This document shows, piece after piece, positions 1 through 64,000 of a DNA stretch of 64,000 nucleotides. The position numbers and the translations under genes were made by a program. The notes under the pieces were generated by a model that saw only the letters and a list, made by a program, of their open reading frames with translations, was not told where the DNA came from and ran no database searches. How positions within the stretch are numbered: position 1 is the stretch's first letter; each line of letters opens with the position of its first letter. Source of the stretch: Escherichia phage nieznany; the sequence record NC_052659.1; one strand, given 5' to 3'.

Positions 1-28
1 ATTTGAATTTCATCGTGTACAATTTTCA

Positions 29-313
29 TCATGCCTTCTCCCGATCTGCATCCAATTTCAACAAGAAGGTTGCATACTCTTCTGAGCCTTGATGCAAGAA
101 CATACGATAAGAACTTACCAGTTTCTTCGTTGTCGTATAACGTTCCATTTCCCCAACAACACCTCCACCTAGTGTGTAGAGCACAATACCTTCAACTCCA
201 ACATGGGTTACTACTTCAACCAAATCTCTGTTATCCCAATAGTAGTTAGGTGACACAATAAGATCTCCCACTGCCAGTTTAATGTTTGCTACTTCGTCTT
301 GTGAATAGTACAT
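29..313 (-). CDS. hypothetical protein (94 aa)
   Basis: Complete minus-strand ORF; GAGGAG-type SD just upstream of the ATG; no recognisable motif. Confidence 0.5.
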   Translation of the reverse strand: MYYSQDEVANIKLAVGDLIVSPNYYWDNRDLVEVVTHVGVEGIVLYTLGGGVVGEMERYTTTKKLVSSYRMFLHQGSEEYATFLLKLDADREKA

Positions 314-325
314 TTTGTTCTCCTC

Positions 326-619
326 TCACATTAAGACACGTTTTGTATCGATAGGTGCATTATCAAACATGTTAAGAACATTGTCAAGCAGTTTTACTAA
401 TTCATTTGTAATTTGTTCTTTTGAACGGGAGGAAGTGAGCACTTTGCTTTCACCAACGATATGCATAACTTTTATAGGGGCATCTAAAATAATGTTGTGT
501 TGACGATCCTCTTCAAAAGAAGCCAACCATTTCTCATTGTTACCGTGCAAGGCTACAATCACACCAAAACCGTTAATTGTTTCAGAAATATTCTTAGTTG
601 CTAAAGTAATGTTCATCAT
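326..619 (-). CDS. hypothetical protein (97 aa)
   Basis: Complete minus-strand ORF coupled to 29-313; diverges from the rightward block at the 620-733 intergenic region. Confidence 0.5.
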   Translation of the reverse strand: MMNITLATKNISETINGFGVIVALHGNNEKWLASFEEDRQHNIILDAPIKVMHIVGESKVLTSSRSKEQITNELVKLLDNVLNMFDNAPIDTKRVLM

Positions 620-675
620 CTACCTCTCTTGTTAATGTTCATACATGATACCTGAAAATAATTTCAGATCAAGTA

Positions 676-703
676 TTGACATACTTTTTAATCTTGTTAA
701 GAT
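676..703 (+). promoter_or_regulatory. sigma70-like promoter (TTGACA-16-TAAGAT)
   Basis: -35 TTGACA 676-681 and -10 TAAGAT 698-703, about 30 nt upstream of ATG 734. Confidence 0.5.
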
Positions 704-733
704 CAACTCCTACCAAACAAAAGGAGAAAACAA

Positions 734-1177
734 ATGCAAAACATCCAAAACATCAAACTGACTTGGCCCGAAGCTAAAGAAGCAATGAAGGAAGGTAGAC
801 GTGTTGAGCACCGCCATTTTTGTGGTGGCGAATGGTTTGAGATGCGAGATGGTGTTATTCTCGACGAACAAGGTTATAACATGGAAACTTGGTTCAGAGG
901 GGAAGCTTGGCAGGAAGAGGGTTGGTCTGTAATTGAAAAAGAAGACAGTAAGGAAGAAGGCGTGTTGTCTAATGTAGAACGCGAGATGAGGGAAACAAAG
1001 ATACCTGCTTTGGATTTTGTATACCTGGAAGAACTTGTGGCAGCATCTTTTGTAGCAGGAAACCTTTGGAATACACCTGTTAGCCGACTGGAGAACCAAA
1101 ATAACCCGTCTACTCGTAATCACAAGCTTTATAAGGGTAAAGGCCACAACAAATTAAAGAAAGGAAAGAAGAAATGA
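734..1177 (+). CDS. DUF2829-like protein (Tad2-like candidate sponge), Lys-rich C-terminus
   Basis: N-terminal LTWPEAKEAMKEGRRVEHRHF resembles the hallmark F/W-x-EALEALKxGKKVxRxxW opening of DUF2829 proteins; AGGAG SD upstream. Confidence 0.4.
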   Translation: MQNIQNIKLTWPEAKEAMKEGRRVEHRHFCGGEWFEMRDGVILDEQGYNMETWFRGEAWQEEGWSVIEKEDSKEEGVLSNVEREMRETKIPALDFVYLEELVAASFVAGNLWNTPVSRLENQNNPSTRNHKLYKGKGHNKLKKGKKK

Positions 1178-1320
1178 TCTACAAAAACAAGTTCACTGGT
1201 TGTCTTCGTAAATTTATCGATAAGAAAGGGTATGTTTCTCTTGACAACGGGGCTACATGGATAGAGAATGGCGCTTCAGAACAATTGATTAAAGCTTTGC
1301 CTTACTACGAGGAGGTTTAA
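1174..1320 (+). CDS. small hypothetical protein (48 aa)
   Basis: ATG overlaps the upstream stop (ATGA) and its stop TAA abuts the next ATG at 1321; below the ORF-track size cut-off. Confidence 0.35.
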   Translation: MIYKNKFTGCLRKFIDKKGYVSLDNGATWIENGASEQLIKALPYYEEV

Positions 1321-1644
1321 ATGTCAAACAGTCTGTTTAGCGTGTCAATTGCACCACGTGTCAATATCCGTTGTCAGTTTGTTACTTTACCTGGTGTAAC
1401 GCATATCACATTAGAATACGATCCTCGCTCACGAGACAACCCAATCACAGGGAAAATTGATTGTGCTTATGGAGACTTTGTTATGGATCACCAAACCCTC
1501 TTATGCTGTGTGCAACGCTTACAGGCAGGATCTTTATACATCTTTAAGAAAACAGTGTTCCAAGAGATTGCTCAAGCAGTTGAAAGCGGTATGGAGACTC
1601 TTAACGTTATGATTGAAGCAGCCAACCAGAAGGAGGTTTTATGA
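1321..1644 (+). CDS. hypothetical protein (107 aa)
   Basis: ORF preceded by GAGGAGG SD; same-strand packing. Confidence 0.5.
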   Translation: MSNSLFSVSIAPRVNIRCQFVTLPGVTHITLEYDPRSRDNPITGKIDCAYGDFVMDHQTLLCCVQRLQAGSLYIFKKTVFQEIAQAVESGMETLNVMIEAANQKEVL

Positions 1645-1898
1645 CACTTTATCACGTAACCACTGAAGGCGATACCGAAGGTCGTACTACGAAAGATTTA
1701 GGGTATGTTGAAGCAGATTCCCCTGAACACGCAATTAATTATTTGCATTCCATCGGTAAATATGCGACTTATGAATATACTATCTACAAGGTTGAAGTTA
1801 GCCCTATACAAGTGGCAACTCCTATGGTAGAGTTGAAACATCTTAAGGCAAAAGTAAGACCTGGTATAGTGTCCGATTACAAAGGGGAAGTAAAGTGA
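1641..1898 (+). CDS. hypothetical protein (85 aa)
   Basis: AAGGAGG SD 7 nt upstream; start overlaps previous stop. Confidence 0.5.
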   Translation: MTLYHVTTEGDTEGRTTKDLGYVEADSPEHAINYLHSIGKYATYEYTIYKVEVSPIQVATPMVELKHLKAKVRPGIVSDYKGEVK

Positions 1899-2107
1899 GT
1901 GGATGGATTAAAGTATCTGGTACCGAGGATGTTCCTATCGGAGAGTGGCTTGTAATCATGGCAAACGGCAAGAAGGGATTCTGTGAAGTTAACAAAACAC
2001 GCAATGGCACGATAGCTGTTATCAATGGTCATTTTTATTTTGACTTGGCACCTGTGATCGCATACCATGCACTACCAACATATAAAGAGGAGATTAACAA
2101 TGGCTAA
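1895..2107 (+). CDS. hypothetical protein (70 aa)
   Basis: GTG start overlapping the upstream stop; operon context. Confidence 0.4.
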   Translation: MSGWIKVSGTEDVPIGEWLVIMANGKKGFCEVNKTRNGTIAVINGHFYFDLAPVIAYHALPTYKEEINNG

Positions 2108-2423
2108 CAAAGAACCACATGTATACACTGCACTGGTAAAGCACTTGAACAAAGAACGTAACAAGATCATTGCAGATTATCGTAAATTTAAACGTAGTAG
2201 TCTAAATCGTAAATACATGCCACATGCAGCTTTTGACGCTACACGTGCAGTATTTCGTGCAAAGATTGCGGAAATGGATAATCTGCTTAAGCTTGCACGA
2301 TTATCTATTCAGGCATCCAAAGTAACAGGGGTCACTCACTTCTTTGACTTCGATACTAAAGCACTATATGCACCAGAAGCAGGTGAACAATTGATTTCTC
2401 TACTTACCAAAAATAAGTGTTGA
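2100..2423 (+). CDS. hypothetical protein (107 aa)
   Basis: Start moved to the in-frame ATG at 2100, which has an AAGAGGAG SD 7 nt upstream (track ORF begins at 2067). Confidence 0.45.
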   Translation: MANKEPHVYTALVKHLNKERNKIIADYRKFKRSSLNRKYMPHAAFDATRAVFRAKIAEMDNLLKLARLSIQASKVTGVTHFFDFDTKALYAPEAGEQLISLLTKNKC

Positions 2424-2448
2424 CTTTTTTCAAAAAATATGCTACCCT
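2420..2448 (+). promoter_or_regulatory. possible sigma70-like promoter (TTGACT-17-TACCCT)
   Basis: Good -35, weak -10; precedes a 140-nt leader containing direct repeats and a hairpin. Confidence 0.3.
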
Positions 2449-2592
2449 AACCCCGAAGGGTCGAGCGATAGCGAGTATAGATTATGTAATAGATTAATCT
2501 CTATCGTTAGATGTTCGAAGAACAGAGATTTAAGTACTTGTTCTTATCGGTAGATGATCGTAAGATCAAGAACAATAATAGGAGAGTGTGTT

Positions 2593-2790
2593 ATGTTAGT
2601 CAGTGAAATACTACCTGACTCTAATGGTAATCAGATCACTGTTGATTGGTTTCCTGGTACTGGTACACTAGATCTAACTGCTGAATGGTCTGGTGATATT
2701 TATGGAGAAGGTGTATTATCATTATCTACAGAACAAATGATCATCCTTCGTGACTTCTTAATTAGTTTAGATCTAGGAGAAAACAAATGA
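2593..2790 (+). CDS. hypothetical protein (65 aa)
   Basis: Start taken at the internal ATG 2593 preceded by AGGAGAG SD (track ORF begins at 2554). Confidence 0.4.
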   Translation: MLVSEILPDSNGNQITVDWFPGTGTLDLTAEWSGDIYGEGVLSLSTEQMIILRDFLISLDLGENK

Positions 2791-3056
2791 GTAAGACTTC
2801 TATCGAGTTTATCGAGAAATCCCCTGTTCCAAAATTATATCGTTTAGATGAAATTGAACCTATGTCTGTTTTCTACTACTACGATTCAGAAGTAAGTGAA
2901 CAAGAACGGGACTACTACTTAGCTACAGATACAGGTGCAGTGTGCTTAACAGGTTCTCGTGCAGGAGAATACATTGTGACTAGTCGTTTTAATGAAGCAG
3001 ACTACTGTTGGGCTAAGGTTGAAACTAAGATTGTCATCAACATCACTAATCATTAA
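2787..3056 (+). CDS. hypothetical protein (89 aa)
   Basis: Start overlaps previous stop; SD present. Confidence 0.5.
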   Translation: MSKTSIEFIEKSPVPKLYRLDEIEPMSVFYYYDSEVSEQERDYYLATDTGAVCLTGSRAGEYIVTSRFNEADYCWAKVETKIVINITNH

Positions 3057-3078
3057 GACTAATCTGACAAAGAGTTAC

Positions 3079-3108
3079 TTGACATGTGCAAAGCTCTTTG
3101 TGTAGAAT
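3079..3108 (+). promoter_or_regulatory. sigma70-like promoter (TTGACA-18-TAGAAT)
   Basis: -35 TTGACA 3079-3084, -10 TAGAAT 3103-3108; upstream of ATG 3139. Confidence 0.5.
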
Positions 3109-3138
3109 AAAGATTCACTTACTAAGGAGATTTTATAA

Positions 3139-3336
3139 ATGGCTACAAAGAAACAGAAAATGAAATGTCTTACTCTCACTGAACTGGGTCAAGCTTCCAA
3201 CTGCGTTACTGTTGGTAAGATTTATTCTACAGTTCTTGATAAAGACAACAACAGTTTTACTTTCAAAGATGATAACGGAAACCCTCAAGTTGGAATCTAC
3301 CCTTCCTGTGCTTTTGGTACTTGGGAAAAAGTGTAA
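3139..3336 (+). CDS. hypothetical protein (65 aa)
   Basis: TAAGGAG SD upstream. Confidence 0.5.
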   Translation: MATKKQKMKCLTLTELGQASNCVTVGKIYSTVLDKDNNSFTFKDDNGNPQVGIYPSCAFGTWEKV

Positions 3337-3379
3337 CTAATTAGAGGGTATACTTGTAAACAAGATTAAGGAGGCATTT

Positions 3380-3553
3380 ATGGGAGATAAACAAAGTAAC
3401 ATCCGTTACGCGCTTTATGGAAGAATGGGTGCAGATTGTGAATGGATGCTTCTGTCGCAACGTATACCCTCTTACAAAGAGGCTCTTGAAAAAAGAGACT
3501 ACTACAAACAAACATGGCGTTTTGTCATTTGTAAACACTATTTGGAGGCGTGA
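3380..3553 (+). CDS. small hypothetical protein (57 aa)
   Basis: ATG at 3380 follows a strong TAAGGAGG SD; stop 3551-3553 couples to the next start; preferred over the overlapping track ORF 3417-3641. Confidence 0.4.
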   Translation: MGDKQSNIRYALYGRMGADCEWMLLSQRIPSYKEALEKRDYYKQTWRFVICKHYLEA

Positions 3554-3861
3554 TGAGTACATTATCATTAGCAGTTACGGTGCACCAGTATTACGAAGAA
3601 GCTGTAAAAGATTCAGAAAATCCATCTACATTAGTATTTGAAGATCGGACTGGTCTTAAATGGGTAGAATCTTGTGGTGAACTTTACTTTTGGTATCCAC
3701 AAGGTTGCACAAGTAATTCTAATTTGTATAGTTATGAACTGGAGTATCGTGCGCCTGTAGACGAAGATGATAATTACATCATGTATTATGTTAATAATGG
3801 TTGCGGTGAAATGTTTAATGTAGTATTCTCTAAAGCCTTGAAGTCCGACGAGGAGATGTGA
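3553..3861 (+). CDS. hypothetical protein (about 102 aa)
   Basis: GGAGG SD; start ATG 3553 (or GTG 3550). Confidence 0.45.
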   Translation: MSTLSLAVTVHQYYEEAVKDSENPSTLVFEDRTGLKWVESCGELYFWYPQGCTSNSNLYSYELEYRAPVDEDDNYIMYYVNNGCGEMFNVVFSKALKSDEEM

Positions 3862-4220
3862 TGAGAAAAGTGCTGTTTGCCTTGCTGTTATTAGCCTCTG
3901 CTGGTGTTTTTGCTCGTGACGGCTTTAAGGTTGGGGCAGATCGCACTAAATTCTTCACATGGTTCGGAGGTGAAGCACTTTACCAAGACGGTAAAGATAA
4001 AATAAAATGTAAGTATGTAGAAACATTAAAAGGTGTGGATGATTGGGGTGATGCTTATCAAGCAACAGGCTTCTCTTGTAAGAAACACCTTTACATTGTA
4101 GTAAAAGAGTTTCAAGATATAAATAAACAACTTTTTATTTTAGTAGATCCTAGCAAATTTGATGAACGGACAGCTTATGAAGTTGACATGTTCTTAGAAT
4201 ACAAGAAGGAGGAAAAATGA
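3858..4220 (+). CDS. secreted/periplasmic hypothetical protein with signal peptide
   Basis: N-terminus MMRKVLFALLLLASAGVFA is a classic signal peptide; GAGGAG SD. Confidence 0.5.
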   Translation: MMRKVLFALLLLASAGVFARDGFKVGADRTKFFTWFGGEALYQDGKDKIKCKYVETLKGVDDWGDAYQATGFSCKKHLYIVVKEFQDINKQLFILVDPSKFDERTAYEVDMFLEYKKEEK

Positions 4221-4579
4221 GAGAAATGATTGTAGATGTTGTTATTAATGGTCAACGTTATGTGCCTGTTGTAGAGAAAGCTGAACCAGATGCTTTAGAT
4301 GTTGTTTTTGAAGACGATGATCTTGGAACTGTTACTGTGCGTGAATATTTCAGACGACTGCTCTCTACACTTTGGGAAGAAGAAGACAGTTTCAGTGGAA
4401 AACGCCCTTTCGGTAACTCTTGCTGGCAGTTCGATTTGATTATTGGTTTGATCGATGCTGGCTACCTGGAAGGTAAAGTTTATCGTGATGAAGATGGTGG
4501 TATAGAAGATACCGACTATGATCGTGAAGAAGCAGATAAACTCATCCAGGGTCTGATCGCACGTATGTGTTTAGGTTAA
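4217..4579 (+). CDS. hypothetical acidic protein (120 aa)
   Basis: AAGGAGG SD; start overlaps previous stop. Confidence 0.5.
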   Translation: MREMIVDVVINGQRYVPVVEKAEPDALDVVFEDDDLGTVTVREYFRRLLSTLWEEEDSFSGKRPFGNSCWQFDLIIGLIDAGYLEGKVYRDEDGGIEDTDYDREEADKLIQGLIARMCLG

Positions 4580-4580
4580 T

Positions 4581-4949
4581 ATGAAGGTATTAAACTTTTA
4601 CCATTTAGGCAAAACAATCCCAGATGGTGCTGTTTATATTGGTAGAGCAATGCCACATATGGGACTAAAAGCCTCTAAGTTTGCAAACCCTTTTAAGTTA
4701 AAAGATGATGAACCACGAGGATCAACTATACAAAGGTATAAAGAGTGGTTGTGGGAGCAAATTCGTTGTGGTAAGATCACTCTTGAAGATTTATTAGAGT
4801 TAGAAGGGAAAGATTTAGTTTGCTTCTGCTCCCCTCAACCTTGTCATGGAGATGTATTGATAGCAGCCGTGGCCTGGGCTAGAAAAGAGTGGGACAAAAG
4901 GCATCCTACTTATGTAGACAATTATTGGATTTGGGAGGAGAATTTTTGA
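4581..4949 (+). CDS. DUF4326-like protein
   Basis: Motif LVCFCSPQPCHGDVL matches the conserved Cys/HGD signature I associate with DUF4326; N-terminal YIGRAMP. Confidence 0.4.
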   Translation: MKVLNFYHLGKTIPDGAVYIGRAMPHMGLKASKFANPFKLKDDEPRGSTIQRYKEWLWEQIRCGKITLEDLLELEGKDLVCFCSPQPCHGDVLIAAVAWARKEWDKRHPTYVDNYWIWEENF

Positions 4950-5299
4950 AAAATATTATTGATGTAGATGTGTTTGGTATCACAACACTACAAGACAAAC
5001 AAGCAACATTGTATTACCATAAAAAAGAGGACCAAGCTTACATCTACATCGGGGCAGAAAAGTTTGGTGTCGGAGATATGGTTTTAAATGTTGAAGGAGA
5101 TCTCCCTTTAGAACAAAAGTTGAAAGTTTTTCGTTTCACAGGAGATGTTAAACTAGACGGCGTTATCGCAATCCTACAAGAAGACCATTATTATATGGTA
5201 ACTTTCGTTACTCCTGCTTTCTCTGGTCTTAATGGAGAAGAAGCTCTTAATGATGTTATTATCTTAAAGATTGGTAATGCTCTAAACGATGTAAACTAA
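4946..5299 (+). CDS. hypothetical protein (117 aa)
   Basis: TTG start at 4946 preceded by GGGAGGAG SD and overlapping the upstream stop (track ORF begins at 4889). Confidence 0.4.
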   Translation: MKNIIDVDVFGITTLQDKQATLYYHKKEDQAYIYIGAEKFGVGDMVLNVEGDLPLEQKLKVFRFTGDVKLDGVIAILQEDHYYMVTFVTPAFSGLNGEEALNDVIILKIGNALNDVN

Positions 5300-5306
5300 A
5301 GGGGGA

Positions 5307-5822
5307 GTGAGTATGTTCTTTGATGCAAATTCTCTTTTTGTATCTACAGCAGGGCAGTCTGCTGTTAATGCAGAATTTGAGGAAAGAGAAGAATGGATTG
5401 ATAATCACAACTACGATCCAAGTAATTTAAACTGGTGCAGTTTGGATGTTGGTAATCTTAGTAGAGATAATGCACTTAGAGCATACTACTCTGTATATAC
5501 TGTTGACAATCTTTATCAATACTACGTGTTTCGTAGTCTTATTGTTAATCTTAATTTAGCTGGACGTTTAAAGAACAATAAGGCATTCACATTGGGACAT
5601 TATATTCCCTTCCGTAAAGGTGGTGTGCATTTTCCATGTAATTGGATTATTCAAACACGAAAAGAAAACAGTTTAGCAGGAGACACCATGCCAAGATTTA
5701 AAGATAAGTGGACATGGGAAAAACAAATGGGATACATTAATGCACATTTGCCACCTAATCTAAAAGAACCTTACGCCAGCAGAGCTAAGGAAATGATGAG
5801 GATTGTCAAGAGTTTTTATTAA
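5307..5822 (+). CDS. hypothetical protein, possible degenerate HNH-like nuclease
   Basis: GHYIPFRKGGVHFPCNW partly matches the HNH pattern H-x-IP-xxx-GG-xxxx-N but lacks the second Cys/His pair. Confidence 0.3.
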   Translation: MSMFFDANSLFVSTAGQSAVNAEFEEREEWIDNHNYDPSNLNWCSLDVGNLSRDNALRAYYSVYTVDNLYQYYVFRSLIVNLNLAGRLKNNKAFTLGHYIPFRKGGVHFPCNWIIQTRKENSLAGDTMPRFKDKWTWEKQMGYINAHLPPNLKEPYASRAKEMMRIVKSFY

Positions 5823-5836
5823 GAGAGGAGAAATAC

Positions 5837-7429
5837 GTGTCTACACAATTGAGTTTTACACCTACCGACGAACAATACGCTATTGAAAGTGGGTATCAAG
5901 AAAATCGTTTCGTTACAATTCAAGCTAAATCTGGATCAGGTAAAACGTCAACACTGTATATGTTGGCTAATGGCACAAATGATAGTATTCTATACTTGGC
6001 ATTTAACAAAAGTATGGCAGAGGAAGCTCGACGTAAAATGCCACCTAATGTTATGTGCCGAACGCTACATTCTATCTGTTATCAGCGTCTTCCACAAAAC
6101 CTTCGACACAAATTATCTCGTCCAGAAGGTCAATATGTTAACGTAGCTGGAACTGGTAGTGAGATTGCCAAAAAATTCAAGATTCAGAACTTGATTGATA
6201 AGAATGGTAAAGTGCTACTGACTCGTGCAATGATTGGGTTAATGGTAAAACAAACTTTAGCTAAATATGAGTTTTCTGACGATGAACATATTGGACATAA
6301 ACATTTTCCTAAAGTGCATATGTCAGATCTTAAACGTAAAAACATCAACGAACAAAAACTTATTAACGAAGTTGTTAAATATGCGAAGCAACTTTGGCGT
6401 GAGCGTATTGATCCTAAATCAGAAACCATTATGACTCATGACACCTATGTGAAACTCTTTGAATTGAGTAAAGAAGATTTAGGATACGATATTATTTTTG
6501 GAGATGAATTCCAGGATGTTAACCCTGCATTCCTGTCTATCCTTCGCAATGCTAAATCGGCTAAACGTATTGTTGTTGTGGGTGATGAATTTCAGAGTAT
6601 TTATCAGTTCCGTGGAAGCCAGAACATGATGAAGCAAACAGCTACATATGGGGTTGAGTTGCCTCTGACAGCTTGTTTTCGCTTTGGTCCTAAAGTTGCG
6701 GACATTGCTAATGCGATCCTTTCTGATCGCTCACCTCTGAAGCATCCGCTGGTAGGAAAAGGTTATGATACTGTCACTGGAAGTTTTCATTCTGATGTGG
6801 TAGATTATAGTAAACCTTACACCATTATTTTCCGTAAAAATTTGACTCTGTTGCTCGAAGCTATGGACCGAATTGCTAACGGAGAAGAAATTATTATTAA
6901 CGTAGATACCAAAGACTTCATTTCTATGGTTGATAGTGTTAATGCTTTACGTAGAGGTGATTTGGACAAAGTTAAGCATGAGACAGTTCTACCTTACACT
7001 TCTTGGGAAGAATTTGTAGAGTGTGCAGAATCAGATCCTGATGCAAAACGACTTTTAAACATTGTTGTTTCTGGTAAAGCTAATAATATTGCATACACTC
7101 TACGTATGCACCGTAACTCTCCAACGGCTAAAGTTACTTTAACTACAGCCCATAAATCAAAAGGTTTGGAGTGGGATCAGGTTATTGTTGCAAATGACTT
7201 CCCTTCCAATTATGATAAGAAGGGTGAGTGGGTAGGTCTTGAAGAATCAGAACGAAATCTTCTGTATGTTGCACATACACGTTGTATTAAATGTCTGCAA
7301 TGGAACCGGACTGTTCAAGAGATTTTAGACATGCATCGTTTAGGTAAGAGCACGGCTCCTGTATCCGAAGAAGATAAGCTCATAGCTGCCCTTGCTCGTA
7401 AGATTAATCAAATCAGAGAGGATCGTTAA
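5837..7429 (+). CDS. UvrD/Rep/PcrA-like superfamily 1 DNA helicase
   Basis: Walker A AKSGSGKTST, motif II GDEFQD, motif III VVVGDEFQSIYQFRG; GTG start with GAGGAG SD. Confidence 0.8.
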   Translation: MSTQLSFTPTDEQYAIESGYQENRFVTIQAKSGSGKTSTLYMLANGTNDSILYLAFNKSMAEEARRKMPPNVMCRTLHSICYQRLPQNLRHKLSRPEGQYVNVAGTGSEIAKKFKIQNLIDKNGKVLLTRAMIGLMVKQTLAKYEFSDDEHIGHKHFPKVHMSDLKRKNINEQKLINEVVKYAKQLWRERIDPKSETIMTHDTYVKLFELSKEDLGYDIIFGDEFQDVNPAFLSILRNAKSAKRIVVVGDEFQSIYQFRGSQNMMKQTATYGVELPLTACFRFGPKVADIANAILSDRSPLKHPLVGKGYDTVTGSFHSDVVDYSKPYTIIFRKNLTLLLEAMDRIANGEEIIINVDTKDFISMVDSVNALRRGDLDKVKHETVLPYTSWEEFVECAESDPDAKRLLNIVVSGKANNIAYTLRMHRNSPTAKVTLTTAHKSKGLEWDQVIVANDFPSNYDKKGEWVGLEESERNLLYVAHTRCIKCLQWNRTVQEILDMHRLGKSTAPVSEEDKLIAALARKINQIREDR

Positions 7430-7681
7430 ATGGCAGGGTATCACATAACAAATATTAAGAAGCAACCTTATGGCAGTATAGAAAAGATTAAAGAGGAAGT
7501 AGAAGAACTTTTTGATGCTGTTGAACAGGATTGCAAAATAATGCAACTTGTTGAATTGTCAGATATTATAGGTGCTGTCGAGGGAGTTTTAGAACAACAG
7601 TTCCCAGGTACGACTTTACAAGATTTGATCATTATGTCAAACATTACTAAACGTGCGTTTCGCACAGGAGGAAGGTCATGA
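7430..7681 (+). CDS. MazG-like nucleotide pyrophosphohydrolase domain protein
   Basis: EEVEELFDAVEQ followed by ELSDIIGAVEG fits the two acidic helices of the MazG fold; 83 aa. Confidence 0.4.
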   Translation: MAGYHITNIKKQPYGSIEKIKEEVEELFDAVEQDCKIMQLVELSDIIGAVEGVLEQQFPGTTLQDLIIMSNITKRAFRTGGRS

Positions 7682-8235
7682 ACACAGGTGTGATTGCCGA
7701 AGCCATCCAGAGTTATGGACGCTTTGCTGAAATGTTAGATGTTCCTTATTTAGTGGATGCAGATATTTTGGCATTCACACTGCCACCTGGCAAAGAAGAT
7801 GCTCCTTTGGGGCATCCTAATGGGAAGTTTTATGTTGCCAGTGCCGAGCAATCATTCTTGCAAATGGAAAAGGATGGCTACGAGTTTATCGCTGGTCATC
7901 CCTACATGGCCCTGACACCATGTTACCGCACAGAGGAAGTGTTGGATGATTCTCACTTCAACATCTTCTTGAAGCTGGAGTTGATTGAGTTCTATCCCAG
8001 CTTTGGTGAAGTGAAAGAGTATGCCGAAGAAATGCGATACTTCTTCTGGACCTACTACAAAGTCCAAACAAGAATTGTAGAAACAGAAATAGGGCTTGAC
8101 GTGGAAGACATGAATGGTTTAGAATTAGGGTCATTCGGAACAAGATTGTCCCCACAAGGTCATCCATATATTTATGCAACAGCCATAGCCGAACCTCGTG
8201 CATCTATGGCAATTAACAGGAGGAATCATGATTAA
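7678..8235 (+). CDS. hypothetical protein (185 aa)
   Basis: Coupled ORF; no recognisable motif. Confidence 0.5.
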   Translation: MNTGVIAEAIQSYGRFAEMLDVPYLVDADILAFTLPPGKEDAPLGHPNGKFYVASAEQSFLQMEKDGYEFIAGHPYMALTPCYRTEEVLDDSHFNIFLKLELIEFYPSFGEVKEYAEEMRYFFWTYYKVQTRIVETEIGLDVEDMNGLELGSFGTRLSPQGHPYIYATAIAEPRASMAINRRNHD

Positions 8236-9613
8236 TAAATTTGCCCGTAAACAGGAAGTTGCTGAAGCAGCACGTCGCGCTGGTGTGTATGACAAATTGT
8301 GTGAAGGTATTGTGAAGGTGTATGGCTGGGAGGGAGAAGATGATCCAACCTGTTCAGGTGATTTTGCAATGAACGATATGACCTTCCCATATATTTCCTA
8401 CAATGCCTCCACTGGTGAAATAAACGGTGTAACCAGCACCAGTGTTGATCGTTATCCAGATGCAGAACAAACCACAGGAGGTTACATGTTAGATCTGATT
8501 CTTAAGAAATCAGGGTTATTGGGAATCGAAGACGTTTTCGTAGATGCAGATAGTTTATCATTAGGAGATGTTGTTAAACTACTGGTAGACTTTAGATTTG
8601 CAACAGGTAAAAGCTTCTGGAAGCCAGAAGATGCTGAACGTTTGAAGACAATCGATCCAAGTATGTATGAACTGCCACAATATAAAGATAAACAATTCCG
8701 CAAGGTTATCTTCTTTGATCGTCAAGCAGGCTTAGATGCAATGCATATTGAAGTTGGGGATTTACCACGCCCACACTCTGCTGCTACTGGTGATCGCGGC
8801 CTTGTAGAAGTCACGGCTCAAGAATTTAAAAATATGTTTGCTGCGAAATACGATGAAGCTGCGCCTGTGCCAAGTATTGAGGAGCAAGAGGAAGAACAGT
8901 TTGTAGCGGAAGATACTGCATTTGAATATCTGCCGAACACAGGTGTTATGCCTTCAGAAGATTTCGTGCAGGTTCGCTTCAACAATGGTCAAACAGATGT
9001 TGCTAAGGGAACAGTATTCACTTGGAATATCGACAATCTGGAAGAGTGGGCGATTAAAGAATACTTCATTCTCCCGCGCACGGCAAAATACAACTATAAT
9101 AATGGTGGACACCGCCCTTGTGGTGGTCACGTAGAAGTTCTCTTTCGTGACGGAACTACGGATAGTGGATCGGCTACGCATTTCACTTGGGGTCATGTTG
9201 GATATGATCGGGATATTGTTGGTTGGCTTCCAACTAACAACCCTAAACCACGTTACCGTAAGCCTCGTAAGAAGCCTCCGGTAGGTAAGAAGAGTGTCGT
9301 TCGTGTCCTCTACACTACGCAACAGACCTACACATTTAAAAATGTGGTAGACGTGCAAGTAACCGAGGAGCGAGTTTATATCCAATATGATCGTGAAGTT
9401 ACAGAGGGTATCAAAGAATCGGTTACTACCGAAATTGAAAATAAGCTTGTTATGGCAATCATTGTGGAAGAAAGTAAAGTAGAGAACGGTAAAGCCTATA
9501 CTGTTCGTGATAGCTTCTTGCGTAATATCGATGGAACCTGGGATTACAATGGACACGATGGGACCGCTGTGAAGAACGGTAAGATCATGGGAAGACAATT
9601 CCTCTCCAAATGA
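8228..9613 (+). CDS. hypothetical protein (461 aa)
   Basis: Start moved to ATG 8228 (AGGAGG SD, ATGATTAA overlap with upstream stop); no recognisable motif. Confidence 0.5.
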   Translation: MINKFARKQEVAEAARRAGVYDKLCEGIVKVYGWEGEDDPTCSGDFAMNDMTFPYISYNASTGEINGVTSTSVDRYPDAEQTTGGYMLDLILKKSGLLGIEDVFVDADSLSLGDVVKLLVDFRFATGKSFWKPEDAERLKTIDPSMYELPQYKDKQFRKVIFFDRQAGLDAMHIEVGDLPRPHSAATGDRGLVEVTAQEFKNMFAAKYDEAAPVPSIEEQEEEQFVAEDTAFEYLPNTGVMPSEDFVQVRFNNGQTDVAKGTVFTWNIDNLEEWAIKEYFILPRTAKYNYNNGGHRPCGGHVEVLFRDGTTDSGSATHFTWGHVGYDRDIVGWLPTNNPKPRYRKPRKKPPVGKKSVVRVLYTTQQTYTFKNVVDVQVTEERVYIQYDREVTEGIKESVTTEIENKLVMAIIVEESKVENGKAYTVRDSFLRNIDGTWDYNGHDGTAVKNGKIMGRQFLSK

Positions 9614-9623
9614 TAAAACTTAA

Positions 9624-9646
9624 AGGCGCACTTTGCGCCTTTTTTG
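9624..9646 (+). terminator. rho-independent terminator
   Basis: 7-bp stem AGGCGCA/TGCGCCT with 3-nt loop followed by TTTTTT. Confidence 0.6.
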
Positions 9647-9716
9647 ATTTCCCTCAAAGCTTTTTTCGGTTGGAAGAGGTAGAATAATAGTTCTACTCAC
9701 AAAATAAGGATTAATA

Positions 9717-10589
9717 ATGAAAGATTTGTACCAAGATGTTTTTTCTTTTTTAGATCGCACTTCAGAAACATACACTAGAGAGAATGCAAACAAACCTTCC
9801 CACCTCGTTAACACGCATAGGGATCTCTTGGCGGGGATTTTAAGCAAACATATGGCAATGACACAGATACTGCCAAAAAACTTGTCAGAATGGCATACAG
9901 AAGGTTTTGGACATATTCACGACTTGGATTATCTGCTCTCTCCTCTTACAAACTGTTGTCTTGTTAATTATCAAGATATGTTAGAGAATGGTTTTAAGAT
10001 CGGTGCTGCACAGATAGAAAAACCAAAATCTATTGGAGTAGCTACTACCGTGCTAACTCAAATCATCCAAGCTGTTGCCTCCAGTCAGTATGGAGGTCAG
10101 ACGTGTGCGCACATTGATAAAGGTCTTAGTCCTTATGTTGAAGCTAGTTTCCTTAAAAACATGGAGATAACCAAACGTCGCTACGGTTGTTATGCAAGGA
10201 AAGAAGCCCTAGAAATGACCGAACAAGATGTATATGACGCTATGCAAACTCTTTTGTATCAGGTTAACACTTTAATGAGTGTTAATGGACAATCTCCTTT
10301 TATTACAATCAGTATGGGTCTGGATACCTCTGTTTTTGGCAGAATGATCACAGCTAACTATCTTAAAGTGCATAGTAACGGTCTAGGTAAAGATCATGTA
10401 ACGCCTGTATTCCCTAAAGTTATTTTCTTTTTACAAGAAGGTGTTAACATGAAACCTAGTGATCCTAACTACGACCTTAAGCAACAAGCTTTGGCATGTT
10501 GTGCTGATCGTATTTATCCAGATTTTATTTCTGTTCCTTTGAACAAAGAAGTTACGGGGTCAGCAGATGGCACTGTTACGAGTATGGGT
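9717..10589 (+). CDS. nrdD: anaerobic ribonucleoside-triphosphate reductase NrdD, exon 1
   Basis: GFGHIHDLDY and downstream class III RNR-like sequence; reading frame runs into the intron and stops at 10598; exon ends on a U (..ATGGGT). Confidence 0.7.
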
Positions 10590-11360
10590 AAACTATAACT
10601 GCTCATGTAAAATCTGCCTAAACGGGGGAACTCTCAACAGAGACAATCCCGTGCTAAACGTAACAGAACTCCCAACACAGAAGAAGGGGGGTACTGATAT
10701 GAGAAAACAAATTCGTGATTTTGAAGGGTATGAAATTGACGAGCTTGGAAATGTTTATTGTACCAGGTATAAGGATGAAAGAATCCTTCGCTCGTGGGAA
10801 GAAATAAACACAGGATACCAACTTGTCAGAATACGTAAAAACAAGAAAACTGTTTGCTTTCGGGTGCACAGACTTGTAGCTGAAGCGTTTTTACCCAATC
10901 CAGACAATTTACCTTATGTGAAGCATAAAGGTGACAATAGGAAAGACAACAGTGTATACAATCTTGAGTGGGGATCTTGTCCAGACAACACGCAAGAGGG
11001 TTACGATAATAACTGTTATGCTTTCTACACAAGGTGTCACAGTGTAAAAGCTACTCATAAGGCTACTGGTGAAGTTTTTTACTTTAAAAGTCTGAGATGT
11101 TGTGCTGACGCTTTAGGGTTGGACAGAAAAAGAATATCTGCAATCTTAAAGCAAGGAGCACCAAATAATTATGATTATGAGTTCTGTTACGAAATGCCTA
11201 ACGACTAGCTGTGATGAATGTAGCAGCGTAGGGTGTAAGCCTATGACACCCCAAATGGTAGACATGCTTTAAGCATGAAGATATAGTCTGATCTGCATGG
11301 TGACATGCAGCAGCACGTAATGGTGCGGGAGTGGCCTTGCGAGCCACTTTGAACATAATG
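10590..11360 (+). mobile_element. group I self-splicing intron in nrdD with internal HNH endonuclease ORF
   Basis: Conserved core AAATCTGCCTAAACGGGGGAACTCTC...AGACAATCCCGTGCTAAA (10609-10657) closely resembles the T4 td/nrdD intron core; candidate IGS GCCTA pairs with exon end UGGGU; intron ends on G 11360; splicing restores ..TSMG|CRSFLSYY.. Confidence 0.7.
10699..11208 (+). CDS. HNH homing endonuclease (NUMOD4 plus HNH_3 type), intron-encoded
   Basis: FEGYEIDELGNVY (NUMOD4-like), VHRLVAEAFLPNP and KHKGDNRKDNSVYNLEWGS (HNH); ATG 10699 with AAGGGGG SD; lies wholly inside the intron. Confidence 0.8.
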   Translation: MRKQIRDFEGYEIDELGNVYCTRYKDERILRSWEEINTGYQLVRIRKNKKTVCFRVHRLVAEAFLPNPDNLPYVKHKGDNRKDNSVYNLEWGSCPDNTQEGYDNNCYAFYTRCHSVKATHKATGEVFYFKSLRCCADALGLDRKRISAILKQGAPNNYDYEFCYEMPND

Positions 11361-12302
11361 TGTAGAAGTTTCTTGTCATACTATGCAACAGAGCAAGGAG
11401 AAAAATATGATGGACGATTCAACCTTGGAGTAGTTTCTATCAACTTGCCTCTGATTGCTGCGGAAGCGAGAAGTAAAGGAGAATCTTTCACCGATCTTCT
11501 TAATAAACATATGGAGATAGCCTACGATGCTCACATGCTACGTGTAAACCGTATCAGACATACCAAAGCATCTGAAAACCCTATTCTTTTCATGGAAGGG
11601 GCTTTAGCGCGTTTAAATGCCAACGATGAAATTGGTGCTTTGTTTGAAGGTGGTTATGCTTCTATTAGTATTGGTTATGTAGGTCTTGCCGAAGCTTTGG
11701 AAATCCTTTATCCAGAGGAAAAAGATAAAAAGGAACTAGGTAAAAACATTCTGCAACATATGAAAGATGTGTGTGCTGTGTTTAAAGAACGATCTAAGTT
11801 GGCATTTAGTCTTTATGGAACTCCAGCAGAATCCTTGTGCTATAAATTTGCAACAGCTTTAAATGAAAAATATCCAGGTCTGGTAGAAAGAGACTATCTT
11901 ACTAATTCTTTTCATCAACCTGTATGGTTGGTAACAAATCCTTTTGAAAAATGGGATTATGAAGCAGGTTTTGCACAGATTAGCAATGGTGGTAACATAA
12001 GTTATGTCGAAACACCAAACTTAAAGAATAACTTAGAAGCTTTGGAGACTTTAGTAGACTACGCTTATGAACATATTCACTATTTTGGTATTAATCAGCC
12101 CGTGGATCAATGCTTTAAGTGTGGTTTTCATGGAGAATTTAAGGCAACGGCTAAAGGGTTTGAGTGTCCTAATTGTGGCAACCATGAAGAAGAAACTATT
12201 TCTGTAGTTAGACGTGTATCAGGGTATCTTTCTGCCCCTAATTCACGGCCTTATAACAAAGGTAAAATGCAGGAAGTTTTGCAAAGGGAGAAACATCTTT
12301 GA
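11361..12302 (+). CDS. nrdD: anaerobic ribonucleoside-triphosphate reductase NrdD, exon 2
   Basis: C-terminal zinc ribbon CFKCG..CPNCG and glycyl-radical motif RRVSGYL. Confidence 0.8.
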   Translation, partial: CRSFLSYYATEQGEKYDGRFNLGVVSINLPLIAAEARSKGESFTDLLNKHMEIAYDAHMLRVNRIRHTKASENPILFMEGALARLNANDEIGALFEGGYASISIGYVGLAEALEILYPEEKDKKELGKNILQHMKDVCAVFKERSKLAFSLYGTPAESLCYKFATALNEKYPGLVERDYLTNSFHQPVWLVTNPFEKWDYEAGFAQISNGGNISYVETPNLKNNLEALETLVDYAYEHIHYFGINQPVDQCFKCGFHGEFKATAKGFECPNCGNHEEETISVVRRVSGYLSAPNSRPYNKGKMQEVLQREKHL

Positions 12303-12769
12303 ATTTTGCAGGATATGAACCTGTAGATCTTATTAATGGTGAGGGAGTTAGGTGCTCCCTCTGGGTTAGTGGTTGTAGCCACGGTTGTCGTGGCTGTTTT
12401 AACCAAAAAGCCTGGTCTTATTCTTATGGGAAACCGTTTACTGACGAAAATGTAGAGCAAGTTTTAAAAGATTTGTCAAGACCATTTGTAAAAGGTTTAA
12501 CAATTTTAGGAGGAGAACCATTAGATCCGCAGAATATTCACAATGTTAAAAGCCTTATAGAAAAGGTTAGAGACGTTTATGGGTCAAGCAAAGATATAAT
12601 GGTGTATACAGGATATACTTTTGAGGAAGTGCCTTTGTATATTAAAAATCTTGTTGACATTATTGTAGACGGAAAGTACGAAATAAACAATCCAACTACA
12701 AAACCTTTCAGAGGGTCAGATAATCAAAGATTATGGACCAAAACGGCAAGTGGTTGGCAATCAGATTAA
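12299..12769 (+). CDS. nrdG: anaerobic RNR activating protein NrdG (radical SAM)
   Basis: CSHGCRGCFN radical-SAM cysteine motif; directly downstream of nrdD; TTG start. Confidence 0.8.
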   Translation: MNFAGYEPVDLINGEGVRCSLWVSGCSHGCRGCFNQKAWSYSYGKPFTDENVEQVLKDLSRPFVKGLTILGGEPLDPQNIHNVKSLIEKVRDVYGSSKDIMVYTGYTFEEVPLYIKNLVDIIVDGKYEINNPTTKPFRGSDNQRLWTKTASGWQSD

Positions 12770-12782
12770 CTTAGGAGGTTTC

Positions 12783-12974
12783 ATGGTTACATATTTTGCT
12801 GTAGGGGATAGAGTAGGGACGGCAGGAGAACTTTTGAAGAACAGTGATCGGGACGTTAAGGACATTCTTGCAACCCTTGTGGATATTTTACAAAGAAAAG
12901 AGTTGCTTTCTGATCGAGATGTTGCTAAATTACTTGATATCGGAGGAGATGAACTTCAAAGACTTCCATTTTAA
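12783..12974 (+). CDS. hypothetical protein (63 aa)
   Basis: ATG 12783 with TTAGGAGG SD (track ORF begins at 12750). Confidence 0.4.
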   Translation: MVTYFAVGDRVGTAGELLKNSDRDVKDILATLVDILQRKELLSDRDVAKLLDIGGDELQRLPF

Positions 12975-12989
12975 GTGAGGAGATAAGTA

Positions 12990-13595
12990 ATGCAACATAG
13001 TGTAGTAGTCAACATGCCGAATAGTGGGGATAAATCTTTTGGTGTTCCTGCTAAAAAAGTATGGAAAGCCCATTTTCATCTTACTTTATCTAACGTTAGT
13101 TCTGAAGAGTTGATGAAAGCAGCTAAGATTATTGGTGCCAAATGCACAACAATTGATTTACATCGGGATACAAAGTCTCAACGTGATCGTATGTTAACAA
13201 AGTATCAAAGCGATCTCGACACTACTTTAATGTTGCAGTGTGTAGAAAAACTTGAGAATGCAGGTTTCAATGTTGTTCGTTACAAACTGGAACGAATGTT
13301 TAAACATGTTGCCTGTGTTCTTTTCATGGATCTAAGTAAAGAAAATTATGGAGAAGTTCACATTAAGACTTCAGCAAGTGATCCCGAAGTAGAAACAAAC
13401 TTCTTCCGTATTTCTTCTAATGCTGAAGAAATTGATTACCGATTTTATAATGCTCGCTTATATTCCGCAGAAGATAAGTTGCGTTTCAATGAAGCGTATG
13501 ATATGCTCTTGAACAGTGGGATACAGATAAAAGGCTACCACATAGAACAAGTTGTGGTAGATAGTAACTTAAATCTTGATGCGTGGTGGGCCTAG
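12990..13595 (+). CDS. hypothetical protein (201 aa)
   Basis: GAGGAG SD; single HLTL motif only. Confidence 0.5.
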   Translation: MQHSVVVNMPNSGDKSFGVPAKKVWKAHFHLTLSNVSSEELMKAAKIIGAKCTTIDLHRDTKSQRDRMLTKYQSDLDTTLMLQCVEKLENAGFNVVRYKLERMFKHVACVLFMDLSKENYGEVHIKTSASDPEVETNFFRISSNAEEIDYRFYNARLYSAEDKLRFNEAYDMLLNSGIQIKGYHIEQVVVDSNLNLDAWWA

Positions 13596-13596
13596 T

Positions 13597-14253
13597 ATGA
13601 CAATAAAACATATCTCTTTTGATGTATGGAATACTCTTATTTCTGCCAATCAAAACTATGCAGATGCACGTACGCACACTATTGCTACATATGGTAGAAT
13701 GTCTGAACGTGCGGCAAAAGAAGCGTATAAAGATGCCAAAGAAATTATGGATAATGCTGCACTAAATGGGTGTGCAGAAGGTGTAGCATATGCATGGAAT
13801 ATGTTGGGAAGAAAGATAGGTTTAACCCCTGTAGAATCTGCACAAATGCGTTTTGAATGTGAGCAATGGTTTCTTAAATTTCCTCCACATATCGCTTTAG
13901 ATTTGCCAGTTTGTTTGCTATACTTGTCTGGTAAATATGATCTTAGTATTAAAAGCAATACTAATTTTATATCTGGGGATATTTTGCGTCGTGCTTGTAT
14001 GTTCGACAGTTGGAATTGTTTTGAATTTATGCATTTTTCAGACGAACATCTGTTATGTAAACCAGATCCTAGATTCTTTGTTAGGACCGCCACATATTCA
14101 AGCATTCCTTTGAAGGCTGAAGAGATTTTACATGTTGGGGACAGCGAAGAATTTGATGGTAAATGTGTTGACATAGGGATTAACTTCTGTCATATTAAGA
14201 ACCCTAACGACTTACTAGAGAAACTTAAAAGAGGAGAAATTGTAAATGCGTAA
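13597..14253 (+). CDS. HAD-superfamily hydrolase-like protein
   Basis: Motif I ISFDVWNTLIS and motif IV ILHVGDSEEFDGKCVDIG in the expected order; start at ATG 13597. Confidence 0.55.
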   Translation: MTIKHISFDVWNTLISANQNYADARTHTIATYGRMSERAAKEAYKDAKEIMDNAALNGCAEGVAYAWNMLGRKIGLTPVESAQMRFECEQWFLKFPPHIALDLPVCLLYLSGKYDLSIKSNTNFISGDILRRACMFDSWNCFEFMHFSDEHLLCKPDPRFFVRTATYSSIPLKAEEILHVGDSEEFDGKCVDIGINFCHIKNPNDLLEKLKRGEIVNA

Positions 14254-15073
14254 TCAAACTCAAATTTTTGCAAATAAATTTGATGACCTGGAAACTGCTA
14301 CTTTTGATATCAAAGATTATTCAAAATTGAAATTTGGTAGTAACCAAGCTGCGCGTCGTATGGGTAAAGAATTGGCACTTCAGTTTTTTGCTCAAGTGGC
14401 AATGAAACATATTGGGGAACAATTTGTTATCATTCCTTCTCCTTATAACCATGTGCATAATGCTGCAACAATGATGACAGATCATTTTATTAATTACTTT
14501 AATATGTTGCAAGCACAATATGATCAAGGTTGTTCAGCAGAACTGGATATTATTCATCGTAAAGTTAGCTATATCAACGATTATGGTTTCTTGGATAAAG
14601 CTAGTCGTAAGAAACTTATTGATGGGGATACATTCTACTGCAACAAAGAATTCTGGGGTGATAAGAAGCTTGTGTTCATTGATGATGTAAATATCACTGG
14701 AACTCATGAAGACAAACTGATTGAGATTCTTGATGAAAATCAAGTTAAAAATGATGTTTACTTCTTGTATTTTGCAAAATATGAAGGTAATCAAGCAGAT
14801 ACTGAAGCTAAACTGAATTTTAACTACATCAATACACCAGAAGCGTTTGTTAAAATGATTAATGAAGAACGTGATGCACAGTGTCTTGTTCGTCCTATTA
14901 AGTATCTTATGGGCCAAAATCACGAAGACTTCAAAATCATTCTTAGCCAATTGCCACACTACTATGTAGAGCAACTTTTCTTCGGATGTTTGGGAGAAGG
15001 TTACAACCGAATTTCAAAGTATGCTGAAAACTTTGAATTCTTGGATCGTTACACAAAACAACACATTCTGTAA
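14246..15073 (+). CDS. type I phosphoribosyltransferase (PRTase) domain protein
   Basis: PRPP-binding signature KKLVFIDDVNITGTH; AAGAGGAG SD. Confidence 0.6.
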   Translation: MRNQTQIFANKFDDLETATFDIKDYSKLKFGSNQAARRMGKELALQFFAQVAMKHIGEQFVIIPSPYNHVHNAATMMTDHFINYFNMLQAQYDQGCSAELDIIHRKVSYINDYGFLDKASRKKLIDGDTFYCNKEFWGDKKLVFIDDVNITGTHEDKLIEILDENQVKNDVYFLYFAKYEGNQADTEAKLNFNYINTPEAFVKMINEERDAQCLVRPIKYLMGQNHEDFKIILSQLPHYYVEQLFFGCLGEGYNRISKYAENFEFLDRYTKQHIL

Positions 15074-15086
15074 TAAGGAGCTAAAA

Positions 15087-15560
15087 ATGCTTAAAATGAA
15101 AACAGGTAATCTTATTGATGCCGCTAAAGCAGGTGAAGTAACTGTTATTGCTCATTGTTGCAATTGTATGTGTAATATGGGGGCAGGAATTGCTCCGCAA
15201 ATTAAACGAGCATTCCCTTATGCATATGCGGCAGATTTAGACACAACGGCTGGTGATCAAAGTAAGTTAGGTTCTTTTAGTTTAGGGGTGCCAGACGAAC
15301 AATCAGACCCTTTGGTATATAATCTATACGGGCAATACCGTTACGGATACAATGCTAAAGGTCGTCAGTTGGACTATGATGCACTTTACGATGCACTAAT
15401 AGCTATGGCTAATGATTTGCTTCTCCGTGACCAAAAATGTAAGATCGGCTTACCTATGATTGGCGCTGGATATGCTGGAGGTAATTGGGCTATCATCCAA
15501 GTGATGATTGAAGAAACTTTAGTAAAAACAGGTCACGATGTGACTATTTATAAACTTTAA
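15087..15560 (+). CDS. macro domain protein (ADP-ribose-binding/processing)
   Basis: VTVIAHCCNCMCNMGAGIAPQIKRAFP and later IGLPMIGAGYAGGNW match the macro-domain Gly-rich loops; ATG 15087 with TAAGGAG SD. Confidence 0.65.
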   Translation: MLKMKTGNLIDAAKAGEVTVIAHCCNCMCNMGAGIAPQIKRAFPYAYAADLDTTAGDQSKLGSFSLGVPDEQSDPLVYNLYGQYRYGYNAKGRQLDYDALYDALIAMANDLLLRDQKCKIGLPMIGAGYAGGNWAIIQVMIEETLVKTGHDVTIYKL

Positions 15561-15572
15561 GAGGAGATTAGT

Positions 15573-15794
15573 ATGGGTGTTTTTGCAGGTATTGTTGCAG
15601 TGGTAAGCTTTTTTGTTATTGCTTTTATGCTTAGTTTGATTCCAGCTTGGTTACTGTTGCTGGCTTACAACTATGTTGCTGAAGTTATGGGTCATGCAGA
15701 TATCACTGTCCCAGTAACCTTCTGGACCGTGGTTTGTGTTTCGTTTATTCTGGCAGTATTACGAGGAATCTTTTCCTCTCATTCAACAAAATAA
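15573..15794 (+). CDS. small membrane protein (73 aa, two predicted TM helices)
   Basis: Hydrophobic composition; AAGAGGAG SD. Confidence 0.5.
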   Translation: MGVFAGIVAVVSFFVIAFMLSLIPAWLLLLAYNYVAEVMGHADITVPVTFWTVVCVSFILAVLRGIFSSHSTK

Positions 15795-15797
15795 GTG

Positions 15798-15825
15798 TTG
15801 ACATAGTTCTTAAAAAGAGTAAGAT
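15798..15825 (+). promoter_or_regulatory. sigma70-like promoter (TTGACA-16-TAAGAT)
   Basis: -35 15798-15803, -10 15820-15825; followed by a GC hairpin in the leader and the terC-like gene. Confidence 0.55.
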
Positions 15826-15873
15826 ATATCACATGAAGCGGGGAATAGTTCCCCGCAAAGAGAGGAGAAAAGA

Positions 15874-16848
15874 ATGCAACTCGGTTTCCCAGTTATTGAT
15901 GTAGTTGTTTTAGTTGGTATTTTGGCATTGTCTATTGGTATCGATTTCTTTGGTCATAAAGAGAATAAAGAAATTGGAATTAAATCTGCTTTGCTTTGGT
16001 CTGTTTTTTGGATTGCTTTAGCTTTAGGATATTACGCATTCATTTGGGTAGAACATGGTAAAGAGTTTGCCGCGCTTTTCCTAAGTGGCTATGTGTTGGA
16101 AAAGAGTCTTTCTGTAGATAACCTGATGGTGTTCATGGCAATTTTTGCAAGCTTTGGAATTAAGAGCACACATCTCCAACATAAGATTTTACTTTGGGGG
16201 ATTGCAGGAGCCATTGTCTTCCGAGGTATTTTTGTTGCAGCAGGGACCGCTTTGTTTAACCTTCATTGGTCGGTCCAAGTGTTGTTCGGTTTGATTGTAG
16301 CTTGGTCTGCCGTGGCTATCATCAAAGGTGGTGACGAAGAAGAGGATATTGATTACTCTAAGCATTGGGCTGTTCGTTTAGTAGGTAAAGTTCTGCCTGT
16401 GCACAATGCACTAGATGGTGAAAAGTTCATTACCATTAAGAATGGTATTAAATATGCAACTCCTGCTCTTCTTTGTGTGTTTGTTATTGAGCTTACAGAT
16501 ATTGTCTTCTCTTTTGATTCAGTTCCGGCTGTGATCGGTGTGACACAAGAACCTCTGCTAGTTTATTCTGCAATGCTGATGGCTGTTCTTGGTTTACGTG
16601 CACTTTTCTTTGTGTTAAGTGTAGCTGTGAAATATCTGGTTCACTTAGAGAAAGCTGTTGCTGTGGTTCTGGTGTTTGTTGGTGCTAAACTTATGTATCA
16701 CCCGTTCGGTGAAACACTTCATGCCAAGTGGTCATTCCTCCCGCATGATATTTCCCCTAACGTAAGTCTGATGATTGTTCTAGGCACATTATCTCTTGGT
16801 GTTATTGCAAGCTTTATCTTCCCTGAAAAAGAAGAAGCTACTGTTTAA
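15874..16848 (+). CDS. terC: TerC-family integral membrane protein
   Basis: Multi-pass membrane protein with TerC signatures EKSLSVDNLMVF and DIVFSFDSVPAVIGVT. Confidence 0.8.
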   Translation: MQLGFPVIDVVVLVGILALSIGIDFFGHKENKEIGIKSALLWSVFWIALALGYYAFIWVEHGKEFAALFLSGYVLEKSLSVDNLMVFMAIFASFGIKSTHLQHKILLWGIAGAIVFRGIFVAAGTALFNLHWSVQVLFGLIVAWSAVAIIKGGDEEEDIDYSKHWAVRLVGKVLPVHNALDGEKFITIKNGIKYATPALLCVFVIELTDIVFSFDSVPAVIGVTQEPLLVYSAMLMAVLGLRALFFVLSVAVKYLVHLEKAVAVVLVFVGAKLMYHPFGETLHAKWSFLPHDISPNVSLMIVLGTLSLGVIASFIFPEKEEATV

Positions 16849-16854
16849 TAAATG

Positions 16855-16879
16855 AGCCTCCTTCGGGAGGCTATTTTAT
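16855..16879 (+). terminator. rho-independent terminator
   Basis: AGCCTCC-TTCG-GGAGGCT stem-loop followed by ATTTTAT. Confidence 0.5.
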
Positions 16880-16890
16880 AGGAGAGACTT

Positions 16891-17241
16891 ATGAGTAATT
16901 TTGATGAAATTCAAGAACTTGTTTGGGATTTATCTGGTGATGTGGATTACGTTTTAGATTATCTTTCAAAAGTTTACCCTGGGGTAAGCGTTATGATCGT
17001 GACCAAAGATCCAATTAATTTGCCTCCTAATGTGGTAGCTTGTTGTGGGAGTGGTTCAGGGGAAGTGGAGCCTGTATCCCGTTGGGAATTAACTAAAGCT
17101 GTTTCAAAACGAAACGGTGAAGTTTTGAATATTGATATCGAGCAAATATGGACTTCTCCAGCAGCTAAATGGAATGATCCGAATGGTTGGGACTTGTTCT
17201 TCTGGGATAATGAAACTGATGATGAGGTATTTTTAAAATGA
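16891..17241 (+). CDS. hypothetical protein (116 aa)
   Basis: ORF with AGGAGAG SD. Confidence 0.5.
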   Translation: MSNFDEIQELVWDLSGDVDYVLDYLSKVYPGVSVMIVTKDPINLPPNVVACCGSGSGEVEPVSRWELTKAVSKRNGEVLNIDIEQIWTSPAAKWNDPNGWDLFFWDNETDDEVFLK

Positions 17242-17483
17242 AATACTTGTTGGTTGTGTTTGAAAATATTTGTTTTGCAATAGGGTTGTTTGTTGTAATT
17301 TTTGTATTGACAAGCGTAATCAACGGCAGTAAAGTGAGTTTATACCGAGATGGAGAGCAACTTTATTGCTTCTCTGGAGATTTCAAACACAGATGTATTA
17401 ATAGCCAAAACGAGGAAAGCAAATATGAAAAAACTAGCCCTGATTTTAATTGGTTGTATCTTTTTAACAGCTTGCGAGGATGA
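17238..17483 (+). CDS. possible small membrane protein (81 aa)
   Basis: Hydrophobic N-terminus; weak SD; overlaps the lipoprotein gene in another frame, so uncertain. Confidence 0.25.
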   Translation: MKYLLVVFENICFAIGLFVVIFVLTSVINGSKVSLYRDGEQLYCFSGDFKHRCINSQNEESKYEKTSPDFNWLYLFNSLRG

Positions 17484-17862
17484 GACAAATCCTGCACAAT
17501 ACCAACAACCTCCTCAACAATACGCTCAACAAGGATCTGACGGAGATACAACTATTATCAACAATGGTGGCGGTTCTAGTAGTAGCGGTGTTGGTGAGTT
17601 TGCTACAGGTATGTTGTTAGGGCATATGATGAGTGGCGGTAGTAATCGTAGCAGTGGGGATTATAACGATAACAGAACGATTATTAATAAGCATTATAAT
17701 ACACCTAAACCGAAAACTAATTTTTATGGTAAGCCTAAACAAGAGATAAAAACTTATGAAAAGCCGAGACAAACTTTTAAAACAAATAGTAGCTATACAA
17801 CTCGTAAATCTTACAATAGCCCTTTAAGTAAAAAGAGTTCATCTCGTAGCAAGCGACGTTAA
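17425..17862 (+). CDS. lipoprotein (signal peptide with lipobox LTAC), G/S/N-rich, basic C-terminus
   Basis: MKKLALILIGCIFLTAC at the in-frame ATG 17425; track ORF begins upstream at 17350. Confidence 0.55.
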   Translation: MKKLALILIGCIFLTACEDETNPAQYQQPPQQYAQQGSDGDTTIINNGGGSSSSGVGEFATGMLLGHMMSGGSNRSSGDYNDNRTIINKHYNTPKPKTNFYGKPKQEIKTYEKPRQTFKTNSSYTTRKSYNSPLSKKSSSRSKRR

Positions 17863-17876
17863 TAAGGAGAAAAACA

Positions 17877-18470
17877 ATGACAATTTCTATTCGTACTTCC
17901 ATTACAGGTGTTAAAAGTTTGCCTAATGCTTTGCAAATCACACGTGCTTTGAGGGATACGTTCTCTGCTGTGGATGAGCATAAGATGCTCGATAATCTCT
18001 CAAATTGGCCCTATTTTCATTATTTTAAAAATGAAGACGACGAGTTTATAGACGCTGTTTCTTACGGTTATGATTTCGGTAAGGAGGTTTCTCCTGAAGA
18101 ATTTGTAGTTATGGTGTTCCCAAACGGTTTGCCTACTCGCAGTAAACGTAAAAAAGGACCAAAAAACAAGAAACGTGCTACTAATAAAGCTACCATTTTC
18201 TTTACTGATGGCACACAATATACGATTAAAGATTTTGAAGAGGTATCTTATACAGCAGGTGGGAATCTTTCTTTCTACACCATCAAAAAACAAAACTCTA
18301 CGTTCAGCCATGTTTCTAACATGATTGAAATGTTAGTAGAAGATATTGAAAGCGTAGCTGTGTTAGGTATGCATAAAAGCTTTTTAATTACAAATATTTC
18401 AGATTTCAGTGCACGTTTATCTGGTCCTGATTTTGAAACCACGACCACGCATTTCACTTTTAAGGTGTAA
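17877..18470 (+). CDS. hypothetical protein (197 aa)
   Basis: TAAGGAG SD; no recognisable motif. Confidence 0.5.
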   Translation: MTISIRTSITGVKSLPNALQITRALRDTFSAVDEHKMLDNLSNWPYFHYFKNEDDEFIDAVSYGYDFGKEVSPEEFVVMVFPNGLPTRSKRKKGPKNKKRATNKATIFFTDGTQYTIKDFEEVSYTAGGNLSFYTIKKQNSTFSHVSNMIEMLVEDIESVAVLGMHKSFLITNISDFSARLSGPDFETTTTHFTFKV

Positions 18471-18473
18471 GTT

Positions 18474-19064
18474 ATGTATACCGAGAGAGACTTGCAACTC
18501 TTGTGGTGGGAAGTGATGCAGGAAATAAAAGAAGATTTTCCTGTTTACTACAACATGTTACGTGAAGCAGGATATAAAGCTTGTGTTAGAAACAAAGTGA
18601 ATAACTCTTTCGGTTGGTGCAACTACCGAGATAAAATTGTTGTTGTAAATTGGCACTTGCATAAGAACTCTACAAGAGATATGATCGTGGATACAATGAA
18701 GCACGAAATTGCTCATGCTATTGATGGTTGTATGGGTAAGTTTAGTAGACACGGTGCTCATTGGCAAAAACTGGCAGCAGAGTTAGGGGCTAATCCTAAA
18801 GCCACTTCCAAAGAGCCGTTGAACCACGAATATAAATATGTTCTTGTTCTGGTAGATAGGTTTGCGACAAGATGTGTTAGAGGTTATAATCGTAAACCTA
18901 ATCGCATGTACCCAGGTAAGCAACCTAATATGTGGTTGAAATCAGATAAAGAAGGGACCGAAGGAAAATTATGGTTGTATAAATGGGACGATTGGGTTAA
19001 AGTAGCTAAAGAGTACGGTGTTTCACCATATATAAGAGATGCAGAAGAGGAGAATGAAGAATGA
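18474..19064 (+). CDS. SprT-like zinc metalloprotease domain protein
   Basis: HExxH motif in MKHEIAHAIDG with downstream HGAHWQKLAAELGA, typical of SprT-like domains. Confidence 0.65.
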   Translation: MYTERDLQLLWWEVMQEIKEDFPVYYNMLREAGYKACVRNKVNNSFGWCNYRDKIVVVNWHLHKNSTRDMIVDTMKHEIAHAIDGCMGKFSRHGAHWQKLAAELGANPKATSKEPLNHEYKYVLVLVDRFATRCVRGYNRKPNRMYPGKQPNMWLKSDKEGTEGKLWLYKWDDWVKVAKEYGVSPYIRDAEEENEE

Positions 19065-20173
19065 CAAGTCCATTTTTAAAAGCAGCTACTGGCGGTCAGA
19101 AGAAGCCTGAAATGAGCGTATTTGCTGCAACAACAGATGCAAGTAAATCTGTATTCGCTCCAAGCGTGTTAGATGCCAGTCCTGTTTATGCACCAGCGGC
19201 ACCGCAAGAAGTTCCAGTTTTGCCTTCTATGACCCGACAAGAGATCGAAGAGATTGGGGCAGAGGCAGGAACAACCTTGCGTTCCTTGAATGCCGAGGTA
19301 TTAAAACATCAACGTAGTAATCAAGGCGATCAGATGAGTGAACGACTCACAGCTTTGATTAAACAGGCAAAACAACTTGATCCAAACTCTATTAAACAAA
19401 GCAAGGGTATTACTAAACTCATTAAAAAAGTTATGGGTATGAAAGAAGATCTGTTTGGGGAGTTTGATAATGTTAATAACCGTATTGAAGAGTTGGTAAA
19501 AAACCTTCAAATGGATATTCGCAAAGAAGAAGATTCCTTGGTATATCTTGAAAAGCTACATCAAGCTATTGGACAATATGCTGCAAGTTTGAACCGAGAT
19601 ATGCAGCTTCTAACAGCAACCTATGAAAAAGAAGAACAAGCTTTGGCTGCTCTTCCAGAAGATGCAGTAGAACAGCGACAAGTGATCCGAGATACTTTGG
19701 ATCTTCTGGAGATTCGTATTGCAGATTTAAAAGCATTGCGCCTACTGTGTGTCCAAATGGGACCGCGTGTACAAGGTATGCAAAAAGTTTCTGCAAGCTT
19801 AATGCGATCTGCGCGTAACATAGTAAATAATGTTATTCCTGCTTACTCTGCTAACTTCTCAATGTATATCGAGAGCTTACGTCAAATGAAAGCAGCAGAG
19901 ACGCAGAATAACGTTCTTGATGAATTTAACCTGGCAATTAAACTGGGTAGCGATCTTGCCACACAGAATCAGATCGAAGCAGCAGCACTGGCTAACCGTC
20001 AAGTGTTGGATATTGAAACTCTGCGTCACGATCAGGAAAACTTGGTTAAGATGTTGGAAGAAACTAACCGCATCAATACGGAAGCCCGTGCTGCTCGTGT
20101 TGATTATATTAATGAAGTTCAATCTTTGGAAGACGGGATGGTAGCTGCTGTGAAACGAGGGCTTGGTAAATGA
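19061..20173 (+). CDS. all-helical coiled-coil protein, possible TelA-like
   Basis: 370 aa of heptad-rich helices; size and position between terC-like and terD-like genes fit TelA, but no diagnostic motif could be confirmed by eye. Confidence 0.35.
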   Translation: MTSPFLKAATGGQKKPEMSVFAATTDASKSVFAPSVLDASPVYAPAAPQEVPVLPSMTRQEIEEIGAEAGTTLRSLNAEVLKHQRSNQGDQMSERLTALIKQAKQLDPNSIKQSKGITKLIKKVMGMKEDLFGEFDNVNNRIEELVKNLQMDIRKEEDSLVYLEKLHQAIGQYAASLNRDMQLLTATYEKEEQALAALPEDAVEQRQVIRDTLDLLEIRIADLKALRLLCVQMGPRVQGMQKVSASLMRSARNIVNNVIPAYSANFSMYIESLRQMKAAETQNNVLDEFNLAIKLGSDLATQNQIEAAALANRQVLDIETLRHDQENLVKMLEETNRINTEARAARVDYINEVQSLEDGMVAAVKRGLGK

Positions 20174-20370
20174 GAATCCGTATCTATATAATTGATGAGG
20201 ACATTGGTGTCCGTTATGATGACGAAAAACGATTCGCGCCGATGGGAGGCATATATCCCCCAAGTGTTCTAGCAGTTTGTCGTGATTGTTATATTTATGA
20301 AGGTTGTCGTAACTTCCGTAAATTCGAACTCCTTGCAGATATTGACTTCAATGAGGAGGAGGAGGAGTAA
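20170..20370 (+). CDS. hypothetical protein (66 aa, acidic C-terminus)
   Basis: Coupled ORF. Confidence 0.4.
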   Translation: MRIRIYIIDEDIGVRYDDEKRFAPMGGIYPPSVLAVCRDCYIYEGCRNFRKFELLADIDFNEEEEE

Positions 20371-20543
20371 TGAAAATATTACGAGTGAATATTGAAACTG
20401 CTTGGTGTGGATGCAATGAGGTTGTGGATATCGAAATTGAAGATGATATGTCTCAAGAGGATATAGAAGATCTTGCACACGAAACCTTTCAGGACTATTG
20501 TAATTACGGGTTCCATATTTTAGAGGAGGAAGAGGATGTTTAA
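20370..20543 (+). CDS. small acidic hypothetical protein (57 aa)
   Basis: ATG overlaps upstream stop (TAATG) after GGAGGAGGAGG; below ORF-track cut-off. Confidence 0.35.
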   Translation: MKILRVNIETAWCGCNEVVDIEIEDDMSQEDIEDLAHETFQDYCNYGFHILEEEEDV

Positions 20544-20739
20544 CTACGATAACGACCCTAATATTATCCAGTTAACCCGACAAGAACTGATCACAATCAT
20601 TGAAGATGCTTTTATTGATGGCTGGAATACACAAGACAATGATTGGGGTGGACCCGAAGCTTTTCTGGAACATCATAAAGCTTATGGAGAATTTTGTGAA
20701 ACCACTGTAGCTCTTGATAATCTGAAGGAGGGTTTGTAA
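20536..20739 (+). CDS. hypothetical protein (67 aa)
   Basis: GAGGAGG SD. Confidence 0.4.
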   Translation: MFNYDNDPNIIQLTRQELITIIEDAFIDGWNTQDNDWGGPEAFLEHHKAYGEFCETTVALDNLKEGL

Positions 20740-21302
20740 TGGGTTGTTTTAGCTTTTTGTGCAAAGAATCGGGCAAAGCTGCCCTTTCTACTTCTTTCGA
20801 CGGATCACCTTGTTATCTCTTTCTTTTGAAGGACGGTGTTGTTATTGAAGAGATGTATGGCAACTATGATAGTTATGGTTGTGTTTTCTCTGGAAAGGAG
20901 GATGAAAATGGCGTTCGTGAACGGTTCGAATGGGCTATGGATTGGGGTAAGGTTTGTGATTTAATGCATTCCTCGAATCCAAGGGATGGTATCGCTATGG
21001 TGCTGGAAGAGTATTTTACAGGTGAAATCCCTACAGAACAATCTGACGGAGATCCTAACCAAGGTTGGGGTGATGGCGAAGAAGATCCAGATTGTTTTTT
21101 CAGCACAGAAAAGAATAAGTTTAAACGTGTTGACAACCCTTATCACAAAGTGCATAATACTCTCATTGAAACAGAAGATGACAAGATGGAAATTGAAGAA
21201 GATGATCCTCTTGTAACACTTCCTATAAGTGAGTTACAAAAGATCACTAAGGAAGCTTACGATTTGGGCTTCAAAATTGGTAGAGGAGGTATGCGTGTTT
21301 AG
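20739..21302 (+). CDS. hypothetical acidic protein (187 aa)
   Basis: Coupled ORF; no recognisable motif. Confidence 0.5.
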   Translation: MGCFSFLCKESGKAALSTSFDGSPCYLFLLKDGVVIEEMYGNYDSYGCVFSGKEDENGVRERFEWAMDWGKVCDLMHSSNPRDGIAMVLEEYFTGEIPTEQSDGDPNQGWGDGEEDPDCFFSTEKNKFKRVDNPYHKVHNTLIETEDDKMEIEEDDPLVTLPISELQKITKEAYDLGFKIGRGGMRV

Positions 21303-21573
21303 ATTCAATATTCAAGAAGAAAAAAGTCAGGATTTACCTATTGCTTTCGAAGATCTTGACGTAGGGGCCACATTCATGTATTATGATGCCTATGAAGACG
21401 CAGGGTTGGATACCTACCGTAACTTGGTGTTCATTAAAAATTCCACAAACAGTGCGATTTGTATTAATGGATCACTAGCACAACGAGGCTATACTCATTG
21501 CATCCCACCAGATACAAATATGGTGGAAGTAGATTTAGAAGTTACCAATATTACACTTAAGAAGGAGAAATAA
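21295..21573 (+). CDS. small protein, paralog A of a duplicated pair (precedes the vWA gene)
   Basis: GTG start after GAGGAGG, parallel to the GTG start of paralog B; shares FxFxIxEEK..DLDVGxTF.Y..A.DE.GLD and C-terminal ..ITLK with 22595-22864. Confidence 0.45.
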   Translation: MFRFNIQEEKSQDLPIAFEDLDVGATFMYYDAYEDAGLDTYRNLVFIKNSTNSAICINGSLAQRGYTHCIPPDTNMVEVDLEVTNITLKKEK

Positions 21574-21574
21574 T

Positions 21575-22369
21575 ATGTCCGAGAAAATCAGCCTGAAAAA
21601 ACGTCAAGAAAACCTTGCTTTCTCTCTGAAAAAGAATAAGAACCTGAATGAAGGTAAGATTGTTCTTCGTGTAGCATGTGCTCTAGATATTTCTGGTAGT
21701 ATGCATGGTCTATATTCTAGTGGGGTAGTGAGTGATTTTGTAGGTAAACTGCTTCCTTTTGGTATGCTGTTCGACGATAATCAACAAATTGATATGTGGG
21801 CCTTCAATACGAGTTCCCAAGAGCTTACTCCAGCAACAGCAGACGTTTACGATGACTATGTTGGTAAATGTATGCGTAATGTTCGTATCGGAGGTGGAAC
21901 AAATTACGCCCCTGTAATGGCAGATATCTACGATGAGTATTTTGGCACTGTTACCAAATATATTACCACTAAACAAGTGGTACAAGAGGAGGCTCCAAAG
22001 AAAGGCTTCTTTAATCGTCTGCTTGGTAAAACTGAAACAGTGTCTGTAGAGCGTGAAAAAGTTGTAGCTGTATCTGAACCAGGTGCTGACGTTACCCCTG
22101 GTGTTGTATTCTTCCAGACGGATGGTGAGAATGGTGATCCTAGTGCTGTTCGTCGTCTTATTGAAGAGAATAAGAATAAACCTATTTATTGGTTCATGGT
22201 TGGCGTTGGTAATGAGAAGTTTGGCTTCCTGAAAGAACTGGCAAATGCTTATGATAATGTTGGTTTTATTGGCATTAAAGATTTAGACTTGACAGATTCA
22301 GAGCTTTATGACAAACTCTTATCTGAAGAGTTCGGAGAGTGGGTTGTTAAAGTAGGTGCTAAAAAATGA
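21575..22369 (+). CDS. von Willebrand factor A (vWA) domain protein, TerY-like
   Basis: MIDAS motif DISGS (DxSxS) near the N-terminus; N-terminal MSEKISLKK echoes the TerD N-terminus. Confidence 0.7.
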   Translation: MSEKISLKKRQENLAFSLKKNKNLNEGKIVLRVACALDISGSMHGLYSSGVVSDFVGKLLPFGMLFDDNQQIDMWAFNTSSQELTPATADVYDDYVGKCMRNVRIGGGTNYAPVMADIYDEYFGTVTKYITTKQVVQEEAPKKGFFNRLLGKTETVSVEREKVVAVSEPGADVTPGVVFFQTDGENGDPSAVRRLIEENKNKPIYWFMVGVGNEKFGFLKELANAYDNVGFIGIKDLDLTDSELYDKLLSEEFGEWVVKVGAKK

Positions 22370-22614
22370 TCGACGAGCTTGCCTCTCAAGTCGTAGAAAA
22401 TTATTGGCGCGAGAGAGAAGCTTTCATTATGCGCAGTCTCAAAGAGTATTTCATTGGGACTGTGCGAATGGAAGATATTGTAAGTAGAGTAGAGATTCAT
22501 GTATGGCCCGATTATGAAGAATGGGTTGACAAAGAAAATGAAAATGCTATAATTCTTCGTATATACAAACCGGAGATAACATTAGGAGGAAGAAGTGTTA
22601 AACTTCGAAATTGA
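22366..22614 (+). CDS. hypothetical protein (82 aa)
   Basis: Coupled ORF. Confidence 0.45.
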   Translation: MIDELASQVVENYWREREAFIMRSLKEYFIGTVRMEDIVSRVEIHVWPDYEEWVDKENENAIILRIYKPEITLGGRSVKLRN

Positions 22615-22864
22615 TGAGCAAAAAGTAAATAAACGATGCCTTACCATTAAAGATTTGGATGTAGGAGATACTTTCGTCTATGAAAATGCATTTGACGAAA
22701 ATGGTTTAGACCTTAGTGAAATCATTGTTTATTTAAAAGTAGATGATGGGGAAAATGATTATTCTGCTGTAGAACTAAACCATCATGCACAATTAGTATC
22801 AATCCAAAACACATCTAAGCTTTTGGAAGTAGAATTGACTGTAACTGGTATTACACTTAAATAA
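22595..22864 (+). CDS. small protein, paralog B of a duplicated pair (precedes terD)
   Basis: GTG start after AGGAGGA; sequence parallels 21295-21573. Confidence 0.45.
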   Translation: MLNFEIDEQKVNKRCLTIKDLDVGDTFVYENAFDENGLDLSEIIVYLKVDDGENDYSAVELNHHAQLVSIQNTSKLLEVELTVTGITLK

Positions 22865-22879
22865 TAGAGGAGACAAAAG

Positions 22880-23482
22880 ATGACTGATAAAATTTCCCTG
22901 AAAAAAGGCTCTAGCGAAAAAATTTCCCTGAAGAAAGTTGCTCCGGCTCTGAAAGAACTGCGCCTGGAATTCTCTTGGAAATCTGATTCTAAACTGGATC
23001 TGGATGTAAGTGCACTGGTTTGTCGTCACAATGCCGCTGGCAATCCTGAAATGCTGTCTGCACGTCATCTGGTTTGCTATGCTAACAAGTTTGATCCTGA
23101 ACGTTCTACCTTCGCTGGTGACGATGTTCGTGATGGGACTGGCAGCATGGAGCAGATTGATATTACTCTGGCTAAAATCTCTCCTGATGCACAAGAGATT
23201 GCCTTTGTTCTGACCATTGATGATGATACAGGTCTGAAACGTTTTGGTCATGCTTCTGAAGGTATGCTTAAAATCTTCGACTCCGAGCGTAATGTGGAAA
23301 TTCTGGATTTTGACTTCCTGGCTCCTGAAGTAGCTGGCAACACAATCTGCCACGTGGCTTCCCTGGTTCGTGAAGATGGAGAATGGAAGCTGAAAGCATA
23401 TGGTGTAGGTAAAGCTGGTCTGGATATTTGCGATGTGGTGATGGCCTTCGGTGGTAAAAAAGAATGGTATGAATGTCCATAA
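22880..23482 (+). CDS. terD: TerD-family protein
   Basis: N-terminal KISLKKGSSEKISLKK..LDLDVSALV and C-terminal GEWKLKAYGVGKAG match the TerD domain along its length; about 200 aa as in bacterial TerD. Confidence 0.85.
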   Translation: MTDKISLKKGSSEKISLKKVAPALKELRLEFSWKSDSKLDLDVSALVCRHNAAGNPEMLSARHLVCYANKFDPERSTFAGDDVRDGTGSMEQIDITLAKISPDAQEIAFVLTIDDDTGLKRFGHASEGMLKIFDSERNVEILDFDFLAPEVAGNTICHVASLVREDGEWKLKAYGVGKAGLDICDVVMAFGGKKEWYECP

Positions 23483-23500
23483 TAATTAACAAATGATTTT

Positions 23501-23521
23501 GAGGGGGAGAAGTCCCCCCTC
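23501..23521 (+). terminator. GC-rich hairpin, possible terminator
   Basis: GAGGGGGA-GAAG-TCCCCCCTC immediately after terD; weak T-tract. Confidence 0.35.
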
Positions 23522-23550
23522 TTGCAATAAAGCCTCTATCGTGTTATACT
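23522..23550 (+). promoter_or_regulatory. sigma70-like promoter with extended -10 (TTGCAA-17-TGTTATACT)
   Basis: -35 23522-23527, TGn plus -10 TATACT 23545-23550; upstream of TTG start 23583. Confidence 0.5.
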
Positions 23551-23582
23551 AGAAGTTCGTTAACTTAAAAAGGAGGCAAAAT

Positions 23583-24104
23583 TTGCTGATAAAAAACTTT
23601 GTAACAGTTGCGTTACTATCCTTAACTGCTTTTACATTTACACCTGTTGTGGCGAAAGCCGAAGCTGCAAACGTAAAAACCGCTAAAGTAGTTCACAAAT
23701 GTACAAAGCAATATAATGATAAAATTCTATTAGCTTGTGCAATTTACGCAGAAGGTCGCGGTCTGGGTAAAAAAGGAATGAATGCCGTTGGGAATGTGGT
23801 AATCAACAGAAGAAATGATGCCTACTTCCCTAACACAGTCAAGGGAGTCTTGTTCCAGAAAGGGCAATTCTCATATGCGAAAACTTTTAACGTGACAGAG
23901 AAAGATAAGTGGCAGGAAGCAAAAGCAATAGCGGAGCGTTTACTTTATTTAGAGAAACATTTTCCTGAATTGCGGTCTGTTTTAGATGTTACTAAAGGTG
24001 CTCTATACTTCAAGAAACGGAATATAAGGACACACTGGGAGCGTGATATGCGTCTTGTTTATCGAGATAAAGTGCATGGTTTCTATCTACCAAAGGGGAG
24101 TTAA
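23583..24104 (+). CDS. secreted SleB-like cell wall hydrolase
   Basis: Signal peptide MLIKNFVTVALLSLTAFTFTPVVAKA; AIYAEGRG, GNVVINRR and QFSY motifs typical of the SleB/Hydrolase_2 family; TTG start after AAGGAGG. Confidence 0.6.
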   Translation: MLIKNFVTVALLSLTAFTFTPVVAKAEAANVKTAKVVHKCTKQYNDKILLACAIYAEGRGLGKKGMNAVGNVVINRRNDAYFPNTVKGVLFQKGQFSYAKTFNVTEKDKWQEAKAIAERLLYLEKHFPELRSVLDVTKGALYFKKRNIRTHWERDMRLVYRDKVHGFYLPKGS

Positions 24105-24105
24105 A

Positions 24106-24390
24106 ATGCAAGAAGATAATACTGTTGTTGTAGCAAGTTACCTGGTTGTCGGTCTTACCGAAGAGGACGTATACTACACCCGTAAACATTTGGAAGCATA
24201 CGCTACTTTGTTTATGGAAGATGAAAAGGATGTAGATAAATATAGCATTGATATGATCAACGACAGTATTTATCCTTGTATGGTTCTTAAAGTAGATGCT
24301 GTGCTGTGGGAGCGTTTTGCAAGGACTCATGATGCTGTAGAATGCTCCGCAGTAATGTCTCAAAACAACATTTTAGGGGAGATTCACTGA
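24106..24390 (+). CDS. hypothetical protein (94 aa)
   Basis: ATG 24106 with AGGGGAG SD (track ORF begins at 24043). Confidence 0.45.
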   Translation: MQEDNTVVVASYLVVGLTEEDVYYTRKHLEAYATLFMEDEKDVDKYSIDMINDSIYPCMVLKVDAVLWERFARTHDAVECSAVMSQNNILGEIH

Positions 24391-24620
24391 TGGGAGAAGT
24401 CATTGAAGTAAATTTTCGCACTAAACAAAAAGTGCAAAAATATGTTGTTATTAAAAACATTTGCGTTGTCTGCTTCAATACTGTAATATACGATTCACGA
24501 CGCGGAGAAAACGAAAATGAACCTTACATTGAAATTTCTAAGAACAAAGGTCAATGTATTTGTAAGAACTGTGCAGTAGCTATTAAGGAGGTTGTAAATG
24601 AAAACGCTTGGGACCAATGA
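24390..24620 (+). CDS. small zinc-ribbon protein (76 aa)
   Basis: CVVCFN..CICKNC two CxxC pairs; TGATG start-stop overlap. Confidence 0.4.
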   Translation: MGEVIEVNFRTKQKVQKYVVIKNICVVCFNTVIYDSRRGENENEPYIEISKNKGQCICKNCAVAIKEVVNENAWDQ

Positions 24621-24789
24621 AACTGGCGAGATCTCTCTTCAAGAAGTGACAAACGACAAGCTGATTAAACTACGGGATGTAGCTCGTGACCATCTCCAAG
24701 AATCTTTTAAAGAATATATGGAAGCACGAGATCGTGTCATCCAAATCCAACAAGAAATGATTAAACGTGGGATTGTAGCTGACAGTTAA
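24598..24789 (+). CDS. hypothetical protein (63 aa)
   Basis: AAGGAGG SD. Confidence 0.35.
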   Translation: MKTLGTNETGEISLQEVTNDKLIKLRDVARDHLQESFKEYMEARDRVIQIQQEMIKRGIVADS

Positions 24790-24805
24790 TATAACGGAGG
24801 GGAGA

Positions 24806-25369
24806 ATGATTTATTATATTACTCCCTATCTGACAGGAAATATCGGCAAGGCTATCAATGAAGCTATTGCCGTTCTTCCAGATGATAGTTGGGTGTGCTT
24901 AAGAGATACCGATACAATGTTCCTCCTGCCTGATCAACCATCTATGCTTGAAGAGCTTATTATGTCAAACCCGCCTTTTGATGTAATAGGTGCAACTTGT
25001 AACAGGTTAGGTAGTGGTTATCAGCTTTTCTCTAACCAAATTAACGATGATCCAAATATTCTAAACCATATAGAATATGCTAAGATTGCAAGAGAATATC
25101 ATAAAGTGAGTGTTGAAGAAGTTCCTTTCGGAACACCTCTGGCAGGTTTCTTTTTGCTTTTTAGAAAATCATTGTGGAATGAAATTCCTTTCGAAGAAAA
25201 ATCTATCCAATTCGACCTAATTTTCTCTCGCACTTTACATGAAAAAGGAAAAAGGTTAGGATTGATGCGGGGAATGTATCTGTTTCACATTTACAGATTA
25301 GGTCAAACAAATCCTCAACGGTCTATACATCATTTATTACACTGTCACGATCACAGTAAAACTATCTAG
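24806..25369 (+). CDS. possible GT-A fold glycosyltransferase
   Basis: WVCLRDTDTMFL candidate DxD motif; weak assignment. Confidence 0.3.
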   Translation: MIYYITPYLTGNIGKAINEAIAVLPDDSWVCLRDTDTMFLLPDQPSMLEELIMSNPPFDVIGATCNRLGSGYQLFSNQINDDPNILNHIEYAKIAREYHKVSVEEVPFGTPLAGFFLLFRKSLWNEIPFEEKSIQFDLIFSRTLHEKGKRLGLMRGMYLFHIYRLGQTNPQRSIHHLLHCHDHSKTI

Positions 25370-25377
25370 GAGAGAAA

Positions 25378-26061
25378 ATGGAAAATATTAAAATCGGAGT
25401 GGGTGTTATCACTGTAGGTGTCCGTCCACTTAAAGACTATCTTGTAACAGATCCACATGCAGATTTTCGAGTATTCAACGATCCAGATCGTAAAGGTGTA
25501 GCTTACGCCAGGAATGAACTTATGCACCAGTTTTATGAAGAAGGTTATGATTATTGGTTTATTTTTGACGACGATTGCTACCCAATCATGGAGGGATGGG
25601 AAACATATTTTGTAGATCAAGCTGTCTCTGGAGGATGGGATTTCTTTGGTATGCCGGAGTATTTCAAAGATAAAGTTGTTGGGAGTAAAGGAGAAGTTAT
25701 TCTCTGGGAACTTGCAATGTGTCAATTTGCAATGTATTCTCGTGCCGTTGTTGAGAAGATGGGTTATTTCCGCCCTTACACTCACGGCTATGGTTTTGAA
25801 GATGCTGAATGGGTACACCGTTTGAAAGCTGCTGGTTTGAATCAGGGCATTCAGGCAATACCTTGTCCACTTCATATCATGGCTTATATCCACCCAGACG
25901 ATGTTTTTGGAAACAATCCTATGCCTTTTGCTAATCTGACAAAAGAAGAGAAAGAAGCTGCTATTGGCATTAACTGGGAAGAATATAAAGCGTCTTTAGA
26001 AGATATTAAAAATGGGAAAATCCGAATTTCTTATGAGGAGGCACTGGCACATGTCAAATAA
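25378..26061 (+). CDS. glycosyltransferase family 2-like protein
   Basis: GVAYARNELM and YWFIFDDDCYP (DxD) in the arrangement of GT2 enzymes. Confidence 0.45.
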   Translation: MENIKIGVGVITVGVRPLKDYLVTDPHADFRVFNDPDRKGVAYARNELMHQFYEEGYDYWFIFDDDCYPIMEGWETYFVDQAVSGGWDFFGMPEYFKDKVVGSKGEVILWELAMCQFAMYSRAVVEKMGYFRPYTHGYGFEDAEWVHRLKAAGLNQGIQAIPCPLHIMAYIHPDDVFGNNPMPFANLTKEEKEAAIGINWEEYKASLEDIKNGKIRISYEEALAHVK

Positions 26062-26998
26062 AAAATGGACTAAACTGAAAATTGATGCAAAACCTCACAG
26101 TGGTTGTGATTATCATCGTATTGTTATACCATTTAACAACAATAATCTTCAACCTAAGAAAGATGTTGTTGTGTTTAACCGTATTCACTCTAAAGGTGCA
26201 GAATATGTTTTGTCCCTGAAACGTCAAGGTGTTAAGATTGTTGTAGATTTAGATGATTTCTACCAACTTAATCCAGAACATTATTTAGCAAGTCTATACG
26301 AGTCAAACACCCATTCTATTGTAGCTATGGTTAAGCTTGCTGATGTGGTCATTGTGACTACGGAATACTTGGCATATAAGATCCGTCACTTAAATAGGAA
26401 TGTTGTTGTGATCCGAAATGCACTTCCTTTTGATAGCGGACAATTCACTTTGTCAAATGATCGTTCATCCGGTACCCCTGTCGTATGGGCTGGCGGTGCT
26501 AGTCACGAACCCGACTTACGACTAGTCTCTAATACTTTCGACGATGACCTTCTTACTATTGCGGGATATGAGGCATCACAGAGCATCACGGGACAAGAGT
26601 GGATTAAGATTCGCAGAAATTTACCAAATGCCAAATATAAAGCCGCTGTAAAAGATTTAGATAATTACATGAGTGTTTACGAGGGTCATGCTATTGCTAT
26701 AGCTCCTCTGGTAGATAACGATTTTAATAATTGTAAAAGTAATCTCAAAATCTTGGAAGCTGGGGCAAAAGGTATTCCAATTGTTTGTTCTAAGGTATTA
26801 CCTTATTTTAACCCTGTAGATGCTCGCGCTGTTGCTTACGCAGAGAATAAAGCAGAATGGCATTACGAAATTGTTAAGCTTCTTCGCAATCCGAACTATC
26901 GGGAAGATCGTGGCTTGTTCTTAGCGGAACATGTTCGAACACATTATAATCTGGCAGATGCAAACGAATTGCGACGCCAGGTTATTGAAAGTTTGTAG
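26051..26998 (+). CDS. glycosyltransferase-like protein, paralog 1
   Basis: Shares about 35-40% identity by eye with 27006-27950 (HRIVIPF/HRVVLPY, TPVVWAGG/TPLVWAGS, SNLKILEAGAKGIPIVCS/SNLKILEAGAKGLPLICS); C-terminal motif resembles the GT-B E..G.P motif; ATG 26051 with GAGGAGG SD. Confidence 0.4.
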   Translation: MSNKKWTKLKIDAKPHSGCDYHRIVIPFNNNNLQPKKDVVVFNRIHSKGAEYVLSLKRQGVKIVVDLDDFYQLNPEHYLASLYESNTHSIVAMVKLADVVIVTTEYLAYKIRHLNRNVVVIRNALPFDSGQFTLSNDRSSGTPVVWAGGASHEPDLRLVSNTFDDDLLTIAGYEASQSITGQEWIKIRRNLPNAKYKAAVKDLDNYMSVYEGHAIAIAPLVDNDFNNCKSNLKILEAGAKGIPIVCSKVLPYFNPVDARAVAYAENKAEWHYEIVKLLRNPNYREDRGLFLAEHVRTHYNLADANELRRQVIESL

Positions 26999-27005
26999 GT
27001 GAAGT

Positions 27006-27950
27006 ATGGGACAAATAATTCTTGACAATCGTAACGGAATCAATTATAGTGTCTGCGATTTCCATAGGGTAGTGCTGCCTTACTCAAGGCAGTTCTCTTC
27101 ACAACCTAAATACAACGTTTTCGTTTTTAACGGAGTGCCAACAAAAGGTAAAGAGGGCTTTTTAGCCCTTAAAAACCTGGGCTTTAAAATGGTTATGGAT
27201 TTGGATGACTCTTTAGTTATTCCAAAAGGACACATGTTAGAAGGTATTTTTGAATCAGGTATTCGTGAACATTTAAAATGGTTTTTAGAGCACAGTGATC
27301 TTGTTACAACTACGACACCTGCCTTGCAAGTTGAACTTTCACAATACAATGATAATGTGCACATAATCCCTAATGGACTTCCTTACGATGAAGGTCAATT
27401 TGTGTTGACCCGTGATCGCTACTCCAAAACTCCATTAGTCTGGGCTGGAAGTGAAACACATAAACAAGATTTGGCTATCTTGCCCGATTTTGGTAAAGAT
27501 CTTACAATATGTGGTTTTCGTAGGGATTCTGAAGTTTTAAGTAGTCGTGAATGGTCTTTAATCAGGGAAAATGTAGCACCAACTTGTGTTTATGAAGGTG
27601 TAAGACCATATGCCAACTACATGGAATCTTACGATGGTCATCAAATCAGTCTTGCACCATTGATCGATAACGTGTTTAATAATGCAAAAAGCAATCTTAA
27701 AATTCTTGAGGCAGGTGCTAAGGGTTTACCTTTAATCTGCTCTCCTCGTGAGAATTATCATACACAAGAGTTTAAAGATTTGTTATTCTTTGCTGAAACA
27801 CCTTCCGAGTGGAAAGATATTACGGAATACTTATTAAGTGCTCCCGATGTTTGCATGGAGAAAGGATTAGCATTAGCTAAGTATGTCAGGACTCATTATC
27901 ACATTGATGTGTTGAATGAGCGTCGTAGACTTTTATTTGAGGAGCTATAA
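27006..27950 (+). CDS. glycosyltransferase-like protein, paralog 2
   Basis: Tandem paralog of 26051-26998. Confidence 0.4.
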   Translation: MGQIILDNRNGINYSVCDFHRVVLPYSRQFSSQPKYNVFVFNGVPTKGKEGFLALKNLGFKMVMDLDDSLVIPKGHMLEGIFESGIREHLKWFLEHSDLVTTTTPALQVELSQYNDNVHIIPNGLPYDEGQFVLTRDRYSKTPLVWAGSETHKQDLAILPDFGKDLTICGFRRDSEVLSSREWSLIRENVAPTCVYEGVRPYANYMESYDGHQISLAPLIDNVFNNAKSNLKILEAGAKGLPLICSPRENYHTQEFKDLLFFAETPSEWKDITEYLLSAPDVCMEKGLALAKYVRTHYHIDVLNERRRLLFEEL

Positions 27951-28228
27951 TGATTAACACTTTTGATTTTGAATACACCACTCGTAACGGGAAAGCCTTG
28001 GTTGTGGAGGTGGATTACTATTATGAAGAACCTAATCCACTTTCTCGTGAAAGCGATTGGGATTACCACGGAGGGCTTTTAATTGACGGTATTCGTTTTT
28101 ATGAAGGATCTACAGAAGTTTTTGAAAAAGATTTAAATGTAACTGTAGCAGAAATTGCTTTCCAATTTAGAAAGCACATGGAAGAACTAGAAGCAGAATA
28201 TATGATGGAGACTAACGAACCATTTTAA
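27950..28228 (+). CDS. hypothetical acidic protein (92 aa)
   Basis: Coupled ORF. Confidence 0.45.
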   Translation: MINTFDFEYTTRNGKALVVEVDYYYEEPNPLSRESDWDYHGGLLIDGIRFYEGSTEVFEKDLNVTVAEIAFQFRKHMEELEAEYMMETNEPF

Positions 28229-28240
28229 CAGGAGAACAAA

Positions 28241-30019
28241 GTGTCGCACATTATAACTAAATATGGATTTGATGTTGATCTTAGCAAGGAAGGGCATACA
28301 GGTTGTCCGCGCTGCATGAAAAATGGCAAGGATCGCTCTCGTAATAACCTGATGGTTTATGGATTAGATTCTAATGGAGAGCATAAAGGTGCTAAGTGCT
28401 TTGCGTGTGAATACACTATTCCTAGCGTAGAATGGTTACGAGAAAATGGTGAAGTTTTAGAAGAAGAGGAGGAGATTGTGGGTTCGGAATTTAATAAACA
28501 GATTCATCGTAAAATTGTTCAAGAAACATCAACCAACCCACGTGGTTATCGAGGCATTAAAGAAAAAGTTTCATCTTTCTATGGTGTTCGTTATGAATAC
28601 CGTCAGGAAGGGGATCAGATGGTAGTAGAAAGTTGTTTATATCCAACTACTATCGGTAAAGAATTGGTTGGTTTTAAGCGTCGTATTCATCCTAAAGATT
28701 TCAGTAAACCTATTGGTCAAGTAGGTAAAGATGTAGATCTTTTTGGACAAATTCGTTTTGCAGACCGTTCTCATACTGTGGTAATTACAGGTGGTGAACA
28801 CGATGCTCTGGCAGCTTATCAAATGCTGTCTGAAAACTTGGACAACAAATATGAACTTCCAGCAGTAGTTAGTGGCACAACTGGTGAAACCAGTATGTAT
28901 AAACAAGTTCAGGCACAATACCCTTTCTTTGAAAAATTTAAGAAGATTATTGTTTGCATGGATAATGACAAAGCAGGTAATGAGGCATTTGAAAATATTG
29001 TTAAGGTGCTGCCTCGTAACAAAGTCTACCGTATGCAGATGGATCTTAAGGATGCCAATCAGTATCTGGAAGAAGGTCGTGCAAAAGATTTCGTAAAAGC
29101 TTTTTGGAGTGCTCGTCTATACACCCCAGCAGGTGTTTATGCTTCTAATGTCTTGTATGAAGCTGCATTAGAATGCTTGGAATCCAAGATGATTACCTTG
29201 CCTCCTTTTATGCGTGTTGCTGCAAATATGCTGGGTGGTGGTTTAGTAGAGGAAGAGATTACAGTCATCCTGGCAAAGACCAGTATCGGTAAAACTTTGA
29301 TGGTGAACGAGATCACCAAACATATTATTGTTGCGCACCCAGAACATACCCTAGGTATTCTGTCCTTGGAAGCAACTTATAAGAAATATTCTCGTAACCT
29401 GTTGTCCTCGTTCCTGCATATTCCTCTACACAGGAAAACACCGGAAGAGAAATTTCAAATCTTGGAAGAGAATAAAGAAAAAATCCTAGATTTTTACGAA
29501 AGAGAAGATGGATCACCACGTTTTTATGTGTGTGATGATCGTGGAGCAGATGTGGAGTCTATCAAAGAAAAAGTTTTGGAGATGATCATCTATTTTGGAG
29601 TAACAATTCTTGTTATCGACCCTTATTCTGATTTGCTTTCTGGTATGGATGTTCAAGCCCAGGAAGAGTTAGCAACATGGTTGAAGCGCATCATGAAAGA
29701 GTATGCTATAACTATTATCGTCATCTCACACGTTAAGAAATCGGCTAATGGTGGCAATGAACACTTAACAGAGGACGATGCAATGGGTAGTAGTTTCTTG
29801 GCTAAAGGTGCTGGTATTACCTTGGCTTTGGAACGAGATAAAGCCGCTGAAGACCCTGTAGAACGCAATACGACTCATTGCTTTATCCTAAAAAACCGTG
29901 AGTTCTCGGAAACTGGTCCGGCAGGGCAGTTTTACTATGACATTAGAACTGCAACTCTGCATGACAAAGAGCAGTATTTCAACAATCCTGCTAATTTGCC
30001 TACGGATAGCAACTACTAA
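28241..30019 (+). CDS. T7 gp4-like bifunctional DNA primase-helicase
   Basis: N-terminal Cys4 zinc ribbon (CPRC..CFAC), TOPRIM acidic motifs (VITGGEHD, CMDNDKAG), DnaB-like Walker A AKTSIGKT and Walker B LVIDPYSD; GTG start. Confidence 0.85.
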   Translation: MSHIITKYGFDVDLSKEGHTGCPRCMKNGKDRSRNNLMVYGLDSNGEHKGAKCFACEYTIPSVEWLRENGEVLEEEEEIVGSEFNKQIHRKIVQETSTNPRGYRGIKEKVSSFYGVRYEYRQEGDQMVVESCLYPTTIGKELVGFKRRIHPKDFSKPIGQVGKDVDLFGQIRFADRSHTVVITGGEHDALAAYQMLSENLDNKYELPAVVSGTTGETSMYKQVQAQYPFFEKFKKIIVCMDNDKAGNEAFENIVKVLPRNKVYRMQMDLKDANQYLEEGRAKDFVKAFWSARLYTPAGVYASNVLYEAALECLESKMITLPPFMRVAANMLGGGLVEEEITVILAKTSIGKTLMVNEITKHIIVAHPEHTLGILSLEATYKKYSRNLLSSFLHIPLHRKTPEEKFQILEENKEKILDFYEREDGSPRFYVCDDRGADVESIKEKVLEMIIYFGVTILVIDPYSDLLSGMDVQAQEELATWLKRIMKEYAITIIVISHVKKSANGGNEHLTEDDAMGSSFLAKGAGITLALERDKAAEDPVERNTTHCFILKNREFSETGPAGQFYYDIRTATLHDKEQYFNNPANLPTDSNY

Positions 30020-30038
30020 GGGCTTCGGCCCTTTTATT
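30018..30038 (+). terminator. rho-independent terminator
   Basis: AAGGGC-TTCG-GCCCTT stem-loop followed by TTTATT. Confidence 0.6.
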
Positions 30039-30049
30039 AAAAATACCTG

Positions 30050-30078
30050 TTGACAACTTTGCGGAAGGGACTTATACT
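30050..30078 (+). promoter_or_regulatory. sigma70-like promoter (TTGACA-17-TATACT)
   Basis: -35 30050-30055, -10 30073-30078; upstream of ATG 30112. Confidence 0.55.
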
Positions 30079-30111
30079 TGTCTCATCAACCAAACAAGAG
30101 GAGAAGTAAAA

Positions 30112-30543
30112 ATGCGTATGACAATCGATCTGAATGCAAAAGTTAAAGCTGCTGGTGCTCTGGGTGCTGGTGTTATTAAACACAAACAAGCGTTGGCATT
30201 TGCCATCCCACATATGATTGTTGAGGATCATCCTGAAGAGTTTGCTGTAAAAGTTGTTGAGAACAATGTCTCTGTTATTGAACATCTTCCAACTGGACGT
30301 TCTTACCGTGTTGTTTCTTCTAAAGGTTTCCGTTTCGATGTAAGCCCTTCTTTCACAAAAGGTGCTGGTCGTAGTAAAGTGGGTATTCTTTCTTACAAAT
30401 ATTATATCGATAAAGTTGCAGATGGTGTTGCATTCTGTCGTGTAAGTGAAGGTAAAGTAGATATCATCTTTAAAAATACCAAAAACATGGTTATTTCTGA
30501 CGATGGTAAAGTTGACCTCACTATTGAGTTCGCTAACAACTAA
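30112..30543 (+). CDS. hypothetical protein (143 aa), first gene of the polymerase operon
   Basis: Good SD; bracketed by terminator and strong promoter upstream. Confidence 0.5.
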   Translation: MRMTIDLNAKVKAAGALGAGVIKHKQALAFAIPHMIVEDHPEEFAVKVVENNVSVIEHLPTGRSYRVVSSKGFRFDVSPSFTKGAGRSKVGILSYKYYIDKVADGVAFCRVSEGKVDIIFKNTKNMVISDDGKVDLTIEFANN

Positions 30544-30552
30544 GGAGGACTA

Positions 30553-31347
30553 TTGAGCAAGTTGAACACACTTGATCAATATTACACTAACCCCGCTTAT
30601 GCGGGGTTCTTATGTGATAAGATCAAAGAAATTTTTGGAGAGGAAGCTAACTACGTAGAACCATCTGCGGGAGAAGGAGCTTTCTCTTCTTGTTTTAAAA
30701 ACATAACTTCTTTTGATATTGATCCTAAGTTTGAAGATTGTATTGAGGCAGATTTTTTAGCTCAATCTGTAGAGTCTGTTGGTAGTGTAACTGCTTTTGT
30801 CGGTAATCCTCCGTTTGGAAAAAATGCTAGTCTTGCCATTAAGTTCTTTAACCATTGTGCTGAAATGTTGGATAACGAAGGTGGTATTTGTTTTATCTTG
30901 CCTCGCACATTTCAAAAAATCTTTTTTGCACACAAACTAAATCCCCACATGCATCTTCTTTACGAAGAAGAATGTCCAAAAGGATCTTTTATTCTTCATG
31001 GAGAACCTTGGGATGTTCCTTGTGTATTCCAGATATGGACTAAACGCAACGAGAAGCGTTCTCCCGTTGTTTTAGGAGAAAATCGACTATTCGTATTAGG
31101 CAACAGTAAAGACTACGACATAGCCGTTAGGAGAGCGGGAGCAAGTGCAGGTAAAGTGTTATCAGAAGAAGATTCTTTATCTGAAGCATCTACCTATTTT
31201 TTAAAAGCCTTGACTTCTGATCTTAAAACGCGTATCATTGAGGCTTACCCGTTACTTAAAGCTGAAGCTAGTAAAACTGCGGGAGTAAGAAGTTTAAGTT
31301 TAAAAGAACTTCAGTGGGTTCTGGAGAACATTAGAAAGGAGGAATAG
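30553..31347 (+). CDS. DNA methyltransferase (amino-MTase, probably N6-adenine)
   Basis: DQYYTNPAYA (motif X-like), EPSAGEGAF (AdoMet motif I) and GNPPFG (catalytic motif IV); TTG start after AAGGAGGA. Confidence 0.65.
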   Translation: MSKLNTLDQYYTNPAYAGFLCDKIKEIFGEEANYVEPSAGEGAFSSCFKNITSFDIDPKFEDCIEADFLAQSVESVGSVTAFVGNPPFGKNASLAIKFFNHCAEMLDNEGGICFILPRTFQKIFFAHKLNPHMHLLYEEECPKGSFILHGEPWDVPCVFQIWTKRNEKRSPVVLGENRLFVLGNSKDYDIAVRRAGASAGKVLSEEDSLSEASTYFLKALTSDLKTRIIEAYPLLKAEASKTAGVRSLSLKELQWVLENIRKEE

Positions 31348-34300
31348 TGAGTAAGTTTACATGGGATATTGAAGCAAACGGATTGTTGAATAATGACACT
31401 ATTGATTATTTAGCTAGTCCTTATCGTCTCAAAGACACATTTCAAATGCACTGTATTGTCTTAGAGAACCATGAAACAGGAGAAATAGTAGCTTTCCACG
31501 ATGGCCCTAAATACATTTTTGATGGTCGTCCTTATGAAGAGTCAGATGATAAATATACATATGTTCTTAAAGAATATGTGGCGCAAGATTACACACATTT
31601 TCAACTAAAAGATTTCCCAGATTTTATTAATCATGAAGGTTATTTTAAAGACAAGCCTGAATATTTGGTTGAAATGGCTGTGGCACACAACGGTATCAAC
31701 TATGACTGGTTGGCTACAAAACTGTTTTATGGATTAGATTACAGTGTTAAATATAACACGTGGGGTAAAAGCAAGGTAAAACTTATTGACTCCTTAATTT
31801 TGAGTAAAGTGTTAAACCCAGATCGAAAGATTGAGGGCAAATCAGGACATAGTTTGGCAGCACTTTCTCGAAAGGCAGGTGGGGATGTAAAAATAGATTT
31901 CCGTAAAGAGATTCCAGAAGAAGATCGATTTAAGACTTTTGCTGCGGATATGCTTTATTACTGTATCTATGACAACAAAGCCAATACGAGCGTATATAAT
32001 TACCTTATGGAAGAGTGGGGTGATTATGATAAATGGGAAGGTCCATTTGAACTTGAACAACGTGTAGCAGACATTATTACACGCCAGGAACACCGTGGGT
32101 TTGCTTTTAACATGAAGCAAGCAGAAGAGAACCTTGCTTTTTTAGATGCAGAAATGGAGCGTCTTCGTTTACTCGTTGAGCCTATTTTGCCACCTAAACC
32201 AGCAACAAAAGGTTATCTTAAGGCTTTTATTCCACCTAAGTTGCAAATTAAAAAGAACTTAGAGCCAACTAACCATATGATCAATTTTGCTAAGAAACAT
32301 GATGGTCATTTGGAAGAGAGGGATGGAGATTGGTGGTTAGTGATGTTGGGGAAAGAGTGGAAACTGCCAGTTGCAGCAGATGAGCCTTTGTGTGATCCTA
32401 ATATCCCTGCAACATTGAACGATACAACCCATATTAAAAACTGGCTTGTAGGATTAGGTTGGGTACCATCGGAATATAAAGATAAAGATTTGACTCTTAA
32501 ATCTGGCACCAAGATTAAAAAGAGTGAGGAAGAACTTCAGAAAGGTATTCGAGCTTACGTTGAGCAAACTCTATCTTCTAATTTTTGTCAAGACCGTTGT
32601 GATCATCTGGAGTGCACACCGGAAACCTTGGAAAGGAAGATTCAAGAGCGTATAGCAAAAGGTAAAGGTCGAGGTCTTAAAGTATTGACTAACCCATGTT
32701 TTACCAAAGGTCAGGAAAAAGAAATCTGTCCTAACCTGCAAGCTTTGGGTGAGAAATTTCCTTATGCTACACAGATTGTAGAATACTTAACGTATAAACA
32801 CCGTAGGAACTCTATTTTAGGTGGTGGTGCCGATTGGGAAGAAGACGAAGAAGATCAAGAATACAACAAAGGTTTCTTGGCAGCAGTTCGTGCAGATGGA
32901 CGTATACCTACGCCAGCGGCTACATGCGATGCAGCAACCTCTCGTATGAAGCATAGGTCTGTAGCCAATATTCCTCGTGTTACCTCTTTGTTTGGATGGC
33001 AGATGCGTAACCTGTTTGGTGTAGAGGTTCCTAAATACTTCCAGATTGGTTATGACTTTGATTCATTAGAGGCGAAGATTGAGTCGCATTATACGTGGAG
33101 ATATGATAATCCTGATCATGCTTACTGTAATGCACTTCTGTTAGAAAAACCAAACGATGTGCATACTATGATGGCAAAACATATTACTGATATTATTGGA
33201 CGTAAGTTTGAACGTGGTCCTGCTAAGAGCGTTAAATACGGTTGTGTACCTGTAGATAATACGGAAGTGTTAACAAGAACGGGTTGGAAGAAACGTAAAG
33301 ATCTTTTTGTAGGGGATGAAGTTTTATCTTATAATACTCACACCGCTCTTTACGAATATACCCCTATTCTTAAGCTGTGGGACTATAACGATGCAGAAGT
33401 TGTCTCTCTCGGTAACAAGTGGTTCAAAGTAGAAGTTACTAACGATCATATGTGGATTAACGCACAGAGAAAAACTATGCGATCAGATGGTAACAATGTT
33501 AAGTATATGCAAGTGGAGCGTAGATCTACAGAGGATTTAAACTCGGAGTCAAACATAATTGCAGCAGGGCGATCTGGTGTGGTGTCTACTCTAACAGTGG
33601 AAGAAGGTCGTTTCTTAGGCTGGCTTCTTTCGGATGGCTACTATAAGTGGTCTGGCAAAGCCAGAAATAAAGTAATGGGTATTACAGTCACGGTAGATCA
33701 AGATGAGAAAAAATTCTTAGAAGAAGCACGTGAGGCTGTGGGAGATATCTTCACATTTGACGAGTATGTATCTGGAACGATGCATTCATTACGTCCTAAT
33801 AAGAGTCAGTTTAGGGAATTTTTGACTAAATGTGGCGTTGAAGTGGGTCAAAATAAGCACGAAGTGGACTGGTCTACATTAATTGCTAATCAAGGTCAAG
33901 CTGTGTTGGAAGCATTCTTAGAGGCATTCTGGATGGCAGATGGTCATAAGCGTCCAAACGGCAGTCTTGTTATCCGTCAAAAGAAAGGTAAGATTAGCGA
34001 CGCTGTTTCTTTGGCTATCAATATGACAGGTAATATTGCGTATGGTTCTGTTCAAAAAGATGGCATGTTAACGTTGGCAATCAATAACGGACAAACTATT
34101 TCAGGACAGAGGTTGACAAAAGCTTTTTCACGAGTAACAGATGTATTCTGTATCTCAACCAAGAATGAATCTTTTGTTATGCGTCAGAATGGTTTTATCA
34201 CGTTGACAGGTAACTGCACGTACGGCGCTCAAGCAGACAAGGTTGCTAAAACAATTGGTAGCGATAAATACACAGGGCAACTGGTGTTCGATGCTTTCTG

Positions 34301-34916
34301 GGAAGCTGCATTCCCACTGGCGCGTCTTAAAGAACGTTTAAACGATTTCTGGGTTAAGACTGGTAAACAGTATGTTTTGGGTATTGACGGTCGTAAGGTT
34401 CCTACTCGTTCTGCTCACGCGATTCTTAACTCTCTGTTCCAAAGTGGTGGGGTTATCTGTGCTAAACGTGCAATGGTTATTTATGACGACATGATCGAAG
34501 AAGAAGGGCTAAGTGTTGACTTCTTTAAAGATGACTGGAAGAATAAAGACTTCGTGCAACAAATGATTGCATATCACGATGAAGCCCAGCTTGAAGTTTC
34601 TCGTAACCTTGTAGAATTTAAATGGTTTTCACCTGAATCATTAGGTTGGAAGAAAGTAGACGATCCTGAAGAACAAAAGAAAATTGATAAAGAATGCCTT
34701 GCTAAAGTTGAAGAATGGAAGCATAATAAGGAAAAAGAGACAGGGCAAATTTGGGCTAACATTCATGAATCTCCCAAAGGTGGATGGTTTACAGCCTATA
34801 GTCGGGCAGGTGAACTTGCTGCTTTAGCTGTTACTAAGGCTGGAGAATTTTACAATCTTAATGTTCAGCTTACTGCCGGATATGATGTGGGTAACTCCTG
34901 GGCGAGCTGCCATTAG
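31347..34916 (+). CDS. family A DNA polymerase, T7 gp5-like, containing an intein
   Basis: N-terminal exo motif WDIEANGLL (T7 gp5: SDIEANALL), C-terminal ..GNSWASCH (T7: GPNWAICH), polymerase motifs throughout; 1189 aa because of a 324-aa insertion; GTG start. Confidence 0.9.
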   Translation: MSKFTWDIEANGLLNNDTIDYLASPYRLKDTFQMHCIVLENHETGEIVAFHDGPKYIFDGRPYEESDDKYTYVLKEYVAQDYTHFQLKDFPDFINHEGYFKDKPEYLVEMAVAHNGINYDWLATKLFYGLDYSVKYNTWGKSKVKLIDSLILSKVLNPDRKIEGKSGHSLAALSRKAGGDVKIDFRKEIPEEDRFKTFAADMLYYCIYDNKANTSVYNYLMEEWGDYDKWEGPFELEQRVADIITRQEHRGFAFNMKQAEENLAFLDAEMERLRLLVEPILPPKPATKGYLKAFIPPKLQIKKNLEPTNHMINFAKKHDGHLEERDGDWWLVMLGKEWKLPVAADEPLCDPNIPATLNDTTHIKNWLVGLGWVPSEYKDKDLTLKSGTKIKKSEEELQKGIRAYVEQTLSSNFCQDRCDHLECTPETLERKIQERIAKGKGRGLKVLTNPCFTKGQEKEICPNLQALGEKFPYATQIVEYLTYKHRRNSILGGGADWEEDEEDQEYNKGFLAAVRADGRIPTPAATCDAATSRMKHRSVANIPRVTSLFGWQMRNLFGVEVPKYFQIGYDFDSLEAKIESHYTWRYDNPDHAYCNALLLEKPNDVHTMMAKHITDIIGRKFERGPAKSVKYGCVPVDNTEVLTRTGWKKRKDLFVGDEVLSYNTHTALYEYTPILKLWDYNDAEVVSLGNKWFKVEVTNDHMWINAQRKTMRSDGNNVKYMQVERRSTEDLNSESNIIAAGRSGVVSTLTVEEGRFLGWLLSDGYYKWSGKARNKVMGITVTVDQDEKKFLEEAREAVGDIFTFDEYVSGTMHSLRPNKSQFREFLTKCGVEVGQNKHEVDWSTLIANQGQAVLEAFLEAFWMADGHKRPNGSLVIRQKKGKISDAVSLAINMTGNIAYGSVQKDGMLTLAINNGQTISGQRLTKAFSRVTDVFCISTKNESFVMRQNGFITLTGNCTYGAQADKVAKTIGSDKYTGQLVFDAFWEAAFPLARLKERLNDFWVKTGKQYVLGIDGRKVPTRSAHAILNSLFQSGGVICAKRAMVIYDDMIEEEGLSVDFFKDDWKNKDFVQQMIAYHDEAQLEVSRNLVEFKWFSPESLGWKKVDDPEEQKKIDKECLAKVEEWKHNKEKETGQIWANIHESPKGGWFTAYSRAGELAALAVTKAGEFYNLNVQLTAGYDVGNSWASCH
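33243..34214 (+). mobile_element. intein with LAGLIDADG homing endonuclease domain inside the DNA polymerase
   Basis: Insertion begins with Cys after ..KSVKYG, has block B TNDH, two LAGLIDADG-like motifs (FLGWLLSDGY, FLEAFWMADGHK), ends ..ITLTGN followed by Cys; removal restores a T7-like ..KYG|CTYGAQADK.. Confidence 0.75.
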
Positions 34917-34945
34917 TCTAACATGTTGTTTATTAAGGAGGTTTT

Positions 34946-35524
34946 ATGGTTTATGATCATGGTGTTTTTGATGGAGATATTACCGTAAGATCTCCTGAAG
35001 GAGTTATGCATCCTGCTTATATGAAATGGATGGCTATGTTGGGGAGGTGTTACTCCCCTTGCCAGCAGGTAAGAGATGTTGCCTACCACGGTGTTACGGT
35101 TTGTGATGATTGGAAGTTATTCTCTAACTTCTATTCTTGGTTACAAACTTGGGACAACTGGGAAAAATTAGAACTTGACAAGGATCTTATAGGAGGGGGC
35201 GTTTACTCCCCTGCTTCTTGCTTGATGATTTCTGGAAACCTTAATAAGTTCTTAGCTTATAGGAAGAAGACGGGGCAAATGGTAGGTTGTAATTACGAAA
35301 AGGATCGCAAGAAATATAAGGCCCATATAAAAGTAGACGGTCGTATTATAACACTCGGACGTTTTGATACTGAACTTGAGGCACATCTTTGTTGGTTGAA
35401 AGCTAAAGCAGAACAACTCACAAAGTTTTTTGAAATAGAAGACAAGAGAGTTGTTCCTTATCTTAAAGCATTGTATAATGAAATGCTTGAGCACGTAGAA
35501 CAACACAAAGAGTGGACACGATAG
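34946..35524 (+). CDS. free-standing homing endonuclease-like protein with AP2-type DNA-binding domain
   Basis: C-terminal YKAHIKVDGRIITLGRFDTELEAHLCW resembles AP2 domains; N-terminal W..M..RC..Y.GVTVC..W pattern recurs in phage homing endonuclease families. Confidence 0.4.
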   Translation: MVYDHGVFDGDITVRSPEGVMHPAYMKWMAMLGRCYSPCQQVRDVAYHGVTVCDDWKLFSNFYSWLQTWDNWEKLELDKDLIGGGVYSPASCLMISGNLNKFLAYRKKTGQMVGCNYEKDRKKYKAHIKVDGRIITLGRFDTELEAHLCWLKAKAEQLTKFFEIEDKRVVPYLKALYNEMLEHVEQHKEWTR

Positions 35525-35727
35525 GAGGAGATATGAGTTACGATTTAGATTACTTTGGACAGCCTTACCTGCCAGACGAATTCGCAGATGAGGCGGAGGG
35601 TCGTGAATGGGATGATGGGGATATCCGTTGTTGGTCTTGTGGTAAAGATATGTCCTATGAACAACATATGCACAATGATGGTTTCTGCATACATTGTTAT
35701 AATGAAATTGATCTGGAGGAAGATTAA
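35512..35727 (+). CDS. small zinc-ribbon protein (71 aa)
   Basis: CWSCG..CIHCY; AGGAGGAG SD. Confidence 0.4.
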   Translation: MDTIGGDMSYDLDYFGQPYLPDEFADEAEGREWDDGDIRCWSCGKDMSYEQHMHNDGFCIHCYNEIDLEED

Positions 35728-35894
35728 TGGGAAATGGTATCATGATTTGCTATAAAATTGTGCGTATTGTCGGAGACGAAGTTACCACTCGGTATTTTAT
35801 GATAGAGTCTCAAGCCGATGAGGTTTACAATGACTGGCTTGAAAAAGGTGGATACGATTTTGTATCTAAAGAAACTTTCCGTTTAGAAGTATAA
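35727..35894 (+). CDS. small hypothetical protein (55 aa)
   Basis: ATG overlaps upstream stop (TAATG); stop precedes the SD of the next gene; below ORF-track cut-off. Confidence 0.35.
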   Translation: MGNGIMICYKIVRIVGDEVTTRYFMIESQADEVYNDWLEKGGYDFVSKETFRLEV

Positions 35895-35904
35895 GGAGAA
35901 AACA

Positions 35905-36123
35905 ATGCGTAAATTAGTGAGCTTTAATGTTTCAATTCTTGTTGATGAACAAAATGAAGATGTTATTAAAGGTCTTGCAAATAAGATTGCAGGTGGAATG
36001 ACGGAAGCTGAAGTGTGGGAAGAATGTGCTCGACTTTATGAGGAAGGTGTTATTGAGGTCTTGGGGGATGAGATTAATATGGACGATGTTGTAAAAGTAA
36101 CTGTGGAGCGTATCAATGACTAA
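35905..36123 (+). CDS. hypothetical acidic protein (72 aa)
   Basis: TAAGGAG SD. Confidence 0.45.
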   Translation: MRKLVSFNVSILVDEQNEDVIKGLANKIAGGMTEAEVWEECARLYEEGVIEVLGDEINMDDVVKVTVERIND

Positions 36124-36709
36124 ATCAAAACAAATCAATATTGCCAAAGAAATTCTTACCGTATTAAAGATCGCTGATCCTAATTCTGTCTTGGCTGGCG
36201 GTGCTGTTCGTGATTGGCGTATTCTTGATATTGCTGGACGTGATCTGGATTTCTATACATCCCTTCCTGCACATCGGACTGAAGAACAAATACAAGGATT
36301 AATTGCATCTGCTTTAATGGGAACCAATATTCGTAAACTAGGAAACAAAGAGGCTTCTGACAATTATGAAGGTGTTACTGGTCTTAAACACGTTTTTGAG
36401 TTTGAACGTGATGGTCAGCTTTGCAACCTTATGATTATGGAACCAAGCGTAATGACAACCTTTCTAAATGAGTTCGATCTGTCCATCTGCCAGGCTGCAT
36501 TTGATGGGAAGGACTGTTATTATTCTAAAGATTTTGAAACAACCTTGGAAACAGGGATCTGCTTCTTGCACAAAGATGTTAGAGAAGATGCCAAACATGT
36601 TATTAAAATTGCTACACGTTTCCCATATCTTCGTTTTGTGAAAGAGGTTAAGGTTCCACGTCCACCTCAAGTAGATACCAGATTGGAAGAAGATGATATT
36701 CCTTGGTAA
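36116..36709 (+). CDS. minimal Pol-beta-superfamily nucleotidyltransferase (CCA-adding-enzyme-like head domain)
   Basis: LAGGAVRDWRILDIAGRDLDFY carries the GGxVRD...DxD signature of class II tRNA nucleotidyltransferase/poly(A) polymerase heads; C-terminus EEDDIPW. Confidence 0.55.
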   Translation: MTKSKQINIAKEILTVLKIADPNSVLAGGAVRDWRILDIAGRDLDFYTSLPAHRTEEQIQGLIASALMGTNIRKLGNKEASDNYEGVTGLKHVFEFERDGQLCNLMIMEPSVMTTFLNEFDLSICQAAFDGKDCYYSKDFETTLETGICFLHKDVREDAKHVIKIATRFPYLRFVKEVKVPRPPQVDTRLEEDDIPW

Positions 36710-36716
36710 TTAAAGC

Positions 36717-36746
36717 TTGACAATATTAAACATTTTATGATAGGAT
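36717..36746 (+). promoter_or_regulatory. possible sigma70-like promoter (TTGACA-18-TAGGAT)
   Basis: -35 36717-36722, -10 36741-36746; the -10 lies only 8 nt before ATG 36755, implying a leaderless transcript if correct. Confidence 0.3.
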
Positions 36747-36754
36747 AGCATTCA

Positions 36755-37147
36755 ATGACTGAACGTTCTAAGATAGCTGTTGAAACTGTTTATGGAAACT
36801 ATACCAGTTTGACACTAGTTGAGAAAAATGTTGTAGGTCTTGACAACTCTTTTTATTTTCAAATTTTGGTTATTCAAGGTGGAAACAAGAAGCTAACTGC
36901 TCGTGTCGAAACATCTGAAATAATTGAAACCACTGTTACAAACAAAGAATTCATTTCACTGCAAGATACAATCCGAAACGTTATAGACGAAGAAGGCAAA
37001 GCTGCCACAATTAAACTCGGAGGTTTCCCAGTGCAAATAGTTCATTTTCCTAATGGTGAAATTGGAGTTGGAATAGGTAAAGGTAAATACCTGTTAGAGC
37101 AAGATGATATGGAAAGACTCCGCTCTTTCTGTGCAAAATTAATGTAA
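36755..37147 (+). CDS. hypothetical protein (130 aa)
   Basis: ORF without an obvious SD, possibly leaderless. Confidence 0.4.
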   Translation: MTERSKIAVETVYGNYTSLTLVEKNVVGLDNSFYFQILVIQGGNKKLTARVETSEIIETTVTNKEFISLQDTIRNVIDEEGKAATIKLGGFPVQIVHFPNGEIGVGIGKGKYLLEQDDMERLRSFCAKLM

Positions 37148-37163
37148 TGTAGAGGAGATAATA

Positions 37164-38096
37164 ATGTCCGTAATTAATACTGAAACTGATCGTAAAGGCA
37201 AAACCGTAACTTATGCAACTGGTATCGTAGACTACGTCAAACTGGATAAATTCGCTGAACCTAAAACTTTTCATTGGGAAGGAAAAACGATTGTTTCAAC
37301 TCACCGAGCCTCTCTTGTTCTGAAAGAGAAAGGTGCTAAACCAGATGAGAAAGGTGTTTGGATTTCTCTTGGTGACATTGAACTGAAAGAAGGTTATGAA
37401 AACCTGCAAGTCAAAGAAGGTGATAATTGGATCACTATTGAAAAAGGTGTAGAAGTAAGTATTGATATTGATCGCGTTGATAATAAAGGCGGTAAAACTT
37501 ACTACAATACTAAAAAATCTCGTATTACAGTATTGTCTACCGATGGTGTTCAGAAGTCTAACAAATCTTCTGGCAATAAAGGTTCCAACGATGCTGCTCC
37601 TAAGCAGTCCTATAAAAAACGTGATACTGTAGGTCTGGAAACTGGTCACGCAGTAAATGGTGCACTGGAACTGATTCGTAATGGTGTTAAAGGCGATGCT
37701 TTCGATATCGCTGGGGTTGTTCAATCTGCAACTGTCACGCTGAAATCTGAAATTGCTGAATCTCGTGGCGTTGATATTAATGATTATGATCTTGGGGCAT
37801 CTGTTGGTCACGCTATTCTCAATGCTTGTAAAGACCATACCATTAAGACTGTCTCTGTAGAAGATCTGATTGATTCTGCTCGTAAAGTTCTGGCTCTGTC
37901 TGATAAAGTTGCTGCTGCCATTCGTGGTTCCGCAGAACAGCCTAAGAAAGAAGAGAAGAAAGAAGTTAAGAAACCTGAACCACAACCAGAACCAACTCCA
38001 AGTAATCAAGAAGAACCTCCAATGGACTTCGACGATGATATTCCATTTGCCCCTATTGGACTGCAATATGGTCGAAACTTCCTGCATTGCTTCTAA
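37164..38096 (+). CDS. single-stranded DNA-binding protein (T7 gp2.5-like) with SSB-type acidic tail
   Basis: gp2.5-like N-terminus, Gly/Lys-rich linker, acidic tail ..EEPPMDFDDDIPF identical in style to the bacterial SSB C-terminus, followed by a 15-aa extension; GAGGAG SD. Confidence 0.6.
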   Translation: MSVINTETDRKGKTVTYATGIVDYVKLDKFAEPKTFHWEGKTIVSTHRASLVLKEKGAKPDEKGVWISLGDIELKEGYENLQVKEGDNWITIEKGVEVSIDIDRVDNKGGKTYYNTKKSRITVLSTDGVQKSNKSSGNKGSNDAAPKQSYKKRDTVGLETGHAVNGALELIRNGVKGDAFDIAGVVQSATVTLKSEIAESRGVDINDYDLGASVGHAILNACKDHTIKTVSVEDLIDSARKVLALSDKVAAAIRGSAEQPKKEEKKEVKKPEPQPEPTPSNQEEPPMDFDDDIPFAPIGLQYGRNFLHCF

Positions 38097-38562
38097 GGTT
38101 TGTTTCAAGTGTGGGGTGTTAAAGCCCCTCACTGAATTTTACAAACATAAAGCTATGGCTGACGGTCACGTCAATAAATGCAAGGAATGTAATAAGAAAG
38201 ATGTTAAACAGAATCGTAAAGATAAATCTGAATATTACAAAGAGTATGATAAAAACAGAGATCAGACCCCAGAGCGCAAAGCTTTGAAAGAGGCTTACGC
38301 AAAAGGGAAAGGTAAAAATAAGGCCAATGAAGCTAAGAAACGTTACATCGAAAAGAATCCGAAAAAACGTTCTGCTCATATAGCTGTAGGTAACGCACTC
38401 CGAGATGGAAAGTTAGTAAAACAACCTTGCCAAGTGTGTGGGTCTGTTGATGTTCATGCTCATCATTGTGATTATGATAAACCGTTAGATGTTCTATGGC
38501 TGTGTCCTCTACACCATGAGGCTTGGCATCAAGAACATGGTGAAGGATTGAACGCTGAATAA
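38068..38562 (+). CDS. HNH endonuclease (free-standing homing-endonuclease type)
   Basis: CQVCGSVDVHAHHCDYDKPLDVLWLCPLHHEAWH is a canonical HNH/zinc-finger core; likely start ATG 38068 overlapping the 3' end of the SSB ORF. Confidence 0.7.
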   Translation: MVETSCIASKVCFKCGVLKPLTEFYKHKAMADGHVNKCKECNKKDVKQNRKDKSEYYKEYDKNRDQTPERKALKEAYAKGKGKNKANEAKKRYIEKNPKKRSAHIAVGNALRDGKLVKQPCQVCGSVDVHAHHCDYDKPLDVLWLCPLHHEAWHQEHGEGLNAE

Positions 38563-38569
38563 AAGAAAA

Positions 38570-38595
38570 GGGAACCTTTACGGGTTCCCTTTTTT
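38570..38595. terminator. bidirectional rho-independent terminator at the convergence point
   Basis: GGGAACC-TTTACG-GGTTCCC hairpin flanked by an A-tract upstream and TTTTTT downstream; sits between the last rightward gene and the last leftward gene. Confidence 0.65.
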
Positions 38596-38596
38596 A

Positions 38597-41272
38597 TTAG
38601 TCGTAATATTTCAAACCTGTAATGAACTTCGATCCCCAATCCGCACTTGCGGCGGTGAACGTCAACATCCAAGTTGTAGCTGTACCAGTGAAGACCTCTC
38701 GTTGCACAGTACCATCAGTGTGGTAAATGTCCACGCCAGTATGTCCATTCTTAGGAATAGTGAAGGTAACAGCACTGGTAGTGTCTCGTGCATAAGAACA
38801 AACAAATGGTGTCCCCGCCCAAACTGGATTTGTCATATCACCCATCTCAAGCTGTGGAACCCAAGCAATAAGACCTGCCGTACCATCTCCTGCGAAAGTG
38901 TCTGATCCACTTGCATTCAAAGCTATAATCTCATAGGTTATAGATGCTTGTTTGGCAACTGTCACTTTGTGTAGAATTACACGATACCAACCATTCCCCA
39001 TATCGATTATGTTTGCATCTGCACCTGTAAATGTTCCAGCTACAAGATCATAAGTCCCTTCGTTAATCTCATCTCCTGAAGTCAATTTGAGTTTCACTTT
39101 AGTGATCCCGTCTGGCTTCAAGAATACGGATGCCGCCCAGTGCTTACCTGCTGTAATATCAGAAGCTGTATTCACTGCTGATAAAATATGTTGTCCTGAA
39201 GTTGTAGAAGGTGTTAACTTGTAAGTGTTAGCCGTAGTTCCAACCGGAGAGTTGATTGTTGATGCTGTGACTGTCAAGTTCGTCTTCAACCACGGGGAAG
39301 CTGTTGTCAAGTTATTGTTGATAAAGATATGTGTACGGTTGGCTGCTACAACACGTCTACCTTGTGGAGTTGTACCAACATATTCTAAAGGTGCTACGGG
39401 AGCAGAACTCTCTGTAGGTACAAGGATATCTCCAGAAGCCCTGGCATAACGGTTACTCCTGTTGACCTTTACATCCGTTGGAATAGTTTCTTGCGTCAAA
39501 TCATAGTCCATCACAATCACCACAGCATTCACTGCGAGATAAGAACTATCTTCGGCAGTTACCACACCTTGATAAGTTGCTCTACAACCGATACGACAAT
39601 CCCCATCAGCAACCGCTGTAATAACGCCTGTAACGGGGTCAACTGTTGCTACCGTAGGGTCATTAGAGAAATACTCAACAACCATACCAGGTAAGCTTGC
39701 TGCTCCTGTTGGCGTTATTTCTGCTACCATTGTTTGTGTTGTTCCTACATCCATCGCAGATAAGCTAGGGGTGTAAACGCTCAATGTTGAAGCATATCCT
39801 CCAGAGGTATCTGATAAAGTTGTTCCTTCAGCGTTTAAGGCTGTCATACCTGCATCAAAACCACCTTCTGCATGGAAAGTCATTAAACCAGTAGATGATA
39901 TTGTCATGTTTGCAGGGGCAGAAGAAGTGTATTTAATATTGAAAAGTTTACCTCCTTCTGGGCTAACAGAATGTGTCAACTGTTTAGTTCCACCTACAAT
40001 ACAAATTCCTAAAGAATCTGTAGTTAAGTCAGTTGCCAGAATATCACCCGTAATCACGGAGCTTGCTATTGGTGTGAATTTATTATAGTTTAGACCGCTA
40101 TTGAACAGATACGAGGCTTTCCCATCTTTCCAAATACCGGAATAATACATATCTCCATTATAAACGAAAAAGGTTCCTTGATAACCTAATTGGTTAGTAA
40201 CATCCATATTCAGCGTATGAACGCTTGTGAGCTTGTTTATATCCCAGGAACCCACTCCTTCAGGTTTAACTGGTTTTCCCACTTGAAGTGGATCTCCGCT
40301 CGCAGAATCATACCCCAAACCTAAGTTTGCAGTGTAGTTCTTACCAATAGCCCACAAGGAATTATTGATCCCAACGAAAAAAGAGTGGCGGCTTGGTGGA
40401 AATTTCCATGTTGAGAAACCTGCTGCAAAGGTATTCAGTTTAGTATAGGTTGTTTCTGTATTAGATCTAACATATAAGTAGTTTACTGCACCCGTGCCAC
40501 CGGAGGTATCTCCTACAACTATTGTCTGGGAAACTGTATTGATGTAATCTTTGACATACACTGTTTCAGTAGCGGATATCTTGGCATTGACAAAAGCTGT
40601 TGTTGTGTTATTATTACCTGCTAAACCTTTACTAGCTCCACAAACACGCAAGGTTCCCACATTGTTGACATAAGAGCATTGGTTGTAACCTGCATCAAAA
40701 GCAACTGCTGCACTTGTTATCTGACGAGGAGTAGAAACTTCGTTAGTAGTACTTGCACCTAAACTGCCTACTGTGTTTTGACCAGATCCGTAAAGAACAC
40801 CACTATTCATTAACCAGAGAGTGTTGTTATATCCTCCCTTAACCTCTTTAAGATTGGCTAAAGAGATAGTCCCTGTTATTACAGATGGAAAGCTGGTCCA
40901 AGTAGTTACACATGCGTCCGTACCACCTGCTGCTATAGATCCTACCAATCCTGCTGTCAATCCTGAATATTGCCATCCCCCACTGTTAGTTTTAATAACA
41001 AAACAACGATCTGCGGTAAACACATCCGCTACTACAGTAGAAGCTAAGTGGAAATTATTGAATCGTGCACTACGAGTTCCATCTGCAATCTCACCAAAAA
41101 GGTTTGCGCCTTGAGTAAACAATCTACCATCATTAAGCAAAATTGCTAAACTGCTGTTAGAATTACCAGCATTATCTGGGTAATCTAAAGTGATTACTTT
41201 TTTAACAATACCTGCTGGCAGAGGAACGACACCAGTGCTGGTCATAATAGTAAATATTGGAATTGGAAACAT
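38597..41272 (-). CDS. tail fibre protein (891 aa) with Ig-like segment
   Basis: G/T/S/N-rich beta composition, internal BIG2-like stretch (VATVDPVTGVITAVADGDCRI), last gene of the structural operon. Confidence 0.5.
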   Translation of the reverse strand: MFPIPIFTIMTSTGVVPLPAGIVKKVITLDYPDNAGNSNSSLAILLNDGRLFTQGANLFGEIADGTRSARFNNFHLASTVVADVFTADRCFVIKTNSGGWQYSGLTAGLVGSIAAGGTDACVTTWTSFPSVITGTISLANLKEVKGGYNNTLWLMNSGVLYGSGQNTVGSLGASTTNEVSTPRQITSAAVAFDAGYNQCSYVNNVGTLRVCGASKGLAGNNNTTTAFVNAKISATETVYVKDYINTVSQTIVVGDTSGGTGAVNYLYVRSNTETTYTKLNTFAAGFSTWKFPPSRHSFFVGINNSLWAIGKNYTANLGLGYDSASGDPLQVGKPVKPEGVGSWDINKLTSVHTLNMDVTNQLGYQGTFFVYNGDMYYSGIWKDGKASYLFNSGLNYNKFTPIASSVITGDILATDLTTDSLGICIVGGTKQLTHSVSPEGGKLFNIKYTSSAPANMTISSTGLMTFHAEGGFDAGMTALNAEGTTLSDTSGGYASTLSVYTPSLSAMDVGTTQTMVAEITPTGAASLPGMVVEYFSNDPTVATVDPVTGVITAVADGDCRIGCRATYQGVVTAEDSSYLAVNAVVIVMDYDLTQETIPTDVKVNRSNRYARASGDILVPTESSAPVAPLEYVGTTPQGRRVVAANRTHIFINNNLTTASPWLKTNLTVTASTINSPVGTTANTYKLTPSTTSGQHILSAVNTASDITAGKHWAASVFLKPDGITKVKLKLTSGDEINEGTYDLVAGTFTGADANIIDMGNGWYRVILHKVTVAKQASITYEIIALNASGSDTFAGDGTAGLIAWVPQLEMGDMTNPVWAGTPFVCSYARDTTSAVTFTIPKNGHTGVDIYHTDGTVQREVFTGTATTWMLTFTAASADWGSKFITGLKYYD

Positions 41273-41283
41273 TTAAACCCTCC

Positions 41284-41310
41284 ATAAAAAGAAAGCCCCT
41301 TTCGGGGCTT
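41284..41310 (-). terminator. rho-independent terminator (minus strand)
   Basis: GAAGCCCC-GAAA-GGGGCTTTC hairpin then CUUUUUAU on the minus-strand transcript. Confidence 0.5.
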
Positions 41311-41313
41311 CTG

Positions 41314-43338
41314 TTATCGTGTTACAACAACCATGTCCACGATATCACCCACACCAGGATACGTTAATTGCAAAATTGTTACTGCGTTAGCAGTAGTTGC
41401 TATTTCTGTATCATTTAGTGCTCCATAAGACGCATCTAGTGTAACCGTGTGTCCCGTTGTATCTTGAATCAAATAAATCATTGCTGAAAACGCTTTAGGT
41501 TTTGTAGAGCCAGTGACACCAGGCCATGCTCCAACTGTCAGAGCGTCAGTTACTGTAACAACATACATATTGGAAGTTCCAGAAGGAGTCCAAGATGCTC
41601 CAGAGTTGGCAGTAGTTGTTTCAAGTTCCATGAAACCTGCTGTAACTTTAGTTGGTGTTATAGCTTCCGTAGGATCTGATCCTGATATTTCGATCCAGTT
41701 TCCATCAGAACGACCATACGTCAAGCCGTCTTGAGGGGCTTCTGGTATACTAGGAAGAGTTCCTATAAGTGTCCACGTAGAAGAATCTGTTTTCTTAAAC
41801 ACTGCTCCAGTGGTAGTATTGAAGGCGTAATCATTGATAACACCGTCTCCTGCGACTGGATTAGTTGTTGCTACAAACCATTGTGCGCCGTCCTTACCGT
41901 TGGTCCCATTAGTACCATTGGTTCCGTTTGCTCCTGGATCACCTTTCTCACCTTTATCTCCCTTCTCGCCTTTGTCACCTTTAATACTCCCCATGTCAAC
42001 AAAAGATGCGGAATTGGTGTCTTGATCATAAGTATAGATGTAAAGATTACTGGTGTCTTCAGTTAAATAAGCATCGCCATAGTTATTATAAACGGGGAGA
42101 GCTTCTCCATTTGCAACATGACCTTTAGCTGTAATAGATCTACCACCCAAACTACCCACATTGAGCCACGTTTGATTGTCGTCGATCCACACGTAAAGGT
42201 CATTTTTTACAATGTAGGCATCACCAACCTCCGCTACAGACGGTAGTTCTGAAACATCTGACAATTCGCCATTTACAGAAAGACCTGCACCAACCGGACC
42301 TTGGATACCTTGAACACCCTGTTCACCTTGTGGACCAGGATCTCCCTTATCTCCTTTGTCCCCCTTCTCTCCTTTTAAGGAAGCAACAAAATCTACTTCT
42401 GTCCCTTCATTACCAGCATCCAGCCAACTTTGATATGCAGATTTCCCTTCGTCTCCATCTGTTCCATCTAGACCGTCTTTACCTGCCTCACCTTGTGGAC
42501 CTTGAGGACCAACAATATTACCCATGTTGACCCAAGCTGTCCCATTAGAGACATAAAGATTGCCATTGATAGAATAAGCTTGGCTTACGTTTTCAGAGTT
42601 AGGTTGTGGTAAGTTACTTGTAGAAGGCAAATCCCCACGATAATCAAAACCGTTGGCGTTAACACCAGGTGCTCCCTGTGGCCCTGTAGGACCAACATCG
42701 CCTTTATCGCCTTTTATAGAGGTAAGAAAATCATAAACAGACCCTGTATTACCATCTGCCAACCATACCTCGTAAGCTGATTTACCTTCTGGCCCAAGAG
42801 AAGAAATAAGTTTCCAAACAGAACCATCCCAAGCGTAAATCACATCACCTACAATATAACCATCCCCTGCAACGTTACCTGTAGATGGTAGTTCACTAGT
42901 GCTTGCTAATGATCCTTTAATATTAAGTTGAGCACCAGTATCCCCTTTCAAAGAGGCAAGCCATTGTGCTTCTGTTCCAACAAAACCATTATCAAGTGCG
43001 ATCTGATAAGCCGATTTACCAGCTTCAGGTATTGTTTCCGACAGATCATCAATCTGTTGCTGCACTGCCGTAAACTTGGCATTGATAATTGCTATATCAT
43101 CAGCGGTCCCAACACTTTGCCATGCAAGGGAAGAAATACCACCTGTGGTGGCTGGCGTAGAGTTTGCTGGAACTACTTTAGGAAAAGTTCCTTTCCATTG
43201 GTAATAATTCCCTTCTGCTGCTAACAGCAAAACTTCACGGGAATTACGTAATGTAAAACCTGCCTCAAAGCTGCGACGTTTTCGATAAGTAGCTTCTACC
43301 AGATCGGCTATCGCACTATTAGGTCTTGTTAAATTCAT
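41314..43338 (-). CDS. tail fibre protein with collagen-like Gly-X-Y tracts and triplicated fibre repeats
   Basis: Four Gly-X-Y tracts (e.g. GDKGEKGDKGEKGDPGANGTNGTNGTNGKDG) and three copies of GKSAY..WL..G..G.E..F..SLKG, the lambda-Stf-type phage tail fibre repeat. Confidence 0.65.
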   Translation of the reverse strand: MNLTRPNSAIADLVEATYRKRRSFEAGFTLRNSREVLLLAAEGNYYQWKGTFPKVVPANSTPATTGGISSLAWQSVGTADDIAIINAKFTAVQQQIDDLSETIPEAGKSAYQIALDNGFVGTEAQWLASLKGDTGAQLNIKGSLASTSELPSTGNVAGDGYIVGDVIYAWDGSVWKLISSLGPEGKSAYEVWLADGNTGSVYDFLTSIKGDKGDVGPTGPQGAPGVNANGFDYRGDLPSTSNLPQPNSENVSQAYSINGNLYVSNGTAWVNMGNIVGPQGPQGEAGKDGLDGTDGDEGKSAYQSWLDAGNEGTEVDFVASLKGEKGDKGDKGDPGPQGEQGVQGIQGPVGAGLSVNGELSDVSELPSVAEVGDAYIVKNDLYVWIDDNQTWLNVGSLGGRSITAKGHVANGEALPVYNNYGDAYLTEDTSNLYIYTYDQDTNSASFVDMGSIKGDKGEKGDKGEKGDPGANGTNGTNGTNGKDGAQWFVATTNPVAGDGVINDYAFNTTTGAVFKKTDSSTWTLIGTLPSIPEAPQDGLTYGRSDGNWIEISGSDPTEAITPTKVTAGFMELETTTANSGASWTPSGTSNMYVVTVTDALTVGAWPGVTGSTKPKAFSAMIYLIQDTTGHTVTLDASYGALNDTEIATTANAVTILQLTYPGVGDIVDMVVVTR
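41891..41979 (-). repeat. triplet-periodic (GGN-NNN-NNN) collagen-like coding repeat
   Basis: Visible on the plus strand as CACCTTTCTCACCTTTATCTCCCTTCTCGCCTTTGTCACC; similar tracts near 42297-42372, 42455-42510 and 42670-42725. Confidence 0.6.
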
Positions 43339-43400
43339 TTATCTCTCCTATCATTAGACCATTCTATTGGAAGAAGAGGGGGGAATCCCCCTCTATTCCA

Positions 43401-46400
43401 TTAGGTTGTTGGCACATCTACTACTGGCGTTGGGCGAATAACCGCAGTATTACCTACAGAAACATTACTGGAATCATTAGGTATGGTTTTAATTCTAACT
43501 CCAGCACTTGTAGGCGTTACAATTGGATCTGCAATGTCTATTTTAACTGGGTTAGTCCACGTATCATTATCTTGATAAGGTGCACGAGTAATAACTGTGT
43601 CCAAATCTGCTCCACCTACGCCAGCACCAGGAATACGGATACGTGTCCCTGCTGATAGAGGGTAATGATACAACCAAGAAGCATTTGTTGCTGTCCCGTT
43701 AGGAGTCAAGTTCTGTGTCAGGAAGGTATCTCCTGCCTGTGTAGCTCGAATACCGAAAGCTGGGATATCTGGAATATATGCCCCACTTGTTGTTACAAGG
43801 AAGAACGTATTATCCGCCTTGACTATCATATCACCTTTGTCAAACTCTTTCCCTGTTGGGAAATGCATTCCATCAATGTTTCGACTAGGATTAGGCTCTA
43901 AGTAATAAACTTTGCCCGTTGTCCCTACAATAGCTCCAATACCACCTGCGATATTGGTATACATATTAGCTTCAACATTACAGTTGACACGATGAATATC
44001 CGAGTAACGGCAACGGCTCCACTGTGGACGACCAGTAACCATCGTCTTGCCATCTGGGTAACAGTTTACGTTAACCATTTCAAGAACAGATTTTTCTCTA
44101 CGGAAGAATCCATCATAAAATGTCCCTGGACCAGATTCAGGTTGACCAACACAATCGAAGATATTACAGGTGATGTTAGACATTGAAAGCCAAGAAGCTA
44201 TACCGAACAACTGCAATGCAGCGCAACGAATATTTTCAAAGCTAACTCTGTTTTCATAACCTGGCCCAGCGGAAACTCCTGCAAAAACACGCCCAGTTTT
44301 GGTGTGAATGTTACGAACAGAATAGTTAAAGCATGGGTTTGAAGGTCTACCCTGTGCCGGAACTACCGGATTACCCTCTTCGTCCAGAACTGCGTTAGTT
44401 CCCCACTCCAAATAAATCATACGGATATTACTTGCAAGTGTGCTACCGTCTGTTTTAGGTTCTCCATAAACACCGTCAATCGTAAAATCTTTACTTCCAT
44501 ACATTACAACTGCGCCAGTTGCCAAACCTGTTCCAACAGATACGGTTTGATCTGGATCGCCATGAATGTTTTCGATAGAAATATTACGACCAACTTCTAC
44601 GTGGACAATCTGACGGCAACGTTTTGCAAAAACGTTACGAATTGTAATATTCTTGCAATATTGATCATCAGAGATTCCGTAACCATATGGTCCTTTACCA
44701 GCTACACCGATACCGATACCCCAGTTGGACAGAGGAATAGGAGCGTTAGTCCCATCGATATTAGACAGGTAAATATTCTCAATCACACAACCATCGTCAT
44801 AATGTTTATTGATGACGTTCAGTTCTATTGCATCACCTTGCATGTCCATGAAGGTAAGGTTACGGAAGACACCGCGTGTTACTGGCTCCCCTGTCCCTTG
44901 TTGAAGGATGCCATATAACCCGTTTTTAAAAGTACAATTATCAATTTCAAAAGTACCTGATATTGGGTTGCCTTGGAATACCAAGCTACCAACTTGACCT
45001 GCGCGAGGAGCACCGTCCCACAAACAATCGAACATGCGCACAGCACCACCCCAATACATAACACGAGAGTTACGGAAAGTTGTGCCTTCTACTGTAGCAT
45101 TCTGCACACGATAGTCGCGTTGACCACGGAACACACCCCCACGCAAAGTGATACCTTGAATATCAAAAGAGCTTGTCGTGAAAGTCATATCGCAACCGTA
45201 AGCATCGAGAATCTTACTTTTCGAAGCTTTTGCTGCTAACAGTGCCGCCTGGAAAGCTGCTTCTGGTGTGGTATAGGTGGTTGTATTGTTAGCAAATTCT
45301 GACAAGTAGACAACATCGAATAAATCATTGTATGTTCCACCGCGAGGGGTTAACAGTCCTTCTGTATTAGTTAGAACCCATGCGTTTGGACCTAATCCAC
45401 CGCTTGTCTCCAATGTGTCAGAGGCCAAAATACTTTTTGGTAAACTCCCCGCCCAACGATAACGACCAGCACCACGTCCAATCGTCTGATTTTTAGCTGT
45501 CAGAGTTACATTATTACCAAAGCTTGTAGGCAAATGAACAAACTGTCCACGTTCAACAGCCAGTGCAGAAAGATCTACAGATCCCCCAGAGTAAGTCATT
45601 ACTCCAGAAACAGACAGGGATGTTAAAGTTCCTGTAATGTTAGGAGGTAGTGTGTAGGAAGACTGTGCTACCGGATCATATAGGGCTTTAATACCTGTTA
45701 AAGACTGTCCTGCTGTAGCATAAGCTACCTCATCATCTAACAAACCATACTTACGAGCAATGGTTTGCAGCGGAACTTTATCCATGCTTTCTGTCAGTTC
45801 TTCAGTTTTTGTTTCTAAACTGACAAGACGGTTCTCTAAGTTAGGATCTGTATCTGCGGAAGCTACAATTTTACCAATGTAAGCAAAAAGCTTGTTTGGT
45901 AATCCTGTTGCAGGATCATGCCCCAAAGGTTCAGATAAAATGATTTTACTATCTTCTATGCGGAAAGCTTCTCCCAAAACCTGAATAACACCATTGATCG
46001 TAACAATAGCACTATCAAAGATGTAGGGTGGACTGATTACTGTTTCATAACCAGTTGCACCAGAATATACCCAAGGGGTGACTTCTGTTGCCAATTGTTC
46101 TGTCTTCAGTCCCCACAATACCCAGTTGTTATCTCCTACTGGAGTCCCTTGCATAGGGATTGGGTTAACCAATGTAGCGTTAGGAGCATAGTAATAACCG
46201 CTCAATACCCCATTCTGGAAATAACGAAGTTGGTTAAAAACTGTTTCGTTTGTGCCTTGCGCCCAATCTAATGGGCTTTTAAAGAAAAAGTTGTCAACAA
46301 GGGCTTTTCTCAGGGTTGGTATCAACCCTGATTCTGTTTCAATACTCTCTGTAGCACTTCCATTAATAACATCATGGAGTTGGTTAGATGAGAAAATAAC

Positions 46401-46454
46401 CAGGTCTACGCCCTGTTCGAGAGACGTTGCTGGATATGTTGGGAATGTTGCCAT
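43401..46454 (-). CDS. tailspike protein with right-handed beta-helix (pectate-lyase-like), putative polysaccharide depolymerase
   Basis: 1017 aa; central region with repeated N.T..N / I.N beta-helix rungs (NCTFKNGLYGILQQG, NITIRNVFAKRC, NISIENIHGD); distinct N-terminal anchoring domain. Confidence 0.5.
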   Translation of the reverse strand: MATFPTYPATSLEQGVDLVIFSSNQLHDVINGSATESIETESGLIPTLRKALVDNFFFKSPLDWAQGTNETVFNQLRYFQNGVLSGYYYAPNATLVNPIPMQGTPVGDNNWVLWGLKTEQLATEVTPWVYSGATGYETVISPPYIFDSAIVTINGVIQVLGEAFRIEDSKIILSEPLGHDPATGLPNKLFAYIGKIVASADTDPNLENRLVSLETKTEELTESMDKVPLQTIARKYGLLDDEVAYATAGQSLTGIKALYDPVAQSSYTLPPNITGTLTSLSVSGVMTYSGGSVDLSALAVERGQFVHLPTSFGNNVTLTAKNQTIGRGAGRYRWAGSLPKSILASDTLETSGGLGPNAWVLTNTEGLLTPRGGTYNDLFDVVYLSEFANNTTTYTTPEAAFQAALLAAKASKSKILDAYGCDMTFTTSSFDIQGITLRGGVFRGQRDYRVQNATVEGTTFRNSRVMYWGGAVRMFDCLWDGAPRAGQVGSLVFQGNPISGTFEIDNCTFKNGLYGILQQGTGEPVTRGVFRNLTFMDMQGDAIELNVINKHYDDGCVIENIYLSNIDGTNAPIPLSNWGIGIGVAGKGPYGYGISDDQYCKNITIRNVFAKRCRQIVHVEVGRNISIENIHGDPDQTVSVGTGLATGAVVMYGSKDFTIDGVYGEPKTDGSTLASNIRMIYLEWGTNAVLDEEGNPVVPAQGRPSNPCFNYSVRNIHTKTGRVFAGVSAGPGYENRVSFENIRCAALQLFGIASWLSMSNITCNIFDCVGQPESGPGTFYDGFFRREKSVLEMVNVNCYPDGKTMVTGRPQWSRCRYSDIHRVNCNVEANMYTNIAGGIGAIVGTTGKVYYLEPNPSRNIDGMHFPTGKEFDKGDMIVKADNTFFLVTTSGAYIPDIPAFGIRATQAGDTFLTQNLTPNGTATNASWLYHYPLSAGTRIRIPGAGVGGADLDTVITRAPYQDNDTWTNPVKIDIADPIVTPTSAGVRIKTIPNDSSNVSVGNTAVIRPTPVVDVPTT

Positions 46455-46457
46455 TAA

Positions 46458-46793
46458 TTACCCCTTATTCTGTGTACGTTTAACTATGTCATCTAGCATC
46501 ATTTGGATAGTCGCATTCTTGAGATCCATAATCTTTTCAATTTTTTGCTCAAGGGTGTTGTTATTTGCCATTAATGTAGAGTTAATTTGATTTAGCATCT
46601 GGGTAAGTTCGGCTTTAGTTGCGTAAGTTGATTCAACAAAGACCAACTTCTTCTCTAGCTCTCGACTTTTCTCCTCCATTTCCTCAAGATCAGAGCCGAA
46701 TTTATCCATTTTTTGTTTGAAAAAGAACCAGATGACTCCGATTAAAGGGATAATTGCATCCTTGGCAAGTCCCCATGCTTCTTGAAATTCCAT
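46458..46793 (-). CDS. hypothetical protein with N-terminal TM helix and coiled coil (111 aa)
   Basis: Hydrophobic IIPLIGVIWFFF then E/K-rich heptads. Confidence 0.4.
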   Translation of the reverse strand: MEFQEAWGLAKDAIIPLIGVIWFFFKQKMDKFGSDLEEMEEKSRELEKKLVFVESTYATKAELTQMLNQINSTLMANNNTLEQKIEKIMDLKNATIQMMLDDIVKRTQNKG

Positions 46794-46803
46794 ACTGTAT
46801 CCC

Positions 46804-47343
46804 TTACTGAGTAGGTCTATCAGGCCACTGAATGTTGTTCAAGTCTTTCAGATCTAATAGAACTAAAGATGCTCGGTATAACTTAACAGCTTTTAACCAT
46901 TTTTCTTGTTCCTCTGACAAACCTTGCAACTCCTGCAAATCTGTCAAAGCACCTATTTGGTTTCCAGCCCACGTCAATTCTGTCTCTAGTGTAGTATCCA
47001 CGTCTTCTTGTGTCCAAGTATTGTGTTTTTCAAAAGTTGTTCCGTTATATCTCCATTGTCTTGGATATTCGGTCATACCTTTTGGAACACTATCTGTAAC
47101 AACAACACGCATATTGTGGGGGAATAATCCTACCGCATCTTCCCCTACACCTAAAACTAAATTATCAGTATTCAAACTAACAAAATATGCATCAGGATAC
47201 TTAGCATCCAACTCTTTCGACAAATCGTACCAATCCCTGCCAGACGAATCTCTTAAAAATCCTACCCCTAAACCAATTAAAAAGAGCGTATCTTCATTAG
47301 GTTCTGGAGTATATAGTTCAAAACCATCGTAAACAATGTTCAT
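46804..47343 (-). CDS. possible tail fibre assembly chaperone
   Basis: 179 aa immediately downstream of a fibre gene, as for Tfa/gpG-type chaperones; context only. Confidence 0.3.
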   Translation of the reverse strand: MNIVYDGFELYTPEPNEDTLFLIGLGVGFLRDSSGRDWYDLSKELDAKYPDAYFVSLNTDNLVLGVGEDAVGLFPHNMRVVVTDSVPKGMTEYPRQWRYNGTTFEKHNTWTQEDVDTTLETELTWAGNQIGALTDLQELQGLSEEQEKWLKAVKLYRASLVLLDLKDLNNIQWPDRPTQ

Positions 47344-47358
47344 TATTTATTCTCCTAC

Positions 47359-48390
47359 TTAGTAGCTTACTGTTACCCATCCACCATTTACATAGTACTG
47401 CAATGGCCCAGACCAATAAGAAGCACCACGAAGTTCTTTCTTATTACCGAAAGCCCAACCAGTCATAACGTGACCAGCATAGTAAGGGGATTCTGATACA
47501 CCTAACTGAATACGTCCATTAATACGAACTGCCGTTACACGTGCATTCACTTGACTTTGAAGGGAGTTTATTTGATTTTGTAAGCTGTTTTGCAAATTAT
47601 CAATACGAGAATTTAAATTGCTATTAACATTATTCAAATTGTTTTGAACACTGTTAATGTTTGTTTGTAATGTATTTTGAAGAGAGCTTAAACGAGAGTT
47701 CAAATAATCTAAGCGGACCAAAGCATTTCCATTTGAAGTGTCTTGTCCATTGTTTGATCTTGGATTATCGATTAGAACATAACCCGCATCATATAAACGA
47801 ACGCCAGCAGCTACACTACCTGTGCTAGGATTTCTACGATAAATGTAAAGCTGACCACCGCTTTGATACTCAGCAGAAATCTCACCATTTGTTTGTCCTG
47901 CAAAGTTTTTGAAGAATAGAGTTGCAGGATCTGTTGTGGAAGTGCCATTAACATAGATATCTCCGCCGTAAATAGCACCACCTGCGTCACGTTTTACCAA
48001 TACATTTGGTGTTACTATGGAACTAGTAGCATCTGTAATATTTGCCGACAAGTGATTATGACTGTTATCTAGAACTTGAATAGATAAAGTAACTTCTTTA
48101 TCACCATTCCAAGTAGCCTCACCAGTAGCATCACCTGCCATTGTAATCTTAGTTCCAACTAAAGGTAAGTAAGTATTAGGTAAAGTTGGAAGAAAGTCAT
48201 CTACCAAATAGCGAATCCATAAACCGATATTATTAAGAATCCAGTTCATTTCTTCGCAAGTCATGATTTGACCATAATCCATACCAACTGTGCGGATGGT
48301 TTCTTTAGGTCTAATTTTGTTTGTGTTTAAAGTTCCTGGGAGCGTTACAGTTTGTGTAGCCCAGTCAGGATAATATATTGGCTTCGCCAT
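47359..48390 (-). CDS. tail fibre protein (343 aa)
   Basis: N/Q/S/L-rich coiled coil (NNLNNVNSNLNSRIDNLQNSLQNQINSLQSQVN) with a Gly/Tyr-rich C-terminal knob; follows J/I-like baseplate genes. Confidence 0.5.
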   Translation of the reverse strand: MAKPIYYPDWATQTVTLPGTLNTNKIRPKETIRTVGMDYGQIMTCEEMNWILNNIGLWIRYLVDDFLPTLPNTYLPLVGTKITMAGDATGEATWNGDKEVTLSIQVLDNSHNHLSANITDATSSIVTPNVLVKRDAGGAIYGGDIYVNGTSTTDPATLFFKNFAGQTNGEISAEYQSGGQLYIYRRNPSTGSVAAGVRLYDAGYVLIDNPRSNNGQDTSNGNALVRLDYLNSRLSSLQNTLQTNINSVQNNLNNVNSNLNSRIDNLQNSLQNQINSLQSQVNARVTAVRINGRIQLGVSESPYYAGHVMTGWAFGNKKELRGASYWSGPLQYYVNGGWVTVSY

Positions 48391-48399
48391 TTAAACTCC

Positions 48400-49029
48400 T
48401 TAATCTATTTGCTTGAGAAGCGTACACATGCGTCCTGTTTCATCCCCAGTAGATTCCATATACAGGGAACCTAAACCACCAATACCATGAGGCGGTTTGG
48501 TAGCATAATAAGAACTAAAACCAAAAGCTGATCCTGCTTTTGCTCCAAGACGGTAGCTACTAATGATAGGGAAAACACTTAGCAACTGTTCTAAAGCTTG
48601 ATCAGATTGAAGACACAGGTTGTAGAAAAACACATCAAAGGTTTTATTCAAACCTACGTAAGTATTAAGCGTTTCACGCTCTGTTCCTGTGAAACGGGCG
48701 AAGATATCAATTATGTCACCACGAGTCCCCGATGAGGCTACGCGGTAAGCCCTGATTTTTAATATTGTTCTATACTCTTCATCATCAGAGCCATTACGTT
48801 CGATCCCCATTTCTTCTCCTAAGATATCTAGGTATTTGCCTGTGGCTGTGGAGATCAAGCGGTGTTTAGCAAGATAGATCATTGCCTGATCTATCTTTTG
48901 CTTTTCACTGGATACGATGTAGAGGAGCTTGACAATGTTAGGAGAAGATTTAAAATCTTCAATCAGAAGGTTTTTAACGTCTTCATTGATACTGGCCCAA
49001 GTTGTTACATGGTCAACACTCACTGCCAT
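48400..49029 (-). CDS. baseplate protein (gpI-like by position)
   Basis: 209 aa directly downstream of the J-like gene; context only. Confidence 0.35.
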   Translation of the reverse strand: MAVSVDHVTTWASINEDVKNLLIEDFKSSPNIVKLLYIVSSEKQKIDQAMIYLAKHRLISTATGKYLDILGEEMGIERNGSDDEEYRTILKIRAYRVASSGTRGDIIDIFARFTGTERETLNTYVGLNKTFDVFFYNLCLQSDQALEQLLSVFPIISSYRLGAKAGSAFGFSSYYATKPPHGIGGLGSLYMESTGDETGRMCTLLKQID

Positions 49030-49031
49030 TT

Positions 49032-50519
49032 TTACACTCCATACTCGTAAGAAATGTTATCAAGGTCAAAAGAAGGGACAACATTATAAGCAGGAACTAT
49101 ATTATTCTCTGTATATTTACTGTCATCCTCAGTATTAAGTTTAACATAAACACGAAGAGAAGTCAAGCGTCCAAAAGCAAGTGCTGCATAAATAACACCT
49201 TTGATTTGATCGTTCGTTACTGAAGAACCTAATTCAAAGTAAGCTTGCAGGTTTTGTAAAGCTTCTACGATGTTTTGTTTTTCTGTTCCACTTAAAGTTG
49301 TTCCGTTGACAGTTTGATAAACAAGTTTTACAGAATACATAGCAGAAGCACCAGGGGAGAAGCGAATAATTTCTTGTCCTCCATCTTCTGTTGTAACTGT
49401 TATGTTAGTTGTTCCGTGTGTCAAAGTGTTGATTGGTTTGGTTTTATAGATAACATTTGCAATTTCTTCAGCACTCCCTCCATAAACTATAGTCTGGAAA
49501 GTCATAGCTGGAGCATGTTCTTGATCATGTAACGTAGGGTTATCATAAATCTTCACCTTAGTAACACCATCTGTAAGTAACAGAGCTTTCACAATAGCTG
49601 CTCGTGTCCCTGCGTTAGCTTCGTCAACGTTGTCATTGAAACGAGAGCGGAATTCTGCGTCTGTCTCAACATCTCGACCAGGGGAAAATGAATAGAAGTT
49701 ACCACTATCAAGATAACCTGTAAAGGTAGAAGATATCCCTGTAATAGACTCCACACCAACAGGATTGTATCCTTTCTCTGCTGCAACTACCGGAATCTCA
49801 CTCCACTTGGTTCCAACCGGAACACTAGCATAAAATTTAATAGGAGTTACCAGCCCCACTGGAGTATCACTGGTTAAAGAAGTAAAACCAATTGATAAGT
49901 TACCTGAATCAGAAAATACAAGACTACGATCAGCTTCTGTTAAATTCGCCTTGATAAAAGTTTCAAGATCGGTTATAAATGTAGAAGAACCAGGTGCAAG
50001 TGTTTTACTGTTTAGTCCTCCATCCACCGCACTTTGTGCATAAAAAGTAATATTTGGAACACCTGTAGCAGTTGCATTAGCACGAGAGATTTGATAAGCT
50101 GCAATCTTAGCATTCAACATAGTTGGTGTGCTAACATAGTAGTTCATATCACTATCAGAGTTGAAGTAAATATCCGTGCCTAACTCATAAGTCCAAGCTG
50201 CTTTGTTATTACTCTTAACATAGGCATAACCTGTACTTGCTGCTGCCCCTGCTCGATAGAAACCGCGTTTAGAAAAGATTTCGTCAAGATAAATACCTTC
50301 TGCACCATCCAGTGTTTGAGTATTATAAACACCTTGCATACCTTCCCACAATGTGTAATCTGTGTACGCAATTATTCTAAACAGTTGTCCGATCACAGTA
50401 TCTTCCGAAGTGGCTGCATCTGCACCAAATGTGTTTTTTACTGCTGTCATATAATTGTTTAGAACATCGTCAAAAGTCGGGATTACAAATCCCGCATCTG
50501 TCAAACCATATTCGTCCAT
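49032..50519 (-). CDS. baseplate J-like protein
   Basis: N-terminal region (..TVIGQLFRIIAYTDYTLWEGMQ..DGAEGIYLDEIFSKRGFYRAGAAASTGYAYV) fits the baseplate J family pattern; 495 aa. Confidence 0.5.
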   Translation of the reverse strand: MDEYGLTDAGFVIPTFDDVLNNYMTAVKNTFGADAATSEDTVIGQLFRIIAYTDYTLWEGMQGVYNTQTLDGAEGIYLDEIFSKRGFYRAGAAASTGYAYVKSNNKAAWTYELGTDIYFNSDSDMNYYVSTPTMLNAKIAAYQISRANATATGVPNITFYAQSAVDGGLNSKTLAPGSSTFITDLETFIKANLTEADRSLVFSDSGNLSIGFTSLTSDTPVGLVTPIKFYASVPVGTKWSEIPVVAAEKGYNPVGVESITGISSTFTGYLDSGNFYSFSPGRDVETDAEFRSRFNDNVDEANAGTRAAIVKALLLTDGVTKVKIYDNPTLHDQEHAPAMTFQTIVYGGSAEEIANVIYKTKPINTLTHGTTNITVTTEDGGQEIIRFSPGASAMYSVKLVYQTVNGTTLSGTEKQNIVEALQNLQAYFELGSSVTNDQIKGVIYAALAFGRLTSLRVYVKLNTEDDSKYTENNIVPAYNVVPSFDLDNISYEYGV

Positions 50520-50761
50520 TAGTCATCCTCTTTGGTAGATTGTGATCTGCCCCAACGTAAATCAATAAGATTTTTCATGAGGCGAGAAGGGGTTATCATG
50601 AAAACAAAAGCCCAACCCATCCATTCAGGAATTTCTTTTTCTATTCCTAAAAAGATAAACATGCCTGTCATAACCGACATGCCTACAGCGTTCCAGACTT
50701 TAGTAGAACTGACTTTATTATCAGGATATGTACAGAACATACCTATTAAAAATTTTCTCAT
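50519..50761 (-). CDS. small membrane protein (80 aa, two TM helices, charged C-terminus)
   Basis: Hydrophobicity pattern; coupled ORF. Confidence 0.4.
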   Translation of the reverse strand: MRKFLIGMFCTYPDNKVSSTKVWNAVGMSVMTGMFIFLGIEKEIPEWMGWAFVFMITPSRLMKNLIDLRWGRSQSTKEDD

Positions 50762-51066
50762 AGTGCGTTCTCATTACTTTTTAAATCACGAGATACAACT
50801 AATTCCCCAAGGTCTACAGAACCCGCTGAATGCACAAATACAGCAGCACTAAGACTAATGGCAGTAGTACCTGGGGCAATATCAGCAGGTAGGGAATACG
50901 CCCTTTGCGTCTCCTTATCATAGATAACCTTATACCCACCCAAATCCACACCAACTGAGAAGTAAACAACCTCAGATTGTTTAACTCCAAAGTGACGGGC
51001 TACTGCTTGTTTATTGGTTAAGATTCCGGTTGAACCTTTACCACCTTGTGAGAACATTTCGTTCAT
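50758..51066 (-). CDS. hypothetical protein (102 aa)
   Basis: Coupled ORF. Confidence 0.45.
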   Translation of the reverse strand: MNEMFSQGGKGSTGILTNKQAVARHFGVKQSEVVYFSVGVDLGGYKVIYDKETQRAYSLPADIAPGTTAISLSAAVFVHSAGSVDLGELVVSRDLKSNENAL

Positions 51067-51084
51067 AACGACCTCTTTGTTTTT

Positions 51085-51110
51085 CTAAAAAACCCCTCCG
51101 AAGAGGGGTG
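51085..51110 (-). terminator. rho-independent terminator (minus strand)
   Basis: ACCCCTC-TTCG-GAGGGGT hairpin followed by UUUUUUAG on the minus-strand transcript. Confidence 0.55.
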
Positions 51111-51139
51111 CTTATTAATACTAACAATAGTCGATGTTT

Positions 51140-51421
51140 TCAACAGTCAATACTAGTTGCTGCGTAAGGAGGCGCTAATTTTGTGGGAACGTGACGCTGT
51201 TCGAAAGCAACGCACGCAGCGGCATACAGTGCATCTATTGCAGGCAACGGAAACATCGACAGTGCACAGGCGTCACGAAACTCGTTCAGATCAGGCTTAT
51301 TCCCATAGACTTTAACGGCAATATTTGGTTTAAGGTAAAAACCAGCACTCCACCCATCACCCCGTACTTCAAGAATGGCAACGCCAACCGCTGTAAATTT
51401 TTCAAATTTCATCTTAAACAT
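51140..51421 (-). CDS. hypothetical protein (93 aa)
   Basis: ORF upstream of the internal terminator. Confidence 0.45.
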   Translation of the reverse strand: MFKMKFEKFTAVGVAILEVRGDGWSAGFYLKPNIAVKVYGNKPDLNEFRDACALSMFPLPAIDALYAAACVAFEQRHVPTKLAPPYAATSIDC

Positions 51422-51572
51422 TCTCCATAGATTCGTTGTTATGAGCAGAATTTTCTCGGTCTAACTCTGCCTGTAATGCATTCATCGCTACAGTAAAGGC
51501 AGGAACTTCCTGCCCAGTTAAATTAACTCTCAGCATAAACTGCATGATATTTTGAATAGTTTGCTTATCCAT
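51414..51572 (-). CDS. small hypothetical protein (52 aa)
   Basis: Minus-strand ATG with AGGA SD; stop overlaps the next start (ATGTTTAA); below ORF-track cut-off. Confidence 0.3.
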   Translation of the reverse strand: MDKQTIQNIMQFMLRVNLTGQEVPAFTVAMNALQAELDRENSAHNNESMENV

Positions 51573-51612
51573 GATTATTCCTATTAAGTTGGGCCAATAA
51601 GACCGTGTGTGA

Positions 51613-52971
51613 TTAGAGCATCAGATAATTTTTTACATATCTGGCCAATTCTACCAGCGTCATTGTTTCGGTATTTTTGACCGTGCCATCCGCTGTTCCA
51701 CCTAGCTGGAAAATTCCAGTTTGTCTGACTGAAAGAACTTTAGTGCTGTTTATAGATATGTTCATATTTCTGAAGTTAAATGCACCTGTCGCATCTTCGT
51801 AACCAATCCACTTCGTTACTCCGGCGACCGGACCCCAGTAAATCCTATGGTCTATATCTAAGTTTATTGCATTACTTTCTTGAAATCTCGCACCAAGAGT
51901 GTTCAGACCATATGTGAAGTTGATTCCAGTTCCGTCAGCCCGTGGACCAAGTTTTATTCCTCCATAACGATGAAGGTTAGACACTGACCCTTCGATTTTC
52001 AGCTGTTGAGTATCTTCCAAATAAGCATTTTTCCAATCTCCGGAAGGGAGCACACCACCCCTTCTAAGCCTCATGCCTATCCACCAGCCAGACTCTCCTA
52101 CTGGACGGTTTGAGCCATCTCCAACGTCAATTCCAATACCACAAGCTGAACCACCGTCCGCAGTAGTAACGATAAGACCTCGATAAGGCCCCTCCCCTGT
52201 GGGAAGGTTTTCCGGATGAGGCTGAGATGAGAATGAATTCACCAGATTTAATTCACATCCGACTAACTGAGAAGAGCGCACTCCAGAGCCATCATTACCA
52301 TTCCCTGCCTGACCCCAAAGACCCCAAACCCTCCCGTTTCGTCCTATAGCTTTACCAGAACCATGTACGCCTATAGCGTCAACTGATTTTCCAGAGGTTA
52401 ATACATCACCAGCCGAAGATCTTACATAGCCCGAGACACCAATCCCAAAGGCTGACGCCTCCGGTTCAAGGGTTATCGTTCCCTGCATAGCAACATCAAA
52501 CCATTTTGTGCCCCCCTCTTCCCTTTTCATCTTGGAGGTTTTTTCTGCCCAGATTAATGGGTAAGGGTTTTCGGCTCCGGCTCCGGGTAAACCGCGCTTT
52601 AATTTGAACCCACCAGAATAGTTCCTAAACGAAGGATATATATTAAACGTTGCATCAACAGTATTGGGCCAATACCCTTCTGGGACAAGGTAGGTAAGGC
52701 CCGTGTTGTTCGCGGCAGTAATAGCTACCGTATTGGATTCGGAATCCCCTTTGGCTCCGCCAGCGAACCCACCCCACGTAATTGGTTTTGGAATATCACC
52801 AATAAGACCAGCCCCACCTGAATCTTTCAACTGGGTGGCTAAAACCACCCCAGTGTCAGTAAGAAAGTTGGAAACTGTGCTTTTAACAGTCTTATCAGGT
52901 TGATCTAAAACCAGGTAATCTGAACCATTAACTTTTGATGTTTCGGGTAAATTAGTAATTGTAGTTGACAT
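51613..52971 (-). CDS. tail/baseplate structural protein (452 aa)
   Basis: G/S/T-rich beta composition; within structural operon. Confidence 0.4.
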   Translation of the reverse strand: MSTTITNLPETSKVNGSDYLVLDQPDKTVKSTVSNFLTDTGVVLATQLKDSGGAGLIGDIPKPITWGGFAGGAKGDSESNTVAITAANNTGLTYLVPEGYWPNTVDATFNIYPSFRNYSGGFKLKRGLPGAGAENPYPLIWAEKTSKMKREEGGTKWFDVAMQGTITLEPEASAFGIGVSGYVRSSAGDVLTSGKSVDAIGVHGSGKAIGRNGRVWGLWGQAGNGNDGSGVRSSQLVGCELNLVNSFSSQPHPENLPTGEGPYRGLIVTTADGGSACGIGIDVGDGSNRPVGESGWWIGMRLRRGGVLPSGDWKNAYLEDTQQLKIEGSVSNLHRYGGIKLGPRADGTGINFTYGLNTLGARFQESNAINLDIDHRIYWGPVAGVTKWIGYEDATGAFNFRNMNISINSTKVLSVRQTGIFQLGGTADGTVKNTETMTLVELARYVKNYLML

Positions 52972-52979
52972 TTTTACTC

Positions 52980-55133
52980 CTATATATAAAATTTTTGTGT
53001 TGTTACTAAATCTTCTCCAGATTTAGTGGCTAATGTAATTCCACTTATGGTGGCAATCTCAACATTTACCTGTTTAAGAGTGATATCCTGTAAATAAACG
53101 TTCAAAGGCACGTTACCCATATAGAAAACTTGGGATTGAGAATTAACTACTGTGATAGAATCATGCATTATTTGAGGATAGGCCCATATATATTGTGTAA
53201 GTCCGTCAAACTTATTGGCGTTCAACACTATGTTACCTATAATCATCTTCCAAAGATATGTGCGGTAGTTTGATTTAGGATCAAAGCCATACAAAGGTGC
53301 AAGAGTAGCATCTGGAACAAAACCTGAAAGGTAGTGAATATCAGAATATTCAAAACCTAATTTTTCATGTGGTATAGTAATTGCATCAAATGCTTTCATC
53401 ATCTTACCTTCCAGAAGCCAGTCATAACACTCTGAACAGTAAAAATCAAAAGCTTCAGGAATGTAGTAATCAGACGGGAAGTTAACTTTCTCCATCAAAC
53501 CGTTGCCGATAATTGATGGCAAGAACGGAAGCAATGTTACCTTGGCTCCTGGGTAAGTTGCTCTAGTATCTGTTGCAAACTTTGTAACTCTTAATCCTAG
53601 TTTACGAGACAAAAATGCATAGTATTCGTCAAACGGCGTTCCTGTTTTATAATTATCTATTGTTCCTGCATCTTGTGCAAATAAACCTGTTTCTGTGTTG
53701 AATGCCAGTTTGGTAGTGTAATCATATATGCAAGGCATTTTACTTGCTGTATTATACCACCACCAAGGCTCACCAATTTGAATGACAACTGGAATATTAT
53801 TAGCTTGCGAAATAGATGCTATTTTATTAATAACATTTTGCAAATATTCCATACCTTCGTCAATAGTTGGAGACAACACATAACTAGGAGGTTTATACCC
53901 TGTTGCTGCAAGAGCATCGTTCCAATCATGCTGAACCCATTCTACAGGACAAACTGTGCTCATCAATTCAAAACTTAAAGAGTTCATTATTGTGTAGCCC
54001 TTCTCGTTTGCTATAGAATGGAAGCTGTTAAGCCAAGCTTCTGTAGCCGGATTCAGGAAAACAGATTTATTTAAAGCCCAAGATGTTCCATTCCATGAGA
54101 ACTCATAATAGTGAGACATTCCGTTATAATGGTTAATCATCCCACGATAACCTAGTGCATATGTATTATAAATAACTCTCTCTGGAGTCAGGTTATACAT
54201 ATCATCATAAGATGTGCACATGCGAATATCATGTTCAGGCTGGACAAGGTTGCTGACTTTCATCATACTGTAACCAGAGGTAGGTTCAAGAAGAGTGAAA
54301 GTAAACCAAGCCTCTTGACTGTCAATAGGTACAACCTCTTCTATTTCTTCGTACCTTGCTGTAATCAAAGAGAAGAAAATATTATCTACAGCACTCATAT
54401 CCAAAGGAATATCATTATTAGGGCCAGAAAAGATATTACCAAAATCTAACTTGATTGTAGCTGTTTTACCATCTTCTGAAATATCTAAAGCGTAGAATCC
54501 TAAACTGACATAATGAACACTTTTATCCAGGAGAGTTACAGTCAAAGTCGGCACCAAAGGTTCTTCTTTAAAACCTGGCATGTTTTGACTAATTTCCATT
54601 TTAAACCAAAGTTTCTCTGAACTTAAATCTGTGTGGGGTAAATACCCAACACCTTTATGGTCATATTTGTCAACTGTGCTCCAGATAACCCCTGCCAAAC
54701 CTGCTGTTGTTCTGTTTACAAATCTTGCAGTAAAAGAGTCTCCATGAGATACAATAGAACAACTTTCCGTTGCTTGAGAATCTATTGTCCAATACATAGG
54801 AGAGAACATTTTAACGTCTTTTGTAGTCCAAGTTATTGGAGTAGTATTTTCTTGGATAGTAGTTATAATACAATTGATGGTTGTTTCAACCATCATATTA
54901 TTTTGACTAATCCCTGAAACTTGGAGGGAGAAGTTAAGATCTATTGAGTTCTTTGGTCGTTCAAATACTTCAACCACAATAGTAGCAGAATCAGCATCAT
55001 CAGGGAACACAAGTGTTCCCGATTTTGCAATATAATCTCTACCAGCGACTGCTGTTCCGTCAACAGTCGTGTAGTTAAATGAACTCGCATTTACTCTCTT
55101 GTCTCGCGTGACAGTAAATATAGCTTGTTTCAT
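52980..55133 (-). CDS. large tail-associated protein (717 aa), possible enzymatic domain
   Basis: Aromatic-rich globular C-terminal half (IGEPWWWYNT); no motif assignable by eye. Confidence 0.4.
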   Translation of the reverse strand: MKQAIFTVTRDKRVNASSFNYTTVDGTAVAGRDYIAKSGTLVFPDDADSATIVVEVFERPKNSIDLNFSLQVSGISQNNMMVETTINCIITTIQENTTPITWTTKDVKMFSPMYWTIDSQATESCSIVSHGDSFTARFVNRTTAGLAGVIWSTVDKYDHKGVGYLPHTDLSSEKLWFKMEISQNMPGFKEEPLVPTLTVTLLDKSVHYVSLGFYALDISEDGKTATIKLDFGNIFSGPNNDIPLDMSAVDNIFFSLITARYEEIEEVVPIDSQEAWFTFTLLEPTSGYSMMKVSNLVQPEHDIRMCTSYDDMYNLTPERVIYNTYALGYRGMINHYNGMSHYYEFSWNGTSWALNKSVFLNPATEAWLNSFHSIANEKGYTIMNSLSFELMSTVCPVEWVQHDWNDALAATGYKPPSYVLSPTIDEGMEYLQNVINKIASISQANNIPVVIQIGEPWWWYNTASKMPCIYDYTTKLAFNTETGLFAQDAGTIDNYKTGTPFDEYYAFLSRKLGLRVTKFATDTRATYPGAKVTLLPFLPSIIGNGLMEKVNFPSDYYIPEAFDFYCSECYDWLLEGKMMKAFDAITIPHEKLGFEYSDIHYLSGFVPDATLAPLYGFDPKSNYRTYLWKMIIGNIVLNANKFDGLTQYIWAYPQIMHDSITVVNSQSQVFYMGNVPLNVYLQDITLKQVNVEIATISGITLATKSGEDLVTTQKFYI

Positions 55134-55141
55134 TTTACCCC

Positions 55142-58018
55142 TTACTCGGTAACGTCCACACTAATGTTTGCCATTGTCAAAACAGTAAGTGCAGGAATAT
55201 TGCTCGAATCCAAAACAGGTAATGCATTTTGGGGATTAAGTTTTTTGTATAAAGCATACAACCCAAAACCACGTAACAACTCTCCAGCGTGGAAGCCAAA
55301 GAAGACTCCGTTATCACTGTCTGGTCTAGGAGCAGCACTCCAACAACCATTCATAACGTGATTAGGACCAAGAACAATATAGTTTTCCTGAATAAGTTCA
55401 AAACAGCGGTCTGCTACTATTTTAATGTTAGGAATTTCTGAATCATATCCAGCCATCCCCATTATAGCACATCCCGCCATAAAGAGCGCAGACATGTGAC
55501 TTGTAAAGTCATCTACAGGCGCAGCCACTTCTCCGTTGGGATAAAATATTGTTGGTGTTCTTCCTTCGTTGTTATCTTGGAACCACTTCAGGTAGTTGAT
55601 CCAGTTTTTACAAACTGTTAAAAGTTTTTCAGGAACTTCGGCTCCTCGTCGCTTTAGTTCGTATACCGTATGACACGCACAGAAGAATGCTCGTGCTTCA
55701 TAACCATCCCAAGCTTTATCGTTCCAATGATACATTGTGAACTCATTTTTGTTTCCATATTTATGAGCATCCCAACGATCCCAAACATAAGCTTGTGCCA
55801 TTGGCCCAGGCATTACAGGGGCAAACTTATTATAAAACCACATTTGTGAATCATATAAAAAGTCTATACTGTTGTTCATACGAACCCAGTCAATATCTCT
55901 CCCTTTAAAACAATATAAGGATGGGTATTGATAACCTGGGTAAGGAATACCACGCCAACCGTCATATAATGCTGTGTTAGGATCACTAATATTGGAAAAT
56001 GGAATGATTCCTGGAGTATAATTCAAACTGTCAAGTTTGTAGTCCAGTATTGTACAATCTCCAAGTTTTGCTGTATAAGGATTTTCAGATGAAACTGTAA
56101 CCCTGAAATACATTGTGTAATCATCGCCAGCGGCTGAAGAATACAAAGATGGGATATCGTTAACGCAATAAAAGTCGATTGCCCCTGTCAAGCCATTTGC
56201 AGGTTCAGAATCCAATGCAATATTGATCTGATCAACAGCAGTCAGGTTTATTGACGAAGGTTTTGCCTCTGTGTCTTCGTGATTAGGTTGCCAAGTACTT
56301 AATTTGAAATCGGCAGGACTTAAAGCTTTAGTAACCCATGCAGAATTTGTTTTTTCTAACATGGCCCACCATCTCCAACCTGCGGAATCCGTAATAGTGA
56401 TGTTAAAATCATCTGCGTATGAACGATACGTAATAGATTTTAAATTGGCTGTTTTAGTTGGTGTTAACCAAAACCCAACAGTAAAACCACCATCTGAATC
56501 CATATTAGCAGAAACTATCTGATCACTATTTGTCCCAGCAATACCAGTTGCATATTTATATTGTATCACAGTATTGCTTCCCCAGTCAACAATAATTCTG
56601 GGTTCAGCAATAATATATACACCACCTCCAGGAGGTTCGGTGCGCATAAAACTAGATAAAGGTATATCCATCTTAGTCATATTAGCTGCACCAAGAGGTA
56701 AGCCACAACGATATGTCACTGTGTCTGTTTCACTCTTAGTCTTGCTTAATTCTAACTCTGGACGGAAAAGAACACCTTCCCCTGCATCATCTACACCTTG
56801 AAACTCAATACGCAGTTTTGAATTCTGATCCACTCTGAACCAAACTGCCTGTTGTTCTAGAGTTGTTTGTGCTGAAACATCTTGGCGAATTACTGTGTAT
56901 CCTAATTCGTCACGAGAATATTTAGGTATTGCTGTAGATGGGTATGAGTAATCATACGAGATACCATCTGTAAAAGGAATTATTGCTGTCGTAGATCTAC
57001 GGAAGAATTTATCAAACATATCGATGTTTGAGTAGTCTTGACACAACAATAAAGAAGATTGCCAGCAAAGCCAGTATTTTCTCTCTCCTGTGATCTGATA
57101 CATCAAGTAGTTTGCATCACACCACCACGTTTCAGCATCGGAAGCATTATCTTGATAGCCTAACTCTACCGGAACGTTCACAGGACGGTTATGCCACATC
57201 TCATTACGCTTAAGCAGATATCCACCGTGTTCTACAGGATTGCATGTAGCGTAGTTGAATTTATAGTCCCCGTTCACAGAAGCATTTTTAAGTTGCACTG
57301 TTCCATATTCTGCGAAGCTGTGACCTGTAGATAAAATGTTACCATCCCAATCAACTTTACGTCCTAGACGATCTATAATCCATTCAACGTCCCACTGATC
57401 TCCATATTCTTTCCAGTTGGTTGAACCATCTGGGTTAGTTGCATACACTGTTGCGTTAACAGAGTTCCAACCAAGATTACCATTGAAAGCAAACCAAGCT
57501 TTATCTAAGTATTCTCCCCAGTGTGGCGCACCTTTAGGAATAATAGTCCTTCCGTTAATCCAAGTCATCATGCTACCTTTGAACCCACCGTGCGTAGGAT
57601 ACCCATCATCTGTGAGAGGGTAATGTGCTAAACGTGGTTCTTTACCATTGATGATCCAGTTGGGACGATATTTAGCCGGAGGATCAGGAATAGGTTGGCC
57701 CCCGAAGAAGTGATCTATATAGGCTTGCCAATACTTCTCGGCAGATTCAAGATATTTTTTATCCCCTGTAGCCAAATATGCATAAGCAAAACCAGTGATA
57801 AGCACAGATTGACCTTCGGTAGTAGCGTCACCGTTTGGTTGCCCTTCCTGCGCTGTCCAGTTAATAAAGTGTCTGTTGTTCGCCAATACGTTTTGTGGGT
57901 TGATAATGTAATGCTGAACCGTAGGATCTATGGTAAGCCCAGTATTTCTTTCCAAAAACTGAACCAACCCTTCAATCAACTGAAACGTGTTGTCAATATT
58001 GTGCTTAACTCTTGACAT
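55142..58018 (-). CDS. large Trp-rich tail-associated protein (958 aa), possible carbohydrate-active domain
   Basis: High Trp/Tyr content typical of glycan-binding or glycan-degrading folds; context in the tail module. Confidence 0.35.
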   Translation of the reverse strand: MSRVKHNIDNTFQLIEGLVQFLERNTGLTIDPTVQHYIINPQNVLANNRHFINWTAQEGQPNGDATTEGQSVLITGFAYAYLATGDKKYLESAEKYWQAYIDHFFGGQPIPDPPAKYRPNWIINGKEPRLAHYPLTDDGYPTHGGFKGSMMTWINGRTIIPKGAPHWGEYLDKAWFAFNGNLGWNSVNATVYATNPDGSTNWKEYGDQWDVEWIIDRLGRKVDWDGNILSTGHSFAEYGTVQLKNASVNGDYKFNYATCNPVEHGGYLLKRNEMWHNRPVNVPVELGYQDNASDAETWWCDANYLMYQITGERKYWLCWQSSLLLCQDYSNIDMFDKFFRRSTTAIIPFTDGISYDYSYPSTAIPKYSRDELGYTVIRQDVSAQTTLEQQAVWFRVDQNSKLRIEFQGVDDAGEGVLFRPELELSKTKSETDTVTYRCGLPLGAANMTKMDIPLSSFMRTEPPGGGVYIIAEPRIIVDWGSNTVIQYKYATGIAGTNSDQIVSANMDSDGGFTVGFWLTPTKTANLKSITYRSYADDFNITITDSAGWRWWAMLEKTNSAWVTKALSPADFKLSTWQPNHEDTEAKPSSINLTAVDQINIALDSEPANGLTGAIDFYCVNDIPSLYSSAAGDDYTMYFRVTVSSENPYTAKLGDCTILDYKLDSLNYTPGIIPFSNISDPNTALYDGWRGIPYPGYQYPSLYCFKGRDIDWVRMNNSIDFLYDSQMWFYNKFAPVMPGPMAQAYVWDRWDAHKYGNKNEFTMYHWNDKAWDGYEARAFFCACHTVYELKRRGAEVPEKLLTVCKNWINYLKWFQDNNEGRTPTIFYPNGEVAAPVDDFTSHMSALFMAGCAIMGMAGYDSEIPNIKIVADRCFELIQENYIVLGPNHVMNGCWSAAPRPDSDNGVFFGFHAGELLRGFGLYALYKKLNPQNALPVLDSSNIPALTVLTMANISVDVTE

Positions 58019-58491
58019 TAAATAACTCCTGCTAAAACTAAGCTACCTGTCCAAGTTGCACCATTATCATAACTGATAAACTCAAAAGTGTCTGTTGCAC
58101 CTTGACGATAACTCAAAACTGGGGGACGACCAAAACTCCATTTTACAGAAGAAGGCCATACGACTTTATTTGCACCACTTCCTTGACGCAAAGCTAAAGT
58201 AAAGTTTAAAACTGCATTTGTTGCTACTGGAATATTAGTAAAACTAATTGTGCACGTTGCAGAAGATAAAGTTGCAGAAAAATATTCTGCTGAACTAATA
58301 TCTAATGCCAAGGTGCTGGTTACTGTTCCCCGTGCATTCAGACGGTTTCTAGTTACCCCTGCACCACTCAACAGCACTTTCAAAGAAGTTTTCTTTGTTA
58401 TTCCAGCCTGATCTGTTACAAAGAAATCTGTATCAGACACAGAGGTTGTTTGTGTAAGATCAGAAATTTTGATCGTAGTTAAATCTGCCAT
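58018..58491 (-). CDS. hypothetical structural protein (157 aa)
   Basis: Coupled ORF in the baseplate region. Confidence 0.45.
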   Translation of the reverse strand: MADLTTIKISDLTQTTSVSDTDFFVTDQAGITKKTSLKVLLSGAGVTRNRLNARGTVTSTLALDISSAEYFSATLSSATCTISFTNIPVATNAVLNFTLALRQGSGANKVVWPSSVKWSFGRPPVLSYRQGATDTFEFISYDNGATWTGSLVLAGVI

Positions 58492-59117
58492 TACTCTTCT
58501 ACTCCTGTCATAGCTGTTATACCGAAATTATTGTTTGTAGTTAATGCATCACCTTTTTCGTTAACCATGATTCTTTCCACTGCTGACTCTGTAGACCATT
58601 CATTCCACCAAGTAGAGTAGGTATCACGTGGCAAACCAACAAAGTTGATAAAGCGATAAAGTCTATTCGAATTCTCAACAATACTGTAAGCTTCACAAAT
58701 GATCGCTGCATTGTCTTCACCAGCTTCAGGGTAAATAAACTCTTCAGAAGGTTGAGTATTGAATATAGATGTTACTGTATCTGCTCCTACTGTGACCATA
58801 ACTGTCATTGAGTAATAACGTTGATCCATGTCATAAGCAGATTTATAACTGTTTATTGTATCTATGTAAACGTTTTTGGCAATCTCTGCTAAAAATATTC
58901 TGTCTACAATATCTTTCTTTCTAGCAACACCAATAATCTCTTGTAAGTAAGGAACACCGAAGTTAGTATTTAAAAACCACTCCCCACGATACGTGTTCAG
59001 AGTTATCCCAAGAGTTTGTGCTGCAATTTCTGTTCTGGTTGTAGTGAGGACCAAATCCCCATCATCCATGATGAGGTCGTTGTTTGGTCCAAGTTTTAAG
59101 TCAAAAGGGATTCCCAT
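58491..59117 (-). CDS. baseplate wedge protein, gp25/GpW-like
   Basis: TRTEIAAQTLGITLNTYRGEWFLNTNFGVPY fits the GPW/gp25 family pattern; follows the spike-like gene. Confidence 0.45.
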   Translation of the reverse strand: MGIPFDLKLGPNNDLIMDDGDLVLTTTRTEIAAQTLGITLNTYRGEWFLNTNFGVPYLQEIIGVARKKDIVDRIFLAEIAKNVYIDTINSYKSAYDMDQRYYSMTVMVTVGADTVTSIFNTQPSEEFIYPEAGEDNAAIICEAYSIVENSNRLYRFINFVGLPRDTYSTWWNEWSTESAVERIMVNEKGDALTTNNNFGITAMTGVEE

Positions 59118-59118
59118 G

Positions 59119-59853
59119 TTAGGCTCCTGTTGGTTTTAAGGACTCGGCACTTGAGCTACCGCTCTGAATGTTACGAACCGTGTGCGTGTGAGTATGGAAT
59201 CCGATGCCATTACCATCTGTCATCAAACCGTTCTGATCTATTTTAAGACCATTGATATCTGCCACGCCGCCTTTGAAAGTTAAATTACCACCTTTTAGAT
59301 CCAAAGTCCCTGTGCCATCTGTAATAGTAATACCGGAGGTAGTAATATCTATTTTCATCCCTTGACTATTCCATATTGAAATATTACCTGTAGGGTCGAA
59401 AGAAGCGTACGTGTTTTTGTTATTAGAAATAACTACCTTTTCAGAATCTACAGCTTCTGTTGAATCTGTTCCTGTAGCTATTTTGGGAATAAAACAAATA
59501 GGGTATAATCCACAAGGCTGCATAAAAGTGGATGATGAAGAGGTTTCTCCACTAGTTTGCAGTGCATTAGAAGGATCTCTTTCAGAAAATATAACAGTTC
59601 CTAAATCGCCAGCTTTAATAGGGAATGAGATTCTTCCTGTCCCACCCCCATTAACCATAAAAGGAACATCTTCAAAAGTAGGGTAATCTATTTCATCTTC
59701 ACTAGATCGTGTGTTTTTAACAATAGATTCTAAAGTGACAGTTTTAGCACCATAATTAACGCCAGTCACACGGACTGGCAGGGCTGTATGGACTTCTGCT
59801 AATTGTTCTGTCATTAAGCCACGCATTGCTGTGACAAAATTTAATGCATCCAT
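59119..59853 (-). CDS. baseplate central spike-like protein with His-rich apex motif
   Basis: N-terminal OB-like region, Gly/Thr-rich beta-helix-like middle, then GFHTHTHTV near the C-terminus. Confidence 0.4.
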   Translation of the reverse strand: MDALNFVTAMRGLMTEQLAEVHTALPVRVTGVNYGAKTVTLESIVKNTRSSEDEIDYPTFEDVPFMVNGGGTGRISFPIKAGDLGTVIFSERDPSNALQTSGETSSSSTFMQPCGLYPICFIPKIATGTDSTEAVDSEKVVISNNKNTYASFDPTGNISIWNSQGMKIDITTSGITITDGTGTLDLKGGNLTFKGGVADINGLKIDQNGLMTDGNGIGFHTHTHTVRNIQSGSSSAESLKPTGA

Positions 59854-60863
59854 TATTTCTCCTTAGTCATTATTTCAGACACGGATACACACTCCACTTC
59901 AGTAACCCACTCTTTACCCTCTTTATCACCATTGTGAGAAACAGAAACAACTTTAAATGGACCATCATAATCTCGGCTTTTTAACCAGATTGTTTTTTCT
60001 GGTAATATTGCACCATTCATTTGGCATTTGAATTTAACACCATCTGTAGGTTTCTTTGCCTTCTTAGATGACTTGGTAACTTTTTTAGTAGGTTTTATAT
60101 CGTTGTGGAATGGTTCTGGACTTCCTATCAGACCAGTTTCAGGGCTAATGTAGGCGCTACGTGCACTAGACATTTGTGAACGAGGAGTGACATAAACAGA
60201 TCCATCTTGTATTGACACATTGTGATCAATACTTTTACAAATATGTTCTAGGTAATGTGAAGTGTTTCCACACATAGCTGTTGCTGAGGATAAGGTTTGA
60301 TCATTATCTACGTGTATATTACCTTCTGTAGTTCCTAAATCCTTTACCAAATCTGTCACAACACGTTTGATTTTAGTTCCTTTTGGATAACTGCGGCTTG
60401 TTCTTGCTTCTGCAATGTTAATACCGCCATCCAAACAGTGTAAAGTGGTTTTCCTGTCTACCGAGTCAAAAGTATCACTAACCCACTGGATAGTTCCTTT
60501 GAAGACCATAACCAACTCTTCACCTTCGTATCCTACCGCTAAAGCAACAGCCAAGTTATTTCGGATACCACGGTTTATATAGTTAACAGTATCATCCGAA
60601 AGGTTATAAACTACAATCTCTGCTTGGTTAGGATCTTTGTTATTATCTTTCTTAATACTGAAGGTTATTTGATGGTCTTGCAACAAATACAAATTAGAAG
60701 AGGATTTTTCTGTTGTTCCTAACTTGGTATCCAAATCTACTGTAGATTTAAATGCCGAGTTCTTAGTTCTCTTCTGTATTGTGTTTGTGGCAGAACCAAT
60801 TAATAGTTTGTATGCCCTGTTTAAATTAGGGGCAGGAGCTTTTGTATACTCTCTTTCTGCCAT
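59853..60863 (-). CDS. baseplate hub-like protein
   Basis: 336 aa immediately upstream of the spike gene (gpD/gp44 position); context only. Confidence 0.3.
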   Translation of the reverse strand: MAEREYTKAPAPNLNRAYKLLIGSATNTIQKRTKNSAFKSTVDLDTKLGTTEKSSSNLYLLQDHQITFSIKKDNNKDPNQAEIVVYNLSDDTVNYINRGIRNNLAVALAVGYEGEELVMVFKGTIQWVSDTFDSVDRKTTLHCLDGGINIAEARTSRSYPKGTKIKRVVTDLVKDLGTTEGNIHVDNDQTLSSATAMCGNTSHYLEHICKSIDHNVSIQDGSVYVTPRSQMSSARSAYISPETGLIGSPEPFHNDIKPTKKVTKSSKKAKKPTDGVKFKCQMNGAILPEKTIWLKSRDYDGPFKVVSVSHNGDKEGKEWVTEVECVSVSEIMTKEK

Positions 60864-60872
60864 ATTATCTCC

Positions 60873-61286
60873 TTACGCCTGATTAGGTTTGTTATCAATA
60901 TAAACCAATACAAAACGTTTATCTCGACCTGTAGTTGTATACCCAGGACGACCATTAATCTTAACTGTATCTACTATATACAATTGACCATCTGGCACAC
61001 TTTCAAGATATTTATAAGGTTTAAGAAGATCTAAACCATTTGTAACTTTGAAACTTATACTTGGATCATCTCCAGATAATCCAATCTGACATTGCCAAGA
61101 CTCGTCCCTAGTGTTCCACCTTAAACGAATGTCATAATCAACCCCATCCAATGTAACTGTATATGTTTGATCAGGATACTCTTCAGTTTTCAGATACCAT
61201 GCAAAATAAGTAGAATGGTCCTCTAGATAAACTGCACTGTAGCCTGTATTACTTGTAGACCTTGTTGTTTTAGAATAAGTTGTCAC
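60873..61286 (-). CDS. hypothetical structural protein (137 aa)
   Basis: Coupled ORF. Confidence 0.45.
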   Translation of the reverse strand: MTTYSKTTRSTSNTGYSAVYLEDHSTYFAWYLKTEEYPDQTYTVTLDGVDYDIRLRWNTRDESWQCQIGLSGDDPSISFKVTNGLDLLKPYKYLESVPDGQLYIVDTVKINGRPGYTTTGRDKRFVLVYIDNKPNQA

Positions 61287-61288
61287 TA

Positions 61289-61990
61289 TTAACCTCCGTT
61301 GTTTGTTGGGGTATTAGTAGCTTCAGCAGTTCTTACTGTAATATCTGACTTAGGACCATTCGAAGCAACTTGACCTTTCACATCACCACCAGTCGATTTA
61401 TTTGGTGCTGTTTTTACAGCAATAGCATTAGTAGTGGCCTTAGAAACGAGACGGATTTGTTCAAACTCTAAATCAAATTGCATAGCAAATTCAGATTTAT
61501 AATCATAAGAGTAGCCTTTGAGAATAACATTTTCAAAAGTCCTATGTTCTGTCAAAAGAACTATTGGTTGTCTTGACTCAAATATTTGATCTAAATATTC
61601 TATTGCTTGAGAAATCCTTGCCCCATTTACACCTGCACTGTATAATTGATCTCGCATAAGCCGAATTGGTGTTTCGGTAATTATACCTGAAAGTTTAAAT
61701 CTGTTGTTTTTTATTTGAACGTGGTCACTTACATCCGATCCTGATTCTACTGGAAAACTTGTAACATCTGCCTCACGAGTTACACCTACTTCAGGGACCG
61801 AATCGAAAGTAATTGCTTTAAAGTTTTGAATGTATTGATCACTTGAACTATTATAAACACTTGCTAAAATGCAGAAACCATTATCACCCTTTACAGTAGA
61901 TGCCGAGGTATTTTTATTCTCGGTAGAGTTGATTTCCTGTTCTGCCTTATAGACGGCTCTCACCGACTGTTGTGGAGTCATTGCTGCCAT
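61289..61990 (-). CDS. hypothetical structural protein (233 aa)
   Basis: First gene after the internal promoter at 62050-62079. Confidence 0.45.
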   Translation of the reverse strand: MAAMTPQQSVRAVYKAEQEINSTENKNTSASTVKGDNGFCILASVYNSSSDQYIQNFKAITFDSVPEVGVTREADVTSFPVESGSDVSDHVQIKNNRFKLSGIITETPIRLMRDQLYSAGVNGARISQAIEYLDQIFESRQPIVLLTEHRTFENVILKGYSYDYKSEFAMQFDLEFEQIRLVSKATTNAIAVKTAPNKSTGGDVKGQVASNGPKSDITVRTAEATNTPTNNGG

Positions 61991-62049
61991 GATAACCTCG
62001 TAGTAATGATAATGCCAAAAGGAAGATGCAAGATCTTCCCATATTGATT

Positions 62050-62079
62050 ATTGTAACACATATAGAAACTTCGTGTCAA
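62050..62079 (-). promoter_or_regulatory. sigma70-like promoter with extended -10 (minus strand: TTGACA-18-TGTTACAAT)
   Basis: Reverse complement of 62050-62079; lies between the tape-measure-like gene and the baseplate genes. Confidence 0.45.
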
Positions 62080-62086
62080 GGGAAAC

Positions 62087-62110
62087 GAAAAAACCCCGCC
62101 GAAGCGAGGT
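62087..62110 (-). terminator. rho-independent terminator with UUCG tetraloop (minus strand)
   Basis: Minus-strand RNA CCUCGC-UUCG-GCGGGG followed by UUUUUU, just after the stop of the 624-aa gene. Confidence 0.55.
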
Positions 62111-62116
62111 ATTTTA

Positions 62117-63991
62117 TTAACCACCAGTGTTAGATTGTCCACTTAGAGTTGAAAGAGACAAACGTTGGAAAATGCTATTTCCGCTATTTTGAATTCTTGC
62201 ATCAAGAATATTTCCAAACTCTGAAGAAGGGCTGATCGTAACTTTGATAAGATCACTTGGTATTGCTACCGTATTCTCAACAACAGGTTGATTACGAGCC
62301 AAACTTACGTTAGGTGTATAAGCTGATTCACGTAAATCTTCAAGAGGATTACCAAATCCAAAAGCACGTGTCCTTGTTTGTTCTCCTCTCCACATACGAC
62401 CAATATCTTGTGTATCAATACCTGTTAAATTGTACAACCAATCTGCTACAGGATTGCTGTCTCCACTTTGCGTTGCCTCGTATGCTTTTTGTGCTATAGG
62501 TTTATTAGGATCTGTGTTGTCTCCGAATGTATCTGGGAATGTTTCTTTAAGCCAATTGGTAAAAGATCCGAAACCATCTCCCAATTCTTTAGCAAAACCT
62601 CCTAATTGAACTGTTGTCTTACCGAGTTCTTCACCTAAATCTTTGGCAAACTGGTCTAGCACTTTAACGTTATCCAACCAAGAATCATCTTTAGGTAAGG
62701 CTTTCACAAAACCCTCTAAGAAGTGGTTCTGCATACCTTGACCTACAAGCTGAACTGTTGCAGCAAAACGAGTAAACTCTTTAGAAGCATCTATTTGTTC
62801 TTGAGTTAATGTTGCACCTGTTCTTTGAAGCATTTTCAATACTTCATTATACCCTTCGCCGTTTTTACTAAACATACGTTGGTAGTGCATAAGGTCATCA
62901 CCAAGGTTTTCAAGAAGTCGCCCGATTTGAGCAGAGTTCATACCTCGACGCTCACCTTCATTAACAGTAGCCTGAATAAAAGCTAAAGGATCGTTCTGTA
63001 AAGGTTTAAGCTGTTCTGGATTCCATCCAAACAAGTTCATAATGTCATTTATGCCATTATCACCGCCTTTCCACTTCCCTTCTTTCTCATTCCATTTTGA
63101 GGCTAAAACTGTATTACCAAGACGTTCACGAACGTCTTTAATATTATCTATTGACTTAATAATATTTGCAGAGTCTACACCGTTCTGTTCACCCCAAGCT
63201 GTCATTGCCAAAATAGCGTTGGCGTTTGTCTGAACGTTTTCAGCACCACGACTTACAAGTTTAATTCTTTCGTTAGTATTCATCAACGTGTTACCAACTA
63301 CAGAACCACCTGCAAACAGCCCAGCACCTATTAAAGAGGATGCAATCATGCGTGGATTAAGACCTGCTGCACCTTCTTTTAATTGTCCATATCGACGATC
63401 ACGATCACGTTTTTGTTGAGCTAATTCACGCTTACGGTTGCGTTCTATATCTCTAAGTTCACGATTTCGCATACGTATACGCATTTTAGCTTCTGCTTCT
63501 AGCTCTCTACGAATACGGCGACGACCGCGAACCTCGTCTTCTATTTCGGCATTCTTTTCACGATGAGATCTGCGTAAGGCATCTAACTGGTGAGCAAGAG
63601 CTTGGTTCATACGTTGAAGAGTTATTTCACCCTTTTTGTATTGCTCTACAGCTTTACCCATAACGTCCCTAGCTTCTTGCATAGCACCAGGACTGGCTTT
63701 ACTAAATGCTCTTGCTCTGTAGTTAAAGTTCTGCAAACGAAGATTACCTAAATCTTCCCTACGTGCTGCTGCTTTAGCTTCGCGTTCAGCAGCTTTACGA
63801 GCTTTTTCTTCTTCTCTTCCTTGCGGGGTTTTAGGAGTTCTAGGTCTACCAGATCCTCCTACAGGAGCACCCGCTCCAGCGTGAGTAGGTGCTCGCATAG
63901 GTTTTTGACTTTGAGTTTGAGCTTTCTTAAGTTCACGCTCAATCTCTTTCATTTGTTGTCTAAACTTGGTCATGTTCATAGTGGGTTGCAT
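62117..63991 (-). CDS. tape-measure-like protein (624 aa)
   Basis: Arg/Glu/Lys-rich coiled-coil N-terminal third, Gly-rich hydrophobic segment LIGAGLFAGGSVVG, long helical remainder; sits directly upstream of hub/spike/wedge genes. Confidence 0.45.
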   Translation of the reverse strand: MQPTMNMTKFRQQMKEIERELKKAQTQSQKPMRAPTHAGAGAPVGGSGRPRTPKTPQGREEEKARKAAEREAKAAARREDLGNLRLQNFNYRARAFSKASPGAMQEARDVMGKAVEQYKKGEITLQRMNQALAHQLDALRRSHREKNAEIEDEVRGRRRIRRELEAEAKMRIRMRNRELRDIERNRKRELAQQKRDRDRRYGQLKEGAAGLNPRMIASSLIGAGLFAGGSVVGNTLMNTNERIKLVSRGAENVQTNANAILAMTAWGEQNGVDSANIIKSIDNIKDVRERLGNTVLASKWNEKEGKWKGGDNGINDIMNLFGWNPEQLKPLQNDPLAFIQATVNEGERRGMNSAQIGRLLENLGDDLMHYQRMFSKNGEGYNEVLKMLQRTGATLTQEQIDASKEFTRFAATVQLVGQGMQNHFLEGFVKALPKDDSWLDNVKVLDQFAKDLGEELGKTTVQLGGFAKELGDGFGSFTNWLKETFPDTFGDNTDPNKPIAQKAYEATQSGDSNPVADWLYNLTGIDTQDIGRMWRGEQTRTRAFGFGNPLEDLRESAYTPNVSLARNQPVVENTVAIPSDLIKVTISPSSEFGNILDARIQNSGNSIFQRLSLSTLSGQSNTGG

Positions 63992-64000
63992 TTTATTTGC

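Follow-up and report, generated by a model that had tools for sequence, protein, structure and literature searches.

Paralogous small genes adjoining the vWA-TerF-like and TerD genes of a Phapecoctavirus Ter cluster

Ter clusters of large phages and the locus in the window

Ter systems (TerD, TerC, TelA and TerF-vWA) occur widely, in bacteria and on plasmids as well as in large phages, and their biochemical mode of action is, to our knowledge, still not known. Phage-encoded Ter systems with TerC, TelA, TerD, a TerF-type vWA protein and a PRTase were reportedly described by Anantharaman, Iyer and Aravind in 2012. In bacterial TerF-type proteins (P0103, P0106), TerD is fused to a vWA-TerF-like domain, the two domains act together, and the same hxLxK strand repeats as in the phage proteins precede the vWA domain. 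Passages of Iyer et al. 2021 (PMC7824862) describe phage-encoded Ter systems, and a passage of a second paper notes Ter genes in Klebsiella phage phiKp34 (PMC8386662); for the phage clusters with TerD, TerC, TerF-vWA and TelA described in these passages, a role in competition with superinfecting phages is proposed. Ter clusters of this type are already known from large virulent phages.

The DNA analyzed here is a 64-kb stretch (the window) from a Phapecoctavirus with 99.8% identity to Escherichia phage ESCO13. It shares with the known phage Ter systems the kind of host genome, a large virulent myovirus, and the gene set: PRTase_3 (14246-15073; Pfam PF15610, E 2.9e-42), a TerC-family membrane protein (15874..16848, plus strand; PF03741, E 3e-40), a SprT-like protein, a TelA-family protein (19061..20173, plus strand; PF05816, E 3.2e-33), a vWA-TerF-like protein (21575..22369, plus strand) and a TerD-domain protein (22880..23482, plus strand). 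In passages of PMC7824862, a Ter stress/conflict system is defined by co-located TerC, TelA, TerD, TerF-type vWA and PRTase genes, and Pfam searches detected each of these in the window. The region represents the vWA-TerD end of a phage Ter (tellurite-resistance-like stress or conflict) cluster with the gene order PRTase, TerC, SprT-like, TelA, vWA-TerF-like, TerD. None of the PADLOC-DB 2.0 models matched the small proteins described below, vWA, TerD, TelA or TerC at E 0.01 or better.

The vWA-TerF-like protein (264 aa) matches PF10138 with E 1.6e-37 and 130.1 bits, compared with a gathering cut-off of 29.4. The DxSxS motif of the MIDAS site is present as ALDISGSM and may bind metal; D38, S40 and S42 are invariant in an alignment of 13 phage homologs. 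No sequence relative with a solved structure was found for this protein. The TerD-domain protein (200 aa) matches PF02342 (E 3.2e-28; 98.9 bits, cut-off 25.3) as well as the solved TerD structures 2KXT (E 1.5e-15) and 3IBZ (E 2.9e-14). Its segment GDDVRDGTGSMEQ aligns to the acidic Ca2+-binding loop of these structures (GDN-TGEGDGDDE), with several acidic residues replaced. As stated in the initial annotation, the two products begin with MSEKISLKK (vWA) and MTDKISLKK (TerD). Both N-termini are rich in lysine, and that of the vWA protein carries a twin hxLxK hairpin (KISLKK...FSLKK). A sequence of the KISLKK type also opens bacterial vWA-TerF homologs that stand alone, and it is found in the linker between TerD and vWA of TerF-type fusions. 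A Pfam scan of the N-terminal 45 residues of the vWA protein gave no TerD match; profiles cannot pick up a motif as short as this one.

The phage locus differs from the bacterial TerF-type proteins in that each of the two domains has a gene of its own, with vWA ahead of TerD. It differs from the known phage Ter systems by small genes, present in one or two copies beside vWA and TerD in the window and its relatives; the passages of PMC7824862 and PMC8386662 mention no such family.

Two small paralogous genes and their expression signals

Small protein A (21295..21573, plus strand; 92 aa, pI 4.4) and small protein B (22595..22864, plus strand; 89 aa, pI 4.3) carry only the annotation "hypothetical". 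They had been proposed to be paralogs, and a full-length BLASTP alignment proved the similarity to be significant (34% identity, 54% positives, E 2e-14). Both match phrog_11278, a PHROGs v4 family for which neither function nor context is given there, from end to end (A: E 4.2e-51 over 1-92/92; B: E 7e-45 over 1-89/92), whereas no Pfam or NCBIfam family was found for either protein. To the full-length membership of A and B in this family, the present analysis adds the linkage to Ter genes, a predicted fold and the history of the paralogs.

The other features reported for the two genes were likewise confirmed. Both start with GTG, located 5 nt after AGGAGG, and the start sites are validated by the orthologs from phiWec188 and from contigs L014 and L006-L010, which begin with ATG at the same aligned position. 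Each gene is placed directly upstream of a Ter gene: the end of A is separated by 1 nt from the ATG of the vWA-TerF-like gene, the end of B by 15 nt from the ATG of TerD. The start of A overlaps the stop of an upstream 187-aa gene by 8 nt. The stretch recurring at both junctions, ATTACACTTAA, occurs exactly twice in the window (21550-21560 and 22850-22860; expected 0.11) and codes for the I-T-L-K common to A and B. Orthologs carry synonymous variants of it, so that it follows from the paralogy of the proteins and does not act as a DNA signal.

The Shine-Dalgarno sequence of the vWA gene (GGAG) lies within the last codons of A, which encode its KKEK tail, and these signals are kept in every small copy located before vWA. 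With a spacer of 1 nt and the ribosome-binding site in the tail of A, copy A would be translationally coupled to vWA. Phage genomes in general often have tightly packed and coupled genes, a point against the partner explanation preferred below.

Upstream of B, we identified a predicted σ70 consensus promoter (22526..22553, plus strand; TTGACA-16 nt-TATAAT with a TGn extended –10 region), which ends 42 nt before the start of the gene and is the only site in the window matching the consensus at 12/12 positions. The score of 12/12 is retained in phiWec188, L014 and L015 despite differing surrounding codons. Behind this conserved perfect promoter, copy B would head a short unit that also contains TerD. 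The promoter is located in an 82-aa ORF (22366..22614, plus strand; phrog_22387) between vWA and B, which is absent from the initial annotation. This ORF was found only where small B occurs and is missing in phi92 and Klebsiella phage 05F01. A larger duplication unit, with the 82-aa ORF and the 187-aa gene that precedes A as paralogs, was considered and rejected (E 0.055 over 31 residues).

A second σ70-like site, matching at 11/12 positions (21130..21158, plus strand), lies inside the 187-aa ORF and ends 137 nt upstream of A. It is conserved in phi92 and phiWec188; its function is uncertain because the overlying coding sequence (RVDNPYHKVHN) is conserved there as well. TerD is followed by a G+C-rich hairpin with a seven-pair stem (23501..23521, plus strand; GAGGGGG/CCCCCTC), a weak candidate for the terminator of the B-TerD unit: the whole-region MFE is –15 kcal/mol with a z-score of only –1.5, and a clear T-run is lacking. 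No Rfam RNA element was detected in 20500-23700.

Distribution, predicted fold and possible roles of the small family

A word-indexed search with the alignment of A and B returned close relatives only, and an exhaustive HMM search of 1.84 billion proteins was needed for the others. Gene contexts were taken from the contigs encoding the homologs and from a vWA-based scan. Each of the 11 cluster representatives of the small family (87-93 aa) adjoins vWA-TerF-like and/or TerD genes, and this synteny is kept down to ~50% identity of the vWA protein and 23% identity of the small protein. Among members with readable gene context, none lies away from vWA/TerD. The suggested link to Ter-type genes is thus borne out, and an uncharacterized Ter-associated accessory protein is a fair reading of the family. 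The 1.84 billion representative proteins included neither a protein in which the small domain is fused to vWA or TerD nor a bacterial counterpart, and scans of IMG/VR with the single proteins P0035 and P0027 found nothing. The HMM search also returned giant proteins (2,000-5,700 aa); those checked were DUF11, He_PIG/Big_9 and ankyrin repeat proteins, rejected as homologs because a short D-x-G-D-T-F-like segment matched many times, a motif/repeat artefact.

The small gene is located before vWA, between vWA and TerD, or at both positions, and other relatives have none. In phi92 and 05F01 the order is small-vWA-TerD without a second small gene, and five more distant contigs of uncultured phages show the order vWA-small-TerD, again with a single copy. 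The vWA-TerD pair lacks a small protein in 20 of the 24 loci selected by vWA, including the close relatives L021 and L022, indicating that the Ter proteins do not need it. Truncated and deleted variants of the small gene occur naturally (P0007, P0009). In L018 and L019 an unrelated family of 110-116 aa fills the same two positions, and some close relatives carry other small ORFs or nothing there.

Only five residues (F, G, F, G and L) are invariant in the small family, which would fit a scaffold and not an enzyme, and all members are acidic (pI 4.3-5.5) without a conserved basic patch. AlphaFold2 produced a confident model from an alignment of 18 sequences (pLDDT 85.1, pTM 0.72), which was needed for this purpose, as 8 close sequences alone gave a pLDDT of 42.7. 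The proteins are predicted to form a small β-barrel of five to six strands with one short helix, weakly like SH3-like domains. The predicted topology would resemble generic barrels of this type (the C-terminal domains of ribosomal L2 and DtxR/IdeR, FeoA, KOW, Tudor and HspQ), and the fold matches are weak and generic. Foldseek gave no significant match to the PDB, and the matches in BFVD were restricted to the small B paralogs of phAPEC8 and Ro121lw and other uncharacterized small phage proteins. The idea that the small protein is a degenerate piece of TerD was also considered and rejected: a single hhalign comparison of the two gave a probability of 0.8% (E 0.066), and they are not homologous.

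In our preferred explanation, in which we place about as much belief as doubt, A and B are lineage-restricted, dispensable accessory genes, each expressed together with one Ter protein, and their products would be non-enzymatic partners of vWA-TerF and TerD. Judged by gene neighborhood and sequence, they are probably optional helper subunits, which may act as an adaptor, chaperone or regulator binding the two Ter proteins. Both could be contacted at the basic twin hxLxK hairpin of their N-termini. This explanation is favored by the strict synteny and by the acidic character of all small proteins, which contrasts with the lysine-rich N-termini of the Ter proteins. Against it stand the lack of fusions to vWA or TerD in the proteins searched, the majority of vWA-TerD pairs that do without the small gene, and its naturally truncated or deleted variants.

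Alternatively, and at rather less than even chances, the small genes could be independent accessory genes, moron-like or for early host takeover, which sit in a permissive, often remodelled slot and are co-transcribed with vWA/TerD without any functional interaction. The variability of the slots, with the unrelated family, other ORFs or nothing in relatives, the dispensability of the genes and the many uncharacterized small proteins of similar fold in BFVD are consistent with such a scenario. However, the family was never found away from vWA/TerD even though its members are very deeply diverged and differ in their flanking genes, it occupies two different positions that each still touch a Ter gene, and wherever a copy precedes vWA, its coupling to that gene is conserved.

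The partner explanation can be taken one step further, to a reading that we consider unlikely in this specific form: the small acidic barrels could be dedicated partners that recognize the basic twin hxLxK hairpin of TerD and vWA-TerF and thereby control Ter assembly under the membrane. Binding could use strand addition via the conserved C-terminal strand V-x-L-x-V-x-x-I-x-L-K, the partners would determine the time and place of this assembly, and the duplication would have given vWA and TerD one cognate partner each.

The position immediately upstream of the gene to be regulated would also suit nucleic-acid-binding regulators of the SH3/KOW/Sm-like type, which would control how the Ter gene behind them is transcribed or translated. 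We regard this as improbable: the acidic character of all members, the lack of a conserved basic patch or of an Rfam element in the region, and the generic nature of the fold matches all argue against it.

Origin of the two copies and significance

The initial annotation had explained the two pairs by duplication of an ancestral cassette of a small gene and a Ter-type gene, whose partner became vWA in one copy and, by divergence, TerD in the second. The parallel layout, with a small gene followed by a gene starting with M(S/T)xKISLKK, and the strong promoter-like site upstream of each pair agree with this model. Nevertheless, we consider it highly improbable and this part of the annotation did not hold: vWA-TerF-like and TerD belong to separate Pfam families whose folds are unrelated, the hxLxK N-terminus is found throughout the vWA-TerF-like family, TerF-type proteins of bacteria combine both domains in one fusion, the vWA-TerD pair without a small gene is widespread in phages, and relatives carry a single small gene together with both Ter genes. 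The comparison with these relatives indicates that the vWA-TerD pair already existed and that, within it, the small gene alone, plus the 82-aa ORF and the promoter, was duplicated or moved. A possible sequence of events is an original copy between the two Ter genes, its duplication to the site in front of vWA, and repeated losses afterwards. That the small ORFs are spurious and resemble each other by chance or through a residual non-coding duplication, as their GTG starts, short length and lack of a Pfam/NCBIfam family might suggest, is refuted by their conservation and can practically be dismissed given the A-B paralogy, full-length homologs with ATG starts and Shine-Dalgarno sequences down to 23% identity, a confident fold prediction and an existing PHROG family.

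The paralogous pair is a modest addition to the known phage Ter system. It sets right the view that a single duplicated cassette gave rise to both vWA and TerD, and it improves the annotation of the small genes, listed as hypothetical in about 125 Stephanstirmvirinae genomes. A small family occurring only in contact with vWA/TerD genes offers a cheap experimental handle on Ter systems. If the small proteins bind Ter proteins, they would mark an interaction surface, possibly the shared N-terminal hairpin, and could be used to pull down or perturb the Ter complex during infection. Should recognition of the hairpin be true, the Ter system would gain its first defined element of protein-protein recognition.

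Paralogous small genes in a phage Ter cluster

The two small ORFs at 21295-21573 (small A) and 22595-22864 (small B) had been described as paralogs, and this description holds. Their products of 92 and 89 aa align over the full length with 34% identity (E 2e-14) and both match the profile phrog_11278 from end to end (E 4e-51 and 7e-45, respectively), demonstrating their paralogy. Both genes start, as proposed, with a GTG, located 5 nt after AGGAGG. Orthologs in phiWec188 and several metagenomic contigs show an ATG at the same aligned position, indicating that the start sites are right. RefSeq lists both as hypothetical proteins, each with a ribosome-binding site. Each gene also directly precedes a Ter-type gene: a single nucleotide separates the end of small A from the ATG of a vWA-TerF-like gene (vWA, 21575-22369; PF10138, E 1.6e-37), and 15 nt separate the end of small B from that of the TerD gene (22880-23482; PF02342, E 3.2e-28). 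The nucleotide stretch noticed at both junctions is the 11-mer ATTACACTTAA (21550-21560 and 22850-22860), which is found nowhere else in the window (two occurrences versus 0.11 expected). It encodes the shared I-T-L-K, and because orthologs alter it by synonymous changes, we regard it as a consequence of paralogy and not as a separate signal. The feature is real and was correctly observed; the initial annotation left out an 82-aa ORF (22366-22614, phrog_22387) between vWA and small B.

The surrounding 5.2 kb are 99.8% identical to Escherichia phage ESCO13, and 98-99% identical to dozens more Phapecoctavirus genomes (Stephanstirmvirinae, about 150 kb). Over the same region, Campylobacter phage B15, Acinetobacter phage vB_AbaM_ABPW7 and Klebsiella phage ZCKP1 show 98.6-99% identity, and the gene layout of Pseudomonas phage PsgM04F equals that of E. 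coli phage phiWec188. These four records point either to an unusually broad host range or to mislabelled hosts.

Upstream of the Ter genes, the plus strand encodes a ComF-like phosphoribosyltransferase (PRTase_3 in Pfam; 14246-15073), which overlaps a weak Macro-like ORF (within 14246-15560, plus strand; E 1.8e-4, just under the Pfam cut-off). This pair, which may represent a nucleotide-derivative arm of the Ter system, is directly followed by TerC (15874-16848). Then come an ORF at 18474-19064, for which the corresponding ORFs of related contigs are marked as SprT-like by Pfam, and TelA (19061-20173, plus strand), upstream of vWA and TerD. A SleB-type cell-wall hydrolase is encoded downstream of the locus. 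TerD, TerC, a TerF vWA protein and TelA are listed for large phages in the accessible portion of Iyer et al. (2021; PMC7824862), where a role of phage Ter clusters against superinfecting phages is proposed, and the accessible text on Klebsiella phage phiKp34 notes a similar subset of Ter genes (PMC8386662). The cluster in the window is of the kind described in that portion of Iyer et al. (2021; PMC7824862); measured against it, the system as a whole is therefore already known, and only the small proteins go undescribed.

Two further observations were made in the window. The gene nrdD for the anaerobic ribonucleotide reductase (9717-12302, plus strand) is divided over two ORFs, 9717-10598 and 11331-12302. 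These flank an ORF for an HNH/I-HmuI-like homing endonuclease (10567-11208) and a match to a group I intron (11071-11310; RF00028, 39.7 bits, short of the gathering score of 50; E 2.3e-8 for this stretch). In TerD, residues 80-92 (23117-23155; GDDVRDGTGSMEQ) align to the acidic Ca2+-binding loop GDN-TGEGDGDDE of solved TerD structures; several acidic loop residues are replaced in the phage protein, which may alter Ca2+ binding.

Gene order and history of the duplication

The locus had been interpreted as a duplicated two-gene module, the downstream partner of which diverged into vWA in one copy and TerD in the other. This evolutionary interpretation is wrong: vWA-TerF-like and TerD proteins are unrelated families. 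The twin motif KISLKK...xSLKK (the hxLxK hairpin) is N-terminal in all phage vWA homologs, and is also found in bacterial stand-alone vWA-TerF-like proteins such as P0097 of Neobacillus. In the TerF-type fusions P0103 and P0106, the linker that joins the TerD domain to the vWA domain carries three or four hxLxK repeats, which neither Pfam model covers. The motif is therefore an inherited family trait; it is present with or without a small protein.

The gene context was derived from the loci of family members and by HMM scanning of all loci. Every small-family member with readable context adjoins vWA and/or TerD, demonstrating exclusive synteny. The order small-vWA-TerD occurs in phi92 and other Justusliebigvirus, Klebsiella phage 05F01 and the contigs L011-L013, L023 and L028. 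The arrangement of the window, small-vWA-82aa-small-TerD, is shared by Phapecoctavirus, phiWec188, PsgM04F, L014 and L020, and from vWA onward by L015, a contig ending just upstream of vWA. In L006, L007, L008, L010 and L024, a single small gene lies between vWA and TerD; L009, cut upstream, is consistent with this order. Finally, 20 of the 24 loci retrieved through vWA show vWA-TerD without a small protein, among them L021 and L022, whose vWA is 65-69% identical to that of the window.

In a neighbor-joining tree, 14 members fall into three groups. Phapecoctavirus-like copies located between vWA and TerD form a B clade, and copies preceding vWA, those of phi92 and 05F01 among them, form an A clade. 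The third group comprises the single-copy members of more distant phages, all of which lie between vWA and TerD. Identity is 26-41% between A and B, 49-67% among A orthologs across genera and 38-48% among B orthologs. The most economical reading of this 90-residue tree is that the ancestral copy was located between vWA and TerD, that a duplicate was placed before vWA, and that B together with the 82-aa ORF, or both copies, were later lost. In a comparison, the 82-aa ORF and the 187-aa gene that precedes small A proved not to be paralogs; the duplicated unit was therefore essentially the small gene.

Natural disruptions occur in this region (proteins P0007, P0009 and P0075; phage KKP 3954): one small B is truncated to 54 aa, a deletion has joined the N-terminal part of the 187-aa protein with the C-terminal part of small A (55 aa), and Escherichia phage KKP 3954 has its vWA gene in two pieces. 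The module is therefore dispensable for propagation.

A word-indexed homolog search retrieved close relatives only. When 1.84 billion representative proteins were searched exhaustively with an HMM, 11 small members (87-93 aa), two fragments and giant repeat proteins were retrieved. No member had a readably bacterial context, and the small domain was never found fused to vWA or TerD. The giant proteins (P0011, P0014, P0016 and others; E 1e-26 to 1e-9) were rejected as homologs. Those that were checked consist of DUF11, He_PIG/Big_9 or ankyrin repeats and match one short segment many times. Their E-values mislead because many weak matches to this D-x-G-D-T-F-like segment add up, which calls for care when families are expanded automatically. 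Phage database records number 208 for vWA-TerF-like proteins versus about 125 for the small family. Together with the loci lacking a small protein, this indicates that a small protein predicts Ter genes, but not the reverse.

Expression signals and predicted structure

From the 187-aa ORF to small B, the genes are connected by overlaps of 8, 4 and 20 nt and a 1-nt spacer. In all copies before vWA, the ribosome-binding site of vWA has its GGAG within the last codons ((K/E/G)EK), and the stop codon lies 1 nt from the vWA ATG or overlaps it; small A and vWA look translationally coupled. Small B is preceded by TTGACA-16-TATAAT with a TGn extension (22526-22553, plus strand), located inside the 82-aa ORF and ending 42 nt before small B. 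This is the only 12/12 σ70 consensus site in the 64 kb. The match is again 12/12 in phiWec188, L014 and L015 despite different overlapping codons and a 3-nt change in the distance to the start, which argues for selection on the promoter itself. This promoter probably drives small B and TerD, which look like one short transcription unit. In phi92, which has no small B, a 10/12 site is found in the 73-nt gap before TerD. A G+C-rich hairpin after TerD is statistically unremarkable (z -1.5).

AlphaFold2 gave no usable small-protein model with eight close sequences (pLDDT 42.7) and a confident one with 18 diverse members (pLDDT 85.1, pTM 0.72), with strands 26-29, 46-48, 53-56, 67-69 and 75-78 and a helix at 30-36. 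Searched with Foldseek, the model has no significant match in the PDB; in BFVD, it matches the paralogs of phAPEC8 and Ro121lw and many uncharacterized small phage proteins. The invariant residues F4, G24, F27, G37 and L38 are structural, not catalytic, and all members are acidic (pI 4.3-5.5). The predicted fold is that of a non-enzymatic acidic barrel with a weak likeness to SH3-like domains. Its C-terminal end is a conserved amphipathic strand, V-x-L-x-V-x-x-I-x-L-K. Searches of Pfam, NCBIfam and PADLOC gave zero matches, and hhalign ruled out a relationship to TerD (probability 0.8%).

Proposed role of the small proteins

The initial annotation hinted at an adaptor for Ter-type proteins, which is a plausible candidate function. 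We infer that the small proteins are putative binding partners (adaptor, chaperone or regulator) of phage vWA-TerF and TerD. Speculatively, their target would be the Lys-rich hairpin that both Ter proteins carry at the N-terminus. The C-terminal strand of the small proteins resembles the hxLxK motif and carries the opposite charge.

The main rival explanation is that unrelated accessory genes occupy a permissive slot. Indeed, another small family takes the same two positions, between vWA and TerD in L018 (4744-5094) and directly upstream of vWA in L019 (3653-3985). Its 110-116 aa members are mutually similar and unrelated to small A and B, start with M..(I/L)I(W/Y)EN(I/V)PE(S/T)T, end with VV(S/T)GF(Y/I)(M/Y), and occur in phages without the putatively SH3-like small protein. 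Against a permissive slot, however, co-location of the small family with vWA and TerD is strict and ancient.

As a separate observation, the N-terminal hairpins of vWA and TerD (21575-21640 and 22880-22940 in the window; L001-L039) are more alike within a genome than between genomes: both read MAKVSLKK in L025 and LSLEK in L032, and LSLEK stands beside ITLEK in L034. Across 15 loci, 121 motif positions are identical versus 101.4 ± 4.2 in genome shuffles, a statistic that ignores phylogeny. This likeness suggests that the two N-termini pair with each other or bind a common partner, independently of the small protein.

Overall, the small genes add a lineage-specific feature of modest interest to an already known phage Ter cluster.

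Follow-up and report, generated by a model that had tools for sequence, protein, structure and literature searches.

A mobile cassette of predicted glycosyltransferases in Escherichia phage nieznany, with a possible role in virion-protein glycosylation

The window analysed here is a stretch of 64,000 nucleotides of the record NC_052659.1 of Escherichia phage nieznany, a phAPEC8-like phage of E. coli. In agreement with the original prediction, it contains four consecutive glycosyltransferase (GT)-like genes on the + strand: g1 (24806–25369, 187 aa, phrog_14179), g2 (25378–26061, 227 aa), g3 (26051–26998, 315 aa) and g4 (27006–27950, 314 aa). Their spacing is operon-like, with gaps of 8 and 7 nt, one overlap of 11 nt and a 1-nt overlap with the following ORF, and no + strand terminator was found within the block. 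The longest g3 ORF begins at 26012; the ATG at 26051, which is the RefSeq start, is preceded by a GAGGAGG Shine-Dalgarno sequence approximately 8 nt upstream. The ORF that follows (27950–28228, + strand, 92 aa, phrog_4240, PHROG E 6.4e-33) has its start overlapping the g4 stop, a putative case of translational coupling; a 35%-identical counterpart is present after the single GT-B gene of a distant relative (L011) and absent from three small-phage cassettes (L008, L009 and L010) described below. The block was expected to lie between a secreted cell-wall hydrolase and the replisome genes, and its flanks are indeed a Hydrolase_2/SleB-like protein whose N-terminus resembles a signal peptide (23583–24104), three small ORFs being located between its gene and g1, and, downstream, a primase/helicase (28241–30019) and a DNA polymerase (31347–34916). 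Genes for TelA, vWA-TerF and TerD are found a short way upstream of the block, in the window and in L011, with PRTase, HAD and Macro genes farther upstream.

The g1 protein has a minimal GT-A fold, a single Rossmann-like alpha/beta/alpha nucleotide-sugar-binding domain, and carries its DxD in the motif C-L-R-D34-T-D36-T-M, in which Asp34 and Asp36 do not vary among 23 homologs whose identity goes down to 45%. In g2, Asp64-Asp65-Asp66 (FIFDDD) and a YG[FY]ED motif are invariant in 14 homologs, so that the DxD motifs first noticed in the two proteins are conserved in both families; no sequence relationship was detected between g1 and g2. The g2 protein, a core member of the cassette, is assigned to phrog_2456 (PHROG E 6.9e-79). 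Its own Pfam scores are sub-threshold (GT2, 12.9 against a cutoff of 23.3; GT7C, 14.4 against 23), and, of the 81 relatives detected with a profile, GT2 is matched by 37 (best 2e-17) and Glyco_transf_7C by 35 (best 4e-11). From the DxD signature and the matches of these relatives, g2 is predicted to be a GT-A enzyme of GT2/GT7C type. The best single Pfam match of g2 is TAGT (PF20691; E 0.0013, 19.2 bits against a gathering cutoff of 27.5, residues 33–68), a family that also occurs in phages and has the GT-A fold predicted for g2, and there is a weak match to phrog_842 (beta-glucosyl-HMC-alpha-glucosyltransferase; E 5e-6); both matches span just 36–40 residues or so around the DxD, and TAGT is touched by 12 of the 81 relatives (best E 4e-5). 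A TET/JBP-associated GT was considered for g2 and rejected, since the TAGT score is below threshold, GT2/GT7C fit the relatives far better and no TET/JBP partner was found, either among the annotations or in Pfam scans of 38 ESCO13 proteins.

The g3 and g4 proteins are 42% identical over 303 aa (E 2e-78), far beyond chance, which bears out the tandem paralogy proposed for them. Both belong to phrog_7162 (PHROG E 7.3e-149 for g3) and have the GT-B arrangement of two Rossmann-like domains with an inter-domain cleft. The GT-B-like C-terminal motif noticed earlier is above threshold in g4 (PF13524, 25.2 against a cutoff of 25) and sub-threshold in g3 (Glyco_trans_1_4 and 1_2, 19.2 and 21.4), and most g3/g4 homologs have a precomputed PF13524 match. 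The fold-level comparison that had been suggested is thus in line with GT-A and GT-B folds for the block, in the case of g3 through its paralogy with g4 and in that of g2 through the DxD signature and the relatives. Profile-to-PDB matches of g3/g4 are to TreT, PglA and BshA-like enzymes (E 0.002–0.03), and the top structural neighbours of g4 include PglA, WlaC and PimA, with WaaG and WbnH lower, as well as the small-molecule GTs sucrose-phosphate synthase, BshA and TreT; GT4 enzymes are a closer match to g4 than the T4 DNA GTs. The canonical GT4 E-x7-E motif is incomplete, its first glutamate being replaced by cysteine (g3) or alanine (g4) and the second, Glu235, being kept within [AC]-K-S-N-L-K-I-L-E235-A-G-A-K-G, where Lys228 and Lys232 are invariant, in a register set by eye rather than by structural superposition. 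The single GT-B proteins of four other phages are 41–51% identical to g3 versus 36–40% to g4, by which g3 appears to be the ancestral-type copy and g4 a diverged, lineage-specific duplicate of it.

No transmembrane-type hydrophobic segment is present in g1–g4 (maximum 19-residue Kyte-Doolittle mean 0.76–1.65); since, in addition, no GtrA, GtrB or GtrC gene is annotated in the genome, Gtr-type serotype conversion was discarded. Three of the four proteins are acidic (pI 4.9–6.1; net charges −4, −14 and −9), g3 having a pI of 8.5. Outside the window, we were able to identify in the 99.6%-identical phage ESCO13 an operon (gp085–088) for RmlD, RmlC, RmlA and RmlB (Pfam RmlD_sub_bind 1e-73, dTDP_sugar_isom 1e-66, NTP_transferase 7e-73 and 4,6-dehydratase-type about 1e-79, respectively), located approximately 70 kb from the GT genes, adjoining nrdAB and close to genes for a NT5C-like nucleotidase and a divergent ThyX-like protein. 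The phages with RmlC are nearly the same as those with the GTs, Stephanstirmvirinae and Klebsiella phages, with 104–105 Escherichia and 8–10 Klebsiella records per search; a complete RmlA/B/C/D set is co-distributed with the GTs, as is characteristic of dTDP-L-rhamnose-dependent glycosylation. The GT annotation of g1–g4 was already given in RefSeq, in PHROGs and by the BASEL authors, who label g3 and g4 'disaccharide synthase', and the complete dTDP-L-rhamnose pathway of these phages, confirmed here, was already noted in the literature. What we add is the mobility of the cassette, the lineage-specific duplication of g3 that gave g4, the link of g2 to a mycobacteriophage locus and the absence of ThyA-type and TET/JBP hydroxylases.

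Judged from gene order and homology, g1-g2-g3 behaves as a mobile cassette; unrelated phages of the HK97-like, lambdoid and P22-like types carry it too, there with just one GT-B gene. The g1-g2-GT-B order is kept in a Serratia prophage (identities of 40%, 36% and 39–51%) and in a distant Stephanstirmvirinae-like contig. Outside the nieznany lineage the cassette is usually found in late or head-module positions: between lysis genes and HNH-terminase (L008), between TerL and portal (L009, which also has a Nmad5 gene) and between the Q antiterminator region and lysis genes, next to a HicAB moron island (L010). These three cassettes are not accompanied by any Ter genes, and every genomic context recovered for members of the three GT families is that of a phage or prophage, with no bacterial polysaccharide cluster among them. 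Between Phapecoctavirus and Justusliebigvirus, the GTs are 66–77% identical and the primase/helicase 70%, that is, the GTs are as conserved as the primase; PaulScherrer (Bas60) has the same four-gene block and RmlC. The tight gene coupling, the lack of an internal + strand terminator, the gene order kept elsewhere and the primase-like conservation argue for one pathway, and g1–g4 are very probably four active GTs that form it.

We propose that the cassette would provide four soluble cytoplasmic GTs, the unrelated GT-A pair g1 and g2 and the paralogous GT4-like GT-B pair g3 and g4, which would be co-transcribed with the replisome genes and would act sequentially, one sugar per enzyme, building a short rhamnose-containing oligosaccharide. 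At least one of them would draw dTDP-L-rhamnose from the phage RmlB/A/C/D enzymes and the others would use host UDP-sugars. The putative acceptor would be a virion protein of the phage itself, or several of them, and not DNA, and the outcome a glycan coat like that of the cluster F, O and C mycobacteriophages. Taken as a whole, a rhamnose-containing glycan on virion proteins is a tentative proposal, whose truth we regard as quite possible; among the three roles put forward in the original prediction, virion-protein glycosylation is the most likely and DNA glycosylation the least likely.

Among 50,697 phage records, the only relatives of g2 outside its own lineage are in about 350 Mycobacterium phages. 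In gp105 of Mycobacterium phage Poenanya, the GT-A domain at the N-terminus aligns with nearly the whole of g2 (blastp, E 2.8e-15; HMM, 3e-16). The gp105 protein is above the GT2 threshold (24.3 against 23.3) and is encoded in the same locus as gp107, an 87% ortholog of Che8 gp110; the latter is described in PMC12363180, with reference to Freeman 2023, as essential for the glycosylation of the capsid. The homology of g2 to gp105, by its locus a candidate glycosylation GT, supports a virion acceptor, and so do the late or structural positions of the small-phage cassettes and the Cellulophaga phage phi18:1, in which a g1-like domain is encoded between portal/head-morphogenesis and protease/MCP genes, beside a methyltransferase of the PF13578 family, a domain that Che8 gp108 contains in fusion with a GT. 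Against it count the lack of detectable similarity of g1–g4 to Che8 gp109 and to the essential, GT25-like gp110, the marginal match of g2 to gp108 (E 0.006–0.012) and, although such a scan says little, the lack of a Ser/Thr-rich tract, a possible mark of O-glycosylation, in the ESCO13 capsid, decoration, tube and sheath proteins. The position of the block beside primase and polymerase, not structural genes, is the usual place of DNA-modifying GTs, transfer among phages with non-homologous virions suggests a generic acceptor (DNA or a host molecule), and a late-region position in temperate phages is also typical of morons, i.e. lysogenic-conversion genes. The virion-glycosylation loci of mycobacteriophages (Che8 gp108–110, Corndog gp38, Myrna; Freeman et al., 2023, cited through PMC12363180 and PMC11256854) are likewise phage-encoded clusters of small soluble GT-A enzymes, and g2 is a true homolog of a cluster F member; those loci, however, have no GT-B enzymes corresponding to g3 and g4 and are placed at the genome end, whereas the nieznany cassette lies among replisome genes, is complemented by the phage's own dTDP-rhamnose pathway and belongs to a phage of a Gram-negative host.

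A role in DNA modification was previously proposed for these genes (PMC7552041; PMC10844046): the GTs would decorate a modified base with rhamnose or another sugar, allowing nuclease evasion as with the T-even GTs and the RB69/DLP3 arabinosyltransferases. The neighbourhoods of the GT block (primase and polymerase) and of the rml operon (nrdAB, with the ThyX-like and NT5C-like genes of ESCO13), the Nmad5 gene of L009 and the weak TAGT and phrog_842 matches of g2 are compatible with it, and DNA is the acceptor common to all phage backbones that carry the cassette. Nevertheless, all known glycosylated-pyrimidine pathways start from a ThyA-family or TET/JBP-type enzyme (PMC13326640), and neither was found: a tblastn search of the window and the whole ESCO13 genome, with an E. 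coli ThyA query, gave a best E of 0.54, and Pfam scans of 38 unannotated or vaguely annotated ESCO13 proteins revealed no TET/JBP or other base hydroxylase, none being annotated in the record either. The earlier remark that the window has no base-hydroxymethylase is thus correct and extends to the whole ESCO13 genome, save for the divergent ThyX-type protein gp098 (Thy1 E 5e-8). The T4 alpha-GT and beta-GT and the 5-hydroxycytosine arabinosyltransferases of RB69, DLP3 and HY126 need precisely such a thymidylate-synthase-family 5hmC/5hoC enzyme and go with broad restriction resistance, while the phi92-like Justusliebigvirus phages Bas60–62, of which Bas60 carries this block, are reported to be 'exceptionally susceptible' to restriction-modification systems of types I, II and III (PMC8594841). 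The short span of the g2 matches, the closeness of g4 to GT4 rather than to T-even enzymes, the acidity of three of the four proteins and the lack of base-modification genes in the available sequence of the cassette-bearing small temperate phages point the same way. With no hydroxylated-base pathway and restriction-sensitive relatives that carry the block, DNA glycosylation is very unlikely. A rhamnose-containing modification by a route without ThyA-family or TET hydroxylases, through the gp098/NT5C pair or by direct attachment to base or backbone, would explain both the siting among replisome genes and the transfer among phages with unrelated virions, and is nonetheless highly improbable; such a modification would offer no protection from classical type I–III restriction, could counter other defences and would constitute a new class of hypermodification.

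The remaining readings place the acceptor in the host or the cytoplasm. The GTs and the phage dTDP-rhamnose could remodel envelope glycans at the cytoplasmic face of the inner membrane, acting on Und-PP-GlcNAc, the primer shared by enterobacterial common antigen (ECA) and O-antigen, or on lipid A-core, with export of the product by host Wzx/WaaL; masking or alteration of the phage's own receptors would then lead to superinfection exclusion or spare the progeny from adsorption to debris. We consider this somewhat unlikely. It agrees with the receptors reported for these phages, ECA and LPS outer core (PMC8594841), with the surface modification proposed by the ZCKP1 authors (PMC6141743), with the lipid-linked or membrane-associated acceptors used by several of the g4 structural neighbours listed above, with movement of the cassette among Enterobacterales phages with unrelated virions and with the moron island next to the L010 cassette. 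The combination of rmlBACD and GT2-/GT4-like enzymes also resembles an O-antigen cluster from which wzx, wzy and the initiating transferase, which the host would supply, are missing. Compared with bacterial O-antigen and spore-crust clusters (rmlBDAC with GT2 and GT4/CgeB-like genes; B. subtilis SpsA, SpsI-L and CgeB), however, the phage lacks an initiating phosphoglycosyltransferase, a flippase and a polymerase, the rml genes are distant from the GT genes and the three GT families were found in phage contexts only. No membrane component was identified, either in g1–g4 or as an annotated Gtr-, Wzx- or Wzy-like gene, a virulent phage has little time for surface remodelling, and g1 and g2 have their phage relatives in viruses of Bacteroidota and Actinobacteria, whose envelopes are very different. 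If the envelope were the target, the cassette would be a new, membrane-protein-free route of receptor masking for a virulent phage. The acceptor could also be a non-structural phage or host protein involved in host takeover or anti-defence, by analogy with EarP rhamnosylation of EF-P. A small molecule or a lipid is conceivable as well, perhaps the nucleoside-like metabolite that has been suggested for the neighbouring cluster of Ter/PRTase/HAD genes. The solubility and mostly acidic character of the proteins, their predicted expression with early/middle replisome genes, the small-molecule GTs among the g4 matches, the 'disaccharide synthase' label and the position just downstream of TelA, vWA-TerF and TerD would fit, but the Ter linkage is lost in the small-phage cassettes and no specific acceptor candidate emerges, which makes this unlikely reading a residual category and not a positive model.

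Should virion proteins be the target, as we tentatively propose, nieznany would, in the literature searched, be the first example of a glycan coat on a phage that infects a Gram-negative host. Such a coat would matter for recognition by antibodies, stability in serum and pharmacokinetics, as mycobacteriophages have shown. Phapecoctavirus and the phi92-like Justusliebigvirus are broad-host-range coliphages, repeatedly isolated for therapy and biocontrol, in which four GTs and a full dTDP-rhamnose pathway are maintained by selection equal in strength to that acting on the primase; the three-gene cassette g1-g2-g3 is a compact unit for expression.

The four open reading frames named in the original prediction were all found on the + strand with operon-like packing: g1 (24806-25369, 187 aa, phrog_14179), g2 (25378-26061, 227 aa, phrog_2456), g3 (26051-26998, 315 aa, phrog_7162) and g4 (27006-27950, 314 aa, phrog_7162). 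The phage is a Phapecoctavirus (subfamily Stephanstirmvirinae), whose region 23500-28300 is 99.6% identical to Escherichia phage ESCO13 (NC_047770.1) and is covered to at least 80% in 69 phage records. The ESCO13 orthologs gp230-gp233 all carry the RefSeq label 'glycosyltransferase', and the PHROG matches are likewise labelled glycosyltransferase (GT; E 1e-79 to 1e-149). For the corresponding genes of PaulScherrer, the BASEL authors chose the names 'putative glycosyltransferase' (two genes) and 'putative disaccharide synthase' (two genes). That the block exists, and what it broadly encodes, was thus already known from annotation and literature, and the feature as such is not new. Several GTs in a 150-kb phage will not surprise a specialist; nevertheless, coliphages of this group are used in therapy and conserve a predicted rhamnose glycosylation system, and the question of its acceptor is both worthwhile and tractable. 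Scanning for promoters and terminators revealed no + strand terminator inside the GT block; the promoter scan was uninformative (32 promoter-like sites against 23.8 +/- 4.2 expected), plausible intergenic promoters being seen only upstream of the hydrolase gene (23522-23550) and after the primase gene (30050-30078).

The assignment of g1 and g2 to GT-A and of g3 and g4 to GT-B is supported at the fold level, g2 being a predicted GT-A enzyme by its motifs and relatives and g3 a predicted GT-B enzyme as a paralog of g4; g3 and g4 are indeed tandem paralogs (42% identity, E 2e-78). The motifs FIFDDD and YG[FY]ED are invariant in the g2 homolog alignment, and an exhaustive profile search gathered 963 clusters of g2 relatives; among 81 sampled, 37 match Pfam GT2, 35 match Glyco_transf_7C and 12 touch, marginally, the TET-associated TAGT family. 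Because the relatives prefer GT2/Glyco_transf_7C, we attribute the weak TAGT and phrog_842 matches of g2 itself to the shared DxD region; membership of g2 in TAGT was rejected, given also the sub-threshold score, the restriction of the alignment to that region and the lack of a TET partner among the ESCO13 proteins scanned. Some residues are invariant across both the g3 and g4 groups, which suggests that both paralogs are active. The first Glu of the GT4 E-x7-E motif is missing in g3 and g4 (register read from the sequence), so we assign them neither a retaining nor an inverting chemistry. None of the four proteins has a transmembrane segment, and g1, g2 and g4 are acidic (net charges -4, -14 and -9, respectively). 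Searches of PDB sequences with g1, g2, g4 and three homolog-alignment profiles returned no informative match for g1 or g2 and, for g3/g4, just GT4 matches of marginal significance, NCBIfam gave zero matches for all four, and a BFVD fold search with g1 retrieved only a Cellulophaga homolog and generic GT-A matches, with no specific mycobacteriophage link.

A dTDP-rhamnose pathway was noted in these phages (PMC7552041), and we confirmed it in ESCO13, where gp085-088 are RmlD, RmlC, RmlA and RmlB (Pfam E 1e-66 to 1e-80). These genes adjoin nrdAB and fall outside the window, the GT block being about 70 kb away. By tblastn, RmlC and each GT have essentially one phage set in common (104-105 Escherichia, 8-10 Klebsiella, 3 Phapecoctavirus and 3 Justusliebigvirus records for each search), together with five apparently mislabelled 'Campylobacter' records: A150, A145, B15, C3 and A110a (MG065639, MG065645, MG065650, MG065656 and MG065689, respectively). 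Over the GT region B15 is about 98% identical to the window phage, while the other four match at the Justusliebigvirus level (g1 66%, g2 74% and g4 76% amino acid identity) and have genomes of a size like that of Justusliebigvirus; contamination or mislabelling almost certainly accounts for Campylobacter jejuni being given as host.

The GT genes form a mobile cassette, related versions of which were identified in four further contigs. A Serratia sp. M24T3 prophage contig contains a g1-like gene (40%, E 2e-53), a g2-like gene (36%, E 1e-43) and a single GT-B gene (51% to g3, 39% to g4), ordered as in the window, with lysis genes on one side and HNH, terminase and capsid genes on the other. In a lambdoid contig, a g2-like and a GT-B gene separate the Q-antiterminator/HicAB region from the lysis genes; a P22/Sf6-like contig (L009) has a GT-B and a g2-like gene flanked by the large terminase and the portal; and in a distant Stephanstirmvirinae-like contig, g1, g2 and one GT-B gene stand ahead of the primase. 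The conserved core of the cassette is g2 plus g3. Since the lone GT-B is in all four contigs nearer to g3 (41-51%) than to g4 (36-40%), g3 is the copy of ancestral type, and the duplicate g4 is confined to the Phapecoctavirus/Justusliebigvirus lineage. We found no earlier report of these distant cassettes in the literature searched. Between Phapecoctavirus and Justusliebigvirus the GTs retain 66-77% identity, equal to that of the essential primase/helicase (70%), which indicates strong purifying selection.

We tentatively propose, with somewhat less than even confidence, that the four GTs would act in the cytoplasm as a four-step glycosylation pathway, using dTDP-L-rhamnose made by the phage and UDP-sugars from the host, and that virion proteins would be the acceptor. 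Among 50,697 phage records, relatives of g2 beyond its own lineage occur only in about 350 Mycobacterium phages, and residues 6-203 of g2 align with the N-terminal GT-A domain of gp105 of the cluster F mycobacteriophage Poenanya (blastp E 2.8e-15; profile E 3e-16), with the common motifs R-x-G-[IV]-A-x-A-[RK]-N, F-x-F-D-D-D-C-Y-P and G-[YW]-G-[FW]-E. Poenanya gp107, whose gene lies two downstream of that for gp105, shares 87% identity with Che8 gp110, described as essential for capsid glycosylation (PMC12363180); the capsids of the cluster F phages Che8 and Rita bear glycans (PMC11256854). We count this kinship for a virion-protein acceptor, as we do the late or head-module positions of the cassette in the prophage, lambdoid and P22/Sf6-like contigs, and the setting of the g1-like domain in Cellulophaga phage phi18:1. 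There it makes up the C-terminal half of a protein with two GT domains, encoded between portal/head-morphogenesis genes and protease/major capsid protein genes and preceded by a PF13578 methyltransferase, a domain also fused to the GT of Che8 gp108. That upstream neighbour, gp40 (L007:5868-6335 of phi18:1), is annotated 'DNA methyltransferase'; it matches PF13578 (Methyltransf_24) of the TylF-like class and is more likely a sugar O-methyltransferase.

However, the location of the GT block within the replisome operon is a real argument against virion proteins, as is the difference from the Che8 locus: g1-g4 include no homolog of Che8 gp110 or gp109, and the gp108 match is marginal. Nothing distinctive was seen either in a search for Ser/Thr-rich O-glycosylation tracts in the capsid, decoration, tube, sheath and fibre proteins. 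Movement of the cassette among phages whose virions are unrelated also speaks for an acceptor of a generic kind. Because these counter-arguments are real, we keep alive, as a rather unlikely reading, remodelling of the host envelope by the cassette: the gene content resembles an O-antigen cluster, some of the GT4 structural neighbours act on lipid-linked acceptors, and ECA and the LPS core are the reported receptors of this phage group, but there is no membrane component and all three GT families are strictly phage-borne. Some other cytoplasmic acceptor is a little less probable again than the envelope.

Glycosylation of phage DNA is very improbable. Every known pathway by which phages glycosylate pyrimidines in their DNA begins with a TET/JBP dioxygenase or a homolog of thymidylate synthase (PMC13326640), and the hydroxylated-base pathway is absent here: a ThyA query gave a best tblastn E of 0.54 across the entire ESCO13 genome and the window, and Pfam scans of 38 unannotated or vaguely annotated ESCO13 proteins gave no Tet_JBP match. 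A base hydroxymethylase, noted earlier as not visible in the window, was likewise not found in these genome-wide searches, the one caveat being a ThyX-like protein, ESCO13 gp098. It is divergent and unusually long (332 aa; Thy1 E 5e-8), aligns only to the C-terminal two-thirds of the Pfam model, and would most simply be an ordinary dTMP synthase; with the NT5C-like deoxynucleotidase gene that follows it (both 'hypothetical' in RefSeq), it lies at L005:11641-13257 of ESCO13 (record 41640-43256), outside the window and near nrdAB and the rml operon. Moreover, relatives with the GT block were reported to be sensitive to restriction-modification (RM): Justusliebigvirus phages Bas60-62 are 'exceptionally susceptible' to RM 'despite ... 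a putative dTDP glycosylation machinery' (PMC8594841; restated in PMC10844046), and in PaulScherrer (Bas60) we found both the same four-gene block and RmlC. A small point for a nucleic-acid-related role is an Nmad5 ('nucleotide modification associated domain 5') gene within the structural module of L009 (16754-17359, minus strand, E 1.8e-41).

Directly upstream of the GT block, at 13597-23482, lies a complete 'tellurite-resistance' (Ter) stress-response cluster with a HAD hydrolase (13597-14250), a ComF-like phosphoribosyltransferase (14246-15070), a Macro-domain protein (15087-15557), TerC (15874-16845), TelA (19061-20173), vWA-TerF (21575-22369) and TerD (22880-23482). The order TelA, vWA, TerD, hydrolase, GTs is kept in the distant Stephanstirmvirinae-like contig; a functional tie between Ter genes and GTs was rejected as a general rule, since the other three phages have the cassette without Ter genes. 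The intervening SleB/Hydrolase_2-type cell-wall hydrolase (23583-24104; RefSeq 'endolysin') carries at its N terminus a clear signal-peptide-like sequence, LLIKNFVTVALLSLTAFTFTPVVAKAEA. A spanin and a separate Phage_lysozyme gene (ESCO13 gp082) are present elsewhere in the genome, and it is odd to find a second, secreted lysin in the early/middle region. ESCO13 also encodes a NADAR-domain protein (L003:22329-22871) in addition to the Macro protein; such domains are known to reverse ADP-ribosylation, which makes the two proteins counter-defence candidates directed at DarT-like systems that ADP-ribosylate DNA.

Between the primase and the polymerase, 30553-31347 encodes a 264-aa protein (phrog_5172, unknown function) with weak similarity to Eco57I-type/phage DNA methyltransferases (Pfam E 0.017; phrog_799 E 1e-10), and in ESCO13 at least three more small genes bear the label 'DNA methyltransferase'. 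The adjacent family-A DNA polymerase (31347-34916) has 1189 aa, against 865 aa in ESCO13. Its 324-aa insert (residues 633-956; 33243-34214) begins with Cys, ends in TGN followed by Cys and contains the LAGLIDADG-like motifs LLSDGYY and FWMADGH, features by which we identify it as an intein with a homing endonuclease. It occurs at 99% identity or more in only 10 phage records, and its presence in both Phapecoctavirus and Justusliebigvirus-like genomes implies a recent horizontal spread.

Follow-up and report, generated by a model that had tools for sequence, protein, structure and literature searches.

A hitherto unannotated intein in motif B of the DNA polymerase of Escherichia phage nieznany

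The DNA polymerase gene of Escherichia phage nieznany encodes a protein 324 aa longer than its own orthologues (865 aa). The question raised by this locus is what the additional segment is, how it might leave the protein, and how it came to be there. We analysed a window of 64,000 nucleotides (sequence record NC_052659.1), which, on 99% identity to phage nepoznato, is assigned to a phAPEC8-like coliphage (Phapecoctavirus); the polymerase precursor is itself 99.2% identical to nepoznato_230 ('putative DNA polymerase/3'-5' exonuclease domain'). The answer that we hold to be very probable is that the segment is a functional intein that has moved recently and carries a LAGLIDADG homing endonuclease, and that it lies in motif B of a family A DNA polymerase (Table 1).

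An insertion in polymerase motif B

The 324-codon segment is in frame with the polymerase, without stop or internal start context; its translation runs from CVPVDN to ITLTGN and is followed by Cys. Given a stop trinucleotide frequency of 0.057, an open frame of this length has a probability of ~5e-9 by chance. ESCO13, phAPEC8 and many other phages, ~95% identical in DNA, lack precisely these 972 bp (324 aa), which bears out the boundaries given in a preliminary description of the locus and shows that the segment is no native subdomain. The same description had called the polymerase T7-like and about 325 aa longer than T7 gp5. The excess over gp5 (704 aa) is however ~485 aa, the figure of 324 aa holding only against the orthologues, and the likeness to T7 is loose: the protein is a phage family A polymerase, and T7-like in no closer sense.

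Comparison of the junctions (marked by slashes) shows KYG/C..N/CTYG in the window and KYG/ITYG in the intein-less orthologues, which places the insertion point within motif B (K-x-x-x-Y-G/x-x-Y-G). Removal of the segment had been said to restore a contiguous polymerase motif, and it does so (..AKSVKYG/CTYGAQADK..); intein-less close relatives, however, read ..AKSVKYG/ITYGAQADK.., with Ile at the +1 position, and in intein-less polymerases at a greater distance the residue is I, A, L or a native C. The Pfam DNA_pol_A model gives one contiguous match to the intein-less protein (51.7 bits); on the precursor the match (30.9 bits) ends at residue 634, two residues inside the insert.

Table 1. Features of the polymerase locus, with positions in the window and the basis of each assignment.
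Feature	Position	Strand	Basis
ORF of the polymerase precursor, 1189 aa from a GTG start: a family A DNA polymerase that includes a 3'-5' exonuclease region and is split by the intein	31347..34916	+	ORF list; Pfam DNA_pol_A
N-extein, 632 aa, ending ..RGPAKSVKYG within motif B	31347..33242	+	Alignment with intein-less ESCO13 polymerase; junction codons
Intein, 324 aa: Hint splicing domain split by LAGLIDADG homing endonuclease domain	33243..34214	+	Presence/absence polymorphism; AF2 and Foldseek; profile matches
C-extein, 233 aa and stop, beginning CTYGAQADK (remainder of motif B)	34215..34916	+	ORF list; ESCO13 alignment
Cys1 (block A), putative N-terminal splice-junction nucleophile	33243..33245	+	Translation; Cys in 149 of the 154 aligned sequences, gaps in the remaining 5
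Block B core T66-N-D-H69-M-W71 (Thr B:7, His B:10, Trp B:12)	33438..33455	+	Family: T 150/154, H 150/154, W 152/154
First LAGLIDADG motif RFLGWLLSDGYY, catalytic Asp131 (predicted)	33609..33644	+	D/E at this column in 126/127 family members having the motif
Second LAGLIDADG motif LEAFLEAFWMADGHK, catalytic Asp233 (predicted)	33906..33950	+	D/E 152/154, next Gly 154/154; weak Pfam LAGLIDADG_3 match
Cys303, assigned to block F:4, 21 residues before terminal Asn	34149..34151	+	Cys in 150/154 family members; F:4 from spacing and alignment, not coordinates
Block G end: Thr322 (G:5), Gly323 (G:6, usually His), Asn324 (G:7)	34206..34214	+	Family: T 146, G 149, N 149 of 154
Cys+1 (TGC), start of the C-extein; intein-less Stephanstirmvirinae alleles have Ile (ATC/ATT)	34215..34217	+	Junction alignment
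Empty 'site a' (..ESHY/TWRY..), +1 residue Thr; site of the related 245-aa intein in other Stephanstirmvirinae	33093..33095	+	Sequence comparison
Upstream co-conversion tract, 228 bp of extein DNA moved with the intein	33015..33242	+	100% identical to Justusliebigvirus phiWec187 (background 60-85%); 69-84% to ESCO13 (background 95-100%)
Downstream co-conversion tract, 20 bp	34215..34234	+	Identical to phiWec187 through 34234; differs from ESCO13 in +1 codon (TGC vs ATC) and at 34220, 34223, 34226 and 34229

The fold of the insert was predicted with AF2 (pLDDT 82.6, pTM 0.84). The top PDB matches of this model in Foldseek are LAGLIDADG-containing inteins of archaea and yeast (TliVMA, E=2e-14; PhoVMA, PI-SceI, PI-PfuI and PI-PkoII), with which it shares a two-domain architecture and fold (query-normalised TM-score 0.60-0.67 for the predicted model), despite an identity of only 9-16%; these inteins are larger, have extra DNA-recognition regions, a penultimate His and an Asp-type block F. 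The central domain taken alone matches I-DmoI and I-Tsp061I (E about 4e-4 to 2e-3). On the predicted model the fold class is Hint plus LAGLIDADG, as in endonuclease-containing inteins, and the Hint domain would comprise the first ~109 residues and those from about 283 to 324.

An intein profile search, proposed earlier as a check, gave a divided answer. A profile of the splicing domain matches the Hint domains of the PDB (E about 2e-5), and the sequence of PI-PkoII aligns over residues 122-281 (E=0.0012). The curated collections, in contrast, gave matches below cut-off or none: Pfam Hint scores 12.8 bits (E=0.09) under a cut-off of 29.7, Pfam LAGLIDADG_3 18.6 bits (E=0.0023) against 22.5, and a search of Pfam Intein_splicing, the NCBIfam intein N- and C-terminal models and PHROGs with the intein produced no meaningful match. 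Standard curated intein profiles overlook this intein.

A phage intein family with its own signature

A word-indexed search for homologues returned just 7 proteins; it is by exhaustive search that the family becomes visible, with 1764 cluster representatives at E<=1e-3 and 609 at E<=1e-10. We aligned 154 sequences, metagenomic proteins together with the window's own intein. The complete signature, C1/T/H/W/C/T/G/N/[CST], occurs in 141 of them; it is laid out as Cys1, T-x-x-H-x-W, a Cys 21 residues before the end, and Thr-Gly-Asn. Exactly the same site in motif B is shared by 66 aligned sequences, that of the window included. At the +1 position the family has C (68), S (42) or T (41), Ser or Thr accounting for 54% of the 154.

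An initial Cys, a TxxH block, two LAGLIDADG-like motifs and a terminal Asn followed by Cys had all been remarked upon in the preliminary description, and all are found where it placed them; the cores of the two motifs are FLGWLLSDGYY (intein residues 124-134) and LEAFWMADGH (226-235). Once His B:10 and Asn G:7 are placed, Trp B:12 and Thr G:5 follow by definition. Of the customary class 1 helpers none is present, neither Asp F:4 (Cys303 stands in its place) nor the block F His nor His G:6; in the last 42 residues of the intein (GQTISGQRLTKAFSRVTDVFCISTKNESFVMRQNGFITLTGN) there is no His at all. The penultimate Gly had been singled out as atypical. Gly323 is real and His is usual at this position; within the family, however, Gly is nearly universal (Table 1), and there is precedent in the mycobacteriophage Bethlehem RDF intein, which splices completely with a penultimate Gly and is slowed by the substitution G316H (PMC5050341, Kelley et al. 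2016). The AceL NrdHF intein, from which both C-terminal His are absent, still splices within minutes (PMC7891396). Judged from the alignment, the Gly and the odd catalytic residues are the family norm and no anomaly.

The Bethlehem RDF (phosphoesterase) intein, of 317 aa, is also the closest characterised relative (PMC5050341). It has a LAGLIDADG endonuclease domain, Cys1, the TxxH of block B, a Cys 21 residues before the end and a terminal Thr-Gly-Asn before the nucleophile (..C..(17)..TGN), and it matches the splicing-domain profile of the family over its full length (hhalign 97.7%, E=2.4e-12); BLASTP gives E=5e-6, and the identity is only about 26%. It differs in host protein and phage group, in having Val rather than Trp at B:12, and in Ser at +1.

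Closer to hand, polymerases of Justusliebigvirus and Phapecoctavirus carry an intein of 245 aa (for example PaulScherrer, MZ501100, of the BASEL collection, phi92 and ESCO5). It is homologous (about 32-38% identity), interrupts the same gene in the same phage subfamily, and shows the signature CVP.D.., TxDHRW, VWC, ITITGN/C; it sits, however, not in motif B but 50 codons upstream (..ESHY/CWRY.., adjoining motif A), and it is without the first LAGLIDADG motif. The 245-aa intein is annotated in some records, the 324-aa intein in none that we examined: the polymerases of nepoznato, ukendt, AV126, phiWec187 and the present phage stand in the records as a single long product, 'DNA polymerase' or 'hypothetical protein', in which no intein is marked. 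We found no description of an intein in the literature on the KIL1, phi92, phAPEC8 and nepoznato polymerases. According to a 2024 paper, coliphages had no reported inteins (PMC11162368); contrary to this statement, GenBank records of BASEL phages annotate a related one. The 324-aa intein belongs to a large family of phage inteins and had hitherto gone without annotation.

The five aligned sequences without Cys1 are free-standing or truncated proteins, and Cys1 is never substituted. Vibrio phages and metagenomes contain free-standing derivatives in which both LAGLIDADG motifs persist, but from which Cys1, the block B Thr and His, Cys303 and the Gly-Asn at the end have disappeared (in four that we examined the Cys303 position is Ser or Asp); this ties the lost residues to splicing. 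Against a relative 72% identical, pN is 0.20 and pS 0.80; synonymous sites being saturated (pS about 0.8), we compare pN with pS and give no dN/dS. By part, pN is 0.19 for the endonuclease domain, 0.245 for the N-terminal splicing domain and 0.136 for the 42-residue C-terminal splicing segment. The intein is under purifying selection.

Transfer between two phage genera

Between 33015 and 34234 the window differs by one base from phiWec187, a Justusliebigvirus whose polymerase is otherwise 60-85% identical. The co-converted flanks within this block are foreign to the backgrounds of both genera. Carriers of the intein at an amino acid identity of at least 99.7% number eight genomes in the two genera. 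From these identities we conclude that the intein is recently mobile and has passed between two phage genera, and that co-conversion brought Cys+1 into the polymerase gene, as the junction alignment indicates. If the transfer was by homing, this would be a clean and datable instance of intein homing across two genera.

The co-conversion tract overlaps the insertion site of the second, related intein. The sequences are consistent with displacement of one intein by the other in phiWec187.

A mechanism of transfer can be outlined. In a mixed infection the central endonuclease domain, with Asp131 and Asp233, would cut intein-less polymerase alleles, presumably around the join of AAATCTGTTAAATACGGG and ATCACTTATGGTGCACAAGC; repair would then copy in the intein with flanking extein DNA, including the Cys+1 codon needed for splicing.

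Rival readings and the splicing route

Readings that do away with an intein altogether (a native polymerase subdomain, an RNA-level intron or a free-standing endonuclease gene) are extremely improbable. In their favor, the polymerase is of unusual length even once the segment is subtracted, and the segment escapes the standard intein profiles; however, the exact absence of the segment from close orthologues rules out a native subdomain, the open frame lacks stop or internal start context, and the predicted fold is that of an intein. A search of 32800-35800 against the RNA intron families of Rfam gave no match, and on this ground an RNA intron was rejected; group I introns are readily detected in the polymerase genes of relatives. 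Deserving of more attention, but still unlikely, is a splicing intein whose endonuclease is no longer active, with the patchy distribution and the identical copies due to homologous recombination between phages that infect the same cell. The phages concerned belong to a mosaic group, recombination alone could move a 1.2-kb block, and recombination without endonuclease-driven homing would leave a similar footprint; moreover, the curated LAGLIDADG profiles match weakly, and related inteins of 245-261 aa are widespread despite loss of the first motif. Set against this are the retention in the family of both catalytic acidic residues, the lower pN of the endonuclease domain than of the N-terminal splicing domain (at saturated pS), and the shape of the transferred block, which is centred on the intein and has short flanks of unequal length (228 and 20 bp), the pattern that double-strand-break repair at the insertion site should leave.

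A functional, mobile intein being our preferred reading, translation would yield the 1189-aa precursor, from which the Hint domain would excise the intein and join ..KYG to CTYG.. in an 865-aa polymerase with motif B intact (predicted junction peptide SVKYGCTYGAQADK). Nepoznato and ukendt, which carry the intein, were isolated on E. coli MG1655 and propagated on E. coli; a working polymerase must therefore arise from the interrupted one. Canonical class 1 chemistry is the most likely route: Cys1 would form a thioester, the N-extein would be transferred onto Cys+1, Asn324 would cyclise, and an S-N shift would restore the peptide bond. The class 1 residues Cys1, Thr B:7 and His B:10 are all present and invariant and presumably serve in catalysis; the assisting residues would be specific to the family, Cys303 replacing the usual Asp at F:4 and Thr322-Gly323 the usual x-His. 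The assignment is uncertain, however, because the usual helpers are missing and because Trp B:12, Cys F:4 and Thr G:5, the WCT triplet, are the signature that defines class 3 inteins (PMC2807308).

A class 3 or class 1/class 3 hybrid route, in which Cys303 would attack the N-terminal junction, a branched thioester would form at block F, and the N-extein would then pass to Cys+1, with Cys1 either dispensable or the first station of a thiol relay, is accordingly a possibility to be reckoned with, albeit not the one we favor. The triplet (W71, C303, T322) is present and near-invariant in the family (Table 1), Ser or Thr stands at +1 in over half of it, as in class 3 inteins, and the free-standing derivatives lose Cys303 along with the other splicing residues. 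WCT inteins beginning with Ser or Cys were reportedly tested by Tori and Perler in 2011. MP-Catera gp206, class 3 according to PMC3196547, appears to begin with Ser on our reading of its sequence, so an N-terminal nucleophile does not exclude class 3; this reading and the indirect wording of passages in PMC3196547 and PMC5222942 suggest that WCT inteins with Ser1 or Cys1 can be class 3. Strong conservation of Thr G:5 has been reported for class 3 only (PMC7891396). The family shares with MP-Be DnaB, MP-Catera gp206 and Msm DnaB-1 the Trp B:12, the Cys about 21 residues before Asn, the Thr G:5, the LAGLIDADG domain and the association with phages; the spacing from Cys303 to Asn equals that of MP-Be DnaB (Cys320/Asn341; PMC2807308) and of Catera gp206.

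Against this route stands, above all, Cys1, unsubstituted among relatives only 25-40% identical, which is hard to square with dispensability. Canonical class 3 inteins are without it; the original definition of the class allows no Cys, Ser or Thr nucleophile at position 1 (PMC2807308) and the operational one no Cys (PMC7891396), and here position 1 is Cys. Likewise Thr B:7 is invariant in the family, yet MP-Be DnaB does not need it (PMC2807308). The family differs further from class 3 in having Gly rather than His at G:6 and often Cys at +1, as in the window, where class 3 inteins usually, though not absolutely, have Ser or Thr. Cys at F:4 occurs in some known class 1 inteins too, and these are polyphyletic (PMC3196547). 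Profile comparison reveals no special sequence affinity to class 3: the family profile is nearer to the Bethlehem RDF intein, class 1 according to Kelley et al., than to Catera gp206 (E=3.2e-6, N-terminal half only) or MsmDnaB1 (E=2.2), the short splicing domain limiting phylogenetic resolution.

Whatever the route, in this family Cys1 occurs alongside the class 3 triplet, and neither C-terminal histidine is present. We suggest, tentatively and with some doubt, that the family is a natural class 1/class 3 hybrid, either one that relays a thioester between Cys1 and the block F Cys, or a living intermediate on the way from class 1 to class 3 in phages. If true, this would bear directly on a published dispute over the origin of class 3. 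Tori and Perler are said to derive class 3 by divergence from a class 1 intein of phages. Beyer et al. (2020) argue for an independent, convergent origin, a WCT graft onto a class 1 intein having failed (PMC7664689). With Cys at both junctions and no requirement for His, an intein that splices as proposed may be of interest for protein engineering. Its source is an easily grown phage of E. coli, and through it the origin of class 3 inteins becomes experimentally approachable.

An insertion in motif B of the polymerase

The polymerase gene of the window is, at the DNA level, 99.2% identical to that of Escherichia phage nepoznato and 98.6% to that of phage ukendt, both phAPEC8-like myophages (Phapecoctavirus, subfamily Stephanstirmvirinae); 5' of it lie genes for a primase/helicase and an adenine methyltransferase, and a small ORF. 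It contains 324 open codons, CVPVDNTEVLTRTGW...FVMRQNGFITLTGN, followed by Cys (TGC) and TYGAQADK; at the window's stop-trinucleotide frequency (0.057) an open frame of this length has a probability of about 5e-9. The gene is matched by 126 phage records, most of which cover approximately 72% of it in two pieces, with a span shorter by exactly 972 bp (in ESCO13, 2598 bp versus 3570 bp). The preliminary description measured the excess length against T7 gp5, a loose comparison; the proper reference is the orthologue without intein (865 aa), against which the additional 324 aa stand.

Protein alignment places the insertion within family A polymerase motif B (K-x-x-x-Y-G-x-x-Y-G): the window, nepoznato and phiWec187 read ..ERGPAKSVKYG[324 aa]CTYGAQADK.., and the intein-less ESCO13 ..ERSPAKSVKYG-ITYGAQADK... 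The junction DNA is TAC GGT / TGT GTA .. GGT AAC / TGC ACG TAC, and the empty site TAC GGG / ATC ACT TAT. As had been proposed, removal of the segment restores a contiguous motif, KYG/CTYGAQADK. In ESCO13 the Pfam DNA_pol_A match runs unbroken over residues 504–764 and, at 51.7 bits, passes the cut-off; that of the window precursor ends at residue 634 (30.9 bits).

Features of the window and of the intein family (B:, F: and G: denote intein block positions; counts refer to the 154 aligned sequences)
Feature	Position	Residue or length	Count or source
Polymerase precursor ORF	31347..34916	1189 aa	ORF list
Intein	33243..34214	324 aa	
Near-identical block	33015-34234		
Empty site of the 245-aa intein	33093-33095		
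HNH homing-endonuclease-like gene (+)	34946-35524	192 aa	PHROG 953, E=8e-67
Family signature	position 1	Cys	149/154
Family signature	B:7	Thr	150/154
Family signature	B:10	His	150/154
Family signature	B:12	Trp	152/154
Family signature	21 residues before end	Cys	150/154
Family signature	G:5	Thr	146/154
Family signature	G:6	Gly	149/154
Family signature	G:7	Asn	149/154

The segment begins with Cys, ends with Asn before a further Cys, and carries a TxxH block (T66-N-D-H69) as well as two LAGLIDADG-like motifs, FLGWLLSDGYY and LEAFWMADGH; since segment, residues and motifs were all found as described, the earlier observation was correct. Curated profiles hardly recognise the protein (Pfam LAGLIDADG_3, E=0.0023; Hint, E=0.09), and searches of NCBIfam and PHROGs gave no meaningful match. 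The intein profile search suggested earlier was thus barely productive with curated models, but a profile restricted to the splicing domain did find Hint domains, with E-values of about 2.5e-5 for the Spl DnaX mini-intein and for a bacterial intein-like domain, 1e-3 for AceL NrdHF and weaker ones for the gp41-1, NrdJ-1 and RecA inteins. Compared by sequence with PDB entries, the insert is most like PI-PkoII, an intein endonuclease (E=0.0012, residues 122–281). An AlphaFold2 model was built from eight sequences (mean pLDDT 82.6, pTM 0.84). Its top Foldseek hits among PDB structures are without exception endonuclease-containing inteins (TliVMA at 2e-14, PhoVMA, PI-SceI, PI-PfuI and PI-PkoII; TM 0.60–0.67), and I-DmoI matches the central domain of the model. 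The possibility of an RNA intron was rejected: RNA families, group I introns included, have no match in 32800-35800. Comparative, sequence and structural evidence therefore supports the interpretation of the insert as an intein.

The HNH-like gene begins 30 bp past the polymerase stop. Neither of the closest polymerase relatives, nepoznato and ESCO13, has it there, and SF1-1, UP17 and 536P1 have a copy at only ~87% identity. It would seem to be a second mobile element, independent of the intein, beside the polymerase gene.

The intein family and its probable route of splicing

Searched exhaustively, 1.84 billion cluster representatives yielded 1764 relatives at E<=1e-3 (609 at <=1e-10), the best 153 of which were aligned with the window intein. 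The whole signature is found in 141 of these 154 sequences, and the +1 residue is Cys in 68, Ser in 42 and Thr in 41. The exact motif B site is occupied by 66 (the window intein counted), the site one residue earlier by 20, and a few lie at other polymerase positions; 64 fall outside the recognised site patterns, and the ones that were scanned belong to other proteins, such as a D5-like primase-helicase, or occupy motif B in different family A polymerases. Some metagenomic relatives are very long, with several matched stretches each (P0042, 1736 aa; P0046, 2211 aa). P0042 is a family A polymerase with both an Intein_splicing/HNH_3 region and a LAGLIDADG intein of this family, and therefore carries multiple inteins of different types. 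In the metagenomic same-site carriers P0001 and P0002, group I introns also break up the polymerase gene (Rfam RF00028, 82.7 and 55.5 bits; L034 1634-1965 and L035 2581-2939); motif A (..GYDFASL/..) holds one of them and motif C (..MIAYH/..) the other. Counting both intein sites, the catalytic motifs A, B and C each host or adjoin a self-splicing element in some member of this polymerase clade.

The penultimate Gly had been flagged as atypical. The residue is real (Gly323 precedes Asn324, and the last 42 residues hold no His), but it is not an anomaly: it is a family hallmark, since 149 of the 154 aligned members share it, and there is experimental precedent. The penultimate His is poorly conserved in mycobacteriophage inteins, and the Bethlehem RDF intein, with penultimate Gly, splices completely and is slowed by G316H (Kelley et al., PMC5050341). 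The AceL NrdHF intein, in which both C-terminal histidines are likewise missing, splices within minutes (PMC7891396). The RDF intein (Cys1, ..ANHRV.., ..VWC.., ..HLTGN/S) aligns over its full length with the family's splicing-domain profile (97.7%, E=2.4e-12) and is the closest characterised relative.

How splicing begins is less straightforward. Class 3 inteins are defined by a WCT triplet (Trp B:12, Cys F:4, Thr G:5); the block F Cys initiates splicing and a position-1 nucleophile is usually absent (PMC2807308, PMC5222942). By these definitions W71 (two residues after His69), C303 (21 before Asn324) and T322 (two before Asn324) constitute the triplet, and three inteins share the C303/Asn324 spacing: MP-Be DnaB (C320/N341), Msm DnaB-1 (118/139) and Catera gp206. 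A class 3-like or relay route is a possibility to be entertained, if the less likely one. The window intein also has an invariant Cys1, which never varies in the family, and Thr B:7. Ser1 or Cys1 occurs in only 3 of 37 WCT inteins (Tori et al., PMC2807308), and class 3 as recently defined in operational terms does not allow Cys at position 1 (PMC7891396). The RDF intein is nearer in profile comparison than MsmDnaB1 (E=2.2) or Catera gp206, which aligns over its N-terminal half only (E=3.2e-6). Because of the invariant Cys1 and this closer kinship we lean towards a class 1 route in which Cys1 initiates splicing and the helper residues are unusual.

Free-standing homologues of ~345–357 aa occur in Vibrio phages VPMCC14 (L006 2474-3544) and 249E41-1 (L009 2483-3550) and in metagenomes (P0004, P0005). 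These have lost Cys1, the block B Thr/His, Cys303 and the terminal Gly-Asn together, and keep the Trp and both LAGLIDADG motifs. The loss of Cys303 along with the other splicing residues ties it to splicing. The Vibrio-phage homologues adjoin polymerase genes annotated in several fragments, which suggests conversion of intein to free-standing endonuclease with gene splitting. Against P0001 (72% identical; P0002, also from a metagenomic phage contig, is 56% identical), nonsynonymous differences amount to 0.20 per site and synonymous differences are saturated (0.80); pN is lower in the endonuclease domain (0.19) than in the N-terminal splicing domain (0.245). Both functions appear to be maintained.

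Probable recent homing and a second intein site

The polymerase gene of phiWec187 (Justusliebigvirus) is 60–85% identical to that of the window; over the block comprising the intein, 228 bp upstream and 20 bp downstream, the two differ at one base only, 34120. Identity between the window and ESCO13 is 69–84% across the upstream flank and 95–100% elsewhere, and that between phiWec187 and its close relative PaulScherrer falls likewise. Because identity to each close relative drops across the flank, the block is foreign to both backgrounds; it is the footprint of co-conversion. The tract delivers the Cys+1 codon in place of Ile; more distant intein-less polymerases of the clade have I, A, L or a native C (KYG/CSYNAQ) at +1. 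The intein occurs at >=99.7% amino-acid identity in ten records (eight genomes, two genera). Four unannotated 'Campylobacter phage' records of ~146 kb (MG065639, MG065645, MG065656 and MG065689; host C. jejuni) carry it at 99.7% identity. Over ~3 kb their polymerase gene and that of the window are 86% identical, the level also seen with E. coli phiWec187; their host label looks doubtful.

A related intein of 245 aa (32–38% identical, same signature, first LAGLIDADG motif missing) occupies a site, ..ESHY/CWRY.., 50 codons upstream. Carriers are phi92, ESCO5, PaulScherrer (L004 3004-3738), KP13-16 and ~30 other records; the PaulScherrer and SD2 records annotate it as an intein. In the window this site is empty, with Thr, not Cys, at +1, and no record with both inteins was seen among the phage records examined. 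The co-conversion tract of the 324-aa intein covers the site. Outside the tract phiWec187 is 97–100% identical to PaulScherrer, and it has the 324-aa intein without the 245-aa one; a single repair event may here have exchanged one intein for the other. In Pseudomonas phages KIL1-KIL5 a 331-aa family member lies four residues earlier in motif B (..GKT/C..TGN/CNYASVYNAG; KIL1, L005 737-3844). GenBank gives the polymerase CDS as a two-piece join: annotators recognised the insert, with no intein label in the feature table.

Standing of the intein

None of the records carrying the 324-aa intein annotates it, and literature searches found no papers on inteins in these phage polymerases; the BASEL paper says only that inteins were annotated (PMC8594841), and a 2024 paper states that no coliphage inteins had been reported so far (PMC11162368). 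That phage replication genes can carry inteins with LAGLIDADG endonucleases is well known; the present one adds a new, so far unannotated example, with a well-supported history of recent homing, from a large and apparently undescribed sequence family. What remains of interest is that Cys1 and the class 3 triplet occur together, that two related inteins 165 bp apart interact, and that the system is accessible in an E. coli phage.
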